37,048 bases of DNA from Patescibacteria group bacterium (GTDB lineage Bacteria > Patescibacteriota > Patescibacteriia > UBA9570 > JAHJKD01): NCBI GenBank assembly GCA_041660885.1, contig JBAZVM010000009.1, positions 1 through 37,048 of the forward strand, read 5' to 3'. The translations under genes and the position numbers were made by a program. Of this stretch, positions 1 to 37,048 are shown piece by piece. Each line of letters opens with the position of its first letter. Within the stretch, counting starts at the first letter, position 1. The notes beneath the pieces were generated by a model. It worked only from the letters and a program-made list of their open reading frames with translations, had not been told where the DNA came from and ran no database searches.

Positions 1-131
1 TTGGTTTCATCCATAATAATATTAAGCTGGCCGGAAAGGGCGGAAGCGTGCACTGTTTCCTGTGCCAAAGTGTTTTGAATTTGTTTGGCTTGTTTTCTCA
101 AATCTTTATACTGTTTTAATTTTTCAAACAT
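1..131 (-). CDS. partial (3' end off window) YbaB/EbfC-like nucleoid-associated protein
   Basis: This ORF is too short for the ORF track. A reverse-strand ATG at 131..129 opens MFEKLKQYKDLRKQAKQIQNTLAQETVHASALSGQLNIIMDET..., which stays open to the window edge. The N-terminal pattern MF..L...K.L.KQAKQIQ resembles the YbaB/EbfC family. It starts 26 nt downstream of the dnaB stop on the same strand. Confidence 0.45.
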   Translation of the reverse strand, partial: MFEKLKQYKDLRKQAKQIQNTLAQETVHASALSGQLNIIMDET

Positions 132-157
132 AGATGGTTGATTATTATTAATTTATT

Positions 158-1543
158 TTACTCATAAGAAGATAAGCTATCAAAGCCATGGCCTTTTTCC
201 AAAGTTTTAAAGCTGGCTTTTTCAATATCAAAGAATAATTCCACTTGTCCGGTGGGGCCGTTTCTGTGTTTGGCAATAATAATATCCGCGATATTTTTTC
301 TGTCGCTGTCTCTTTTGTAGTATTCTTCTCTGTAAATGAACATTACCACATCGGCGTCTTGCTCAATGGAACCGCTTTCGCGTAAGTGGGAGAGTTTCGG
401 AATAGGAGGGGAGGACATTTCCACGGCGCGGGATAGCTGGGAAAGCGCCAGAACAGGAACATTCAATTCACGGGCGATGCCTTTCAAGGCGCGGGATATT
501 TCGCCGATCACTTGCACGCGGTTGTCCGCGTTCGCGTCGGAGCGGCCTTCCATCAATTGCAAATAGTCGATAACGATCAAGCCCAAGCCGTGCTCCATTT
601 GCAGCCTTCTGGCTTTGGTACGGATTTCCATGATATTGGTGGTGGCCGTATCATCAATATAGATCGGCGCTTCAGAGAGAACACCCATGGCTTGGCCGAT
701 TCTGGGGAAGTCGTCGTTATCCGGGGAATCGGAAAGCTTGCCCGTGCGCATTTTCCAAAGGTCTACCCCGGCTTCGGCGCAGAGCAAGCGATCTACCAAT
801 TGGTCTTTGCTCATTTCCAAAGAAAATATGCCCACGGGAATTTTTTCCTTGGTAGCGACAGTTCTGGCGATATCTAAAGCCAAAGAAGTTTTACCCATAG
901 AAGGCCTGGAGGCGAGAATCACCAAATCTGATTTTTGTAATCCGCCCAGTTTATTATCCAAATCTTTATAACCCGTGGAAACGCCGCGCAGCTTGCCCGC
1001 TTCTTTATGGATTTCGTCTATTCTATTGAAGGCTTCGGTTAAGATATTGGATAGGGGAACAAAATTTTGGCGTAAATATTTTTGCGAAACTTGAAATAAA
1101 GCTTGCTCCGATTCATCAAGCAAAGTGTCCACTTCGTCCGTTTCTTTATAACCGAAGCTAAGAATATCATGCGCCGCTTTGATCAGGCGCCGTAGGGTGG
1201 CTTTTTTTTGCACGATGCCAGCGTAATTAACAACATTGGTGGCTGTGGGCACGGCATTGGTTAAAGAAGCCAAATAGCTCCGGCCGCCGATTTTTTCCAG
1301 CTCTTTTTTATCGGTGAGACGCGCCACTACGCTTAGCAGGTCGATCGGTTCGCGCTTGCCGTAAATTTCTTGAATCGCTTCGTAAATTATGCGGTTTTTA
1401 TCATTATAAAAATCGTCCGGTTGCAAAGAGTCGGCTATTTTTATAATGGCGTCTTTATCAATTAAAAGCGAGCCCAAAGCGGCTTGTTCCGCTTCGTCGC
1501 TGTGCGGAGGAATTTTGTTTAACGCTTCCATTTCGTTGGCCAT
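158..1543 (-). CDS. dnaB: replicative DNA helicase DnaB
   Basis: 461-aa ORF with an N-terminal DnaB domain (PPHSDEAEQAALGSLLID), a Walker A motif (ASRPSMGKTSLAL) and RecA-like C-terminal motifs (LIVIDYLQLM, ALSQLSRAVE). Confidence 0.95.
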   Translation of the reverse strand: MANEMEALNKIPPHSDEAEQAALGSLLIDKDAIIKIADSLQPDDFYNDKNRIIYEAIQEIYGKREPIDLLSVVARLTDKKELEKIGGRSYLASLTNAVPTATNVVNYAGIVQKKATLRRLIKAAHDILSFGYKETDEVDTLLDESEQALFQVSQKYLRQNFVPLSNILTEAFNRIDEIHKEAGKLRGVSTGYKDLDNKLGGLQKSDLVILASRPSMGKTSLALDIARTVATKEKIPVGIFSLEMSKDQLVDRLLCAEAGVDLWKMRTGKLSDSPDNDDFPRIGQAMGVLSEAPIYIDDTATTNIMEIRTKARRLQMEHGLGLIVIDYLQLMEGRSDANADNRVQVIGEISRALKGIARELNVPVLALSQLSRAVEMSSPPIPKLSHLRESGSIEQDADVVMFIYREEYYKRDSDRKNIADIIIAKHRNGPTGQVELFFDIEKASFKTLEKGHGFDSLSSYE

Positions 1544-1625
1544 AGGTTATAATATCTTAACTTTTTTTTCGCTGTTTGCCAATAGCGGTAATTAGCAGTT
1601 TTTACCCAATTTTTTCCCCTTTTTT

Positions 1626-2525
1626 GTGGATATAAATACGAACAAAAAAAGTACTGGAACCATTGATATAGCATTAATGGGATGTTATACTGAAAATATG
1701 TTAATTGACCAATTTAATAATTTTTTGCAGGAAGCCAGTAAGTGGCCCGCTTCTTTTTGGGGTCATAAATTATACTCGGCCAGAAAATCGTTTATTTTGC
1801 AACTCGATGAAATGAAATTGTCCTTCAAACAAAAAGACAGCGCGGCTTATTCCTTACTGGAATCTCTGATTACTACGCTTAATCAGCCGTTAAATGAATT
1901 ATCGCTGGCCGAAAAAATGCTAGAATTATCCGCAGTTTTAGAACAGAGCGAAAAAAAAGACGCTAAGCTCGCATTATTCTCTGAACTGGCCAATAAATTT
2001 TTAAAACGAGCGCGGTTATTCGATACTTACCAAAAAAAAAGAGCCCAATTGACCATAGATGCAAAACAGAAAAAAGAATACGACCAGCGCTTATTCGCCA
2101 ACGAGGGCGTTTTTTATTGTTTGGAGTATTACTTGGCGGTTTTTAAACAAATGACGGATTTAAAAACTCCCGAGGAAAAGAAGTTTTTTATAGAAGATAA
2201 AGAAATTGATTTGGGCTTTGGCCGCCTTTCAGGATTAAAAGAGGATTTTAATAAAGACGAGATTTTAGAAAAATTCATTCTTCTTATTTTAGATAATACT
2301 GTTAGAGAACATATATTGACAAGTTATTACGCTTGTCGTAACGCGGCCGTAGGTGAAAATTTGGATATTTCGAAATTTGAAAAGGTTTACAAGAAATTCA
2401 TCTATTATTTACTGCTGGCTTTTAAAGAAAACGGGGTAGAAAAGTTATCTAGCCACTTTTTTAAGCCGTACGGCGACCAGCTGGCACTCTCCGATCTTAT
2501 AATTATCTTTGAGTCATATGAATGA
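1626..2525 (+). CDS. hypothetical protein, helical, Lys/Glu-rich, no recognisable domain
   Basis: 299-aa ORF with a GTG start in the track; a later in-frame ATG start is possible. No signal peptide or TM segment is visible. Its stop overlaps the ATG of the next ORF (ATGAATGA), so the two are translationally coupled. Confidence 0.65.
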   Translation: MDINTNKKSTGTIDIALMGCYTENMLIDQFNNFLQEASKWPASFWGHKLYSARKSFILQLDEMKLSFKQKDSAAYSLLESLITTLNQPLNELSLAEKMLELSAVLEQSEKKDAKLALFSELANKFLKRARLFDTYQKKRAQLTIDAKQKKEYDQRLFANEGVFYCLEYYLAVFKQMTDLKTPEEKKFFIEDKEIDLGFGRLSGLKEDFNKDEILEKFILLILDNTVREHILTSYYACRNAAVGENLDISKFEKVYKKFIYYLLLAFKENGVEKLSSHFFKPYGDQLALSDLIIIFESYE

Positions 2526-4599
2526 TCAAAGATTAGAAACCGGCATCAAACCGCCTGAGCAACAACATGAATCTCAACCAACAACACCCAGCGCCCAAGA
2601 GATTTTAGGTTCGCTAGAGTTGGCAGTTGATTTCCTTCAGGGAGTGCCGGAAAAAGAAAGATCCCAAAGCATTCGTGAATTAATGGCGCAATCCGCAGGA
2701 TTTAGGGAAAAAGAGCTCGTCGCTCTGGTGGCTGAACAACAGTCGCTTTATACCGATTTAATAAGCAAAGGCATTGATGGTTATTTAGAATTACGGAAAA
2801 AAATAATTGAGGATGTAGAGTTGTCGGATAAAGAAAAAAGAGAAAAGACGGAACATTTGAATAGTTCTTACCGCCGAGCCCAGCAATTAAGGCAGATGGT
2901 GCGCGCCAAAGCTTTGCAGGAACTGCTGGCCAACTTAACCAACCCTTATTTGCAAAGCGCTGAAGCGCGGCAAGCATATAATTACGACCCTGGCTTTGAA
3001 ACGGCTACTTCTTTAGTGGACTATGACAAAGGGGAATACAAAAGCAATTGGGACCCGGCGGTGCATTTTAGCGAAAAATTAGCAAAGTTTTTATCCGAAC
3101 AGGATATCAGGGAAATCAGAAAATTTCTGGAAAATTTTTTCAACCAACAATTTCGCGTTGAAAAAAAATTGGATTCAGTGCGCCAGCAATTAAACAGAGA
3201 TATTGATACCGAAGGTTACGATCCACGGGCGGCCGAAATTATTTTATCTGAATTTGGAATACTTCCCAAAGGATTAAAACTTGACCAATATACCAGGGTT
3301 GTCTGTGGTTCCAACACTATTTCTGTTATTTTAAGCAATGATGATTATGGGCCGGTGCGAGGTCTGGATGAAAAAAAAGTCTCCAGCCGTGGTGTGTATT
3401 ATCCTGGTACGGTATTGAACTGCGTAAAGGCTCACGGAGAAGTATCTGGTTCGATCAGCCATGAAAATGAGCACGCGTTAAATGATATTCTCTTGGGTTT
3501 ACATAGAACGGAAATTAAAGATGACATGCGATTTTTCGTTGCCTCATATGACGCGCGAAAAGAATATAGCGAACAAGAGCTGAAAGATATTTATCAGCAG
3601 ATAATAGAAAGTATGGTTATGATCAGTTCTGGCGATACTACTTTCATGGATGATTTCGCAAATGAAGTGTTATCCTTCAAATTAGGCACTAAAGAGAAGA
3701 CAAATGAAGACATTTTAAATACCTTAAATAATGAGGAATTGTACCTTGATTTAAATATAACAGATAATAACATACCCTCAGATTTGATTGCTGCTATTAT
3801 TGCTGTATGCATTAGAGATATTTTCATGCCTTATGTACGATTTGATTCACAGCGGGGTTTAATAGCTGAGACGCGGGATCAACCTGATCTTTTTTCTTCT
3901 CGCATAACTGAATTTTTATCTGCCAAGGTAGAAATGGGTTTAGACGACACGGTAAAAAAAATATTAAATCGAGATAAGGTATTTGCCATGAGAAAAAAAG
4001 TGGTGGAACAGGTGGATAGGTTAATTAATGCTAACGTTCCGCCGGAAAAAATAAGGGCGCTTTTAAGCGCCAATAACCCCATGTTATGGGAGGAAATCAC
4101 GGATCGCGCCTTGGCCAAGGAAGACATTTTAACGGAAGATGAGAATCGGCTCAGGAATTTATCTGCAATACAAGCTCGGGAAACATTGTCTCATGCTAAA
4201 AGAATAACCGAATTCGAAGAAAGACAATTTGAAGCTGTTGATAAAATACCGGATGAAGAAAAAAAGAATTTTGAAGATATTACTGCCGCCATTAGCGAAT
4301 TTACCGTAGATGGCTACAAAATAGCAAGAGACGGTTTTTATAAAGATCAAAATAGTAAAGGATATGTATGTAGTTTGAGAAAAATAAAAGACAATAATTC
4401 TTACAACATAAGCATTTCTCAATTTATTGAATATAATCCGGAATCTGGAAAAGAAACATTTTGGCAGGAAGCGACAATCAGAGTCGGTAATAATAAGCGC
4501 ACCGTTTCAAAAGATTTACGTTCAAGCGATAATGGCCAGCTTACGGCCGACAGCATAAAAGCGTCTGTCAGAGAAGTGGAAGAAGAGCTGGGTGTATAA
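2518..4599 (+). CDS. hypothetical large soluble protein with an HExxH (zincin-like) motif and coiled-coil-rich flanks
   Basis: The long ORF is given in the track from TTG 2509. ATG 2518 is preferred because it overlaps the upstream stop. HENEH is encoded at nt 3460-3474 within ...GEVSGSISHENEHALNDILLG.... The N-terminus is Pro/Gln-rich, and no signal peptide or TM segment is visible. Confidence 0.75.
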   Translation: MNDQRLETGIKPPEQQHESQPTTPSAQEILGSLELAVDFLQGVPEKERSQSIRELMAQSAGFREKELVALVAEQQSLYTDLISKGIDGYLELRKKIIEDVELSDKEKREKTEHLNSSYRRAQQLRQMVRAKALQELLANLTNPYLQSAEARQAYNYDPGFETATSLVDYDKGEYKSNWDPAVHFSEKLAKFLSEQDIREIRKFLENFFNQQFRVEKKLDSVRQQLNRDIDTEGYDPRAAEIILSEFGILPKGLKLDQYTRVVCGSNTISVILSNDDYGPVRGLDEKKVSSRGVYYPGTVLNCVKAHGEVSGSISHENEHALNDILLGLHRTEIKDDMRFFVASYDARKEYSEQELKDIYQQIIESMVMISSGDTTFMDDFANEVLSFKLGTKEKTNEDILNTLNNEELYLDLNITDNNIPSDLIAAIIAVCIRDIFMPYVRFDSQRGLIAETRDQPDLFSSRITEFLSAKVEMGLDDTVKKILNRDKVFAMRKKVVEQVDRLINANVPPEKIRALLSANNPMLWEEITDRALAKEDILTEDENRLRNLSAIQARETLSHAKRITEFEERQFEAVDKIPDEEKKNFEDITAAISEFTVDGYKIARDGFYKDQNSKGYVCSLRKIKDNNSYNISISQFIEYNPESGKETFWQEATIRVGNNKRTVSKDLRSSDNGQLTADSIKASVREVEEELGV

Positions 4600-4653
4600 A
4601 AATAACCTTTATAGAAGGGCTATAGCCTTGAGCGACCGAAGGGAGTCGAAAGG

Positions 4654-4726
4654 TGGGGTGTACAGGAGTTGAACCTGTGACCTTCTCCTTAAAAGGGAGC
4701 TGCTCTACCAACTGAGCTAACACCCC
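4654..4726 (-). tRNA. tRNA-Lys (anticodon UUU)
   Basis: The reverse complement GGGGTGTTAGCTCAGTTGGTAGAGCAGCTCCCTTTTAAGGAGAAGGTCACAGGTTCAACTCCTGTACACCCCA folds by hand into a 73-nt cloverleaf. It has a perfect 7-bp acceptor stem, a GCTC/GAGC D stem, the anticodon loop CTTTTAA, an ACAGG/CCTGT T stem with a TTCAACT loop, and discriminator A. CCA is not encoded. Confidence 0.9.
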
Positions 4727-4780
4727 ATTCAAATATGGGGTTTTTTTAAATTAAAATGGCCTTGTAAAAAGACCTTTTTT

Positions 4781-4809
4781 ATTGTATATATTAAAGAACA
4801 AATTGTCAA
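4781..4809 (-). promoter_or_regulatory. sigma70-like promoter for tRNA-Lys
   Basis: The minus strand reads TTGACA (4809..4804), a 17-nt spacer, then TACAAT (4786..4781), about 50 nt upstream of the mature tRNA 5' end. Confidence 0.4.
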
Positions 4810-4824
4810 TAATCAGGCCAAGAT

Positions 4825-5958
4825 ATGAAAGTTTATTTCTATACGCTGGGTTGCCGCTTAAACCAAGCGGAAACCGACAGCTACCAAGAGGCTTTAGCCA
4901 AAAAAGGGTTCGCTATCACAATCGATAATAGTGATTTTGATATTGCCGTAGTTAATACCTGCGCGGTAACGCACAAAGCCGACCGTGAAGCCCGGCAAAG
5001 CATCCGTAAAATCAAGCGCCAATGCCCGAAAGCGAAAATTGTCATGACCGGCTGTTCCAGCGAGAAATTAGAAGAGGTTGATTATTATATTAAAGATAAA
5101 GAAAATTTTGTAAAAGAGTTCATAAAAATATTTCCGAAATCCGATCATCTTCATTCGCATCAAATAAAAGAAAAAGTTAAAGTGAGGGCTAACATTAAAA
5201 TTCAAACGGGTTGCGATAATCATTGCACCTATTGCTATACGCGTATTCCACGTGGACGGTCCCGCAGTTTTTCCCCAAATGATATCATTCGGCAAATAAA
5301 AAATAAAGAGAAACAAGGCGTTAAAGAAGTAATCTTGACAGGAGTAAATATCGGGCAATATTCCTCTCTTATTGGTTTAATTAAAAATATTTTAAAAGAA
5401 ACGAATATTCCAAGAATAAGATTATCTTCCATAAATCCGGAATATGTTTATGACAATAAAGAATTTAAGAACCTTTTCAAAAATCCGCGCGTATGCCAGC
5501 ACCTGCATCTTTCTTTGCAATCGGGCTCCGACGCCATATTAAAAAAAATGAATCGTCACTACACAAGCGCGCAATATTTAAAAATCGTGCGCGATTATTA
5601 TAAAGCTTACCCGTTATTCGGATTCACCACCGATGTTATCATAGGCTTTCCCGGTGAAACGGAAAAAGATTTCAAGCAAACCTGCGCTTTGGTAAAAAAG
5701 TGCGGCTTTTTAAAGATCCACATTTTTCGCTATTCCAAGCGCCAAGGCACCCCGGCCGCTAAAATGCCTCATCAAGTACCGGAAAATATAAAAAAGCAGC
5801 GTTTAAATATTTTGGAAAAAATAAATCAGGATTTGCAAAAAAAGTTCCGCAAGAAAATGAAGGGGAAGAAGCTGGATGTTTTGTTTGAGGGGAAAGTAGG
5901 GGATTATTTGGTCGGCCATGCGGGGAATTATTTATTTGTTAAGAAAAAATATTTATAG
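4825..5958 (+). CDS. mtaB: radical-SAM methylthiotransferase, MtaB-like (tRNA t6A37 methylthiotransferase family)
   Basis: The N-terminal MTTase domain reads YTLGCRLNQAETD...NTCAVT...TGC. The radical-SAM cluster motif is CDNHCTYC. The C-terminal TRAM-like tail is short. Confidence 0.8.
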   Translation: MKVYFYTLGCRLNQAETDSYQEALAKKGFAITIDNSDFDIAVVNTCAVTHKADREARQSIRKIKRQCPKAKIVMTGCSSEKLEEVDYYIKDKENFVKEFIKIFPKSDHLHSHQIKEKVKVRANIKIQTGCDNHCTYCYTRIPRGRSRSFSPNDIIRQIKNKEKQGVKEVILTGVNIGQYSSLIGLIKNILKETNIPRIRLSSINPEYVYDNKEFKNLFKNPRVCQHLHLSLQSGSDAILKKMNRHYTSAQYLKIVRDYYKAYPLFGFTTDVIIGFPGETEKDFKQTCALVKKCGFLKIHIFRYSKRQGTPAAKMPHQVPENIKKQRLNILEKINQDLQKKFRKKMKGKKLDVLFEGKVGDYLVGHAGNYLFVKKKYL

Positions 5959-5960
5959 AC

Positions 5961-5989
5961 TTTACAATATTATCGTTATTATTTATACT
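5961..5989 (+). promoter_or_regulatory. sigma70-like promoter upstream of the AdoMetDC-like gene
   Basis: TTTACA (5961-5966), a 17-nt spacer, then TATACT (5984-5989). Confidence 0.35.
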
Positions 5990-6024
5990 GTTCGCGGAAT
6001 AAAAAATTAATAATAATAAAAAAT

Positions 6025-6435
6025 ATGGAATTAAAAGAAGGCAGAATGGATTACGAGGTAATAAAGAAGGAGTTTGCAGAACACAAAATGTGGGGGCTAT
6101 CTACCTCTATAGATTTGTATGATTGCGACCATGAAACTATTAGCAATGCGGAAAAAATAAAACAATTTGTGGTCGAGGTCTGCGATAAAATTAAAGTGAA
6201 GCGTTTTGGTGAACCAACAGTCGTAAAATTCGGTGCTGATCCAAAAGTAAGCGGATATTCTATGACACAGTTAATCGAATCTTCTTTGGTGTCTGGCCAT
6301 TTTGCGGAAACATCAAACGCCGCATATTTGGATATTTTTAGTTGCGCTCCATACGATGCTAATGCGTTGATGGATTACGCTAAAGAATTTTTCAAAGCGC
6401 AGAAATGCAATTCGAAAATTCAGTATAGATATTAA
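6025..6435 (+). CDS. speD: S-adenosylmethionine decarboxylase proenzyme family (small pyruvoyl-dependent, SpeD/SpeH type)
   Basis: It aligns by eye to Bacillus-type SpeD. Matching segments are DLYDCD, VSGYSMTQLIES-SLVSGHFAE (the Glu-Ser self-cleavage site followed by H..(W/F)PE-like GHFAE) and DIFSCA. An alternative start lies at the internal Met (MDYEV). Confidence 0.65.
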   Translation: MELKEGRMDYEVIKKEFAEHKMWGLSTSIDLYDCDHETISNAEKIKQFVVEVCDKIKVKRFGEPTVVKFGADPKVSGYSMTQLIESSLVSGHFAETSNAAYLDIFSCAPYDANALMDYAKEFFKAQKCNSKIQYRY

Positions 6436-6461
6436 TTACACCAATAATATTCTTATAATAA

Positions 6462-6489
6462 ATAAAGGCGCATTATATTGCGCCTTTAT
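6462..6489. terminator. hairpin terminator between convergent genes
   Basis: ATAAAGGCGC (6462-6471) pairs with GCGCCTTTAT (6480-6489) around an 8-nt loop, in an A/T-rich context on both sides. Confidence 0.55.
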
Positions 6490-6514
6490 TAGTATTGAAA
6501 AAAATAATTTATTT

Positions 6515-6567
6515 GGGAACCCGGTCTGTCACGCAGTTGTAGCGAGCGTGACTTTCCGGGGGTTCCC
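6515..6567 (-). terminator. GC-rich compound hairpin immediately 3' of the GC-rich ORF
   Basis: GGGAACCCGG...GTCACGC / GCGTGAC...CCGGGGGTTCCC form nested inverted repeats. On the minus strand they are followed by AAATAAATTATTTTTTT. The hairpin begins 6 nt after the stop codon at 6573-6575. Confidence 0.5.
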
Positions 6568-6572
6568 TCCTG

Positions 6573-7148
6573 TCATCCGATGGGGCGTCCCACGTAGTAG
6601 TCCTGCGACCCCACCTGCCGTGCGCGGATGTTCGCACGACGGATGCGCCACATGATGAGGTACGCGATCATTTTTTTCTTGTTCGGAATGTCGAACGCGC
6701 AGCCGTGGCGCGGCCAGCGCGTCGTGACCTCCTTGATCACGTGGTCGATGAAGTGGACGAAGTAATCCAGCCCTCGGTACTTCTTGTAGATCATGAGCAC
6801 CGTGAGGTAAACCGTGTCGTTCGGGAAGAAGGTCGGGGAGACCCAGGGGGCCTTTCCCATGTAGCCCGGCTTGGCCACGACGGCGAAGCCGGCGGGCAAG
6901 CCGTGCACGTAGAAGACGAACTTGATGAGGTCCTGATCGCAGCACGCGGCCGCGAAGGTGTCCTCCTCGTAGTTCATCTGATCGTGCGGGCAGTGTCCCC
7001 GTGACTTCCCGAAAAACTCGCTGTACTCGCTCCACATCTCGGGGACGAGGTCCTGGGGGACGACCTCAAACCCTTCGATGGACAAACCTTCACTCGCCTT
7101 CGCATTGTTGAAGAGAATGTAAGCCAGGAAACGCGCGTACGTACGCAT
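6573..7148 (-). CDS. GC-rich foreign ORF, possible GNAT-fold acyltransferase
   Basis: 191-aa ORF preceded by GAGGAA 6 nt upstream of the ATG. A hand count gives 40/60 G+C at 6601-6660 against 14/60 at 7261-7320. The pattern FVFYVHGLPAGFAVVA ... VYLTVLMIYKKYRGLDYFVHFIDHVIKEV resembles GNAT beta4-alpha3. This functional call is weak. Confidence 0.7.
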   Translation of the reverse strand: MRTYARFLAYILFNNAKASEGLSIEGFEVVPQDLVPEMWSEYSEFFGKSRGHCPHDQMNYEEDTFAAACCDQDLIKFVFYVHGLPAGFAVVAKPGYMGKAPWVSPTFFPNDTVYLTVLMIYKKYRGLDYFVHFIDHVIKEVTTRWPRHGCAFDIPNKKKMIAYLIMWRIRRANIRARQVGSQDYYVGRPIG

Positions 7149-7190
7149 TTAGTTCCTCGTTTGTTGAGCAACTTGATCCACAATTGGCGC

Positions 7191-7241
7191 CTTGCCGAAT
7201 TGGGATCGTTACCTTATAATAGAAATACACTAAAAAGTCAA
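7191..7241. promoter_or_regulatory. divergent promoter region (GC-rich ORF leftward, histidine kinase rightward)
   Basis: The minus strand reads TTGACT (7241..7236), 17 nt, TATAAG (7218..7213). The plus strand reads TTGCCG (7191-7196), 18 nt, TATAAT (7215-7220). The quasi-palindrome CAATTGGCGCCTTGCCGAATTG lies just upstream. Confidence 0.35.
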
Positions 7242-7251
7242 GCCTTTAACT

Positions 7252-9555
7252 ATGTTTGTGTATTTTACATATTTACCGGTTTTCATTATATTACTATCCC
7301 TCTTTTTTCTGTTTGTTTATAAATCTAATCGGAAAAGCGAGAGACTCATTTTTTCCTGTTTTATTTTATCATTAGCCCTATGGGTTTTTGCATTATTTTT
7401 TGCGGATTCTCTAAAAGACAACTATACAGTTTTAATTTGGACTCGTTTAGCAATCATAGGGCCGTCTTTAGCACCATATTTTTTATTTATTTTTTCCTTT
7501 CTCTACCCTAAAAAGAAAGAGAATTTTACTTATATAAAAGGTATTCTCCTAGCTATTCCGCTACTGCCAATTTTGCTATTAGTTAACACTAAATATAATG
7601 TTGAAAGCGTTATTGTAGAAACATGGGGATCAAATCCGCAATCTGGTTTTTTATATTATTATTTATTGTTATTCGTATTAACATATTTGTTTTTCACTTT
7701 CAGAAATTTTTTCGTAAGTTATATCATTTACAGAGGAATATATAAAAAACAAATTGTCTACATTTTTTTTGGTGTTATTTTGTTTGCCTCAACAGCAATA
7801 ATCACAAATTTGTTATCTGTAATTATTGGATTCGCTCAAGTTAGTATATTGGGCCCGTTTTCTTCTTTGTTTGTTATTGGTAGCGTAGCTTATACGGTCT
7901 TTCGTTATAGATTAATGGATATTAGAATTGTAATTAAAAATGTTTTAGTTTATCTTACAACCCTATGCATAATCTTGGGAATTGGTTTATTGGTATTTTT
8001 ATTCATCAATATTTATTTTATTGAAGGTACTTTTGATTATTCCAGAGTAGCCATAGGATTTTTTCTTTTTGCCGTATGTTTACCTTTGTTTCATTTTTTA
8101 ATCACATGGATAGATAAATTATTTTCCACTAAAATTTTTAAAAAGTTTTACACTACTCAAGAGACTATAAAACATTTAAGCAATGAAACAGTAAAAGTAA
8201 TTGAATTAAACAAACTAACAGATTTGATTGTCGACACCGTAATGAAAAGCATGGGCTTGAATAGAACAGGAATACTATTGGCCGAAGAAATGGTAGATAA
8301 AGAAAACGAAGATCATCATCACCATAGTTTTGATATTGTTGAGCGTTTTAAAAGAAAGCGGGAAAGACACGTTAATTTTTATAGAATAGCCAAGACAATC
8401 GGTTTTAATGAAACTAACGGAATTTCTTTAGTCAAAGATAATTTTTTAACCAGCTATTTGCAGAAAACAAAATCGGCTTTGGTTTTTGAAGAATTGGAAT
8501 TAATGATCAGGGACACAAACAGCGAAGTGGAGAAACGCCATTTGCAAACTTTACGCGAAAATATGCAGAAAATTGAAGCGGGCGTGTGTTTGCCCTTGTT
8601 TTCCAATAAAGAGTTGATTGGCTTGATAGTACTGGGGAATAAAATTTCTAACGAAGCATATACAAAAGAAGATTTGCAGTTGTTGGAGACTCTGGCCAAC
8701 CAAGCTTCTGTGGCTATATCCAACGCCAGATTATATAAAGAAGTGGACGAAGCGCATAAGCAAGCGGAAAACTTTAATGTGATTCTGCAAAAGAAGGTGG
8801 ATGAAGCCACGAAGGAGCTTAAGGAAAAGAACGCCAACTTGCAGGAACTTTTACACATGAAATCGGAATTTTTAACAGTAGCCTCGCACCAATTGCGCAC
8901 GCCCACGAGCATCGTGCGCGGCATGCTTTCCATGTTGAATGAAGATGGCGACAATATGGAGCCCGCGCAGAAGAAGCAGTTTATCGCGCAATCTTACGAA
9001 AGCATCACGCATTTGGAGCGCATCGTGCACGATTTGTTAAGCGCCACGGAATTGGAAGGCGGAAAGATGTTATTTATGCAGGAGCCGATTCATTTGGAAG
9101 AATCTGTTGAGAATATTATCAAAGAAAGAAAACAGAACGCGGATAAGAAGGACTTGAAAGTGGAAATAAAAATTCCGAAAAATTTACCTTTGGCCATGGC
9201 AGACCATTATAAAGTGGAAGAAATCGTGGGCAACTTGTTTGATAACGCCGTGAACTATACGGAAAAGGGAGGAATAACTATTAGTTTGGGATCGGATAAA
9301 AAATCTGTTTGGATGAAAGTGGCTGATACGGGTTTTGGCATTACCAAAGAAGATAAAAAACATTTATTCGAACGCTTTAAACGGGGGAAAGATATTGCGC
9401 AAGTGCATCCAAACGGTTCCGGATTAGGGCTTTATATCGTAAAAGGCATAGTGGAAGGGTTTAAAGGACAAATAAAAGTGGAAAGCGCGGGTAGGAATAA
9501 AGGCACCACTTTTACGGTTTACTTTCCCAAAGCATTGTCTAACAATAATAAATAA
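7252..9555 (+). CDS. sensor histidine kinase with an N-terminal multi-TM (7TM-type) sensor, GAF-like domain, HisKA and HATPase_c
   Basis: About 8 hydrophobic helices occupy the first ~290 aa. The GAF-like region ends at ...LANQASVAISNARLYKEV. Kinase motifs are H-box SHQLRTPT, N-box DNAVNYT, G1 DTGFGI and G2 GSGLGL. Confidence 0.9.
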   Translation: MFVYFTYLPVFIILLSLFFLFVYKSNRKSERLIFSCFILSLALWVFALFFADSLKDNYTVLIWTRLAIIGPSLAPYFLFIFSFLYPKKKENFTYIKGILLAIPLLPILLLVNTKYNVESVIVETWGSNPQSGFLYYYLLLFVLTYLFFTFRNFFVSYIIYRGIYKKQIVYIFFGVILFASTAIITNLLSVIIGFAQVSILGPFSSLFVIGSVAYTVFRYRLMDIRIVIKNVLVYLTTLCIILGIGLLVFLFINIYFIEGTFDYSRVAIGFFLFAVCLPLFHFLITWIDKLFSTKIFKKFYTTQETIKHLSNETVKVIELNKLTDLIVDTVMKSMGLNRTGILLAEEMVDKENEDHHHHSFDIVERFKRKRERHVNFYRIAKTIGFNETNGISLVKDNFLTSYLQKTKSALVFEELELMIRDTNSEVEKRHLQTLRENMQKIEAGVCLPLFSNKELIGLIVLGNKISNEAYTKEDLQLLETLANQASVAISNARLYKEVDEAHKQAENFNVILQKKVDEATKELKEKNANLQELLHMKSEFLTVASHQLRTPTSIVRGMLSMLNEDGDNMEPAQKKQFIAQSYESITHLERIVHDLLSATELEGGKMLFMQEPIHLEESVENIIKERKQNADKKDLKVEIKIPKNLPLAMADHYKVEEIVGNLFDNAVNYTEKGGITISLGSDKKSVWMKVADTGFGITKEDKKHLFERFKRGKDIAQVHPNGSGLGLYIVKGIVEGFKGQIKVESAGRNKGTTFTVYFPKALSNNNK

Positions 9556-9557
9556 TT

Positions 9558-9722
9558 ATGGATAAAAAACAGCAATTAAAAAAGGAAGAGTTGGAACAAA
9601 CTCTGGCGGAAAAAGCCGTGCAATCCATCGGCATATCCATAGCCGCGGTTATCGGCATTATTCTTCTGTTTATGCTTTTCTTGGGCATCTTCATGAAAGG
9701 CGTGGTAAGCGGTTGGTTTTAA
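9558..9722 (+). CDS. 54-aa single-pass micro-membrane protein (not in ORF track)
   Basis: The ATG lies 2 nt after the kinase stop. The translation is MDKKQQLKKEELEQTLAEKAVQSIGISIAAVIGIILLFMLFLGIFMKGVVSGWF, with a charged N-terminus followed by one hydrophobic helix. It ends 25 nt before the ATPase start. Confidence 0.5.
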   Translation: MDKKQQLKKEELEQTLAEKAVQSIGISIAAVIGIILLFMLFLGIFMKGVVSGWF

Positions 9723-9747
9723 AGTAAAAATATGTTAAAATAATCCC

Positions 9748-12465
9748 ATGCCGAAACATGAGGTTAATTTTTATAATCTATCATTTAACGAAGTAATTAG
9801 CCGTTTTAAAACGGGCGATAACGGCCTAACTCTGGAAGAAGCTAAAAATAGGCTGAAAGAGCACGGCTTTAACAAATTGCCGGAAGAGAAAGGCGCCTCC
9901 AGCATAAAACTTTTTTTCGCGCAGTTTAAAAGCGTTTTAATTTATATTTTGTTGATTGCCGCGGTAATCAACTTTTTTTTGGTTTGCGAAGAAAGCAAAA
10001 GTTTGAATCTTTCCATATCCGACCAAGCGGATACCTATATAATTCTAATCACGGTTCTAATTAATATTATTGTCGGTTTCATACAAGAAAATAAAGCGCA
10101 AAAGTCTTTGCAGGCTTTGAAGAAAATAATTTCTTTAAGCGCCCGCATAATTCGCGGCGGAAAAGAATTCGTGATCAATGCGCAAGAATTGGTGCCCGGA
10201 GATGTAATGCTTATATCCGCCGGGGATAAAATTCCGGCCGATGTTCGGCTGACCGAAGTGGAAGATTTGGAAGCAAACGAATCTGCGCTTACCGGCGAAA
10301 GCGAACCGGTAAAGAAAACAACTGTAAAACTGGAAGGGGAATTGCCCTTGGGAGATAGGCTGAACATGGTTTTTACCGGAACCACCATAACCAAAGGCCA
10401 GGGAAGGGGTATTGTTATTACCACCGGAGAAAAAACCGAAATCGGCCGCATTGCCAAGCTTATCAAAGAAACAAAGGACGAAAGCACGCCGCTTCAGCAA
10501 AAGCTTAATAAATTTTCCAAGAGCATGGGAATAGTTGTTTTGGCCGTGGCCGCGGTTTTAATGATTATCGGTTTTCTGCAGGGAGATCCTTTCATTGAAA
10601 TATTCACGGTATCCGTGGCCGTGGCGGTTTCCGCTTTGCCCGAAGGGTTGGCCATTGGCGTAACCGTTATTTTAGCTTTGGGTATGCAGCGCATTTTGAA
10701 GCAAAAAGCTTTGGTGCGCAAATTGGTAGCCGCGGAAACTTTAGGGTCCACCACTTTCATTTGCACGGATAAAACCGGCACTCTAACCGAAGGTAAAATG
10801 CAGGTAACGGATTTAATCACTTGGGATCATGATTTTAACGTGAAAAAAACCGAAGATAAAAAATTGCGCAGCAAGGAAAACGAAGAAATGCTTTTTGCTT
10901 TGCACATCGGCTTGATGTGCAATGACGCGCGCATAGACAATATCGATGACGATATAGATGATTGGATAATCTCCGGCAATCTTACCGAACGAGCGCTGTT
11001 GCTGGCCGCCACCCAAGCCGGATTGCAATACAAAAAAGAACACTCATTGTATCACCGGCTGGATAGCATTCCCTTTGATTCGGAAATTAAATATATGGCG
11101 ACCCTGCATAAAATGGATGCCAAGCGCAATATAGTTTACTTTAAAGGCGCGCCGGAAAAAGTATTTAATAAATGCACGCATCTGCGCGTAGGCAACAAAG
11201 AAGTAAAATTCGATGAAGAAAAAAGAGAAAAGTTTTTAAATAAATTCACAACTTTAAGCAATAAAGGATTGCGCGTAATTGCCTTAGCTTATCGCCATAT
11301 CCCTGTAAAAAATAAACGTTTGGCAGATGTAAATTTAAACACGCTGGTTTTTGTGGGCTATGTGGGCATTAAAGACCCGCTAAGACCTACTTCTAAAGAA
11401 ACAGTGGAGGAATGCCATCAAGCGGGTATTAAAGTGGTAATGATCACCGGAGACCATAAATTAACAGCTTCGGCCATTGCCAAAGATTTGGGCTTGCCTT
11501 GCGCCGCAGAAAATATTTTAGAAGGGCAAGAGCTTGATAAAATGAGCGACGATATATTAAAGCAGCGTGTAGAAGAAGTATTTGTTTACGCGCGGGTAAG
11601 CCCGGAGCATAAACTGCGCATTGTGCAGGCTTTGCGCAAACGCGGAGAAGTGGTGGCTATGACCGGAGATGGCATTAATGATTCGCCGGCGCTTAAAGCC
11701 TCTGATATCGGTGTGGCCTTGGGTTCTGGCACGCAAGTAGCCAAAGAAACAGCGGATATGGTGATACTGGATGATAATTTCCGAAGCATTGTGGGCGCGG
11801 TGGAAGAAGGCCGAGGGATATTCGACAACATTAAAAAAACCGTGCTGTATTTAATATCCGATTGCTTTTCCGAAGTTGTTTTATTAACTGGGAGCATATT
11901 GATGGGTATGCCCCTACCTTTGGTAGCAGGCCAGATTTTATGGATAAATTTGGTAAATGATACTCTGCCTAACTTGGCATTAACTAAAGAGCCGAAAGAA
12001 CAGGAAATAATGTTTGAACCGCCCAGGGGCCGCAAAGCGGAAATATTAACCAAAGATATTAAAATACTTGTGGTTTTTGTCAGTTTGTTTTCCGGGTTAT
12101 GCGGATTGGGTTTATTTTATTTCTTTAATCAGTATTACGACAATGTCGTGTTAGCCAGATCAGTAACATTTGCCATGCTTGGATTGGATTCCCTTATTTG
12201 TGTTTTCAGCATGCGTTCTTTAAGAAAAAGCATTTTTCAAGGCAATTTGTTCAGCAACTTATACCTGATTGGGGCCGTAATTATCAGCTTTGCGTTCTTG
12301 GCTGCCGCATTTTATGTTCCTTTGTTGCAGCAAATATTAAAAACCGAGCCTCTACAATGGAGTCATTGGCTATTGGTGCTGGCCCTTTGTTTGGTGGAGA
12401 TGGGGTTGATAGAAGCATTGAAATTTATCTTTATGAGGGGTAGAATAAAGTTAATAAGCAAATAA
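9748..12465 (+). CDS. P2-type cation-transporting ATPase (Ca2+/Mg2+-ATPase-like)
   Basis: Motifs seen are TGES, DKTGTLT (the phospho-Asp site), PEGL in TM4, MITGDH, TGDGINDSPAL and NLVNDTLP in TM6. The N-terminal cation-ATPase domain reads LTLEEAKNRLKEHGFNKL. Confidence 0.93.
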   Translation: MPKHEVNFYNLSFNEVISRFKTGDNGLTLEEAKNRLKEHGFNKLPEEKGASSIKLFFAQFKSVLIYILLIAAVINFFLVCEESKSLNLSISDQADTYIILITVLINIIVGFIQENKAQKSLQALKKIISLSARIIRGGKEFVINAQELVPGDVMLISAGDKIPADVRLTEVEDLEANESALTGESEPVKKTTVKLEGELPLGDRLNMVFTGTTITKGQGRGIVITTGEKTEIGRIAKLIKETKDESTPLQQKLNKFSKSMGIVVLAVAAVLMIIGFLQGDPFIEIFTVSVAVAVSALPEGLAIGVTVILALGMQRILKQKALVRKLVAAETLGSTTFICTDKTGTLTEGKMQVTDLITWDHDFNVKKTEDKKLRSKENEEMLFALHIGLMCNDARIDNIDDDIDDWIISGNLTERALLLAATQAGLQYKKEHSLYHRLDSIPFDSEIKYMATLHKMDAKRNIVYFKGAPEKVFNKCTHLRVGNKEVKFDEEKREKFLNKFTTLSNKGLRVIALAYRHIPVKNKRLADVNLNTLVFVGYVGIKDPLRPTSKETVEECHQAGIKVVMITGDHKLTASAIAKDLGLPCAAENILEGQELDKMSDDILKQRVEEVFVYARVSPEHKLRIVQALRKRGEVVAMTGDGINDSPALKASDIGVALGSGTQVAKETADMVILDDNFRSIVGAVEEGRGIFDNIKKTVLYLISDCFSEVVLLTGSILMGMPLPLVAGQILWINLVNDTLPNLALTKEPKEQEIMFEPPRGRKAEILTKDIKILVVFVSLFSGLCGLGLFYFFNQYYDNVVLARSVTFAMLGLDSLICVFSMRSLRKSIFQGNLFSNLYLIGAVIISFAFLAAAFYVPLLQQILKTEPLQWSHWLLVLALCLVEMGLIEALKFIFMRGRIKLISK

Positions 12466-12470
12466 ACCAT

Positions 12471-13001
12471 ATGAAACAAGTATTAATGGTAATCGCCAAA
12501 CAAGGTTTTAAAGACATAGAATATTTTGAACCAAAGCAAATCTTGGAAGATAATGAAATAAGCGTGCACACCGCTTCGACCGAAATAGGCACTGCTACGG
12601 GCAGCGATGGAAAAACAACCAGTATTGATTTTACCGTGGCTGATTTTTTGGAAAAAGAAGAAAACATGGCTCAATACGAAGCGGTTATTTTTGTCGGCGG
12701 TGGCGGAATGGAACCGCTCACGGACGATGCCAATTTTCAAAAGCTGGCCATTAATTTTTTCACTGCTCATAAAATCGTAGCGGCCATTTGCGTGGCGCCT
12801 ATATTATTGGCCAAAGCCGGCTTGTTACGAGGAAGAGACGCCACAGTGTCTTCTAATCAAGAATACATAGATGCTATTGTTAACAATGGCGCGGAATATT
12901 TGAATCAAGATTTGGTTGTAGCTGATAATATCATTACCGCCAGCGGGCCAAAGGTGGCTTATAAGTTTGGCTTAACCATTATGGAAACCATAAATAAATA
13001 A
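12471..13001 (+). CDS. DJ-1/PfpI family protein
   Basis: 176 aa with GGGGME, the nucleophile-elbow motif AAICVAPILLAKAG, and ITASGP near the C-terminus. Confidence 0.85.
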   Translation: MKQVLMVIAKQGFKDIEYFEPKQILEDNEISVHTASTEIGTATGSDGKTTSIDFTVADFLEKEENMAQYEAVIFVGGGGMEPLTDDANFQKLAINFFTAHKIVAAICVAPILLAKAGLLRGRDATVSSNQEYIDAIVNNGAEYLNQDLVVADNIITASGPKVAYKFGLTIMETINK

Positions 13002-13002
13002 T

Positions 13003-13617
13003 ATGCATTTTAAAACAAAATTAGCCTTAGGATCAATTCTAGCCGTGGCTTTGGTAGCGGGGATATTAACTTTGCGCCAAAAATTTTATCCTTCTGCCAC
13101 TTCTATTTTAGATATTAACGCCACGAAAACCGCGGAAGAAGATTTCGATAAAAAAATGCTTACTATGTTAAAAAGAATGGATGTAGCTCTTGATACTAAT
13201 ACCAATGCTAACGGGAATGCAAACAGCAATGCCAATACTAATATTAACACCAGCCAAATCGTTGATAAAAAAGAAGTGCTGGCGGAAAAATTTTATTTGG
13301 TTTTATATCCTCAAGTACAGATAGACGCCGATTTAAATATAAACACGGAAAAGAAAATATCCACTGCTTCATTATCAACCAAGGACGAAAAAGATAAAGT
13401 GCTAGAATTCTATAAAGAGCAATTAACCGACCAAGCCAAAGAAATTGAAAGCGTAAACGAGCAATCAGACGACAAACTGGAAACATCTTTGATACTGTTT
13501 TCCGGCGAAGGCGGCGAAGGGGAGCTTAATGTAAAAATTTGGCGCTCCGGCGAGCAAACCAATATAGATTTATCCATCTCCGATAACTTTAAGGACCCGC
13601 GCTCTTCAGCTCTTTAA
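13003..13617 (+). CDS. membrane-anchored hypothetical protein with an Asn-rich linker
   Basis: It has an N-terminal signal-anchor (LALGSILAVALVAGILTL) and the linker TNTNANGNANSNANTNINT. It starts 1 nt after the DJ-1 stop. Its 3' end overlaps the mfd 3' end by 29 nt in convergent orientation. Confidence 0.65.
   Translation: MHFKTKLALGSILAVALVAGILTLRQKFYPSATSILDINATKTAEEDFDKKMLTMLKRMDVALDTNTNANGNANSNANTNINTSQIVDKKEVLAEKFYLVLYPQVQIDADLNINTEKKISTASLSTKDEKDKVLEFYKEQLTDQAKEIESVNEQSDDKLETSLILFSGEGGEGELNVKIWRSGEQTNIDLSISDNFKDPRSSAL
13195..13251 (+). repeat. Asn-rich low-complexity coding tract (TNTNANGNANSNANTNINT)
   Basis: Read directly from the translation as AAT/AAC-rich imperfect codon repeats. 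Confidence 0.7.
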
Positions 13618-15916
13618 TCGCGGTATTTAATAGTCTTAAATACAAATTCAAACCGATTTCTTCGGCTTGGCCTGATTGGGCTTTCCCTAAAATATTGCCC
13701 ACGCCTCTTAATTCCAAATCTTTCATGGCCAATTCCATGCCGCTGCCCAGGCCGCTGAATTCCGTTAAAGCTTTCAGTCTTTTTCTCGCCTCCATCGTTA
13801 ATTGTGTTTGTTCGTATAATAAATAGGCGTACGCCTCAACGTAGCTTCGGCCGATGCGTCCTCGTATTTGATGTAGTTGGGAAAGCCCGAAATTCGGCGC
13901 GTTATGCACTATTAAAGTGTTGGCGTTGGCGATATCCAGCCCATTTTCAATAATAGTAGAGCAGATTAAAATATCGGTTTTTCCTTCATCAAAATCGTGC
14001 ATTACCCCGGCTAATTGTTTCGGTTCCATCTGGCCGTGCGCCACGGCTATTCTGGCTTTGGGGAATAATTTTTGCAGTTTATGGAAAATAAAATTTATAG
14101 TCTCTACTTTATTATAGAGAAAATAAACCTGTCCTTTTCTATTTAATTCTTGCTCAACCGCTTGTTTAATAATTTGCTCCGACTCCTGCGCGATAATGGT
14201 TTTAATTTTTAAGCGGTGCGGGGGAGGAGTGCGTATAACGGAAATTTCTCGCAAACCGGAAAGCGCCAAGTTTAAAGTACGTGGAATGGGCGTGGCCGTG
14301 AGTGTTAATACATGCGGCGCGTGCTCGGATTTTATTTTTTTAAAAAATTCTTTATGCTTTACCCCGAATTTTTGTTCCTCATCCACGATTATTAAGCCTA
14401 ATTTGTTAAAAGCGATATCTTTGGAAAGCAAGCGGTGGGTGGCGATGATAATATCGGTATGACCGCTTTTTATTTTATTAACCGCTTCTTTTTGCTGCTT
14501 GCCGGATTTAAAGCGGGAAAGCAGCTCGATTGACACCCCGAATTTTTTTAAGCGGTCGCAAAAAGTATCGTAATGTTGCTGAACAAGAATAGTGGTAGGG
14601 CAGAGAATGGCTACCTGGTATCCGTTAAGCACGGCGCGGAAAGAAGCGCGCATCGCGATCTCGGTTTTGCCAAAACCAACATCCCCGCAGATCAGCCTAT
14701 CGGCCGGCTTTTCTTTGCCTAGATCGGCCAGCGTGTCTATCAGGGATTGTTCTTGATCCGGAGTAAGCGGATAGGGGAAAGAATCCCATAGCTCTTTTTC
14801 GCTTGATTGTTCTTTGAATATTGGAGCTTTTATCACTTCGCGCTGAGCGTAAATGTTAAGCAGGTCTTTGGCAATAACTTCGGTCTTCTTTTTTATTTTG
14901 TTGAGAATCTGTTCCCAGGAAGCATCGTCTAAACGATGCAGTTTCGGCTTTACCGAGCCGATATATGGTTCTAATCGGTTACCGCTTGTAAACGGCACAA
15001 AAAGTTTGTCGTTATGTGCGTATTGCAAGAAAAAATATTTTTCGGCTTTAATTTCTTTATACCCGGCGAATTGGGCAACGCCGTGATCAATATGCACCAC
15101 ATAATCTCCCGGTTGAAGATTATCCAAAAAATTTTGGTCTGCTTCTTTTTTTTCTTCAATCAGGGGCGCGCCAAAAATATTTTCGTCCGTTAAAAATATC
15201 GTGTTTTCTTTGGGCAAGATAAAGCTTTCCAATTCAATATCGCCCTTATCCTCCAGTATAGTTTTTCTTTGCGTGATTATCTTACTGATTTTATATGCTT
15301 GTTTGGTGAAAATTAAAATTTTTAAATATTTATTAAGATCATGATTTAATTCTTTAAAACGCATGTTATAAAATTTCGGGGAAACAAATTCCCCATGTAA
15401 ATCATCTTCCCGCATTAAGGCGCTGGAAGCGGGTATCTTTTGCGGATAAACATGAAGCTCTTTAAGATCTTTATTTTTTTTATTGCTTTCCAAAGAAAAA
15501 GAAAATATTTTTTGTATTTTATTTCCTTCAAATTGCACGCGCATGGGGTCGTTTAAAAAAATATCCAGCACATCTCCGCGCACGGAAAAAGTCTTTTCCT
15601 GGTTGGCCGTGGTGTTGCGCTCGTAAGCCAAAGCCACCAGCTTGGCCACAATATCGGACAAAGCCATTTCTTCACCCACAGCCAATTGCAAAGCAAGCGC
15701 CAGATATTCTTTATCGGTTATTTTATTTTCCGTATAGAATTTTTCCGAAACAATATTGTTAATGGGAAATAAAGGATTCCAAAACTGACAAAGGGATTTT
15801 AAAGATAAAACATCCCGTTCTTCCGCTGTTAAATAAAAAGCCAGCCTATTTTTGTAAAATAGGGGGGTGTTTGCTAGTTCATAGCTTATTTCAGTTAAAC
15901 TGCGCCATATAGACAC
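13589..15916 (-). CDS. mfd: transcription-repair coupling factor Mfd (short form, 775 aa)
   Basis: It has the CarD/RNAP-interacting motif GDYVVHIDHGVAQFAGY and SF2 motifs GDVGFGKTE, DEEQKFG and TATPIPRT. The TRG motif is QLHQIRGRIGRS. Confidence 0.9.
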   Translation of the reverse strand: MSIWRSLTEISYELANTPLFYKNRLAFYLTAEERDVLSLKSLCQFWNPLFPINNIVSEKFYTENKITDKEYLALALQLAVGEEMALSDIVAKLVALAYERNTTANQEKTFSVRGDVLDIFLNDPMRVQFEGNKIQKIFSFSLESNKKNKDLKELHVYPQKIPASSALMREDDLHGEFVSPKFYNMRFKELNHDLNKYLKILIFTKQAYKISKIITQRKTILEDKGDIELESFILPKENTIFLTDENIFGAPLIEEKKEADQNFLDNLQPGDYVVHIDHGVAQFAGYKEIKAEKYFFLQYAHNDKLFVPFTSGNRLEPYIGSVKPKLHRLDDASWEQILNKIKKKTEVIAKDLLNIYAQREVIKAPIFKEQSSEKELWDSFPYPLTPDQEQSLIDTLADLGKEKPADRLICGDVGFGKTEIAMRASFRAVLNGYQVAILCPTTILVQQHYDTFCDRLKKFGVSIELLSRFKSGKQQKEAVNKIKSGHTDIIIATHRLLSKDIAFNKLGLIIVDEEQKFGVKHKEFFKKIKSEHAPHVLTLTATPIPRTLNLALSGLREISVIRTPPPHRLKIKTIIAQESEQIIKQAVEQELNRKGQVYFLYNKVETINFIFHKLQKLFPKARIAVAHGQMEPKQLAGVMHDFDEGKTDILICSTIIENGLDIANANTLIVHNAPNFGLSQLHQIRGRIGRSYVEAYAYLLYEQTQLTMEARKRLKALTEFSGLGSGMELAMKDLELRGVGNILGKAQSGQAEEIGLNLYLRLLNTAIKELKSAGP

Positions 15917-15985
15917 GAGGGTTATTGTAATGAAATAAAGGGAAAATGTCTATATGTCAATAAAAAATAATCATGCTTTATATAG

Positions 15986-16014
15986 TTGACATTAAACATA
16001 TATATCTATATAAT
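15986..16014 (+). promoter_or_regulatory. consensus sigma70 promoter driving the island ORF
   Basis: TTGACA (15986-15991), exactly 17 nt, then TATAAT (16009-16014). Both hexamers match consensus perfectly. Confidence 0.55.
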
Positions 16015-16060
16015 CACGAATTCTGTAAATTTTGAATAGCTCTTTTTAGATTAGAATAGA

Positions 16061-16105
16061 GCCGTAGCTTTAAGCGTGTGAAATTCGCACTTTTAAAGCT
16101 GCGGC
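16061..16105 (+). promoter_or_regulatory. long 5'-leader hairpin
   Basis: GCCGTAGCTTTAA (16061-16073) pairs with TTAAAGCTGCGGC (16093-16105) over 13 bp including one G-U. The hairpin sits between the predicted TSS (~16021) and the start codon. Confidence 0.4.
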
Positions 16106-16138
16106 AACTACGCTGTGGCTACAATAAAGGCTATAGCG

Positions 16139-16615
16139 ATGACTATTGAGAAAAACATTATTCGTCGTCATGTGCTCATCATCCGCTCTCGAACGTCCCT
16201 GGAAATGCTGGACGCAACAGGGCGGAATCAGCACTTCCAGCCACAGGTAGTACTTAATATGCCCGTCGCTCGTAATGGCGAGATGGATGTAATTTTTTTC
16301 CACATCGGGCGTCGGCTCGCCGATGTTGAGCTGGCCAAGGAGTACGAGGATCGATACATTAAACCTCTCGATCCGTATACGTTACTCCAGATCAATATCG
16401 AGGATCCACAATTTGCCGATGATCACCCAAATGGAACAATTTGGAAAGATGAACGGGGTCGATGGTGTCATGCCGCGTTCGATGTGGCATGGAGCAATTG
16501 GGGAGAAATACCCCATCGACGAGTCCATGTTCTCGGGCCCGACATCTCCTGCGGCCACTGGTGGTCTGATCGCTGGGTATTCGCCGGTGTAGAAAAGAAG
16601 TTTTTTCCGGTCTAG
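16139..16615 (+). CDS. hypothetical protein, GC-enriched, Trp/His/Cys-containing C-terminal half
   Basis: The track ORF 16115..16615 starts at GTG. ATG 16139 (MTIEKNIIRRH...) is preferred. Hand G+C counts are 27/60 at 16141-16200 and 37/60 at 16501-16560. I recognise no domain. Notable segments are HPNGTIWKDERGRWCHAAFDVAWSNWGE and CGHWWSDRWVFAGV. Confidence 0.65.
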   Translation: MTIEKNIIRRHVLIIRSRTSLEMLDATGRNQHFQPQVVLNMPVARNGEMDVIFFHIGRRLADVELAKEYEDRYIKPLDPYTLLQINIEDPQFADDHPNGTIWKDERGRWCHAAFDVAWSNWGEIPHRRVHVLGPDISCGHWWSDRWVFAGVEKKFFPV

Positions 16616-16644
16616 GGACACAGAAGGGGGGTACCTAGGCTATG

Positions 16645-16693
16645 ACTCGTCTCGAATTTATCCCAAACAAACAGTGGATAATTCGAGACGGGT
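16645..16693. repeat. 14-bp inverted repeat (1 mismatch) with a 21-nt loop
   Basis: ACTCGTCTCGAATT (16645-16658) pairs with AATTCGAGACGGGT (16680-16693). The central 11 bp are perfect. Confidence 0.5.
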
Positions 16694-16725
16694 TAAGAGT
16701 AATTTAATAATGTGGCTTAAGAATC

Positions 16726-16754
16726 TTGACCGCAAATAAATAATCATTTAGTAT
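16726..16754 (+). promoter_or_regulatory. possible promoter for the DUF3800 gene
   Basis: TTGACC (16726-16731), 17 nt, then TAGTAT (16749-16754). Confidence 0.3.
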
Positions 16755-16764
16755 AAAAATATCG

Positions 16765-16790
16765 AAAAGGCGAGACACGCCTTTTTTTGT
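16765..16790 (+). terminator. intrinsic terminator or leader attenuator hairpin
   Basis: AAAAGGCG-AGACA-CGCCTTTTTTT forms a short GC stem extended by A-U pairs, followed by a run of 7 T. It ends 12 nt before ATG 16802. Confidence 0.5.
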
Positions 16791-16801
16791 TTTTATTTTT
16801 T

Positions 16802-17431
16802 ATGCTAATTTTTGTTGATGAATCCGGAGATACCGGCCGAAAACTAAATAAGGGTTCTAGCAGATACTTTATTATTGCTATTGTAATTTTTTCAGAATCG
16901 GAAGAAGCTTTAAATTGCGACAAGCGTATTAATCAGCTAAGACGAGAAATCGGAAAGCCGGATAATTTTGAATTTCATTTTACTCATAATTCGGAGACAG
17001 TCAGACAAAAATTTTTGCAAGCAATTCAGCCTTATCACTTTAATTATTTCAGCGTGGTCATTGATAAACATCCGAATAAATTATGGGGACCGGGTTTTAA
17101 AGACAAAGAGTCCTTTTATAAATATGCTTGCAATATGGTTTTTACCAATGCTTTATTTTATTTAGACGATGCTACCGCGGTTTTAGATAAGTCTGGTTCT
17201 CCTGATTTTCGAAATAGGTTGGCGAAATATTTACGTAAGCGTATAAATGAGCAAGGCACGGGAAAGATAAAGAAGCTGAAACAGCAGAGATCATCCGCGA
17301 ATAATTTATTACAGCTGGCGGATTATGTATCAGGAATTATCAATAGAAAAGTGCAAAATAAAAGAGGCTGGATGCAATATTACAAATATATATCGGATAA
17401 AGAGAATTGGGTGCAAATTTGGCCCAAATAA
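16802..17431 (+). CDS. DUF3800 family protein
   Basis: MLIFVDESGDTG at the N-terminus (the D-E-S-G motif) and NLLQLADYVSG near the C-terminus are the two signature blocks of DUF3800. The track start at 16787 lies inside the preceding T-run, so ATG 16802 is preferred. Confidence 0.8.
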   Translation: MLIFVDESGDTGRKLNKGSSRYFIIAIVIFSESEEALNCDKRINQLRREIGKPDNFEFHFTHNSETVRQKFLQAIQPYHFNYFSVVIDKHPNKLWGPGFKDKESFYKYACNMVFTNALFYLDDATAVLDKSGSPDFRNRLAKYLRKRINEQGTGKIKKLKQQRSSANNLLQLADYVSGIINRKVQNKRGWMQYYKYISDKENWVQIWPK

Positions 17432-17501
17432 AAAAATACCGCTTCTTACCCCCGAAGGGGACGCCCCGATGAACGGGACTATTTGAAGCGGTACCAATTC
17501 C
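17430..17501 (-). ncRNA. candidate ~70-nt three-way-junction small RNA (unknown class)
   Basis: The minus strand reads ...GGAAUUGG-UACCGCUUC-AAAUAGU-CCCG(UUCAU)CGGG-GCGU-CCCC(UUCG)GGGG-UAA-GAAGCGGUA-UUUUUUU. It has a 9-bp closing stem, two hairpins (one with a cUUCGg tetraloop) and a U7 tail. A promoter sits immediately upstream. Confidence 0.45.
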
Positions 17502-17507
17502 TTTCCA

Positions 17508-17535
17508 AATATAGCATAACTCTAAATACAGTCAA
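17508..17535 (-). promoter_or_regulatory. sigma70-like promoter for the minus-strand small RNA
   Basis: The minus strand reads TTGACT (17535..17530), 16 nt, then TATATT (17513..17508). Confidence 0.4.
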
Positions 17536-17564
17536 TTTTGTTTTCCACATATAGATCTTAACCC

Positions 17565-17592
17565 TTGACAAATAAAAAAACCCTGTTAAAAT
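17565..17592 (+). promoter_or_regulatory. sigma70 promoter with extended -10 for the plus-strand small RNA
   Basis: TTGACA (17565-17570), 16 nt, then TGtTAAAAT (TG at 17584-17585, hexamer at 17587-17592). Confidence 0.5.
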
Positions 17593-17598
17593 GGCCTA

Positions 17599-17745
17599 AT
17601 TGTGAAGAAAAGTAGCGTTTAGGGTGTTGCTGGTAAGCGCCAACAAGGGGACTACCCCTCCTGGTCCTCTTCAGTAGCGTTAAGGAGTCTGGGGATAACC
17701 TAGATCTCCGCTTATCAGTGACACTTTAGCCGCTACTTTTTTGTT
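17599..17745 (+). ncRNA. candidate ~145-nt structured RNA (unknown class)
   Basis: A perfect 10-bp closing helix pairs AAAAGUAGCG (17608-17617) with CGCUACUUUU (17731-17740), followed by UUGUUU. Internal hairpins are GGGG-ACUA-CCCC (17647-17658) and a 10-bp hairpin with one bulge and a GAUAA loop (17684-17709). AGTAGCGTT occurs twice (17611-17619 and 17673-17681), which allows alternative pairing with the 3' strand. Confidence 0.5.
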
Positions 17746-18284
17746 TAATTGAAACTATTCATTGTTTTGGCCAATCCTTGGGTAATGGCCATTTCCACGG
17801 CCTCATTGGCCGCGATAATGATATCTTTTAGATTTTTTTGCTCATCGACGGAAAAATTAGAAAGCACAAAATCAGCCGTGTCGGTTTTAGGGGTGTGGAT
17901 ATTTTTCACACCCAAACGGATATGCACAAAATCTTTAGTTCCCAGACATTCAATAATAGATTGCACGCCGTTATGGCCGGCGGAAGAGCCGGTGCCTTTT
18001 ACGCGCATAGAGCCGAAATTTAAATCTTTGTCATCATGAATTATGAAAATATTGGCCGGCTTAATCTTATAAAATTTCGCGATCTTAGCCACAGCCCTGC
18101 CCGACTCGTTCATGAAAGTTAAAGGTTTGGCAATAATAATATTATTTTCTTTGGAAATAGCCGATTCAAATTTTTTATTAATCTTAAAATCGCTGGCTAT
18201 TTGGTCTACCACCATAAAGCCGATATTGTGCCTGGTTTTTTCGTATTTTTTTCCGGGGTTACCCAGTCCCACAATAAGCTTCAT
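17745..18284 (-). CDS. pth: peptidyl-tRNA hydrolase
   Basis: MKLIVGLGNPGKKYEKTRHNIGFMVVD, GHNG and the rest of the 179-aa sequence are a typical Pth. Confidence 0.95.
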   Translation of the reverse strand: MKLIVGLGNPGKKYEKTRHNIGFMVVDQIASDFKINKKFESAISKENNIIIAKPLTFMNESGRAVAKIAKFYKIKPANIFIIHDDKDLNFGSMRVKGTGSSAGHNGVQSIIECLGTKDFVHIRLGVKNIHTPKTDTADFVLSNFSVDEQKNLKDIIIAANEAVEMAITQGLAKTMNSFN

Positions 18285-18285
18285 A

Positions 18286-19650
18286 CTATTTGCTTATAAA
18301 TATTTTAATAGGAATGCCTAAAAATTCATAGCGATCGCGTAAGGCTTTTTCAATTAATTTAGCGATTGCTTCGGGAAAATTTTTCGGAGTGGGGGTTTGC
18401 AAATGAAACACCGGCGGATTGGTTCTTTCTTGAGTTAACCTCTTTATAACTAAAGGTTTTTTTTCTTGGCCGAAAGTGACGGTTTGCCTTTGCCGCGGTT
18501 TATATTTTCTAAGAAGTTCTTCTATTATTTTATCCAGATCTTCTTGATCCGCTTGCAAATTGGCTTGCTTTTCTATTTCCAAAGTCAGGTCCAGCATTTT
18601 TTTTACGCGCAGTTTTTCTAAAGCAGAAACGAAAATCATAGGCACGTGGCGCGCAAAGGGGAGCTTGGCATCGAAGTATTTTACAAAATCATTAATAGTA
18701 TTCTCATCCTTTTCTTCTATCAAGTCCCACTTATTGACCACTAGAATTAAATTTTTACGTTCCTGAATGCAAAGATCCACCAAAGCTTGGTCTTGGCTGG
18801 TTATTCTTTCTTGAGATTCCAAAACCAAGGCCACTACGTTAGCCCGGCGGATGGTTTCTATGGTGGCGCGCACTCCTTCTTTTTCTATTTTACCCATCAT
18901 TTTATTCGGCCAATCACCCACGCGGCTTTTTCTCCGCAAACCCGCGGTGTCTACTAAAATAAATTGGCGGTCATTATATACAAATTCAAGATCATTGATA
19001 TCGCGCGTGGTATGCGGTAGGGGAGAAACCAGCACTTTTTCCTGGCCCATAATGGCATTGATCAAAGAAGATTTTCCCACATTGGGCCGGCCTACGATAG
19101 CCAAATGAATGGCATTTGCGTTCTTTTCTTTAATAGTGGCGGATGCGGGTAATTTATCGGTTATTAAATCCAATAATTCACCGGTTCTCGAACCATTGAT
19201 AGAGGAAAATTTCACCGTGTCAGTAAAATTTAATCTGGTAAAATCCGGATCAATGTCTTTCTCGTTTTTTTTATTATCAATTTTATTGATACCCAGTATT
19301 ACCGGTTTTTTTAATTTTTTAAGCCAAGCAGCCAATTCTTTGTCTTGCGGCATGATGGGGCTTCTGCCATCTACTATAAATAGAATCATATCCGCTTCTT
19401 CTATGGCAAGCTTTACCTGTTTTTGGATGCCGGAAGACAGTGCGTCTTTAGGGGCAGTGTCTAAGCCTCCTGTGTCCACCAACATAAAACTTTTCCCGTT
19501 CCAAGCGATTTCCGCGTAATTGCGGTCCCGCGTGGTGTTTTCCATAGGAGAAACAATGGCTTTTCTGGTTTCCGAAAGCCGGTTAAATAAAGTAGACTTG
19601 CCGGCATTAGTGCGGCCGACAATAGCAACAACAGGGCTGGTTTTTTTCAT
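18286..19650 (-). CDS. der: ribosome-associated GTPase Der (EngA)
   Basis: Two tandem G domains carry P-loops GRTNAGKST and GRPNVGKSS, each followed by DTGG/DTAG and NKxD motifs. A KH-like C-terminus follows. Confidence 0.95.
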   Translation of the reverse strand: MKKTSPVVAIVGRTNAGKSTLFNRLSETRKAIVSPMENTTRDRNYAEIAWNGKSFMLVDTGGLDTAPKDALSSGIQKQVKLAIEEADMILFIVDGRSPIMPQDKELAAWLKKLKKPVILGINKIDNKKNEKDIDPDFTRLNFTDTVKFSSINGSRTGELLDLITDKLPASATIKEKNANAIHLAIVGRPNVGKSSLINAIMGQEKVLVSPLPHTTRDINDLEFVYNDRQFILVDTAGLRRKSRVGDWPNKMMGKIEKEGVRATIETIRRANVVALVLESQERITSQDQALVDLCIQERKNLILVVNKWDLIEEKDENTINDFVKYFDAKLPFARHVPMIFVSALEKLRVKKMLDLTLEIEKQANLQADQEDLDKIIEELLRKYKPRQRQTVTFGQEKKPLVIKRLTQERTNPPVFHLQTPTPKNFPEAIAKLIEKALRDRYEFLGIPIKIFISK

Positions 19651-21179
19651 ATAGCCTTATCTTGCCCTAAAATGACGATAAAATCAACGCCTTCAATGTT
19701 TAAATTGGCGTTTGGGTATATAGTAGTGAAATTATCCGTGGCTGTTTCCGCGGATAGTTCTGTTTTTAATGATTCCAAAGTTTTAGGATTTTTTTCGGTT
19801 AAATCGTATATTAGCGTGGTTTCCGCGGGCATGGGAGCGTTTCCGATTTCCGAAACGATTAAATTAAGAGCATCAAGTTCTTTGGAGGTCGTATCCGCCA
19901 AGCCGACTACGCTAGTGCCGTTTAAAATAATTATGGCGGCTTTTTCCTCTTCGGCCGTGGCTTTTTCTTCCACTATCTCTTCTTTTTTTATATTGAAAAC
20001 GTTTTTAGCTATTTTTTTAATTTCCGAGAAATTATAATCTCCGGCTTTAGGCACTAAAACATATGCGCCGGTATCCGGAGCGATCATACCGACGAGCGGG
20101 CCTTCCACGCTATCATCTATGGTGGTGTTCGTGATCTCGCTATTATCAATTTCTTTAATCATCATGGCCAGCTTTGCCATTTCACCGAGTTCCAGATTAG
20201 TCCTTAAATGATCCCCAAGATCATTCATTAAATTGGTAATTTTTACGGGATTAGCCAAGGTGGAAGTGGAGAGCGCTCTTTTTTTAAACGCTTCCATGAT
20301 TTTTTGCTGGCGTTTGCTGCGCGCGAAGTCCGAACCTTCATTATAATCCGCTTTGGGATCGTTATAAGCCACTTTTCGAATGCGGGCAAAACGTAAAGCG
20401 GTTTCCCCGTTCATTTTTTGCATGCCTTTTTGGAATTTAAACACGCAATATGGTCCGTCTCCGTCATCCATATAATATGGCCCGCCATCGGTATCTTGGC
20501 AGGTGCCGCCGCAATCAGTGATGTGGTAATAGCCCGTAAATTTATTAGGAGCGTCCACTTCAATGCCTCCAACGTCATCGATTAATTTTATAAAACCGCC
20601 GAAATCCATGAGCACGTAATAATGCATTTTCAAGCCGGTTACTTCTTCCACTTTAGCCACGGATAAATCGATTCCTCCCAGTTCATAAGCGTAATTTATT
20701 TTTTTTCCTTCCCAATATTTTGATTTCGGGTCGCTATATATTTTTACCACTAAATCGCGTGGCAGGGAAAGAAGCGCCACTTGCTTGGTGGATGGTTTGA
20801 TGCTAGCGACCATTATTGTATCGGTCAGCGTGCCGCCGGCGTGATCTCCGCCGCCAATGCCCAAAAGAAGGACATTAATTCTATCTTTTTCTTCGCCTTT
20901 CAGCGGTTCTTTATTCTCCCGCACCATTAGCTCTAATTGTTTGTATAAGGATGTGGATTTATCCTGATCTATGATTTTATCCACATTTTTGGAAAAAAGC
21001 TGGTAGCAAGCGCCTATTCCCAAGACTATAATTAGAATAACGGAAAGAAGTATCCATTTTTTAAATGGTTTTTTAGTTTTCTTTTCTTCACTATTAATCC
21101 CTGTTTCTTCAGTCTTTATTTCTATCTCCCCGGTGTTTTCTTCTTTAAGCACTTCCAGCTCGATTTTCGTTTTTTTCAT
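19647..21179 (-). CDS. LytR-CpsA-Psr (LCP) family protein with a C-terminal LytR_C-like domain
   Basis: It has an N-terminal TM anchor. The LCP core reads RINVLLLGIGGGDHAGGTLTDTIMVASI...ALLSLPRDL. The C-terminal segment is AAIIILNGTSVVGLA. It overlaps the der start by 4 nt. Confidence 0.85.
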   Translation of the reverse strand: MKKTKIELEVLKEENTGEIEIKTEETGINSEEKKTKKPFKKWILLSVILIIVLGIGACYQLFSKNVDKIIDQDKSTSLYKQLELMVRENKEPLKGEEKDRINVLLLGIGGGDHAGGTLTDTIMVASIKPSTKQVALLSLPRDLVVKIYSDPKSKYWEGKKINYAYELGGIDLSVAKVEEVTGLKMHYYVLMDFGGFIKLIDDVGGIEVDAPNKFTGYYHITDCGGTCQDTDGGPYYMDDGDGPYCVFKFQKGMQKMNGETALRFARIRKVAYNDPKADYNEGSDFARSKRQQKIMEAFKKRALSTSTLANPVKITNLMNDLGDHLRTNLELGEMAKLAMMIKEIDNSEITNTTIDDSVEGPLVGMIAPDTGAYVLVPKAGDYNFSEIKKIAKNVFNIKKEEIVEEKATAEEEKAAIIILNGTSVVGLADTTSKELDALNLIVSEIGNAPMPAETTLIYDLTEKNPKTLESLKTELSAETATDNFTTIYPNANLNIEGVDFIVILGQDKAI

Positions 21180-21294
21180 GTGGTTTATTATAAGTGATTA
21201 ACCTTGTTCGGTCAATTGAACTTTTGTTTTCATTTGCTATTTTTCGATAATATTATTATAATATAGAAAAGTTTAAACTTTAATTTATTTGTTT

Positions 21295-22647
21295 ATGCCA
21301 AGAAAAAAAGGAATGACCCCGGTGAAAGCCCCTGCTAAAAGCCGTTTGAACCCGCCTCAGCTTTTAAAAGGCATGAAGGATATACTTCCGGAAGAACAGA
21401 AGTATTGGAATTACTTAGTGGAAAAAGTAAAGAACATTGCCGAAGCTTACGGCTTTGAGCGTATTGATACTCCGATCTTGGAGCCGACTTCTTTATTCAT
21501 CCGTTCCATTGGTAAAAATACGGATATCGTGGAAAAAGAAATGTTTTCTTTCGTGGACCAAGGAGGAGACCATGTTTGCGCCAGACCGGAAATTACCGCT
21601 TCTATTGTGCGCGCTTATAACGAACACGGCATGATTAACCGTCCACAACCCGTGAAATTATATTCTATTGGCCCGGTTTTCCGCCACGATAAACCCCAAG
21701 CCGGCCGCTACCGCCAATTCAATCAATACAGCTTTGAAGTTATCGGCGAAGCTTCTTCCGTGATCGACGCGGAATTGATTTCTCTGCAATACCATCTTTT
21801 TAAAGATTTAGGATTGGATTCTTCCATACACATTAATAGCGTCGGCTGTAAAGAATGCCGGCCGAATTATGCCCACTTATTGCAAGAATATTACCGTTCC
21901 AGGCGCAAAAATCTTTGCGATAATTGTAAACGCCGTTACAGCAAGAATCCCATGCGTTTATTGGATTGCAAAGAAAAAGTCTGCAATGAAATGGTGGAAG
22001 ACGCTCCGCAAATGGTAGATAATTTATGCGAAGATTGCCGCGCGCATTTTGTAAAAGTATTGGAGCACCTTGATGCCGCGGAAATTCCCTATACTTTAGA
22101 CGCGCGCATTGTGCGCGGTTTGGACTATTATTCCCGCACCGCTTTTGAATTTTTCCCCATAGCCAAAGAAGCGGAAAAAACAGAAAGGCAATCGGCTATA
22201 TCCGCGGGTGGAAGATACGACGGCTTGGTGCAATTATTGGGCGGACGTGAAGGTGTGCCCGCATGCGGTTTTGCCGGCGGCATAGAAAGAATAATTCTTT
22301 CCATAAAGGATAGCGCCATAAGTATTCCGGAACCAATCAACCCTGATGTATTTTTAGCCCAAATAGGGGATAGCGCGCGCAAGAAATCCTTGAAATTATT
22401 GGAAGATTTGCGCAGCGCGGGTTTACGCGTAAGAGCCAACTTATCTAAAAGTTCGCTTTCCAACCAGTTAGCCACTGCTGCTAAACTTAATGTTAAATTT
22501 ACATTGATTTTAGGGCAAAAAGAAGTCATCGACAGCACTATATTAATTCGCGATATGTCTTCCGGTTCACAGGAAATCATAGATGTGAAAAAAATCGTAA
22601 GCGAGATCAATAAAAGACTGCTTAAGCTCAAGCAAGAAAATGGATAA
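21295..22647 (+). CDS. hisS: histidine--tRNA ligase
   Basis: Class II aaRS motifs are present, including RPEITASIVR, GPVFRHDKPQAGRYRQFNQ and GGRYDGL. A C-terminal anticodon-binding domain follows. The track start is TTG 21289, and ATG 21295 is preferred. Confidence 0.95.
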   Translation: MPRKKGMTPVKAPAKSRLNPPQLLKGMKDILPEEQKYWNYLVEKVKNIAEAYGFERIDTPILEPTSLFIRSIGKNTDIVEKEMFSFVDQGGDHVCARPEITASIVRAYNEHGMINRPQPVKLYSIGPVFRHDKPQAGRYRQFNQYSFEVIGEASSVIDAELISLQYHLFKDLGLDSSIHINSVGCKECRPNYAHLLQEYYRSRRKNLCDNCKRRYSKNPMRLLDCKEKVCNEMVEDAPQMVDNLCEDCRAHFVKVLEHLDAAEIPYTLDARIVRGLDYYSRTAFEFFPIAKEAEKTERQSAISAGGRYDGLVQLLGGREGVPACGFAGGIERIILSIKDSAISIPEPINPDVFLAQIGDSARKKSLKLLEDLRSAGLRVRANLSKSSLSNQLATAAKLNVKFTLILGQKEVIDSTILIRDMSSGSQEIIDVKKIVSEINKRLLKLKQENG

Positions 22648-22981
22648 TTGTCTTTTTTGCAGAATAATCAAGAAAGAAATTCCCGCCGATATTATTTTTG
22701 AAAACGATAATTTAATTATTTTTAAAGATATTCATCCCAAGGCTCCGGTGCATTTATTAATTGTGCCGAAAAAGCATATTGCTTCGGTAAACGATATCGT
22801 AGCCGAGGACAAAAATATTATCGGAGAAATTTTTTTACAAGCGAAAGAAATTGCCAAAAAATTAAAGCTAGATGAAAGCGGCTATCGCTTGATAGTGAAC
22901 ACGGGAAAGAACGGCGGACAAGTGATTTTTCACATTCATTGCCACTTGGTGGGAGGAAAGCTACTTTCCTTGGATTTATAG
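22640..22981 (+). CDS. HIT (histidine triad) family nucleotide hydrolase
   Basis: CLFCRI at the N-terminus and the HxHxHxx triad HIHCHLVGG. It overlaps the hisS stop by 8 nt. Confidence 0.9.
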   Translation: MDNCLFCRIIKKEIPADIIFENDNLIIFKDIHPKAPVHLLIVPKKHIASVNDIVAEDKNIIGEIFLQAKEIAKKLKLDESGYRLIVNTGKNGGQVIFHIHCHLVGGKLLSLDL

Positions 22982-22993
22982 GAAAATCTTTGT

Positions 22994-23022
22994 TTGACAG
23001 ACATTTTGATAAATGGTATATT
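22994..23022 (+). promoter_or_regulatory. sigma70 promoter with extended -10 upstream of rpsU
   Basis: TTGACA (22994-22999), 17 nt, then TGgTATATT (hexamer at 23017-23022). Confidence 0.5.
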
Positions 23023-23085
23023 TAGGTAAATTTATTTGCAATATTATTAATTATTATTCACATCTAAAGGAGGTGAATTTAAGCA

Positions 23086-23349
23086 GTGGTAGAAGTAGCA
23101 AAAAAAACAGGAGAATCAAACGAAAGCGTTGTTAGAAGATTTGTCCGCAAGATTCAAGCTAGCGGAAAATTGTTGCAAGCAAAAAAGAATCAATATCGTC
23201 AACCAAAACAGAACAAACGACGCGTAAGAGAATCCGCCATTCGCCGGGCGAAAGCCAGCGCGGAACGCGAATACTTGCGTAAAATCGGTAAATTGGAAGA
23301 ATCGGTATTTTCCGCTAGAGGCTCAAAAATTAAAGTGAAAAAGAAATAA
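23086..23349 (+). CDS. rpsU: 30S ribosomal protein S21 (with C-terminal extension)
   Basis: A GTG start follows the AAGGAGGTG Shine-Dalgarno sequence. The basic S21-like sequence reads ESNESVVRRFVRKIQASGKLLQAKKNQYRQPKQNKRR. Confidence 0.88.
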   Translation: MVEVAKKTGESNESVVRRFVRKIQASGKLLQAKKNQYRQPKQNKRRVRESAIRRAKASAEREYLRKIGKLEESVFSARGSKIKVKKK

Positions 23350-23367
23350 ACATTAATTTTTCGGAGG

Positions 23368-23805
23368 ATGAGTCTTTACAATCAAATCAATGACGATTTA
23401 AAAAAGGCGATGAAAGCGCAAGACGCTTTTTTATTGGGCACTTTGCGCATGGTTTATTCTTCCATGAAGTATAAAGCCATTGATAAAAAAGCCGACCTGA
23501 CTGACGACGACTGCCAGAAAATATTGGCTTCCGAAGCTAAAAAGAGAAAAGACTCTATCGCCGCTTTTGAAAAAGGCAACCGGCCGGAATTGGCGGAAAA
23601 AGAAAAAAAAGAATTGGAAATAATTAAAAAATATTTGCCAAAACAGCTTTCCGAAGAAGAATTAAGAGCCATTATCGTTAAAGTGGTGGCTGCCAACGCG
23701 GGTTTGGGCTTTGGCCCGATGATGGGCAAAGTAATGGCTCAGGCCAAAGGCAAAGCTGATGGCGCTTTGGTACAAAAAATATTAAAAGAAGAAACGGATA
23801 AATGA
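23368..23805 (+). CDS. yqeY: GatB/YqeY domain protein
   Basis: Family-typical segments are INDDLKKAMKA.D...L.TLRM, EAKKRKDSIAAFEKGNRPELAEKEKKELEIIKKYLPKQLSEEEL and MGKVMAQAKGKADG. Confidence 0.85.
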   Translation: MSLYNQINDDLKKAMKAQDAFLLGTLRMVYSSMKYKAIDKKADLTDDDCQKILASEAKKRKDSIAAFEKGNRPELAEKEKKELEIIKKYLPKQLSEEELRAIIVKVVAANAGLGFGPMMGKVMAQAKGKADGALVQKILKEETDK

Positions 23806-26800
23806 AAAACAAAAAAAATCTCGTCAAAAAAATGCTTTTCGGCTTAGGCTTGATCAGTAGTCTTTTTTTCGTTGTTAACAGCGTTTTTGCTCAAGTAAAA
23901 ACTGATTACGGTATTAACTTGGGTGATGCTTCCCCTGAAGAATTAGCCGTGAGCATTATTAATTGGGGATTAGGCATTCTGGCGCTTATCGCCGTCATCA
24001 TTATACTGTATGGCGGTTTTGTTTGGATGCTTTCCGGCGGTAATGAAGAAAAAGTGGAAAAAGCTAAAAAAATATTAAGAAACGGCATTATCGGCTTAGT
24101 AATTATTCTCGCGGCATGGGGCATTGCTACTTATATAATCAACAGGCTTTTAGACGCCACCAATGCCAATAACGGCACAAGCGGTGGCCCCAGCTACACT
24201 GATAATATACATGGTAAGGGCAATCCTTTTTACGTGGATCATTCTAATCCCGCGGACGAGGAGATTAATGTTACTTTATGTCATTTAATTGCCGTTACTT
24301 TTTCTTTGCCTGTTGATAAAACAACTATTAATGATGCGAATTTTAAAGTTACAGTGGCAAACGGCTCTAATCCGGATGGGGATTCTTGCGTTTCATCCTC
24401 CGATTGCGCGTCTGGCTTGTGCGAAATGGGCGATAGTATAGGTACATGTATAGGCGACCAAGTAAAAGGCACGTTCGCGTTTACCGAAGATCCGCCATAC
24501 GCGGCTGTTTGGTACCCAACTGCAGATTATATTGCTTCCACTACTTATCACGTGGAACTTTCTACGGAAATAGTAGGCCTTGATGAAATCACCACAGATA
24601 CTTATAAACTGGAAATGGGAGATACCAAGCGCGTGTTTGAATTCACCACGGGCACGGAATCCGACACCACGCCGCCGAAAATAGATGTGGTTTCCGTTAA
24701 ACCTTTCCCAGAGGATAACGCCACGGAAGTTTGCCGCAACACTCCCATACAAGTCAGCTTTTCCGAAAGTTTGGATCCCGCTTCCGTGAAAGATGAAAAT
24801 ATCTGGCTTTATAAATATACCGAAGGCGTTACTCCGAACGACCCGGGGAATGAATTATCCAGCGTGCGCTTTACCAGCATTGGCGGGCAAGCGGACGATA
24901 CTTTGATTACCAGCCCGCAAAGCGTGTTGGATTCGTACGCTGATTACGGTATAAGTTTATATAGCGGCGTTTACGACGCGGCCATAACTTCGGTGCGCGA
25001 AAATTATTTGGGTGCTGTTCGCGATACTTGCGGCAATCCTATTAGCGGAGATTACGACGACGATATGGAAGGCAGCCCCGCGGACGATTTCATGGAAGCG
25101 ACTAGCGCCGTGACCGCGCAAAATTCCGCTTATTCTTATCAGTGGACTTTCAAAACCGGCGAACAAACCGATTGTTCTCCGCAAATCGATTCGCTTACAT
25201 ACACTCAGCCCGATTACTATAGCGAAGACCTTTCTCCCTTTAATAACGAAAAACCCGATATAGATGGAGACGGCAAACCAGATGTAATGGCTGGCAGCGA
25301 AGATACCGACCAAGTTACTATTACGGGAAAATATCTCTATCCATTTTACGATGTAGGATTTGATTATAATATCTCTGGCGCTAATTTAAATTGTTTTGAC
25401 AGCGGTCACAATGTAAATTCGTCGTGCTTTATAACCAACAGCGGCAGCAGCGCCATTACTTTGCGCACTCCGGTCGCCGTGCGTAGCGGCGGAACTGTTT
25501 CCGTGGAAAATGAGTTTGGCACAGATAGTTCCGCTGATCAATTTTATGTTTCTTCGCCTTATATCAGCAGCTTGTCGCCGCAACAGGGGGCAGTAGGCCA
25601 ATTTGTAACCATAAAAGGCGCGCATTTCATTAATGATAAAAAAGGCAAAGTGTATTTTGACGGCCAGGAAGTGGAAACCCCTTGCGCCGATGGCTGGGAT
25701 GATGATCAAATCGTAGTGAAGATTCCGGATAGTTTTGGCGATTCGTTTTCCATAGGAGCTTTACTATCTGTTCAGGTGGTTACTGTGGGCCCAGATGGTG
25801 TTTGGAATAGTGGAGCGTATGGTACCGACGATAAATACAGCAATAAAAGAGGATTTACTTTAAAAGACGGCAGTCCCGGCCCGGGATTATGCTCCGTGGA
25901 TCCTTCTTGCTCCAATGACGGCACCGAAGACGTGGCCTTGAACGGTATTAATTTTGGCACGACCAGCGAATCCGTCTATTTTATTAACTCGTCCGATGTC
26001 GGGCAAACGGCTTCAATAAATTCATGGACGGATACGGACATTCTTACCGATCAATCTCCGGTTACCGCGCAAAATAATTACGATGCGTTTGTATCCATAA
26101 AAGATGCGGACGGAGAATCTATTTTTAGCAACGGTATGTCTTATGACATTCCTTGCGGTGAAGCACCTAGCGTGTTTACTTACGGCAGCTGCGATTTAAC
26201 CAGCGATGTTTATTATTTGCCGAATCCGCGGCCGAGTACGGAAGAAGCCTGCATTAACGGTGTAGTGTATTTTGCTTTTACCGCTGGCATGGATGACGCT
26301 TCCGTTAAAAATAATGTAAAAGTTTATAATTACGGCACCGGAGATTGGAACGCGAATTTGGCCACTGCTTCGGAAGTAGCTGGATCTATAGACAGCGAAG
26401 GAAAATTAAGTAAAATTTATTTAGGAGGCAGCGCTGATGAAGATTCTGATTATGAATTATTTTCTTTCACGCCACCGTCATCGCAACAGTTTGCTAGCGA
26501 CACTTGGTATAAGGTTACCATTCCCGTATCGGTTGTAAGTGATACCGGCATTGCCATAACCGAACCGTACGAATGGCATTTTAAAGTACGCAGTGGAACG
26601 GAAAATTGCAGCGTGGACGAAGTGGATGTACGCCCGTCTTTTACCAGGGCCACCACTTATGTTTCTACGGCCGCTTGTCCGGAAGAAAATTATACTTACG
26701 ATAGTAAGAATTATAACTACAAAGCCCAACCGTATAACGATGGTTGTTTCGCCTTAAGAAACGATTTTAGCTGGCATTGGGCTATAGATAATAATACCAA

Positions 26801-29800
26801 TACAAATATCATTAAATTTAAAGATAATAGCATTGATAAAATAACAGATAATGGATACAACAGTGTTTGCATGCAGGGCAACGGATCCACTAATTTCGGT
26901 ACCGCTTATGTCAATGCCAACCCGACAGCCGATGCGACGGTAGAGGACGAAGCGACTTTTGAAGTGGATTTCGGCTATTGCACTTCGGATGCCAATTGTG
27001 TAACCACCGAATGCCCGAATAGCACCTGCGATTTAACCACCTCTCATTGCACTCCGGAAGTAACATCTTTTTCTCCGTCTGAATCGGGAAAAGTCGGCCC
27101 GGGCGGTTGTGTTACGCTGTACGGATGCTATTTTGGTCCCACCAAAGGCACCTCGGGAAAAGTAGTATTTAACTCGGATAATGTTGATACTGAAGCGGAG
27201 TATTTAAACGAAGCTTTATGTAGTGATGCTACATGGTACGACGACCAAATAATCGCGGAATTACCCACTTCTTTAGCTCAAAATGAATATACCATTCTTT
27301 TAACTTCTTATAATAATTTACTAGCTCCCGCTGTTTCGGAATTTCTTACAAAAGCAGACAAGACACCTTGTTTGTGCCGCGCTGATCCCGACAACGGATC
27401 AGAAGGAACGGGCGTTACTTTGTATGGTAAATTTTTTGATCAATTAGTCGGAGCGCAGTATAGTGTTTTTTATAATAATGTTTATACCGCGGAAATTTCA
27501 CCAACTGCCTTAGATAACGCAACTTACGGTGATGACGCGTATAGCGTAAGCACATCCGTACCTACCGGTGCTATAAGTTCTGATACTGATGGGGTAAGAC
27601 TAGAAGATGAAAGCAATGGCGTGAGCAACTCTTTGGGCTTTGAAGTAACTTGCGATATCAATAGCGATTGCGCCACGAGTTGCTGCCATGATGGCCTTTG
27701 CCAAGCGGAATCGGTTTGCAATGCTTGCGTTGATAATAAAGATTGTTCTTATGGCAGCTGCCAAAGCGCTTGCACCAATGGCATGTGCGTACCCTATATT
27801 TCTTCCATATCCCCGGGATACGGCAATGTGGGCCAGCCCGTTACCATACACGGATGCCATTTTGGTTCGTATTATGATAAGAGCAATACCCTTTATTCCA
27901 AAGTGCTTTTTGACGAGACCATTGAAGCTCCGCTGGCTTGCGAAGGCTCTGATTCTTGGAACAACGAAGAAATTAAAGTTTACGCTCCGGAAGGAATATT
28001 CGCCACCGAAACTGAAGATACAGCCACCGTCAGCGTGCAACAAGTCTATCGCCCGTCTACTACAGCGGCGTTAGCATCGCAACAAAGTTTATCAGGGCAG
28101 TCTTATTGTCTGGATAGTACTTGTACAGATGCCGGTAAAGATACTTGCGAAGCAGATGAGCTAGACGGCGGATGCGCCAGCGCTTGGCAATCCACCACCT
28201 TTGGCAAAAGCGATGCCTGCGTCGGAGTGGATATTCCGGTTATTTGCGATTTAAACGCGGCCAACGGAAAAGTGGGAGACACGGTAAATATCGAAGGATA
28301 TAATTATTACGCTTCTGATTCTGTTTCTTTTTGCCAATGCGAAGGAGAAAAAGACGAAACTTGCCGCATAGATGTTGGTTCTCCTTCATGCGATATTAAT
28401 TATACTTACACATGCTACGCGGATCCCGATGATACTAATACTGCTTGCAGTACGACTCTTTCCACGAACAATGGAAGCAATTATTGGGTAGAGAAAGACG
28501 ATGAGGGTACGGTAATTAATAAATGTCTATGCGTAAATCCTGATGATGCTAATGAAACTTGCTATATAAATGATGGCGCTAAATCTTGTACTTATCCTTA
28601 CAATGATAAGTGTTTTGTAGATTCGGGAAATGAGACGATTGAATGTGACGCAGACTCGTCTACTTATAAAACGCTGAATGGCAATGTGGAATACTCCATA
28701 AATCAGCAAGCTGATTGGTTGTATCATCCAGATACCGGATACATTCATAGTCCTTACTTGGATTATTTGAAAACAACAGTGCCCGATGGCACGGAAACCG
28801 GCAATGTCTATGTGCAAGCCGTGAAAGCGGACCTTACGGTTTGCGAAAGCAACGGCGCGAACTACGATATTACTTGTGCTGAGTGCAGCGAATGTTCCAC
28901 TAACAAGATGTGTGATCTTTCTTATAGCGATGACGGTGATTACGGAGTATGTACTTCTAATATTGTTGGTTTTTGCGCGGACTATCCGGATTCTTGCTGC
29001 GGAAATACAGGATGTAAAGAAAGCTATGAAGAATGCTCATTAGACGAAACCTGTGATGTTGATGCCGGTTGTGCTTGTACAGCAACCAGCGGCGCGACAT
29101 GCACCGTAGCCAAAGACGAAATTAGTTGCAGCACAACCGAATCTGATGGTGGCTCTTGTCTTGAAAGACCGCTTTATGACGCGGCAACATCGGCGCCGGA
29201 TAACGGAACCGACGATGTTTGCCCCAACGCGGAGATCACGCTGGGTTTTGATATGCCCATGACTATTAGTGATGATACAAAAGCATATTCCGATTATATA
29301 AAATTAGTAACGAAAGAAGATTATAATGCCGCCTCTGGAAATTTTAGCGCTCTCGCCGAAGAAAAATGTACTTTATCGCTAGCGTGCGCTGATGAAGCCG
29401 GCTGTGAGTGTACCGCGGCAAGCACAAAGAAATGCACCGTGAATAAAGACGAAACTACTTGCCAAGCCACCAATATTAATAAATTAGACTCGGTTGAAGA
29501 CTCTGACTTCGGAACGCTTTTGTTAAAGCAATCAAGTCTTTTGGAAACTGCTGAACATGATTATTATATTGTTGTATACAGTAATAAAGTTAGTAATACG
29601 GGCATTGTCGACGAAGAAAACGGCATGGCTTTGGGTTGTTCCAGCGAGCAGGAAAGCGCCGGGCTTTGCACTTCAACAAGCGATACTTTGGTTATTACAT
29701 TTACGACTCAGCCCGGCACTGATGCTTGCGGACCGTCTTATGTAACCTTATCCGCCTCGGAAGAATTTACCGAGAGAAATTACTACTTTATCGCGGCGGA

Positions 29801-31277
29801 AGAAAAACAAGCATTTAGAGCTACGGTTTATAACGACAACGGTACGTCTTCGGATACAACAGACGACCAGGCCATTATTGGCATAGCGGATGTTTTGGAC
29901 TGGGAATATACTTGGACACCGAAGTTTGATAGCTTGGAAGATTTAGACACAGCTGACTGCCCGGTGGTTGGCATTATTACGGATGGCTCCCCTGATTTTG
30001 TGGAAGATAAAAATTCCCAAAATTTAACCGCGGGAAACCAAGAAGGAGACGGAGCAATTGGCGTGACCATAACCGGAGATGGATCTACCGCGCATGGCTG
30101 GAGCGGATCAGCGACAGCCGCGCAACCCGTTCATGTTTTATACTGCGAAAGTGATGATTATCTTTACAGCTACGCCGATAGCGCGGGCCAGAATTTTTCT
30201 TTCGCCTATTGCCGCGGAAGCAGCGACGATGAAACTTTATTGCCCAAGTTTAACGCCCCGACAATAAAAAGCGGAACAGAAACCGGTGAAAATTATTACA
30301 GCATGTACTTATTTACCAATAATGACAACGAAGATCTATTCGGTATTAAAGTCTATTCCGATGATCTGGACGGAGATGCCACAAAAGTATTCGACGCGGT
30401 AAAGCCAAGCTTATGGACTTCGGTGAATTTAGACGATCCAAGCTCGTATTCTGATACCGCGCTTGATGGCTACGCGGCCGTAGAAAACACGCAAAGCACA
30501 ATAGCCGTGGCGCCTAATTTATCCGGCAGCGTGTTGTACATGAATGCTTATATGTTATCCGTAAATAAAGGCGCGGGCAGTGAAATGCAAGATGTATTCA
30601 GCAAAATAAAAGAATATTGGTATTTTAATACCAATAGCGAATTCGCTACGACAACGGGTAAATGCAATCTGGAAAAAGATAAATTAATACGCGATACCCA
30701 GCGCATCACGGATCTTGGCACTATGAATTATTTATTGGCCGGAAGCAGCTACCCCGCGTTAAGCGAAGGCACTTATATTCAATACTTCACGAATTCCAAA
30801 TGGCCATCGTGGGATTCGGCGTTGGGGAATGCCTTGGGCCAAAGCTTGCCCACAGACCCGGTAAACGAATTTGCCGACGCCGCCAAGAACTGCCCGAATG
30901 ATGGCACAAGCACTTTCTATGATGAAACCGGCACTTGCTGGGACGCGGTTAATAAAGATTATAAATGTCCGACAGACTCACATGTTTATCAATATATTTA
31001 CGACAACGCTTCCAGCCAATATTCTTTATACGCCAATCTAGAATTTAGCGATGATGGAGCCGGTTGGTATTGGAACAATTATAAAGATACTGATGATCCT
31101 TGCTCGGGCAACTCCTTTTCTAGCGGCTGTGCCTGCTTTAATTATAAATTAAGCACTCCGAGTACGGATTTTTATCACGGTACTTGCGATACCGCAAACA
31201 GCACTTGTAATACGGATAGCGGCTTTAAAATAGGCGCTTATTGCAGCAGCGACAGCGACTGCACAATAGCGCCATAA
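23802..31277 (+). CDS. giant (2,491 aa) cysteine-rich surface protein with an N-terminal CPR-pilin (VirB2/TrbC-like) double-TM module, Big_5-like and IPT/TIG-like Ig domains, and a pilin-like C-terminal domain
   Basis: Its ATG overlaps the yqeY stop (ATGA). The signal peptide ends ...SVFA-QV. The pilin-like module reads SIINWGLGILALIAVIIILYGGFVWMLSGGNEEKVEKAKKILRNGIIGLVIILAAWGIATYII. A Big_5-like motif is DTTPPKIDVVSVKPFPEDNATEV...FSESLDPASV. At least 6 IPT/TIG-like starts are visible, for example PYISSLSPQQGAVGQFVTIKGAHF and PYISSISPGYGNVGQPVTIHGCHF. Many Cys knots are present. Confidence 0.9.
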   Translation: MKNKKNLVKKMLFGLGLISSLFFVVNSVFAQVKTDYGINLGDASPEELAVSIINWGLGILALIAVIIILYGGFVWMLSGGNEEKVEKAKKILRNGIIGLVIILAAWGIATYIINRLLDATNANNGTSGGPSYTDNIHGKGNPFYVDHSNPADEEINVTLCHLIAVTFSLPVDKTTINDANFKVTVANGSNPDGDSCVSSSDCASGLCEMGDSIGTCIGDQVKGTFAFTEDPPYAAVWYPTADYIASTTYHVELSTEIVGLDEITTDTYKLEMGDTKRVFEFTTGTESDTTPPKIDVVSVKPFPEDNATEVCRNTPIQVSFSESLDPASVKDENIWLYKYTEGVTPNDPGNELSSVRFTSIGGQADDTLITSPQSVLDSYADYGISLYSGVYDAAITSVRENYLGAVRDTCGNPISGDYDDDMEGSPADDFMEATSAVTAQNSAYSYQWTFKTGEQTDCSPQIDSLTYTQPDYYSEDLSPFNNEKPDIDGDGKPDVMAGSEDTDQVTITGKYLYPFYDVGFDYNISGANLNCFDSGHNVNSSCFITNSGSSAITLRTPVAVRSGGTVSVENEFGTDSSADQFYVSSPYISSLSPQQGAVGQFVTIKGAHFINDKKGKVYFDGQEVETPCADGWDDDQIVVKIPDSFGDSFSIGALLSVQVVTVGPDGVWNSGAYGTDDKYSNKRGFTLKDGSPGPGLCSVDPSCSNDGTEDVALNGINFGTTSESVYFINSSDVGQTASINSWTDTDILTDQSPVTAQNNYDAFVSIKDADGESIFSNGMSYDIPCGEAPSVFTYGSCDLTSDVYYLPNPRPSTEEACINGVVYFAFTAGMDDASVKNNVKVYNYGTGDWNANLATASEVAGSIDSEGKLSKIYLGGSADEDSDYELFSFTPPSSQQFASDTWYKVTIPVSVVSDTGIAITEPYEWHFKVRSGTENCSVDEVDVRPSFTRATTYVSTAACPEENYTYDSKNYNYKAQPYNDGCFALRNDFSWHWAIDNNTNTNIIKFKDNSIDKITDNGYNSVCMQGNGSTNFGTAYVNANPTADATVEDEATFEVDFGYCTSDANCVTTECPNSTCDLTTSHCTPEVTSFSPSESGKVGPGGCVTLYGCYFGPTKGTSGKVVFNSDNVDTEAEYLNEALCSDATWYDDQIIAELPTSLAQNEYTILLTSYNNLLAPAVSEFLTKADKTPCLCRADPDNGSEGTGVTLYGKFFDQLVGAQYSVFYNNVYTAEISPTALDNATYGDDAYSVSTSVPTGAISSDTDGVRLEDESNGVSNSLGFEVTCDINSDCATSCCHDGLCQAESVCNACVDNKDCSYGSCQSACTNGMCVPYISSISPGYGNVGQPVTIHGCHFGSYYDKSNTLYSKVLFDETIEAPLACEGSDSWNNEEIKVYAPEGIFATETEDTATVSVQQVYRPSTTAALASQQSLSGQSYCLDSTCTDAGKDTCEADELDGGCASAWQSTTFGKSDACVGVDIPVICDLNAANGKVGDTVNIEGYNYYASDSVSFCQCEGEKDETCRIDVGSPSCDINYTYTCYADPDDTNTACSTTLSTNNGSNYWVEKDDEGTVINKCLCVNPDDANETCYINDGAKSCTYPYNDKCFVDSGNETIECDADSSTYKTLNGNVEYSINQQADWLYHPDTGYIHSPYLDYLKTTVPDGTETGNVYVQAVKADLTVCESNGANYDITCAECSECSTNKMCDLSYSDDGDYGVCTSNIVGFCADYPDSCCGNTGCKESYEECSLDETCDVDAGCACTATSGATCTVAKDEISCSTTESDGGSCLERPLYDAATSAPDNGTDDVCPNAEITLGFDMPMTISDDTKAYSDYIKLVTKEDYNAASGNFSALAEEKCTLSLACADEAGCECTAASTKKCTVNKDETTCQATNINKLDSVEDSDFGTLLLKQSSLLETAEHDYYIVVYSNKVSNTGIVDEENGMALGCSSEQESAGLCTSTSDTLVITFTTQPGTDACGPSYVTLSASEEFTERNYYFIAAEEKQAFRATVYNDNGTSSDTTDDQAIIGIADVLDWEYTWTPKFDSLEDLDTADCPVVGIITDGSPDFVEDKNSQNLTAGNQEGDGAIGVTITGDGSTAHGWSGSATAAQPVHVLYCESDDYLYSYADSAGQNFSFAYCRGSSDDETLLPKFNAPTIKSGTETGENYYSMYLFTNNDNEDLFGIKVYSDDLDGDATKVFDAVKPSLWTSVNLDDPSSYSDTALDGYAAVENTQSTIAVAPNLSGSVLYMNAYMLSVNKGAGSEMQDVFSKIKEYWYFNTNSEFATTTGKCNLEKDKLIRDTQRITDLGTMNYLLAGSSYPALSEGTYIQYFTNSKWPSWDSALGNALGQSLPTDPVNEFADAAKNCPNDGTSTFYDETGTCWDAVNKDYKCPTDSHVYQYIYDNASSQYSLYANLEFSDDGAGWYWNNYKDTDDPCSGNSFSSGCACFNYKLSTPSTDFYHGTCDTANSTCNTDSGFKIGAYCSSDSDCTIAP

Positions 31278-31285
31278 ATTATGCT

Positions 31286-31957
31286 ATGGCAGACCCGCAA
31301 ATATCTAACCCACAAACCAAAAATGAGCCGTTAGAAGATATATTTTCTGACGTTGCTTCTAATCCGCGCGCATCAAGCCCTTTGCCATCCCAGCCCGCGT
31401 ATATTCAACCGGCGCCTGTGGTACCGGCTCCGATTATAGCCTCTGCCCCGAGAAAAAAAAGATTTTCTATCGTTAATATATTATTAATAGTATTGGGCAC
31501 TATGGCCATTGGCTTGCTGGCCGTGGCCGGATATTATTATTGGCAAAATCGCTCAAAAACAGTATCTCCCACCAATACAAATACGGCAGTGCTGGAAGAC
31601 CAGGGTGATATTGTGCCAACGAACACTAATATTGCTCCTATAAATATCAATGCCAATAAAAATACGAACGCGGAAGAGGAGCCGATAAAAAAATACGTAG
31701 ATTCGGATTTCGACGGTTTGTCCGATGATGCGGAAGCCACATACGAAACGGACCCGAATAAAAAGGACACTGATGATGACGGCTTATCCGATAGAGAGGA
31801 AGTTAAAGTATATTTAACCGATCCCAACCGGCCCGATACGGATAACGACGGATTTAAAGATGGCGCCGAAGTGGATGGAGGATATAATCCGAAAGGATCG
31901 GGATATCTGATAGATTGGCAGGATGAAATAAATAAAAAATTAAATATAAACCAATAA
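31286..31957 (+). CDS. single-pass membrane protein with Asn/Thr-rich linker and thrombospondin type-3 (Ca-binding) repeats
   Basis: ATG 31286 (MADPQISNPQ...) is preferred over the track TTG 31241, which lies inside the giant gene. It has a Pro-rich N-terminus and the TM segment FSIVNILLIVLGTMAIGLLAVAGYYYW. The TSP3-like repeats are DSDFDGLSDDAE..DPNKKDTDDDGLSDREE..DPNRPDTDNDGFKDGAEV (nt 31700-31891). Confidence 0.75.
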   Translation: MADPQISNPQTKNEPLEDIFSDVASNPRASSPLPSQPAYIQPAPVVPAPIIASAPRKKRFSIVNILLIVLGTMAIGLLAVAGYYYWQNRSKTVSPTNTNTAVLEDQGDIVPTNTNIAPININANKNTNAEEEPIKKYVDSDFDGLSDDAEATYETDPNKKDTDDDGLSDREEVKVYLTDPNRPDTDNDGFKDGAEVDGGYNPKGSGYLIDWQDEINKKLNINQ

Positions 31958-31962
31958 GATTT

Positions 31963-33105
31963 ATGGTAGATTTTTCCACTAATTTCAACGCACCTAATAT
32001 TCCTTCCGAAGTGCACACCATGCCGGATAAATTCGCTTCTGCCGGAGGGAACGCACCGCCGCCAACAGGATTGCAAACTCCGCCGAAGAAAGGCAGTAAA
32101 GCCAGCTGGATTATAATTGCCGTTATTATTGTAGCCGTTATCGCTATTGTGGGTGGCGGCATTTATTTAATCACAAGCAACTTGCCGTCCAAACAAACTC
32201 AAGAGGCGATAAATGAAGGAAAAACAAACGCTACTAATTCAATCGTTGCCAATGCCAACGGAAATTTGAATGCGAATAAAAATGGGAATTTGAACGGAAA
32301 CAGCAATGCTAATAAAAATAGCAATAAAAACGGCAATAGCAATGATAATGAAAATTCCAACAGCAATGCCAATCGCAATGAAAATACCAATACCAGTTCA
32401 ACGAATACTTCGATAAAAATAGCCCCAGATTCGGATAATGATGGCTTAACTGCGGCTGAGGAAAAATTATACGGCACAAAAGTAGATAAACCCGATACGG
32501 ATGAAGACGGGTTTAAAGACGGCGTGGAAGTAATCAACGGGTACGACCCGACCGCAGATGGGAATATACAGGATGGTTCTTATGGGGGATTATATACGAA
32601 CGAAGATTTTAATTATCGCATCTTGTATCCCAAGGGTTGGAACGTGGAACCGATCGCGGAAGATAATAAAAATGTAATATTCACTCCGCAAGAAGAGGAG
32701 AACGCGGGAGAGTTCATTGAAATGATCACGGAAACAAATCCATACGGTTTTAGCGCCATGGATTGGTATCTAGACCAAAATAAAGATGCTTCGGAAAATT
32801 TAATAGATGAAATCACGGTTAACGGAGAAGACGGCGTGATGAGCGTAGACGGCTATACCGTATATTTTACGGATGAAAACTATGTATATGCCATTCATTA
32901 TAATTTTGGCAGCAAGAAAGAAGTTAATTTCTCTTCTACTTTTCGCATGATGTATCAAAGTATAAAACTGCACGTGAAAAAAACAACATCAGACCAAACT
33001 AATTCCAACAGCAATACCAGTATTATTAGTAATACTAATACAAATAAAAACAGCAACAGCAATTTGAACAGCAACAAAAACAGCAACAGCAACACGAATG
33101 ATTAA
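31963..33105 (+). CDS. single-pass membrane protein with long Asn-rich linker, TSP3 repeats, globular C-terminal domain and Asn-rich tail
   Basis: The TM segment is WIIIAVIIVAVIAIVGGGIYLI. The linker is ANANGNLNANKNGNLNGNSNANKNSNKNGNSNDNENSNSNANRNENTNT. The TSP3 repeats are DSDNDGLTAAEE..DKPDTDEDGFKDGVEV (nt 32428-32550). The globular part begins LYTNEDFNYRILYPKGWNVEP.... Confidence 0.8.
   Translation: MVDFSTNFNAPNIPSEVHTMPDKFASAGGNAPPPTGLQTPPKKGSKASWIIIAVIIVAVIAIVGGGIYLITSNLPSKQTQEAINEGKTNATNSIVANANGNLNANKNGNLNGNSNANKNSNKNGNSNDNENSNSNANRNENTNTSSTNTSIKIAPDSDNDGLTAAEEKLYGTKVDKPDTDEDGFKDGVEVINGYDPTADGNIQDGSYGGLYTNEDFNYRILYPKGWNVEPIAEDNKNVIFTPQEEENAGEFIEMITETNPYGFSAMDWYLDQNKDASENLIDEITVNGEDGVMSVDGYTVYFTDENYVYAIHYNFGSKKEVNFSSTFRMMYQSIKLHVKKTTSDQTNSNSNTSIISNTNTNKNSNSNLNSNKNSNSNTND
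32248..32412 (+). repeat. Asn-rich low-complexity coding tract
   Basis: Imperfect (N-x)n codon repeats covering aa 96-150 of the 380-aa protein. Confidence 0.75.
32998..33102 (+). repeat. Asn/Ser-rich C-terminal low-complexity tract
   Basis: TNSNSNTSIISNTNTNKNSNSNLNSNKNSNSNTND at the protein C-terminus. Its last codons overlap the ybeY start. Confidence 0.7.
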
Positions 33106-33487
33106 AGCCGTATTATTTAAAGAAGTGACGGCGCCTCTAATTACTGAAAAGAAGCAGAAAAAAGTTCTGGAGAATTTCAATAAACTGATAAAAGCAAAAG
33201 AAACGATGGGCGTTAATGTGGTGATTATCAATCCGCAAAAGATGAGGGAGATTAATAAGCGCTACCGCCAGCGCGATAAAGTCACCGATGTTCTTTCTTT
33301 CCGCTATGGGCCTGAAACCGGAGAGGTCTATATCTGCTACGATGAAGTGCGAAAAACCGCCGGTGGATTCGCCGAGTTGTTGGTTCATGGTCTTTTGCAT
33401 TTAGTCGGGTATGATCATGAAACAAATAAAAAAGACGCGGCCAAAATGTTTAATAAACAGCAATTAATATTAAATTATGGGAATTAG
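33098..33487 (+). CDS. ybeY: rRNA maturation endoribonuclease YbeY
   Basis: The metal-binding motif HGLLHLVGYDHE and TDVLSF are present. It overlaps the upstream stop by 8 nt. Confidence 0.9.
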   Translation: MIKAVLFKEVTAPLITEKKQKKVLENFNKLIKAKETMGVNVVIINPQKMREINKRYRQRDKVTDVLSFRYGPETGEVYICYDEVRKTAGGFAELLVHGLLHLVGYDHETNKKDAAKMFNKQQLILNYGN

Positions 33488-33848
33488 CCTGCGAAAATTA
33501 GTAAAAAGCTTTTATTACGCGCAAAGAGGTTTGGTTTATGTGATAAAAAACGAGCAAAATTTTAGAATTCAATTAATAATTGGCATTTTAGTTATCATTG
33601 CCATGATTCTTTTACAGGTGGAAATATGGCAGGCGATCGTGCTGTTAATGTTGATATTAACGGTGCTTGTTTTAGAGCTGATAAACACGATTTTTGAAAA
33701 AATAGTGGATATTTTAAAACCAAGAATACATTTTTATGTAGAAATAATTAAAGATATAATGGCCGCGGCGGTTTTATTAGCCAGTATCGGGGCCGCTTTG
33801 ATCGCTTTTTTAATTTTTGTGCCGTATCTTATAGCTTTTTTTAATTAA
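33477..33848 (+). CDS. dgkA: diacylglycerol/undecaprenol kinase (DgkA family)
   Basis: 123 aa with 3 TM segments. Family-typical segments are FYYAQRGLVYVIKNEQNFRIQL, ELINTIFEKIVD and IKDIMAAAVLLASIGA. The ybeY-dgkA adjacency is conserved. Confidence 0.85.
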   Translation: MGISLRKLVKSFYYAQRGLVYVIKNEQNFRIQLIIGILVIIAMILLQVEIWQAIVLLMLILTVLVLELINTIFEKIVDILKPRIHFYVEIIKDIMAAAVLLASIGAALIAFLIFVPYLIAFFN

Positions 33849-33888
33849 TTGTATTATAATAATCAGTAAGATATTATATTGAATCATT

Positions 33889-35133
33889 ATGGCCAAGGAC
33901 GCAATTATAACAGGTTTAGATGTCGGCTCCACTACCATTCGCGTAGCTGTCGGGCAAAGAAACTATCAAGATAACGAAGTGCATATTATTGGCGCGGCCG
34001 AACATCCGGCCGAGGGCATCAGCAAAGGCGTTGTTACCAGCATTGAAGACGCCATTGCTTCGATTTCCGGCGCTTTAGAGAAAGTGGAACGCATGACTGG
34101 CATTCCCGTAGAGCAGGCCTATGTGAGCATTAACGGTTCGCATGTGATATCGCAGGAAAGCCATGGTGTTGTGGCCGTATCCAAAGCCGATGGCGAAATA
34201 AAGGAAGACGATGTCGCGCGCGCCATAGAAGCCGCTCAAACCGTAGCTACGCCGCCTAATTACGAAATTTTGCACGTTATACCGCGCCAATTTACCGTAG
34301 ATAATCAAAAAGGCATCAAAGATCCGGTTGGCATGACAGGTATTAAATTAGAAGTGGATACGCAAATAATTTTGGGCCTTTCTTCTCAAGTAAAAAACCT
34401 TACCAAATGCATCTATCGCACTGGCGTGGATATCCAAGATTTAGTAGTCGGCGTTCTGGCTTCTTCGGAAAGCGTGCTTTCCCGCAGGCAGAAGGAATTG
34501 GGCGTGGCCTTGGTGAATTTAGGCGGCCTCACCACCAGCATTATGGTTTTTGAAGAAGGGGATGTAATATATACGAAAATTTTACCGGTCGGTTCCGGAC
34601 ACATTACCAATGATATCGCCATAGGTTTGCGCACCTCTGTTGAAATGGCGGAAAAAATAAAAGCCGAACATGGCACTGCTTTGCCCTCGGAAGTAGGCAA
34701 GAAAGACGAGATAGATTTGGCGCAAATGGACGGCGGCGAAGAAGGATTGGTTTCCAAAAAAGAAGTAGCGGAAATTATCGAAGCCAGAGTGGAAGAAATT
34801 TATAATTTAATTAATAAAGAATTAAAAAATATCGATAGAGCCGGCATGCTTCCAGCGGGCATTGTGCTAACCGGCGGCGGCGCCAAATTGCATGGCATGG
34901 TGGATGTGGCCAAAAAAGTATTCTGCCTGCCTGCTTCCGTGGGCGTGCCCAAAGATTTTAAAACAGCCATCGATAAAATAAACGACCCGGTATTTGCCAC
35001 AGCCGTTGGCTTGGTGATGTGGGGCGCGAATTTAGAACAGAACAATAAAAAAGGAAGCTTTATTCCCAAGTTTTCTTCGGTGATGGATGTTACCGGAAAC
35101 ATGAAGAAATGGTTTAAATCTTTATTGCCGTAA
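33889..35133 (+). CDS. ftsA: cell division protein FtsA
   Basis: Actin-fold motifs GLDVGSTTIRVAVG, LVNLGGLTTSIMVFEEG and IVLTGGGAKLHG are present. The C-terminal amphipathic tail is MKKWFKSLL. Confidence 0.95.
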   Translation: MAKDAIITGLDVGSTTIRVAVGQRNYQDNEVHIIGAAEHPAEGISKGVVTSIEDAIASISGALEKVERMTGIPVEQAYVSINGSHVISQESHGVVAVSKADGEIKEDDVARAIEAAQTVATPPNYEILHVIPRQFTVDNQKGIKDPVGMTGIKLEVDTQIILGLSSQVKNLTKCIYRTGVDIQDLVVGVLASSESVLSRRQKELGVALVNLGGLTTSIMVFEEGDVIYTKILPVGSGHITNDIAIGLRTSVEMAEKIKAEHGTALPSEVGKKDEIDLAQMDGGEEGLVSKKEVAEIIEARVEEIYNLINKELKNIDRAGMLPAGIVLTGGGAKLHGMVDVAKKVFCLPASVGVPKDFKTAIDKINDPVFATAVGLVMWGANLEQNNKKGSFIPKFSSVMDVTGNMKKWFKSLLP

Positions 35134-35170
35134 TTATAAAGAGACTTAATATATCAAAATAAACCCCCGG

Positions 35171-35204
35171 TTTAAAACCGGGGGTTTATTTTATGTTTAT
35201 TTAT
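35171..35204 (+). terminator. intrinsic terminator after ftsA
   Basis: AAACCCCCGG (35171-35180) pairs with CCGGGGGTTT (35188-35197) around a 7-nt loop, followed by a T-rich tail. Confidence 0.7.
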
Positions 35205-35240
35205 GATTGTCTCTTTGAACAATAATCTTATGCAAAAACC

Positions 35241-35269
35241 TTGACTTTATGAACAATTTTAGTTACTAT
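35241..35269 (+). promoter_or_regulatory. sigma70-like promoter upstream of ftsZ
   Basis: TTGACT (35241-35246), 17 nt, then TACTAT (35264-35269). Confidence 0.4.
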
Positions 35270-35320
35270 TAAAAACAACAAATTTTTAAATAATAATTTT
35301 AGTGTTCATATTAAGCATTT

Positions 35321-36499
35321 ATGCAAAAAAAATCTAACTCCAAATATATGGAAATAAAACCAGATATAGAAACATTTGCCAAGATCAAAGTAATCGGCGT
35401 TGGCGGATCCGGCGGATCAGCCGTTTCGCGCATGATCGAAAGCGGTTTTAAAGGTGTGGAATTCGTGGCTGTTAACACCGATGCCCAAGCATTACAGCAT
35501 AATCCCGCTGCTAAAAAAGTGCACATTGGCAAGGCTACCACGCGCGGATTAGGCGCGGGTATGGATCCGGAAGTTGGCAGAAAAGCGGCTGAAGAAAGCC
35601 AAGAAGAATTAAAGGATATGATGAAGTCGGCAGATATGGTTTTTGTTTCTTGCGGTTTGGGCGGCGGCACCGGCAGCGGAGCCTCACCTTTATTGGCGGA
35701 CATAGCCAAAGAAGCCGGCGCATTAACCGTGGCTGTGGTTACCAAGCCCTTCTCTTTTGAAGGAGCGCAAAGAAAAGCCATCGCGGAAAACGCCTTAGCC
35801 GAATTAGCGGGTAAAGTAGATACCATAATTACCATTCCCAACGACAGATTATTGCAGATTATAGATAAAAAAACTTCTTTGCTGGATGCTTTTAAAACAG
35901 TTGATGAAGTGCTCAGCCAAGGCGTGCGCGGCATCTCCGATTTAATTACTCTTCCCGGTTTAATTAATGTAGACTTTGCCGATGTTAAAGCCGTTATGCA
36001 AGATGCCGGTTCGGCTTTAATGGGAATTGGAACGGCGTCCGGAGAAAATCGCGCGGTGGAAGCGGCTAAGATGGCTATTGATAGTCCCTTATTAGAGATG
36101 TCTATCAACGGCGCCAAAGGCATATTATTTACCGTTGCCGGCGGCCCGAATTTAGGCATGTATGAAGTAAATGAAGCCGCTCGCATTATTACGGAAAATG
36201 CCGATCCTAACGCAAAAATAATTTTTGGTTCAGTGATCGATGAATCCATGAATGACGATGTAAAAGTAACCGTGGTGGCCACAGGTTTTTCCGACCAGCC
36301 GCATCGTTCTACTAAGAAAATAAAAGCCACTAAAGTAAGCCCTTTTTCCAGACAAGCATATTCCGATGAAGTGAAAGAAGAAAAAGAGCCGACGCCTTCT
36401 CAATTTAAATCTCGCGCCATATTAAATGAAGATCCGGTAGACACTACTGAAGATGATGATTTGGAAGTGCCGGCTTTCATCCGCAAGAAGATGATGTAA
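35321..36499 (+). CDS. ftsZ: cell division protein FtsZ
   Basis: VIGVGGSGGSAV and the tubulin signature GGGTGSGASP are present. The conserved C-terminal peptide is DDLEVPAFIRKKMM. An alternative start lies at the internal Met (MEIKPD). Confidence 0.95.
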   Translation: MQKKSNSKYMEIKPDIETFAKIKVIGVGGSGGSAVSRMIESGFKGVEFVAVNTDAQALQHNPAAKKVHIGKATTRGLGAGMDPEVGRKAAEESQEELKDMMKSADMVFVSCGLGGGTGSGASPLLADIAKEAGALTVAVVTKPFSFEGAQRKAIAENALAELAGKVDTIITIPNDRLLQIIDKKTSLLDAFKTVDEVLSQGVRGISDLITLPGLINVDFADVKAVMQDAGSALMGIGTASGENRAVEAAKMAIDSPLLEMSINGAKGILFTVAGGPNLGMYEVNEAARIITENADPNAKIIFGSVIDESMNDDVKVTVVATGFSDQPHRSTKKIKATKVSPFSRQAYSDEVKEEKEPTPSQFKSRAILNEDPVDTTEDDDLEVPAFIRKKMM

Positions 36500-36525
36500 A
36501 ATCCTCACACCTTAAATTAAACAAA

Positions 36526-36554
36526 CCCCCAAATTAATTTGGGGGTTTTTGTTT
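36526..36554. terminator. bidirectional intrinsic terminator between convergent genes
   Basis: The perfect 20-nt palindrome CCCCCAAATTAATTTGGGGG (36526-36545) is flanked by an A-rich tract upstream and TTTTTGTTT downstream. Confidence 0.7.
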
Positions 36555-36557
36555 CGT

Positions 36558-37048
36558 TTATTCCTCAAACGGCACCCAGCTAAACACGGTTTTGCCAACA
36601 TGGTTAAGAAGCACTACTACATGCTTATCTTGTATTTCTACTCTGTAGTCTTTGTTAATGTTTTGGTAACTGGTTTGTTTTAATAAATGGAAAGTGTTCT
36701 TTTTAGTGTTAAAGCTGTATATACGAATATACAGGGTAGAACCTCTTTGCGCGGTCACGGCAATCTCTTCCGTGTTGTTAGTGTCATTAAGATTACCTAC
36801 AGCTGGCTGTCTCCAGTGTAATTTGGGGGATAATCTCTTTTTAGCTAATATTTCTCCATTAACATCGTACATATGCATGGTAGAACCTGATTTTCTTTTG
36901 GTGGCTAGCACAAAGTATTGATTATCTAAGGTTATTAACCTTGGAATGACTCCTCCTTTGTAAAAAGCGCTCCAATGTTTAAGAAGAACATTGTTAATAT
37001 CATATAGCTTAACTATGCCTCTTCCTTTTTTTGTGCCTAAAGCATAAG
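36558..37048 (-). CDS. partial (5' end off window) hypothetical protein with repeated beta-strand-rich units
   Basis: The reading frame stays open from the window edge: YALGTKKGRGIVKLYDINNV...FVLATKRKSGSTMHMYDVNGE...GSTLYIRIYSFNTKKN.... The track's GTG at 36911 is therefore probably internal. I recognise no family. Confidence 0.55.
   Translation of the reverse strand, partial: YALGTKKGRGIVKLYDINNVLLKHWSAFYKGGVIPRLITLDNQYFVLATKRKSGSTMHMYDVNGEILAKKRLSPKLHWRQPAVGNLNDTNNTEEIAVTAQRGSTLYIRIYSFNTKKNTFHLLKQTSYQNINKDYRVEIQDKHVVVLLNHVGKTVFSWVPFEE

Follow-up and report, generated by a model that had tools for sequence, protein, structure and literature searches.

The window, a 37,048-nt stretch of DNA from a Patescibacteria group bacterium, carries housekeeping genes as its large open reading frames (ORFs). 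Gene calling placed pth and mfd 1,828 nt apart, in agreement with the 1.8-kb gap reported in the initial annotation of this DNA. The coordinates (Table 1) likewise confirmed that the LCP gene, der and pth form a contiguous row on the minus strand, with one 4-nt overlap and one 1-nt gap, and that mfd, which is syntenic in relatives, follows on the same strand beyond the gap. The accompanying claim that all coding content of the gap lies on the plus strand held for both protein genes but not for an RNA gene of ~70 nt, which together with its promoter occupies the minus strand at 17432-17535.

Table 1. Features of the pth-mfd gap and its flanks (positions counted from the first nucleotide of the window)
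Feature	Position	Strand	Remarks
mfd (transcription-repair coupling factor)	13589-15916	-	Pfam UvrB_inter, CarD_TRCF_RID, DEAD, Helicase_C; left flank
Likely mfd promoter, TAGACA-17-TACAAT	15924-15952	-	Promoter scan 10/12; host sequence
Inserted DNA, ~1.59 kb	15953-17540		Empty sites in relatives; edges good to ~10 nt
Promoter of DGR-family gene, TTGACA-17-TATAAT	15986-16014	+	12/12 match
22-bp hairpin in 5' leader of DGR-family gene	16061-16105	+	Fold z = -7.2; inverted repeat I3
Solo DGR variable-protein family gene	16139-16615	+	158 aa, short form
Strong hairpin, 27 nt past DGR-family gene stop	16642-16697	+	Fold z = -5.9; 3' UTR/terminator type
Intrinsic-terminator-like hairpin with T-run	16764-16799	+	Terminator scan; ends 3 nt before DUF3800 start
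DUF3800 gene	16802-17431	+	209 aa from ATG 16802; predicted RNase HII/HIII-like nuclease
Structured sRNA, ~70 nt, divergent DUF3800-IX type	17432-17501	-	Covariance model 72.5 bits, E = 1e-16
Promoter of DUF3800-linked sRNA, TTGACT-16-TG-TATATT	17508-17535	-	-10 box ends 6 nt before GGAAUUG
DnaA-box-like TTTTCCACA	17541-17549	+	Between the two divergent sRNA promoters
Resident sRNA promoter, TTGACA-16-TG-TAAAAT	17565-17592	+	11/12; conserved in relatives
Resident sRNA, ~145 nt	17599-17745	+	Fold z = -7.4; not in insertion
pth (peptidyl-tRNA hydrolase)	17745-18284	-	Pfam 216 bits; right flank, host gene
der	18286-19650	-	Contiguous with pth and LCP
LCP	19647-21179	-	Host gene row next to der

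Comparison of the junction with that of five syntenic relatives (Pth identity of 82-53%) revealed an empty site in each of them. All lack the ~1.6 kb, and their pth-mfd spacers measure only 203-294 nt (294 nt in L081, 243 nt in L082, 203 nt in L083/L084, 207 nt in L089, and 208 nt in L091). Subtraction of positions 15953-17540 from the 1,828-nt gap leaves 240 nt, which falls inside this range. Similarity to the L081 spacer stops at ~15952-15958, the left edge of the insertion, and homology to the relatives extends up to the breakpoints. The initial annotation had assigned four elements to the gap, and the relatives hold only one of them, the long hairpin RNA; the outcome that it had named as refuting an insertion, all four elements at the same place in relatives, was thus not observed. 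As judged from these comparisons, the ~1.6 kb at ~15953-17540 represents a lineage-specific insertion of foreign DNA into a conserved pth-mfd junction, in line with the accessory cargo that had been suspected there.

There is next to no chance that the gap is an assembly chimera of unrelated contigs. The suspicion stemmed from the change of strand and GC content at the gap, and nothing was found in its favor. Such a join is unlikely because two other assemblies, L176 and L177, agree with the window at 100% identity through both junctions: contig k141_856168 of ENA ERZ27249449 corresponds to positions 16392-18511 and Logan contig SRR18595301_69435 to positions 10589-18916. Together they span both junctions; the three assemblies might share one read set. 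The homology of the relatives right up to the breakpoints speaks against a chimera as well. It is highly improbable, too, that all four elements were already present in the ancestor of the lineage and that the relatives deleted them, in which case the difference would reflect loss elsewhere and not gain here. Presence and absence by themselves give no direction of change, and the tetranucleotide composition of the DUF3800 gene is host-like; however, all five relatives combine a compact spacer with a retained resident small RNA (sRNA), both cassettes described below are known from unrelated contexts and phyla, and loss would call for several precise, independent deletions at the least.

The composition of the insert pointed to foreignness in part only. 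The GC enrichment previously noted for the first ORF was reproduced (50.5% versus 41.2% in the host), though at a z of only 1.9 against host windows, and its tetranucleotide distance exceeds the host 95th percentile; this gene is only mildly atypical, whereas the composition of the DUF3800 gene is typical of the host. As had been reported, no recombinase ORF (integrase or transposase) is present in the window, and no clean direct repeats or target-site duplication were found flanking the insert. The sole flanking feature is an imperfect inverted repeat of 30 nt (15938-15967 and 17537-17566; 73% complementary with a perfect 9-nt core), whose significance is uncertain and whose left arm is partly host sequence. 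Lacking a recombinase and a flanking direct repeat, the insert was not classified as a transposon, insertion sequence or integrative element. The DnaA-box-like TTTTCCACA is probably host sequence; the spacer comparison located a TCCACA box in the empty-site relatives too.

The resident sRNA, the long hairpin RNA mentioned above, adjoins pth in six other genomes, including relatives without the insertion, which marks it as an ancestral host element by sequence comparison. It consists of a long closing stem and two tip hairpins with an invariant loop, UACCCCUCCUG, and its U-tract overlaps the pth stop codon. Compensatory changes were observed in 15 of its 44 pairs, and no Rfam family matched it. 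The invariant loop CCCCUCC is exposed and anti-Shine-Dalgarno-like. RsaE/RoxS-type RNAs are C-rich-loop regulatory sRNAs of Gram-positive bacteria, and the resident sRNA resembles them in standing alone with its own promoter and terminator and in exposing an invariant C-rich loop; it differs from them in its long closing stem and two tip hairpins and has no sequence or Rfam relation to them. Of the two promoter- and terminator-bounded structured RNAs initially proposed for the gap, this one is structured but ancestral. The other, at 16616-16800, contains only weak 9/12 promoter matches and a sequence conserved nowhere, and most likely constitutes the 3' UTR hairpin and terminator of the preceding ORF.

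That ORF, which indeed follows a perfect TTGACA-17-TATAAT promoter, had been described as an orphan. This description did not survive the homology search, which returned 866 homologous cluster representatives at E ≤ 1e-3 and placed the ORF in a large family of diversity-generating retroelement (DGR) variable proteins. Among the 45 homologous loci with enough flank, a reverse transcriptase lies downstream in 31 and a template repeat is present in 32, while about 12 homologues are solo like the window copy; homologous loci also carry bAvd with the downstream reverse transcriptase. Mismatches between variable region and template fall at template adenines in 352 of 373 cases (94%) over 25 distinct pairs. 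The window protein is 40-50% identical to proteins in which the last ~92 nt of the gene form the variable region paired with the template repeat. The homologues thereby resemble the cellular CPR DGRs (Roux et al. 2021, PMC8144416) in having a variable region and template repeat with adenine-specific mismatches, from which the window copy departs by lacking template repeat, reverse transcriptase and Avd in 37 kb: the window contains neither a second copy of 16450-16640 nor a match to the family template repeats, and tblastn with the family reverse transcriptase and Avd gave nothing significant. On these grounds, the gene is a solo copy. It is also short of an N-terminal domain of ~60 aa, and its variable-region segment contains indels. 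Either a DGR elsewhere in the genome targets it remotely or this copy has ceased to be diversified; the indels make the second possibility more likely.

Although the AF2 model of the DGR-family protein reached a pLDDT of 92, Foldseek against PDB and BFVD returned no match at E ≤ 1e-3 or TM > 0.25, whether to the C-type-lectin or Ig-like fold of DGR variable proteins or to any other, and a profile search of PDB sequences also gave no match. The leader hairpin had no nhmmer match in 80 family loci. In loci of the family, a terminator hairpin follows the stop codon at a comparable spacing, but the sequence at 16642-16697 itself is not conserved. The DGR-family gene and the DUF3800 cassette were never found together elsewhere in the locus comparison, and the two may have arrived separately. 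Instead of a single island holding an orphan, a DUF3800 gene and two RNAs, the locus holds two unrelated accessory cassettes placed beside an ancestral sRNA gene that was already in the spacer, and one of the two RNAs belongs to the host. Moreover, the RNA that does belong to the DUF3800 gene, on the minus strand at 17432-17501, had been overlooked.

The identification of the second gene as DUF3800 was borne out by a match to Pfam PF12686 (60.5 bits versus a cut-off of 21, E = 4e-16, model positions 1-149). DUF3800 proteins are characterized by an N-terminal DE motif and a C-terminal QxxD motif (PMC7736814), and the window protein agrees with this description. Among 32 homologues, D6-E7 (FVDESGD) is nearly invariant (≥90%), while D129 and the Q171 and D174 residues of Q171-L-A-D174 are invariant. 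For the AF2 model (pLDDT 92.3), the top Foldseek hits were RNase HII (1eke, E = 1.6e-4, TM 0.49) and RNase H3 in complex with an RNA/DNA hybrid (4py5, TM 0.52), and the protein is therefore predicted to be an RNase HII/HIII-like nuclease with conserved DE...D...QxxD residues. No conserved sequence, including a promoter, was found upstream of the gene among homologous loci. In the window it is preceded by only a weak promoter and by a terminator 3 nt upstream of its start, and its expression is for this reason uncertain. It has no plus-strand terminator of its own.

The overlooked sRNA, served by a separate sigma-70 promoter, begins with a 5' GGAAUUG tail and folds into a three-way junction with a closing stem. 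Its terminal U-tract directly adjoins the DUF3800 stop codon and is templated by the last codon of the gene, its stop codon and the A-run thereafter. The hairpins carry GNRA/UUCG-type loops, such stable tetraloops capping one hairpin. It was scored with a covariance model (R1) from which the window copy was excluded and in which Rfam-positive loci were included. Exactly one copy of the RNA lies on the opposite strand directly past the DUF3800 stop codon in 78 of 80 genome loci; the other two are contigs ending at the DUF3800 gene. Four more loci that were left out of the model (two distinct homologues) also have exactly one copy, placed in the same way. The promoter geometry is common to 66 of 77 loci, and in 71 of 77 a distance of 6-7 nt separates the end of the -10 box from the RNA. 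Compensatory changes support 16 of 20 pairs (390 double-change cells), and 97.2% of cells are paired, versus 71% after shuffling and 40-52% with the partners slid. The covariation score was 0.76 versus 0.25 and was reached by none of 500 shuffles. The excess of G-U over A-C combinations (216 versus 8) fixes the minus strand, which the recurrent promoter position supports as well. Pairwise identity amounted to 72% at unpaired positions, 57% at paired positions and 35% at third codon positions of the adjacent gene, and the unpaired junction bases are even more conserved than its codon positions 1 and 2. This conservation points to sequence-specific recognition rather than to antisense pairing alone.

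An RNA of this kind was previously described as the DUF3800-IX motif (Rfam RF02968; Weinberg et al. 2017, PMC5737381), to which the literature assigns no function. The two have in common the three-way junction, a closing stem followed by a U-run, and the position and strand relative to DUF3800, while the junctions read AAAUAGU and UAAGA here versus GAACUGU and AUAGG. RF02968 found no match in the window at the gathering score (36.8 bits) or at E ≤ 10, whether the whole window, 1.9 kb or 141 nt was searched, and at the gathering score Rfam also misses the subgroup of loci L001-L008, L013, L019, L055 and L067. Nevertheless, the Rfam-called DUF3800-IX loci L033, L043, L059 and L064 can be aligned with the window copy as a single family, and model R1 shares its architecture with the RF02968 consensus in L043. 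By alignment, the sRNA at 17432-17501 is a divergent form of DUF3800-IX. The genomic contexts of DUF3800 loci differ even among the closest homologues, and the unit is spread across many phyla. Because the upstream sequence is not conserved and the contexts differ, the unit consists of the DUF3800 gene and the RNA, and the second cassette is a minimal unit of ~0.8 kb that comprises a gene for 209 aa and a convergent sRNA of ~70 nt. The explanation of the locus as a whole, a two-cassette insertion together with an sRNA-partnered DUF3800 nuclease, is one that we regard as somewhat more probable than not when both parts are taken jointly.

Our best guess is that the RNA controls the nuclease, in a pair resembling a toxin-antitoxin or defense module. 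The sRNA would be the dedicated partner of the nuclease, which would most likely recognize the conserved junction nucleotides; the sRNA would then restrain or direct the nuclease, and the two would form a self-contained module of the addiction or abortive-infection type. Such a logic would be comparable to that of RNA-antitoxin systems and of retron type VII, in which DUF3800 acts as effector next to a structured nucleic acid. Lacking its own terminator, the DUF3800 mRNA probably reads antisense through the sRNA gene, and antisense control of this mRNA may add to the effect. DUF3800 proteins also occur in other defense-linked systems (TPR-DUF3800 with Cas12a2/a3, Csx32 with Cas13). The window protein shares with these systems the Pfam domain, the DE and QxxD motifs, the predicted RNase H2-like fold and the tie to a structured nucleic-acid partner, but it is a stand-alone, single-domain protein of 209 aa without a reverse transcriptase, Cas or TPR partner, and the sRNA is its only conserved neighbor. 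The defense cargo suggested for the island is plausible for DUF3800, given the literature and a PADLOC match to the candidate system PDC-M04A (6e-9), but does not fit the DGR-family gene. The DUF3800 subfamily of the window was not seen in recognizable defense islands among the loci examined and is nearly absent from viral contigs.

Established toxin-antitoxin classes accommodate the pair only in part. Type III antitoxins are tandem repeats located upstream of the toxin and cotranscribed with it, whereas in type I systems a cis-encoded antisense RNA binds the mRNA of a small hydrophobic toxin peptide. Like ToxIN (type III) and bsrG/SR4 (type I, with an antisense RNA overlapping at the 3' end), the unit is a compact mobile pair in which a small RNA with a strong promoter lies by a nuclease or toxin gene. 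However, the RNA is single-copy, downstream, convergent and transcribed from its own promoter, and a ToxIN-like assignment was rejected since there is no tandem-repeat, upstream, cotranscribed antitoxin. An assignment to type I was rejected as well: DUF3800 is a 209-aa soluble protein, predicted to be RNase H-like, and not a small hydrophobic peptide, and the antisense overlap with the mRNA 3' end is deduced from the missing terminator. We tentatively propose, as a possibility short of probable, that DUF3800 and its convergent three-way-junction sRNA represent an unrecognized class of RNA-protein addiction or abortive-infection module, horizontally spread (~0.8 kb, more than 10 phyla), in which a single-copy sRNA neutralizes the nuclease or is restrained by it.

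Three other readings of the pair were weighed against this proposal. The sRNA might act only as a cis-encoded antisense to the 3' end of the DUF3800 mRNA, as in type I systems or expression control, and bind no protein. The convergent layout, an unterminated mRNA that should contain the full sRNA complement, and a strong sRNA promoter as opposed to no conserved promoter for the protein gene would all suit this reading. Antisense pairs, however, stay complementary at any sequence, yet the helices are kept by compensatory changes; together with the junction bases that exceed codon positions 1 and 2 in conservation and the GNRA/UUCG-type tetraloops on one hairpin, these changes point to a folded and specifically recognized RNA, and we consider antisense action alone fairly unlikely. 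The roles could also be reversed, with an abundant sRNA being harmful or regulatory and the nuclease processing or removing it in a manner resembling types V/VIII. A strain-specific DUF3800 gene was scored essential in a Legionella Tn-seq study alongside known antitoxins, which implies antitoxin-like and not toxin-like behavior and runs against the toxin reading, and the predicted RNase H-type fold would agree with RNA removal. The Legionella protein, though, may come from a different DUF3800 subfamily, and for retrons and CRISPR-linked loci the effector role is ascribed to DUF3800. An abundant labile antitoxin and a scarce toxin are the usual pattern of type I and III systems, and the consensus promoter of the RNA beside the weak promoter of the protein gene fits it; a reversal of roles is thus unlikely.

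It is very unlikely that the protein and RNA form an RNA-guided nuclease or a self-mobilizing element of the OMEGA/IS110 kind that inserted itself here. An RNase H-like protein with an obligatory adjacent structured RNA, in a minimal unit found over many phyla and contexts, would fit such elements; a DnaA-box-like motif is ~19-fold enriched just outside the cassette edge in CPR loci, and the imperfect inverted repeat flanks the insert. Yet the RNA has no variable unpaired segment that could resemble a guide, since the tail at its 5' end is conserved and every variable position is base-paired. Furthermore, neither conserved cassette ends nor target-site duplications were found, the left repeat arm is partly host sequence, and the insert also holds an unrelated second cassette.

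The insertion itself is ordinary, and for genome annotation it teaches that an "island" can be foreign in part only. In addition, a conserved Patescibacteria sRNA with an anti-Shine-Dalgarno-like loop adjoins pth, and a large DGR variable-protein family has neither a Pfam entry nor a recognizable fold. The RNA-protein pair, by contrast with the insertion, is a clean and testable case. Rfam lists eleven unrelated RNA motifs that adjoin DUF3800 genes, none with a known function, and its DUF3800-IX model misses a whole subgroup of the RNA. The DUF3800 problem is here reduced to a small uniform unit, one protein of 209 aa with a predicted RNase H-like fold and one RNA of ~70 nt, and since the RNA has a defined promoter, start, structure and terminator, ordinary tests are straightforward. 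If the proposed addiction or abortive-infection class is true, it would supply the DUF3800-associated RNA motifs with the function that they have lacked since their description in 2017.

The coordinates that we recovered agreed with the initial annotation in that the LCP gene, der, and pth are contiguous on the minus strand, with 4-nt and 1-nt junctions, and that mfd follows on the same strand only after a gap, which we measured at 1,828 nt. We chose the closest relatives by Pth identity and compared their contigs with the window. The gene order LCP-der-pth-mfd-DJ-1-P-type ATPase was kept in five genomes (Pth identity of 82, 64, 61, 60, and 53%), most of which also carried a gene for a hypothetical protein of ~200 amino acids after mfd, and their pth-mfd spacers measured only 294, 243, 203, 207, and 208 nt, respectively. 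In a sixth relative genome, mfd was absent from this position. Homology between the window and L081, the closest relative, extended from mfd past its likely promoter to about 15952-15958 and restarted at approximately 17541-17546; subtracting 15953-17540 from the gap leaves 240 nt, a length inside the spacer range of the relatives. Because the five syntenic relatives carry spacers of only 203 to 294 nt, we interpret the ~1.6 kb between pth and mfd as an insertion, and the empty sites bear out the initial proposal of accessory DNA in a conserved junction.

Features of the pth-mfd gap and its surroundings (positions in the window unless a relative is named)
Feature	Coordinates	Strand	Remark
LCP gene	19647-21179	-	4-nt overlap with der
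der	18286-19650	-	1 nt from pth
pth	17745-18284	-	Right flank of gap
mfd	13589-15916	-	1,828 nt beyond pth
Promoter TTGACA-17-TATAAT	15986-16014	+	12/12 match
DGR-family ORF	16139-16615	+	158 aa from ATG; listed ORF starts at GTG 16115
Hairpin	16642-16697	+	Position matches terminator hairpin of family members
Terminator	16764-16786	+	Position matches terminator hairpin of family members
DUF3800 gene	16802-17431	+	Pfam DUF3800 E = 4e-16
sRNA promoter TTGACT-16-TG-TATATT	17535-17508	-	Precedes ~70-nt RNA of the DUF3800 cassette
Promoter with extended -10 box	17565-17592	+	11/12 match
Resident sRNA gene	17565-17745	+	
Resident sRNA gene, L081	8072-8250	-	
Resident sRNA gene, L082	5176-5350	-	
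Resident sRNA gene, L083	10558-10735	-	
Resident sRNA gene, L089, L090, L091			

An assembly chimera appears very unlikely, since two further assemblies agree with the window at 100% identity, namely, a 2.1-kb ENA contig (16392-18511) and a 31.9-kb Logan contig, whose fetched 8.3 kb corresponds to 10589-18916; the three assemblies possibly derive from common reads. Composition by itself would not have been sufficient to establish the insertion. In the GC and tetranucleotide profile suggested at the outset, the first ORF was only mildly atypical (GC content of 50.5% versus 41.2% in the host, z = 1.9; tetranucleotide distance above the host 95th percentile), while the DUF3800 gene could not be told apart from the host. 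As reported initially for integrases, transposases, and flanking direct repeats, we found neither a recombinase nor a clean target duplication at the insert. The insert could not be classed as a transposon, as the flanking evidence amounted to one weak 30-nt inverted repeat bracketing the insert (73% complementary, with a perfect 9-nt core and a left arm that is partly host sequence) and no clean target duplication. Searches of cultured phages and plasmids, at both the DNA and the protein level, were negative, and IMG/VR contained no members of the DGR (diversity-generating retroelement) family ORF and only two full-length DUF3800 relatives; these searches lend no support to an origin from a phage or plasmid. 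The insertion is an unremarkable islet in which no mobility genes are apparent. The sole tRNA of the window is distant from the gap. In L081, the pth-mfd spacer contains an additional ~67 nt of its own, including two short GC-rich hairpins (8250-8330, minus-strand view), and small elements may land in this spacer recurrently.

Compared with shuffled controls, strong folding was observed at 16020-16140 (z = -7.2), 16616-16795 (z = -5.9), and 17598-17745 (z = -7.4), and Rfam yielded no meaningful match in the gap, either at the gathering score or at E ≤ 10. Of the two promoter- and terminator-bounded RNAs proposed initially, the structured RNA at 17599-17745 was upheld, while the 16616-16800 stretch was reassigned. 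Its hairpin and terminator, the sequences of which are unconserved across the DGR family, are read as the 3′ end of the DGR-family gene and not as a separate RNA gene. The RNA at 17599-17745, here called the resident sRNA, is encoded by a gene of ~145 nt that is conserved beside pth in seven Patescibacteria genomes and has its own consensus promoter. Gene and promoter were present in the spacer of every empty-site relative, on the strand opposite pth, and also in a genome without mfd at this place. Because the same RNA occupies the spacers of the empty-site relatives, it is ancestral and lies outside the insertion. Its fold, derived from six sequences, comprises a long closing stem and two tip hairpins, with compensatory changes in 15 of 44 pairs; the hairpin loop UACCCCUCCUG is invariant across the relatives and resembles an anti-Shine-Dalgarno sequence. 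No Rfam family matched this RNA.

The four elements had been taken as one island, a view that did not hold: the long hairpin RNA belongs to the host, and it is the only one of the four that the empty-site relatives have at this site, while DGR-family members are absent near DUF3800 loci. A protein hidden Markov model of the DGR family gave no hit up to 5 kb from any DUF3800 gene, and we rejected a conserved two-protein system for lack of such co-location. Searches by nhmmer with the ORF leader and the 16616-16802 spacer in 80 DGR-family loci, and with the leader, the ORF, this spacer, and the long hairpin in 80 DUF3800 loci, found nothing; therefore, these stretches are not conserved parts of either cassette.

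The second gene proved to be DUF3800, as annotated, and its close homologues were 50 to 74% identical. A genome scan for relatives gave 80 loci, which by record titles belong to many Patescibacteria classes and further to Elusimicrobia, Nitrospira, Thermodesulfobacteriota, Chloroflexota, Omnitrophota, Planctomycetota, Verrucomicrobiota, Acidobacteriota, Myxococcota, and Proteobacteria. The ~70 nt right after the DUF3800 stop codon were kept everywhere in these loci, and no conserved sequence was seen upstream of the start codon. Rfam called this element DUF3800-IX, on the opposite strand, in 4 of 14 loci scanned. The statement that all coding content of the gap is on the plus strand thus applies to both ORFs but overlooked a minus-strand RNA gene at 17432-17501. 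In an alignment of 77 loci, the sRNA formed a three-way junction with compensatory changes in 16 of 20 pairs; 97.2% of the alignment cells were paired, compared with 71% in shuffles and 40 to 52% with slid partners, and none of 500 shuffles equaled the observed covariation. Two independent lines of sequence evidence set the strand of the sRNA: the G-U and A-C cells (216 versus 8) and a sigma-70-type promoter matching at least 9/12 positions ahead of the sRNA (66/77 loci), with the -10 box ending 6 to 7 nt ahead of the conserved GGAAUUG in 71/77 loci. After the closing stem comes a U-tract, for which the final lysine codon and stop codon of the DUF3800 gene, together with the A-run behind them, serve as template. 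At 17425-17436, the invariant C-terminal WPK-stop of DUF3800 overlaps the template of this terminator U-tract, and the two ends may constrain each other.

A covariance model of the sRNA, built without the window, matched the window at 17432-17501 on the minus strand (72.5 bits, E = 1e-16), had no match in the empty-site relatives, and scored 72 to 79 bits on four extra loci, all from the two closest homologues of DUF3800 and in quite different genomic contexts. Exactly one copy was found in 78 of the 80 DUF3800 loci, the two exceptions being contigs that end at the gene. The Rfam DUF3800-IX model left the window copy undetected even at E ≤ 10, and we assign this sRNA to a divergent DUF3800-IX subtype, with junctions AAAUAGU (J1/2) and UAAGA (J3/1), that the curated model misses. 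The association of DUF3800 with the sRNA is obligatory and the unit compact; strand, promoter, structure, and terminator of the sRNA are all defined. Of 75 DUF3800 loci, 17 had a DnaA-box-like 9-mer, TTATCCACA (at most 1 mismatch), no more than 50 nt beyond the sRNA promoter of the cassette, versus 1.2% of control windows. It lies outside the -35 box in the window (17541-17549) and in L001, L010, L032, L033, L035, L036, L057, and other loci, nearly all of them Patescibacteria labelled; in the empty-site relatives, a similar box precedes the promoter of the resident sRNA, and the whole window has 19 occurrences versus 8.8 expected. The motif could serve as a promoter element, be bound by a regulator, or mark an insertion target.

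DUF3800 has a predicted RNase HII/HIII-like fold (pLDDT of 92.3; 1eke and 4py5, TM about 0.5), with candidate active-site residues D6-E7, conserved in ≥90% of homologues, alongside D129, Q171, and D174, which no homologue lacks. When PADLOC was run on both ORFs, as the initial annotation had advised, the DUF3800 protein matched the candidate system PDC-M04A and the first ORF had no match. We found no mention of PDC-M04 in the literature and no function for the DUF3800-associated RNA. Pairwise identity was 72% at unpaired RNA positions, 57% at paired positions, and 35% at the third positions of codons in the neighbouring gene. Because an RNA acting purely by antisense pairing would not require this pattern, the sRNA is probably recognized as a folded molecule, and its constant neighbour DUF3800 is the simplest candidate for the recognizing partner. 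A guide-RNA function was rejected, the sRNA having no variable unpaired segment. In type VII retrons, DUF3800 is the effector-like partner, and it is also found alongside Cas12a2/a3 and Cas13 systems. Because of this effector-like role in defence systems and the PADLOC match, we favour a nuclease module under RNA control that follows the logic of a toxin-antitoxin or abortive-infection system; antisense action on unterminated DUF3800 mRNA may contribute as well. Which partner controls the other is uncertain, since in Tn-seq of Legionella one strain-specific DUF3800 gene scored as essential.

The first ORF, described as a GC-enriched orphan behind a perfect promoter, retains both the enrichment and the promoter but is no orphan: a word-indexed search returned two homologues and an exhaustive search 866 cluster representatives. 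No Pfam, NCBIfam, PHROGs, or PADLOC model matched it. A metagenome scan gave 80 loci, in which neighbour-gene clusters revealed a downstream reverse transcriptase (Pfam RVT_1, 7e-24; YADD motif); a bAvd-like gene was present in 11 loci. Downstream sequence reached 1.5 kb or more in 45 loci; of these, 31 had the reverse transcriptase, and in 32 the last ~92 nt of the gene were recopied ~320 to 470 nt past the stop codon (709 nt in one). Over 25 distinct pairs, 352 of 373 mismatches between variable region and template fell at adenines of the downstream copy. We assigned the family to DGRs on this basis, this combination being the signature of such elements. Retroelements of this type are known to be plentiful in Patescibacteria, and their targets can be remote (PMC8144416). 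The window copy is a short form without the ~60-aa N-terminal domain and with indels in the variable-region segment, and no template repeat, reverse transcriptase, or Avd was found anywhere in the 37-kb window; about a quarter of the family shows such a solo arrangement. The predicted structure of the ORF reached a pLDDT of 92, and a PDB sequence-profile search and Foldseek on PDB and BFVD found no relative. The DGR cassette of the metagenomic loci L096-L175 (e.g., L161 3748-6161 and L119 2945-5510) is widespread, mostly in groundwater, sediment, and peat metagenomes; its variable protein of ~200 aa, with no Pfam family and no PDB/BFVD structural match, may provide a non-C-type-lectin scaffold for the variable region.

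Elsewhere in the window, a patch of ~60% GC (6500-7200, in a 41% GC window) contains a 191-aa ORF (6573-7148, minus strand) that has no Pfam match and is unrelated to the DGR family; L081 has no such gene beside its histidine-kinase gene, and the patch may be a second small insertion. A 2,491-aa ORF at 23802-31277, followed at 31241-33105 by proteins with bacterial TSP3 repeats, likely encodes a giant protein of the surface or pilus-associated kind that is typical of Patescibacteria, because its L083 homologue has T4SS_pilin and Big_5 matches.

Collectively, every component of the islet is of a known kind: a DUF3800 protein, a variant of the DUF3800-IX-type RNA, and a homologue of DGR variable proteins without its retroelement. 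The points of interest are the minimal and sharply delimited DUF3800-RNA unit, an uncatalogued DGR target family of no recognizable fold, and a conserved sRNA beside pth.

Follow-up and report, generated by a model that had tools for sequence, protein, structure and literature searches.

A divergent DUF3800-IX RNA gene adjoins an unrelated RNA gene convergent with pth in a Patescibacteria genome

Two divergent RNA genes between mfd and pth

The window analysed here is a stretch of 37,048 nucleotides from a Patescibacteria group bacterium (contig JBAZVM010000009.1). Between mfd and pth, it carries an ORF of 158/166 aa, a DUF3800 gene and two short elements that are read away from each other (Table 1). 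An initial annotation, made from the letters alone, had described these elements as two structured small RNAs of unknown class behind back-to-back promoters. Both near-consensus promoters were confirmed, with their -35 boxes 29 nt apart. The number of promoter-like sites across the region is not in itself significant (7 versus 4.5 +/- 2.3 in shuffled sequences); the two RNA promoters are the best-scoring sites of the region, and each is kept in homologous loci. Computed folds agree with the strands and ends first proposed. The leftward RNA has a minimum free energy of -33.1 kcal/mol (z = -4.2), and the rightward RNA, of ∼148 nt, reaches -71.8 kcal/mol (z = -8.25). When the strands were compared, the leftward RNA gave -32.4 on the minus versus -25.0 on the plus strand, and the rightward RNA -70.6 on the plus versus -49.9 on the minus strand. 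We infer the transcript ends of both RNAs from promoter and U-tract. Each RNA thus has the predicted layout of an sRNA gene with an intrinsic terminator, namely its own sigma-70-type promoter and a stem followed by a U-tract, kept in homologues.

Rfam gave no relevant match in the region, either at gathering score or at E <= 10. No tRNA was found there, and the housekeeping models (tRNA, tmRNA, SRP, 6S, RNase P) matched neither the region nor 11 homologous loci. In line with the initial annotation, no reverse transcriptase was found when ten proteins, encoded between 9748 and 22647, were scanned against Pfam.

Table 1. Positions of genes, promoters and RNA structural elements in the window
Feature	Position	Strand	Remarks
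mfd (transcription-repair coupling factor)	13589..15916	-	Pfam matches; ancestral neighbour of rightward RNA; synteny in L164-L169
Inserted DNA, boundaries approximate	15950..17540		158/166-aa ORF, DUF3800 gene and IX RNA gene
DUF3800 gene, 209 aa	16802..17431	+	Pfam PF12686, E 4e-16
Leftward RNA gene (DUF3800-IX type)	17430..17502	-	Model R1, 96.2 bits
Leftward RNA, 5' tail GGAAUUG	17501-17495	-	
Leftward RNA, P1	17495-17485 with 17445-17435	-	
Leftward RNA, hairpin P2, loop UUCAU	17479-17463	-	
Leftward RNA, hairpin P3, cUUCGg, loop UUCG	17460-17449	-	
Leftward RNA, U7	17436-17430	-	Overlaps DUF3800 stop TAA at 17429-17431
Leftward RNA promoter, TTGACT-16-TG-TATATT	17508..17535	-	10/12 matches, upstream TG
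Rightward RNA promoter, TTGACA-16-TG-TAAAAT	17565..17592	+	11/12 matches, TG
Rightward RNA gene, resident, convergent with pth	17599..17746	+	Folds and models R2/R3
Rightward RNA, P1 rod	17612-17638 with 17710-17736	+	
Rightward RNA, P2, 2 bp	17639-40 with 17677-78	+	
Rightward RNA, hairpin A, loop CCCCUCC at 17655-17661	17645-17671	+	
Rightward RNA, junction AGUAGCG	17673-17679	+	
Rightward RNA, hairpin B, loop GAUAA	17684-17709	+	
Rightward RNA, U-tract	from 17737	+	
pth (peptidyl-tRNA hydrolase)	17745..18284	-	Pfam PF01195, E 3.5e-64; convergent with rightward RNA

The leftward RNA and its DUF3800 partner

The leftward RNA folds into a three-way junction; the cUUCGg hairpin and the U7 over the DUF3800 stop codon stand as originally described, and the closing stem comprises 11 pairs (9 Watson-Crick and 2 G-U). 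In an alignment of 80 sequences, which like that of the rightward RNA derives from covariance models and has some bias toward the modelled structure, 98.1% of the pair cells hold standard pairs, versus 34-52% with slid partners. Compensatory changes occur in 17 of the 21 pairs, and the three helices co-vary. Moreover, several unpaired nucleotides are kept across the family (GGAA, the UUYAU loop, GCGU and UA-G). Promoters of the same type with at least 9/12 matches precede the RNA in 68 of 79 loci, and 6-7 nt separate the end of the -10 box from the conserved GGAA in 69 of 79. The leftward element is a genuine gene for a structured non-coding RNA, which would be transcribed independently.

Its link with DUF3800 is close. 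Model R1 matches the window and 79 of 80 loci encoding this 209-aa DUF3800 protein, each time on the minus strand at the end of the gene, and the sequence of the one remaining locus stops at the gene. In 14 loci, blastn also detected the RNA, again following the stop codon of DUF3800. The distance from this stop codon to the RNA is mostly 1-6 nt across loci. Among 91 pth loci, R1 matches only the three that have DUF3800. A single viral contig carrying a DUF3800 gene carries the RNA too. When phage and plasmid collections were searched at the DNA level, chance matches alone were obtained.

The DUF3800-IX motif was published by Weinberg et al. 2017 (PMC5737381) and corresponds to Rfam RF02968, whose consensus consists of an 11-bp P1 around two hairpins, followed by a U-tail. 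Both the fold in the window and the family covariation agree with this consensus. RF02968 matches 12 of 13 relatives tested, at the same coordinates, with 42-65 bits; its gathering score of 36.8 bits is the operational cut-off of one model and not a biological feature. The window copy gave no match when a stretch of 106 nt was searched with E <= 10 allowed, and two loci of the same subgroup (L007 and L016) were likewise missed. R1, which was built from window-like copies, recovers all the RF02968-positive loci with identical coordinates (80.2 bits for L027). The partner DUF3800 proteins of IX loci share 49-74% identity. Since the window copy itself has no RF02968 match, its membership is deduced from transitive homology, from the architecture in common and from the orthology of the partner genes. 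The subgroup and the published motif have in common the 11-bp closing helix, the two hairpins, the U-tail, the adjoining DUF3800 gene and the GU...GCGU and UA-G nucleotides. They differ in that the subgroup (window, L007 and L016 tested) has CAAAUAGUCCCG...GGGGUAAG, whereas the RF02968 type has CGAACUGUCGCC...GGGcUAG. On these grounds, we assign the leftward RNA to DUF3800-IX as a divergent member, belonging to a whole subgroup that escapes the Rfam model; the description as an RNA of unknown class no longer applies to it. Sequence comparison also brings out features that are new for DUF3800-IX, namely that the convergent placement is fixed, that the RNA has a promoter to itself and that its GGAAUUG 5' tail is conserved.

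The DUF3800 protein has 961 homologues, with 56-74% identity among the best 120. Its AlphaFold2 model (pLDDT 91.6) has as best PDB match the RNase HII 1EKE (E 1e-4, TM 0.57), and PADLOC gave a weak match to DUF3800_VII (E 0.0015). An RNase HII-like fold is therefore predicted, in agreement with PMC7736814 and PMC10910872. Gene and RNA form a compact cassette of ∼0.8 kb, made of a short promoter, the DUF3800 ORF and the RNA gene, which runs convergently from a promoter of its own; this cassette is found in unrelated genomic contexts in many phyla.

A resident RNA gene opposite pth and the insertion beside it

As the initial annotation had seen, the rightward RNA is closed at its base by a perfect 10-bp helix and bears two apical hairpins; the U-tract, U6-G-U3, abuts the pth stop codon at 17745-17747. 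Throughout the family, the loop of the first hairpin always contains CCCUCCU, the junction AGUAGC is invariant or nearly so, and the second hairpin is variable. The units had been called free of plausible ORFs. A GTG ORF of 17 codons does lie inside the rightward RNA (17625-17678); its frame is not kept in relatives, with a 1-nt deletion in L165 and a stop after 7 codons in L170. We also considered a MITE or repeat, which was ruled out by the single copy within the window. For a loop E/sarcin-ricin motif, defined as AGUA opposite GAA beside a helix, most members place GAAA across from AGUA next to P2; at this position CAAC/CAAA stands in the window and L164, and UUA/AUA in L094, L108 and L129.

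Searches by blastn and nhmmer against 160 loci found no homologue. Homologues came from closer relatives, which were reached through pth protein homologues. The metagenome scan with pth yielded only loci of <= 55% identity, where covariance models later found members. In syntenic relatives (lytR-der-pth-mfd) without DUF3800, the rightward RNA occupies the pth-mfd spacer behind the same promoter, which is kept in L164, L165, L166, L169, L170 and distant members. When 80 distant pth loci were searched with models R2 and R3, ∼14 more members came to light; in these distant Patescibacteria, the RNA lies downstream of pth, invariably on the opposite strand. R3, built without the window, scores the window RNA at 84.4 bits (E 4e-20), with the opposite strand absent among the matches. 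Pairing occupies 91.4% of the cells, versus 36-48% with slid partners, and 91.8% with 16 sequences. Compensatory changes occur in 31 of 43 pairs, and none of 500 shuffles reached the observed values. No Rfam family matches any of 12 rightward members tested, at E <= 1 to 10. A literature search for a Patescibacteria sRNA of this type found none, and the family is apparently previously undescribed. Taken as a whole, the comparisons identify the rightward RNA as an sRNA gene resident in this Patescibacteria lineage, always convergent with pth and unrelated to DUF3800.

Several other readings of the rightward element were weighed. Instead of an RNA gene, it could be no more than a long terminator working in both directions, or a structure at the 3' end of pth, as the A-tract and U-tract flanking the rod in the window and L164 and the contact or overlap of the rod with the pth stop codon would suggest. 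Against this, a near-consensus upstream promoter is kept in close and distant members, the CCCUCCU and AGUAGC loop and junction nucleotides are invariant, scores differ greatly between the sense and antisense strands (144.8 versus 36.9 bits), and the pth strand has no U-tract in L081, L096 and L166; we regard a mere terminator as very improbable. Very unlikely too is that the element encodes a housekeeping RNA, such as 6S or SRP, so divergent that Rfam misses it, as it missed the leftward RNA; the rod-like shape and the size would be about right. Helix 8 of SRP RNA carries a GNRA loop and an AGCA motif, and 6S RNA has a central bubble. The rightward RNA has neither this loop with its motif nor the bubble, showing a three-way junction instead, and only ∼14 of 80 distant pth loci carry it, which together with the 12 members left unmatched argues against such an origin.

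The initial annotation had further proposed a conformational switch. The duplicated 9-mer behind this idea, AGTAGCGTT at 17611 and 17673, is real, and in the window GCUAC near the 3' terminus can form pairs with one copy or the other. However, the P1 columns holding the 5' copy co-vary with the 3' strand across the family (GUAGCG, AUAGUG, AUAAUGCC, UUAGUGCC), whereas the alternative helix is not kept (4 bp in L166, 3 bp in L081). Because the 5' copy lies in the co-varying P1 and the second copy in the near-invariant junction, the duplication, together with the alternative helix, occurs only in the window, in L164 and, through a wobble pair, in L165, and a switch can hardly be upheld. The resemblance to a retron found no support either. 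That both RNAs form one DUF3800-associated, retron-like system could be argued from their adjacency in the window and from the long inverted repeats of the rightward RNA. However, R2 and blastn found the rightward family in none of the 80 DUF3800 loci, it occurs in relatives without DUF3800, the ten neighbouring proteins scanned include no reverse transcriptase, and R1 is confined to DUF3800-bearing loci. We give such a system almost no weight, and the suggested co-occurrence with DUF3800 holds for the leftward RNA only.

The adjacency is better accounted for by an insertion. In L164-L169, pth and mfd are only 203-294 nt apart with no DUF3800 between them, and flank alignments against relatives place the inserted DNA between mfd and the rightward RNA promoter. 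The extra ORF (GC content 50.5%, versus 34.8% for DUF3800) had no match in Pfam, NCBIfam, PHROGs or PADLOC in its 166-aa form, and was absent from other DUF3800 loci and phage records. The two RNA genes therefore stand back to back solely because the DUF3800-IX cassette and one unrelated GC-rich ORF were inserted between the rightward promoter and mfd. The whole account, that is, a divergent DUF3800-IX cassette, an unrelated resident RNA convergent with pth and adjacency through cassette insertion, is in our estimate about 80% probable. A long hairpin beside the IX RNA in L007 was considered as well and dropped, since it is a simple hairpin of 105 nt for which homology was not convincing.

Possible functions and comparison with known systems

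Eleven different RNAs are paired with DUF3800 genes; we found no experimentally assigned function for any of them in the literature consulted. DUF3800-I to XI, drum and skipping-rope are structured RNAs, often ending in a terminator and paired with DUF3800-type genes (PMC5737381). The others bear no resemblance to IX in sequence or structure. Retron type VII, Cas12a2/a3 and Cas13 loci and candidate defence systems also include DUF3800 proteins. Retron type VII combines a reverse transcriptase, msr/msd and a DUF3800 effector (PMC7736814). Like the present cassette, it joins a structured nucleic acid to a DUF3800 protein of the RNase H2-like type; however, the cassette has no reverse transcriptase or msr/msd architecture, and the IX RNA has its own promoter and terminator.

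By analogy with retron type VII and toxin-antitoxin-like defence modules, the IX RNA may be dedicated to the RNase HII-like DUF3800 protein as its RNA partner, which would bind and restrain the protein, or else license it; we put the chances of such a partnership at about even. Alternatively, the IX RNA may serve chiefly to regulate DUF3800 as a cis-encoded antisense RNA. Type I toxin-antitoxin pairs of the convergent kind (txpA/RatA, bsrG/SR4) include a small RNA that overlaps the 3' end of its partner, which encodes a small membrane peptide. The IX RNA is likewise convergent and overlaps the 3' end of its partner gene. A DUF3800 mRNA with no terminator of its own would read through the RNA gene, and the RNA would pair with the mRNA and destabilise it. 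This is consistent with the convergent geometry with 3' overlap, fixed in 80/80 cases, with the short stop codon distances and with the U-tract on the RNA strand alone, nothing terminator-like following the DUF3800 ORF on the plus strand. However, the partner here is a predicted nuclease of 209 aa, and antisense action alone requires no conserved fold, whereas the IX RNA keeps three co-varying helices and its unpaired nucleotides. Moreover, DUF3800-I, drum and skipping-rope RNAs can precede or follow their partner genes and occur on both strands (PMC5737381), in contrast to the fixed placement of IX. We therefore consider a mainly antisense role rather unlikely.

For the rightward RNA, we tentatively suggest, with somewhat less than even confidence, an action in trans through its exposed C-rich loop. 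This loop is complementary to AGGAGGG and resembles the anti-Shine-Dalgarno tail of 16S rRNA; its targets might be a small number of purine-rich sites in mRNAs, or a protein with affinity for C-rich RNA. A Shine-Dalgarno-like sequence precedes only 3-4 of the 26 window genes, and a target search for the CCCUCCU loop in the window found AGGAGGGG-like sites not enriched and no target.

A further, speculative reading we hold to be improbable: DUF3800 and IX would form a minimal and self-contained RNA-gated or RNA-guided nuclease system, with the ∼72-nt IX RNA as stoichiometric cofactor of an RNase HII-like enzyme acting on RNA:DNA hybrids, and the rightward RNA, independently of this, would found a Patescibacteria sRNA family with an anti-Shine-Dalgarno-mimic loop. 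If the nuclease part were true, the cassette would represent a mobile module of a new, two-part type, either defensive or selfish; if neither RNA is unusual in function, the result is an ordinary annotation gain. The cassette offers a very small testable unit, one protein and one RNA with a fixed linkage. Patescibacteria, in which very few regulatory RNAs are known, gain a conserved sRNA family, which covariation supports and whose putative functional loop is clearly displayed.

RsaE/RoxS and the streptococcal csRNAs are regulatory sRNAs with C-rich loops. The rightward RNA is like them in exposing an invariant C-rich, anti-Shine-Dalgarno-like loop and in being encoded separately, from a promoter and up to a terminator of its own. 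It differs from them in that its host genes mostly have no Shine-Dalgarno sequences, and it has no homology to them, being built on a closing rod of 27-32 bp and a three-way junction.

The locus and its two divergent transcription units

The initial annotation placed back-to-back promoters and two structured small RNAs between the DUF3800 gene and pth, and both promoters and both folds are present there as described (Table). In a consensus scan, the minus-strand promoter (TTGACT-16-TATATT) has 10 of 12 matches and the plus-strand promoter (TTGACA-16-TAAAAT) 11 of 12, both with TG, and 29 nt separate the two -35 boxes. Promoter-like sites in the area are not above chance (7 versus 4.5 ± 2.3 in shuffles), so that the case for both promoters is made by their quality and, more importantly, by their conservation. 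The predicted fold is a three-way junction for the leftward RNA (-33.1 kcal/mol, z -4.2) and a rod tipped by a three-way junction for the rightward RNA (-71.8 kcal/mol, z -8.25); the proposed strands gave -32.4 and -70.6 kcal/mol versus -25.0 and -49.9 kcal/mol for their respective complements. ARAGORN found nothing in the two-RNA region, and an Rfam scan of it gave no match at gathering score or at E <= 10.

Features of the window and of homologous loci (L-numbers)
Feature	Positions	Strand
204-aa ORF	13003-13617	
mfd	13589-15916	minus
Inserted DNA	roughly 15950-17540	
Imperfect inverted repeat, 30 nt	15938-15967 / 17537-17566	
Consensus promoter and leader	15979-16110 (promoter about 15979-16008)	
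Compound hairpin in leader	about 16060-16106	
ORF of 158/166 aa, no family	16115-16615 (probable start ATG 16139)	plus
Hairpin past the 166-aa ORF	16645-16693	
Promoter-like site and hairpin ahead of DUF3800	16727-16801	
Terminator-like hairpin	16768-16790	
DUF3800	16802-17431	plus
Leftward RNA	17502-17430	minus
Leftward RNA promoter	17535..17508	minus
Rightward RNA promoter	17565..17592	plus
Rightward RNA	17599-17746	plus
17-codon ORF in rightward RNA	17625-17678	
pth	17745-18284	minus
der, lytR (in that order, beyond pth)		minus
hisS (beyond lytR)		
Very large ORF, 2491 aa	23802-31277	
L007, hairpin past IX RNA gene	4897-5010	
L054, structured stretch	964-1052	
L077, structured stretch	4791-4881	
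L164, two small hairpins	5735-5790	minus
L166, extra terminator hairpin	5541-5565	minus
L169, extra terminator hairpin	3541-3565	minus

Further from the two RNAs, the window holds a very large ORF and a 204-aa ORF that is conserved beside mfd in relatives; the latter matches no Pfam family, and its weak PADLOC 'Cas9' match (E 0.008) is probably spurious.

The leftward RNA and the DUF3800 cassette

The DUF3800 protein is a member of a tight subfamily of 209-aa proteins; it has 961 homologues, and the best 120 of them are 56-74% identical. Eighty genomic loci were fetched from Patescibacteria, Elusimicrobia, Nitrospirota, Omnitrophota, Chloroflexota, Acidobacteriota and other phyla, and blastn found the leftward sequence directly past the DUF3800 stop codon in 14 of them. 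Compensatory changes were plain in the 15-copy alignment. The covariance model derived from it (R1) matches the window and 79 of the 80 loci, always opposite the gene strand and at the gene 3' end; at the sole locus without a match, the sequence stops at the DUF3800 gene. Among 91 pth loci, R1 had no match except in three that bear DUF3800. Standard pairs occupy 98.1% of pair cells in the 80-sequence alignment, versus 34-52% with slid partners, and 17 of 21 pairs have changed on both sides. The leftward RNA is thus real, covaries in relatives and is linked to DUF3800, a co-occurrence that the initial annotation had raised. A sigma-70-like promoter with at least 9 of 12 matches lies upstream in 68 of 79 loci, and the end of the -10 box is 6-7 nt from a conserved GGAA in 69 of 79; this fixed spacing suggests that the RNA starts at about GGAAUUG (window 17501-17502). 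The distance from the DUF3800 stop codon to the start of this RNA's U-tract is usually 1-6 nt.

Eleven unrelated RNA motifs adjoining DUF3800 genes have been described (Weinberg et al. 2017, PMC5737381). When 13 homologous loci were submitted to Rfam, one of these families, DUF3800-IX (RF02968), was found in 12, at exactly the coordinates of R1 and with 42-65 bits (gathering score 36.8). Its consensus has an 11-bp P1 around two hairpins and then a U tail, the same fold as in the window RNA, yet the window copy was missed by this model even in a 106-nt search at E <= 10. L007 and L016 were also missed, and they share with the window a sequence variant reading CAAAUAGUCC... where others have CGAACUGUCG... 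We therefore file the window RNA as a divergent DUF3800-IX member that fails the cut-off of one model; the 'unknown class' initially assigned to it gives way to a known kind in a form missed by Rfam.

Upstream of the DUF3800 start codon the sequence is not conserved across loci; a -10 box often lies 9-15 nt before the ATG, without a Shine-Dalgarno sequence. Beyond the IX RNA promoter the genes are unrelated from locus to locus, which leaves a conserved unit of about 0.8 kb. Of 2.9 million viral contigs, a single one carries the cassette, and the IX RNA is present there too. Modelled with AlphaFold2 (pLDDT 91.6), the protein resembles RNase HII (1EKE, E 1e-4, TM 0.57), in agreement with published remarks (PMC7736814, PMC10910872). 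Acidic residues are invariant at the N terminus (D6/E7/D10) and at further positions, and PADLOC matched PDC-M04A (6e-9) and, weakly, DUF3800_VII.

The linkage in every locus with the flank present, the conserved unpaired nucleotides, the dedicated promoter and a partner protein with a predicted nuclease fold point to an IX RNA recognised through its fold, with the DUF3800 protein as the simplest candidate partner. Retron type VII, with a DUF3800 effector and a structured nucleic acid, offers a parallel to the cassette (PMC7736814). Neither the retron analogy initially drawn nor a link between the two RNAs is supported. The fixed convergent overlap would also allow antisense control by the IX RNA of the DUF3800 mRNA, which lacks its own terminator, and the IX RNA could serve in both roles.

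In the window, a promoter-like site (TTGACC...TAGTAT) is followed, directly ahead of the DUF3800 ATG and with no Shine-Dalgarno sequence, by a hairpin that resembles a terminator (GGCGAGACACGCC with a T-run); it would be either a terminator of the upstream ORF or a DUF3800 attenuator, and it was not found in other loci. In L007 (a Ca. Paceibacter genome), a near-perfect ~105-nt hairpin closed by a UUCG loop lies past the IX RNA gene. A and U tracts flank this hairpin, and a further structured stretch comes before it (whole z -7.45); it is like the window rod at its ends only (UUAGCCGCU...UUUU). L054 and L077 have highly structured stretches just past the IX RNA gene, with weak sub-threshold Rfam matches (sau-5971, Clostridiales-2) that are probably due to chance.

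The rightward RNA, an sRNA family opposite pth

The window has one copy of the rightward RNA, which is missing from each of the 80 DUF3800 loci and was not found in phage and plasmid records. A pth protein search identified closer relatives (82%, 64%, 61%, 60% and 56% identity), whose contigs have the order lytR-der-pth-mfd-hyp-DJ-1-ATPase without DUF3800. Their pth-mfd spacer, of only 203-294 nt, contains a clear homologue on the strand opposite pth, with a promoter of the same TTGACA...TG-TAAAAT type; in L170, where mfd is not the neighbour, the RNA still adjoins pth and overlaps its 3' end. The supposed link of this RNA to DUF3800 is thus not borne out, and its constant adjacency to pth may be synteny only.

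A six-sequence model (R2) scored 135-164 bits on the closer relatives and revealed weaker members in ten distant metagenome pth loci, all opposite pth; antisense scores were much lower (window, 144.8 versus 36.9 bits). Pairing reached 91.4% of cells in nine sequences, versus 36-48% when slid, with double changes in 31 of 43 pairs, and none of 500 shuffles reached any observed measure. With 16 distinct sequences, 91.8% of cells were paired and 36 of 43 pairs had double changes. A further model (R3), which left out the window and its closest relatives, gave the window RNA 84.4 bits (E 4e-20) with no opposite-strand match and added four loci. Rfam returned no family at E <= 1 for 11 other loci (nine members and two near-duplicates). 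The rightward RNA is therefore real and, as far as Rfam 15 and the literature searched show, represents an undescribed lineage-specific sRNA family.

The plan shared by family members comprises a promoter, a rod (P1) of 25-32 bp and P2, a short helix of 2-4 bp in which GGC/GCC co-varies with GAC/GUC. It further includes an internal loop rich in purines (GAAA facing AGUA in the majority of members, CAAC in the window), hairpin A, whose loop always carries CCCUCCU, a linker rich in A, a hairpin B that varies and, in many members, a U-tract. The CCCUCCU loop is complementary to AGGAGGG and similar to the anti-Shine-Dalgarno tail of 16S rRNA. The window organism seems to use Shine-Dalgarno sequences rarely, such a motif lying within 25 nt upstream of the start in only 3-4 of 26 predicted window genes, and no target of the loop stands out within the window. 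The exposed C-rich loop, invariant and carried by a very stable scaffold, suggests that the RNA would act by trans base pairing or by protein binding.

A switch through the duplicated 9-mer AGUAGCGUU had also been proposed. The 5' copy is the 5' strand of P1, whose columns co-vary with the 3' strand (GUAGCG/CGCUAC, AUAGUG/CACUAU, AUAAUGCC/GGCAUUAU), and the second copy is a nearly invariant junction; the alternative helix is thus limited to the window and its nearest relatives, and the switch is not supported. The 17-codon ORF within the RNA has a shifted frame in L165 and is cut short in L170. L166 and L169 have an extra short terminator hairpin (GCACAC...GAGUGC-U7) at the sRNA end, which overlaps the P1 3' strand, so both helices would be mutually exclusive. 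L164, the closest relative, has two extra small perfect hairpins (CCCCCAATAAATTGGGGG, CCCCGAATTTATTCGGGG) inserted upstream of the sRNA promoter, on its mfd side, which resemble a small repeat element.

The inserted DNA

Alignment of the flanks with relatives places the foreign DNA that made the two RNA genes neighbours at roughly 15950-17540, and over the region the sequence is identical in a second assembly from this organism. Within the insert lie the GC-rich 158/166-aa ORF (50.5% GC; window 41%) and, with its IX RNA, the AT-rich DUF3800 gene (34.8% GC). The ORF is absent from all 80 other DUF3800 loci and has no match in Pfam, NCBIfam, PHROGs, PADLOC or phage records. The insert was probably gained in two separate events.

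The arms of the inverted repeat (73% complementary) enclose the inserted segment; the right arm overlaps conserved sequence of the relatives (TCCACA...), so that the repeat may be due to chance, mark a recombination scar or represent terminal repeats. Upstream of the 166-aa ORF, a perfect consensus promoter (TTGACA-17-TATAAT) leads into a ~100-nt leader that carries a strong compound hairpin, and just past this ORF lies a hairpin with 14-nt arms (93% complementary) and without a U-tract.

Follow-up and report, generated by a model that had tools for sequence, protein, structure and literature searches.

The giant gene and its neighborhood

The window analyzed here, a 37,048-nucleotide (37-kb) stretch of a patescibacterial metagenome contig, carries on its + strand a gene coding for a 2,491-aa protein that combines a signal peptide and a small pilin-like module with a very large Cys-rich region. 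The features of its immediate surroundings are the following:

22994..23022, + strand: best promoter-like site, just upstream of the S21 gene (11/12 matches, extended -10; consensus scan only)
23086-23349, + strand: rpsU-like gene (S21; weak PF01165 match on the orthologs in loci L003 and L004)
23368-23805, + strand: yqeY (Pfam YqeY, 147 bits; stop codon overlapping the ATG of the giant gene)
23802..31277, + strand: giant gene (signal peptide, T4SS-pilin-like hairpin, ~2,370-aa ectodomain)
31286..31957, + strand: downstream gene 1, single-pass membrane protein with three TSP3 (Ca-binding) repeats (TSP3_bac, 58.4 bits; TM aa ~62-80)
31963..33105, + strand: downstream gene 2, single-pass membrane protein kept in 22/22 loci (TSP3_bac, 28.7 bits; TM aa ~49-67)
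35156..35192, + strand: strongest terminator-like hairpin, 17-bp stem, after ftsA (consensus scan only)

The giant gene comprises 2,491 codons in one frame with 0 internal stops, in line with the unbroken ORF first reported for it; the pilin module and the Cys-rich Ig-domain ectodomain of ~2,370 aa are thus fused in a single uninterrupted frame, as had been claimed. Since no tandem DNA repeats were found inside the gene, nothing points to repeat collapse, and its base composition is even along its length (GC 0.44-0.46 vs 0.41 for the whole window). It is packed tightly against its neighbors, with its ATG overlapping the yqeY stop codon as ATGA. The likely true start of downstream gene 1 is the ATG at 31286, and the product of downstream gene 2 comprises an Asn-rich linker and a TSP3 repeat, along with a globular domain at the C-terminus. 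The site at 22994..23022 is a candidate start, by its sequence, of the operon holding the giant gene, and the consensus scan detected no comparable terminator between the giant gene and ftsA.

In 22/22 loci, the giant gene belongs to an operon of housekeeping and cell-division genes, with the conserved order HisRS-HIT-S21-YqeY-[giant]-two TSP3 membrane proteins-YbeY-DAGK-FtsA-FtsZ as far as contigs extend (the order upstream is assessable in the 19/22 loci where the contig extends that way). In each of these 22 related loci, tblastn places a TSP3a-like match immediately after the giant gene, and the gene order is unchanged even at ectodomain identities of 25-31% and FtsZ identities of 65-81%. 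The T4SS partners that the earlier note had suggested seeking did not turn up: neither VirB4, VirB6, VirD4 nor any other T4SS gene is present in the window, and no called gene in the +-10 kb surrounding four positional orthologs belongs to a T4SS Pfam family.

The N-terminal signal peptide and pilin-like hairpin

The hydrophobic segments of the giant protein, namely aa 7-30, ~48-78 (TM1), and ~91-117 (TM2), are all N-terminal; no such segment occurs outside aa 1-117, and the C-terminus reads ...CSSDSDCTIAP. They correspond to two features:

23802..23891, + strand: signal peptide, aa 1-30 (hydropathy; conserved A-x-A|Q cleavage motif, VFA|QV)
23931..24152, + strand: T4SS_pilin/VirB2-like helical hairpin, aa 44-117 (TM1, basic loop GGNEEKVEKAKK, TM2)

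The signal peptide, for which AF2 predicted a helix at residues 4-23, shows 24% identity among orthologs, and A30 is at least 90% conserved (alignment A4). The earlier note had placed the N-terminal ~117 aa in the pilin family, and profile searches agree at curated thresholds: PF18895 (T4SS_pilin) scores 50.7 bits on the full protein and 56.1 bits on aa 1-133 (Pfam cut-off 26.6), matching aa 44-112 with profile positions 4-71 of 71, and the isolated module additionally passes TrbC/VirB2 PF04956 (29.0 bits, cut-off 27.9; 21.7 bits on the full protein). For NF045849 of NCBIfam, 'Mbov_0395 family pilin-like conjugal transfer protein', the isolated module is just at the equivalog cut-off of 40 (40.3 bits) and the full protein below it (34.3 bits). 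The hairpin is moreover 45-67% identical to stand-alone pilins of 108-170 aa. On these sequence affinities, we regard aa ~1-117 as a bona fide member of the T4SS_pilin/VirB2-TrbC family. The AF2 model of the hairpin has helices at 45-76 and 82-119 with pLDDT up to 96; a Foldseek search of the PDB with this model, a method that is not discriminating for a two-helix hairpin, recovered generic helical hairpins, e.g., ATP synthase subunit c (best E 0.68), and no T4SS pilin among the top 50 matches.

The loop between the helices (GGNEEKVEKAKKILRN) is basic, and the positive-inside rule predicts a topology with the loop inside and both termini outside, so that the ectodomain would be extracellular. 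No part of the giant protein is better conserved than the hairpin, which shows a mean identity to eight orthologs of 77% vs 42.5% for the whole protein (TM1 81%, TM2 80%, loop 70%). This difference (77% vs 42% overall) suggests that it is more than a passive anchor. Members of the family are typically ~100-130 aa long and end soon after helix 2, and the small relatives of this hairpin end 0-3 residues past the module; the giant protein, with its 2,491 aa, departs from this trait. In addition, some single polytopic proteins string together 2-11 copies of the same hairpin.

The Cys-rich ectodomain and its distal domain

The ~2,370 residues past the hairpin (2,374 after TM2) are hydrophilic and acidic (D+E = 371 vs K+R = 124 for the giant protein), and the protein contains 102 Cys (4.1%). 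This region is organized as follows:

24153..25172, + strand: membrane-proximal Big_5 region, aa 118-457 (Pfam 64.5 bits on the segment, two stretches, best aa 288-396)
25551..26117, + strand: TIG-like domains 1-2, aa 584-672 and 694-772 (Pfam TIG; jackhmmer i-E 7.7e-39 and 1.1e-16)
27051..27608, + strand: TIG-like domains 3-4, aa 1084-1163 and 1188-1269 (jackhmmer i-E 2.7e-18 and 6.4e-13)
27651..27788, + strand: dense Cys cluster, aa 1284-1329 (CDINSDCATSCCHDGLC...CTNGMC; read from the translation)
27792..28364, + strand: TIG-like domains 5-6, aa 1331-1419 and 1479-1521 (partial) (Pfam TIG 31 bits; jackhmmer i-E 1.5e-25 and 5.3e-09)
28107..29471, + strand: Cys-rich middle region, aa ~1436-1890, overlapping TIG-like unit 6 (regex on the translation)
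29994..31166, + strand: conserved distal domain, aa ~2065-2455, ~390 aa (AF2 model; found in 81 other proteins)

On the full protein, Pfam recovers Big_5 (58.5 bits, four stretches) and TIG (61.5 bits), and an iterated local jackhmmer profile identifies six significant TIG-like units, the last one partial; the Big_5-like and at least six TIG-like domains, the closely spaced Cys clusters, of which the one originally quoted lies at aa 1284-1329, and the distinct C-terminal domain are therefore all present as the earlier note had read them. A module of the form C-x-C-x(6-9)-C-x-[IV]-x(5-6)-C recurs in four copies (aa 1511, 1575, 1757, and 1868; regex on the translation), and Cys positions are 81% conserved among orthologs vs 41% for other residues. 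A sortase- or T1SS-dependent giant adhesin was considered and rejected, the protein having no C-terminal hydrophobic segment, LPXTG, or RTX (no Pfam match to RTX/HemolysinCabind).

The distal domain has no match in Pfam, NCBIfam, or PDB sequences. Its AF2 model (pLDDT 79.9, pTM 0.82) comprises a PsbP/lipoprotein-like α-β sandwich in the first half and a helix followed by a small sheet in the second, and its best Foldseek matches are PsbP (2xb3, E 2.9e-3) in the PDB and phage lipoproteins (E 2e-4 to 6e-4) among viral models; no adhesin or lectin fold was matched by the model in these searches. A type IV pilin/pseudopilin head (T2SSG, PF08334) at aa ~2290-2420 was also tried and is retained as a lead only: 2/31 family members reach E 0.026 and 1/26 E 0.028, hhalign of the distal region against four approximate GspG sequences gives a probability of 17%, and no pilin occurs among the top 50 Foldseek matches of the domain.

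Phyletic spread of the fusion and comparison with known systems

We collected 100 homologs, 1,558-3,913 aa in length, of which 95 carry PF18895 together with the giant architecture, and among the best 150 matches to the hairpin module, 42 of these closest relatives are at least 1,500 aa long. The domain content of the homologs varies by lineage and includes VWA, DUF4215, Big_7, Laminin_G-type, and fn3 domains, and the distal domain shows 25-46% identity across loci vs 65-81% for FtsZ. As 95/100 homologs share the architecture, and the gene order is kept despite the divergence of the ectodomain, sequence comparison indicates that the fusion is genuine, ancient, and conserved across a whole bacterial class, and is not rare. 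The statement that this is not a described arrangement stands for the literature, in which we found no paper describing a pilin hairpin with a giant ectodomain, but not for the sequence databases, in which it is common.

Several known systems share part of this organization. Modular type IV pilins with grafted modules, e.g., PilB/PilC of Streptococcus sanguinis, likewise have a pilin moiety extended C-terminally by a bulky binding module in one polypeptide; however, they belong to another superfamily, with a class III signal peptide, a single N-terminal helix, and type IV pilus machinery, and they carry one grafted domain against about 20 in the giant protein. Their polymerization is demonstrated, whereas that of the giant protein is hypothetical. 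The giant Ig-repeat adhesins, viz., T1SS adhesins of the LapA/SiiE/Bap type and LPXTG-anchored MSCRAMMs, are similarly multi-kilodalton acidic rods with tandem bacterial Ig-like domains and a distinct distal domain, but these anchor otherwise: in place of an RTX/T1SS signal or LPXTG, the giant protein has an N-terminal pilin-type hairpin, and it is unusually Cys-rich in comparison. The Mbov_0395/MMCAP2_0565 family (NF045849) of the Mycoplasma ICE is likewise a two-helix hairpin from a lineage that is monoderm or lacks a wall, and one homolog of the giant protein, P0036, bears this family name at NCBI; yet the model has 80 positions and represents a small protein encoded on an integrative conjugative element, whereas the giant gene has no ICE or conjugation context.

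Close counterparts are the small patescibacterial VirB2-like T4SS pilins (PF18895; survey, PMC12102498; review, PMC12857230), in which a signal peptide and a short exposed segment likewise precede two hydrophobic helices linked through a short basic loop, but which stop 0-3 residues after TM2 where the giant protein runs on for ~2,370 residues. They are often arrayed near virB4 (PMC12102498), in contrast to the giant gene with its housekeeping operon and no T4SS gene nearby. The VirB2 criterion of that study (HMM coverage >50%) would class the pilin-hairpin giants as 'VirB2'; the study makes no mention of giant pilin fusions and reports having detected no adhesins like PrgB (PMC12102498). The 'extended' VirB6 proteins, which carry large hydrophilic domains (PMC12857230), also add a large hydrophilic extension to a T4SS-family membrane module, but VirB6 is a different, polytopic family encoded within T4SS loci.

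Functional interpretation

We consider it reasonably probable that the giant protein is a core, vertically inherited, Sec-exported, hairpin-anchored surface fiber or adhesin of an ABY1-class (Kerfeldbacteria-like) patescibacterium. Following export, signal peptidase would cleave at the conserved A-x-A|Q, and the hairpin would be seated in the cytoplasmic membrane, like VirB2/TraA pilins prior to assembly, with the basic loop towards the cytoplasm and both hairpin termini towards the outside; given this orientation, TM2 could serve as the anchor for a disulfide-stabilized stalk crossing the wall, with Big_5 and TIG Ig-like domains and small Cys modules as its building blocks. This stalk would offer the ~390-aa distal domain to another surface, most plausibly the host cell or its envelope polymers, and host attachment is a plausible hypothesis. 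Co-transcription with the rpsU-yqeY...ybeY-dgkA-ftsA operon and a partnership with the two downstream TSP3 (Ca-binding) single-pass membrane proteins are both probable. The "polymerising pilin scaffold" of the earlier note is an assumption. Nevertheless, the far stronger constraint on the hairpin and loop than elsewhere suggests that they probably make sequence-specific membrane contacts, be it with copies of themselves, with small pilins, or with a membrane machine to which they dock; such conservation is that expected of a polymerizing or machine-docked pilin, and reading the hairpin as a passive anchor may thus be too modest.

The conserved position of the giant gene next to ybeY, dgkA, ftsA, and ftsZ may instead indicate that its product functions in the envelope or in division and not in host contact: jointly with the pair of TSP3 membrane proteins, it could form a scaffold, S-layer-like or wall-spanning, that acts in envelope architecture or septation and not in attachment. 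The constant co-location and probable co-transcription with ybeY, dgkA, and ftsA, directly upstream of ftsZ, the fact that the giant gene behaves like one of the lineage's single-copy core genes, the invariable presence of the Ca-binding TSP3 proteins alongside, and an acidic, Ig-domain-rich composition as in many S-layer and wall proteins (Big_5 itself was defined on the S-layer protein SbsA) are all compatible with such a role. We nonetheless think it unlikely, given that the ectodomain diverges much faster than its neighbors (distal domain vs FtsZ), which is more typical of proteins facing other organisms, that the domain content varies by lineage as in adhesin families, and that gene order in reduced genomes often mirrors ancestry and not function.

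It is rather improbable, in our estimate, that a T4SS encoded elsewhere extracts the hairpin from the membrane, which would then enter a polymer of small VirB2-like pilins sparsely or at its tip or base. The module does belong to the family and is close to the small pilins, and the concentration of conservation in the hairpin and cytoplasmic loop would fit a packing interface or machine recognition. In F-type pili, both pilin termini face the filament exterior, and on this precedent a C-terminal extension is topologically possible. Against this, an extension of 2,370 aa per subunit would be sterically incompatible with a tight VirB2-type helix, leaving a minor role at most, and the concatenated polytopic versions indicate that this hairpin family is used in non-filament contexts; to our knowledge, no VirB2-type pilus has ever been observed in these organisms. 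VirB2-like pilins occur widely across Patescibacteria, often in arrays (PMC12102498), and relatives encode a T4SS: GCA_004297205.1, which carries the positional ortholog P0057, appears in Table S1 as a VirB4-positive member of class ABY1 (PMC12102498). However, no T4SS gene lies in the window or around the four orthologs, the giant gene is locked in its housekeeping operon in 22/22 loci, and two of four Kerfeldbacteria assemblies examined in Table S1 are given there without VirB4 (PMC12102498), though the latter is weak evidence because these are incomplete MAGs. That the giant protein is a genuine pilus subunit, with a T4SS-handled hairpin co-assembling with small pilins, strikes us as quite doubtful. 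If true, a monoderm episymbiont would possess a conjugative-type pilus with a covalently attached, disulfide-rich adhesin of ~2,370 aa. Such a one-polypeptide pilin-adhesin would have no equivalent among the T4SS pili described to date and would be a direct molecular candidate for capturing the host.

Finally, the notion that an assembly chimera, a collapsed repeat, or a frameshift brought together a small pilin gene and a large gene unrelated to it has a negligible probability and is effectively refuted: the metagenomic source calls for general caution only, nothing specific having been found in favor, and the annotation of P0010, P0011, and P0017 as YqeY fusions (PF09424) implies that gene calls around the giant start codon can err, but the frame and base composition are unbroken, the N-terminal module and giant body occur together in 95/100 homologs from independent assemblies and sources, and P0002, P0013, and P0030 align continuously from residue 1 to the C-terminus.

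Architecture of the giant protein

The giant gene is open throughout its 2,491 codons, and its ATG overlaps the stop of the upstream yqeY (ATGA). No tandem DNA repeat was found inside the ORF and its base composition is even along its length, leaving no indication of repeat collapse or of a chimera. Hydropathy analysis yields three hydrophobic segments and no others, none reaching beyond residue 117; they are the signal peptide, TM1 and TM2 described in the earlier note. Beyond this N-terminus the protein is acidic (D+E 371 vs K+R 124), and an LPXTG motif, a C-terminal hydrophobic segment and RTX repeats are all absent.

Features of the giant gene, its product and the adjoining genes
23802-31277, + strand: giant gene
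aa 7-30: signal peptide, ending VFA/QV (hydropathy)
about aa 48-78: TM1 (hydropathy)
about aa 91-117: TM2 (hydropathy)
aa 584-672, 694-772, 1084-1163, 1188-1269, 1331-1419, 1479-1521: TIG-like units, all six significant (iterated local profile)
aa 1284-1329: Cys cluster quoted in the earlier note
aa 1511 to 1887: four copies of a small C-x-C...C...C module
aa ~2065-2455: distal domain
31286-31957 and 31963-33105: two TSP3-repeat membrane proteins

Three database homologues (P0010, P0011, P0017) are annotated as YqeY-giant fusions (PF09424 + PF18895), which likely result from gene callers reading across the overlapping ATGA junction or picking an upstream start; the conserved yqeY/giant junction is thus an annotation pitfall.

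The N-terminal hairpin belongs to the T4SS pilin family

Sequence profiles place the N-terminal module in the T4SS pilin family, as had been proposed for the first ~117 residues. The Pfam model T4SS_pilin (PF18895) aligns with aa 44-112 along nearly its full length, with 50.7 bits for the full protein and 56.1 bits for aa 1-133 (cut-off 26.6). The isolated module also passes TrbC/VirB2 (PF04956; 29.0 bits vs cut-off 27.9) and barely reaches NF045849, the NCBIfam model for a pilin-like conjugal transfer protein of mycoplasma ICEs (40.3 vs cut-off 40 bits). Stand-alone relatives of 108-170 aa share 45-67% identity with the module and stop 0-3 residues past it. An AlphaFold2 model from 41 aligned modules displays a signal-peptide helix followed by two long helices that form a hairpin (45-76 and 82-119; pLDDT up to 96). 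Since a Foldseek search with this model (best E 0.68) cannot separate it from other helical hairpins, family membership rests on sequence profiles rather than on fold. A tblastn search of the module against PLSDB plasmids gave no match, indicating that it is not close to plasmid VirB2 at the BLAST level.

An exhaustive phmmer search with aa 1-125 recovered 29,461 representative clusters at E <= 1e-3. Among the best 150 of these, a query-biased list and no census of the family, 42 are >= 1,500 aa with the module N-terminal in every case, 21 are 200-1,499 aa, 34 are < 200 aa, and 53 are single polypeptides with 2-11 concatenated hairpins, such as P0103 (820 aa), P0137 (1,147 aa) and P0105. All three hairpin concatemers whose sequences were read have a single N-terminal signal peptide; on this reading, the concatemers are polytopic membrane proteins of joined T4SS_pilin modules and not rows of separate pilin genes. 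Hence, many PF18895-type matches, i.e., the giants and the polytopic concatemers in this list, are not small pilins. To our knowledge, patescibacterial 'VirB2-like pilins' are at present counted from profile hits alone, and we advise caution in inferring pili from PF18895 counts.

The combination of PF18895 with Big_5, usually also with TIG, is found in 95 of 100 homologues of the giant protein (1,558-3,913 aa). Several of these align with it from residue 1 to the end, and DUF4215, VWA, Big_7, fn3 or Laminin_G-type domains occur in addition in the more distant homologues. The pilin-giant fusion is real, old and common. The nearest neighbor of a giant-associated module is another giant in 24 of 43 instances; given this mixed outcome, we do not claim that these modules form one clade or have a single origin.

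A constrained anchor, a cysteine-rich ectodomain and a conserved distal domain

Averaged over eight orthologues, the whole protein is 42.5% identical, with the hairpin (aa 44-117) at 77%, TM1 at 81%, TM2 at 80% and the cytoplasmic loop at 70%. The signal peptide, a segment needing only hydrophobicity and thereby an internal control, has a mean identity of 24%, and its contrast with the hairpin indicates that the anchor is under sequence-specific selection. The anchor is the most constrained part of the protein, which is the strongest hint at a role beyond holding it in the membrane and points to a specific membrane partner.

The domains initially suggested for the ectodomain were recovered by profile searches, with Big_5 scoring 58.5 bits over four stretches (best at aa 288-396), TIG scoring 61.5 bits, and the six TIG-like units agreeing with the 'at least six' first counted. 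The closely spaced Cys clusters are likewise present, with 102 cysteines overall; across the eight orthologues Cys is 81% conserved vs 41% for other residues, which fits structural disulfides.

The distinct C-terminal domain inferred in the earlier note is shared with 81 other proteins; in close orthologues it comes last, and in distant ones 600-1,500 more residues follow. Neither its single sequence nor its profile matched Pfam, NCBIfam or PDB sequences. AlphaFold2 with 31 sequences gave a confident model (pLDDT 79.9, pTM 0.82), whose first half resembles the PsbP/lipoprotein alpha-beta sandwich. The best PDB fold match is PsbP (2xb3, E 2.9e-3), with nothing at E <= 1e-3, and a viral structure library returned three phage lipoproteins only (E 2e-4 to 6e-4). 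These searches hint at a fold class and identify no function; the uncharacterized ~390-aa domain is ready for structural and binding work. We do not claim a type IV pilin/pseudopilin head without its hydrophobic helix at aa ~2290-2420 (window 30660-31060), a lead prompted by the motif RD..R..DL...YP.L....LPTDP.N...Y.Y...Y.L.A.LE (Y.LYANLE at its end), for which support is weak: of 31 members, two show a T2SSG match to the second half of the domain (E 0.026), the hhalign probability is 17%, and Foldseek returned no pilin among its matches.

A fixed position in a housekeeping and division neighborhood

The window has the gene content of an ordinary patescibacterial chromosome, coding for DnaB, a MiaB-like protein, a histidine kinase, a P-type ATPase, Mfd, Pth, Der, LytR, HisRS, HIT, S21, YqeY, the giant protein, two TSP3-repeat single-pass membrane proteins, YbeY, DAGK, FtsA and FtsZ. 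A DUF3800 protein (16787-17431; 60.5 bits), preceded by a 166-aa ORF of no known family, lies between Mfd and Pth. The earlier note had proposed looking for VirB4, VirB6, VirD4 or type IV pilus genes in the full genome: the window has no VirB4, VirB6 or VirD4 and no second pilin module, and no type IV pilins (class III signal) were found in the window or in the related loci L001-L004.

The same slot is held by four homologues on long contigs, some of them, from a Kerfeldbacteria genome and an ABY1 genome, being 27-28% identical to the giant protein; no T4SS family occurs among the called genes within 10 kb of these four. In 18 further loci from GTDB species representatives, labeled Kerfeldbacteria or Patescibacteria, the gene order is kept wherever the contig extends. 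Identity to the window across the related loci is 65-81% for FtsZ, 37-67% for the pilin module and 25-46% for the distal domain. The giant gene is predicted to lie in an operon: the genes between S21 and DAGK are tightly spaced, and consensus scans, on which this part rests, put the best promoter-like site before S21 and the strongest terminator after ftsA. In one whole class (ABY1, Kerfeldbacteria-like), the pilin-anchored giant is a core gene with a fixed position in this predicted housekeeping/division operon.

Both TSP3 proteins cross the membrane once and combine thrombospondin type-3 (Ca-binding) repeats with Asn-rich low-complexity linkers, and tblastn matches to both occur downstream of the giant gene, at the same position, in 22/22 related loci. 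They are probably functional partners of the giant protein; tested as paralogues of parts of it, they proved not paralogous. A 204-aa predicted membrane/secreted protein elsewhere in the window (13003-13617), with no Pfam match, has a similar Asn-rich low-complexity linker (NTNANGNANSNANTNINT).

Functional interpretation

Patescibacteria are obligate or suspected episymbionts whose host contact is largely obscure. An out-in-out hairpin is the membrane topology of VirB2/TraA pilins before assembly. We propose, as the best-supported reading and with a somewhat better than even chance of being right, that Sec exports the giant protein, that cleavage follows VFA, and that the hairpin then inserts with its basic loop facing the cytoplasm and its two ends facing outward. 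The protein would thereby display a disulfide-stabilized stalk of Ig-like domains tipped by the conserved distal domain, and would act in contact or adhesion jointly with its constant companions, the two Ca-binding TSP3 membrane proteins. A role in the envelope or in division, to which the invariant ybeY-dgkA-ftsA-ftsZ neighborhood would point, appears unlikely to us; the faster divergence of the stalk and its lineage-variable domains resemble proteins facing other organisms, and on this ground contact or adhesion is favored. We are yet more doubtful that a T4SS handles the hairpin, which would then enter a pilus: the conservation of the module favors this, as does VirB4, present in one or more genomes with a positional orthologue (PMC12102498 Table S1), but the housekeeping surroundings of the gene and steric considerations speak against it, as does the occurrence of this hairpin in polytopic concatemers. 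That the pilin-giant fusion is an artefact has a negligible probability. The earlier note's interpretation is therefore partly supported, in that the family placement and the fusion hold, and polymerization and host attachment do not yet. The giant protein is a defined, conserved candidate for surface-contact biology.

Relation to previous descriptions

A survey of T4SS in Patescibacteria (PMC12102498) relied on PF18895 and PF04956, under an HMM-coverage criterion by which pilin-anchored giants would qualify. It covers only small VirB2-like pilins and arrays of them, and reports that adhesins such as PrgB were not found. A 2025 T4SS review (PMC12857230) mentions only small pilins, and a structure-universe preprint notes that PF18895 dominates among the domains in freshwater-specific clusters. 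The recently described CPR pilus named 'Pam' (10.64898/2026.03.03.709456) is unrelated, an Ig-fold system with donor-strand exchange. We found no description of the pilin plus giant-ectodomain architecture in a search that covered few subscription-journal papers, an absence that is not proof. The suggestion that this is not a described arrangement holds for the literature so covered; among the homologues the architecture is commonplace. The giant protein represents a widespread, conserved and apparently undescribed role of the VirB2-type hairpin, that of anchoring a giant core surface protein.

Further features of the related loci

In L004, a related locus of class ABY1 (GCA_004297205.1), the giant gene is immediately preceded by a gene of 613 aa (8158-9999) that bears a second copy of the pilin module, and the two copies (nt 8275-8574 vs 10100-10399) are 78% identical, indicating that module-anchored genes can be tandemly duplicated. 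This locus also has a diversity-generating retroelement (2770-5325), some 5 kb upstream of the cluster around the giant gene, with bAvd (3992-4333), a reverse transcriptase (4807-5325) and a VR/TR-like repeat pair (3392-3516 and 3832-3956; 125 nt, 82% identity). Targeting of the giant gene by this element was ruled out, as the variable copy lies in another gene (2770-3540, 256 aa). Eight related loci (L008, L010, L011, L013, L014, L018, L020, L022) come from MAGs titled 'uncultured Gammaproteobacteria bacterium' or 'Bdellovibrionales bacterium'; these titles are probably wrong, given the conserved Kerfeldbacteria-type synteny and the FtsZ identity to the window.
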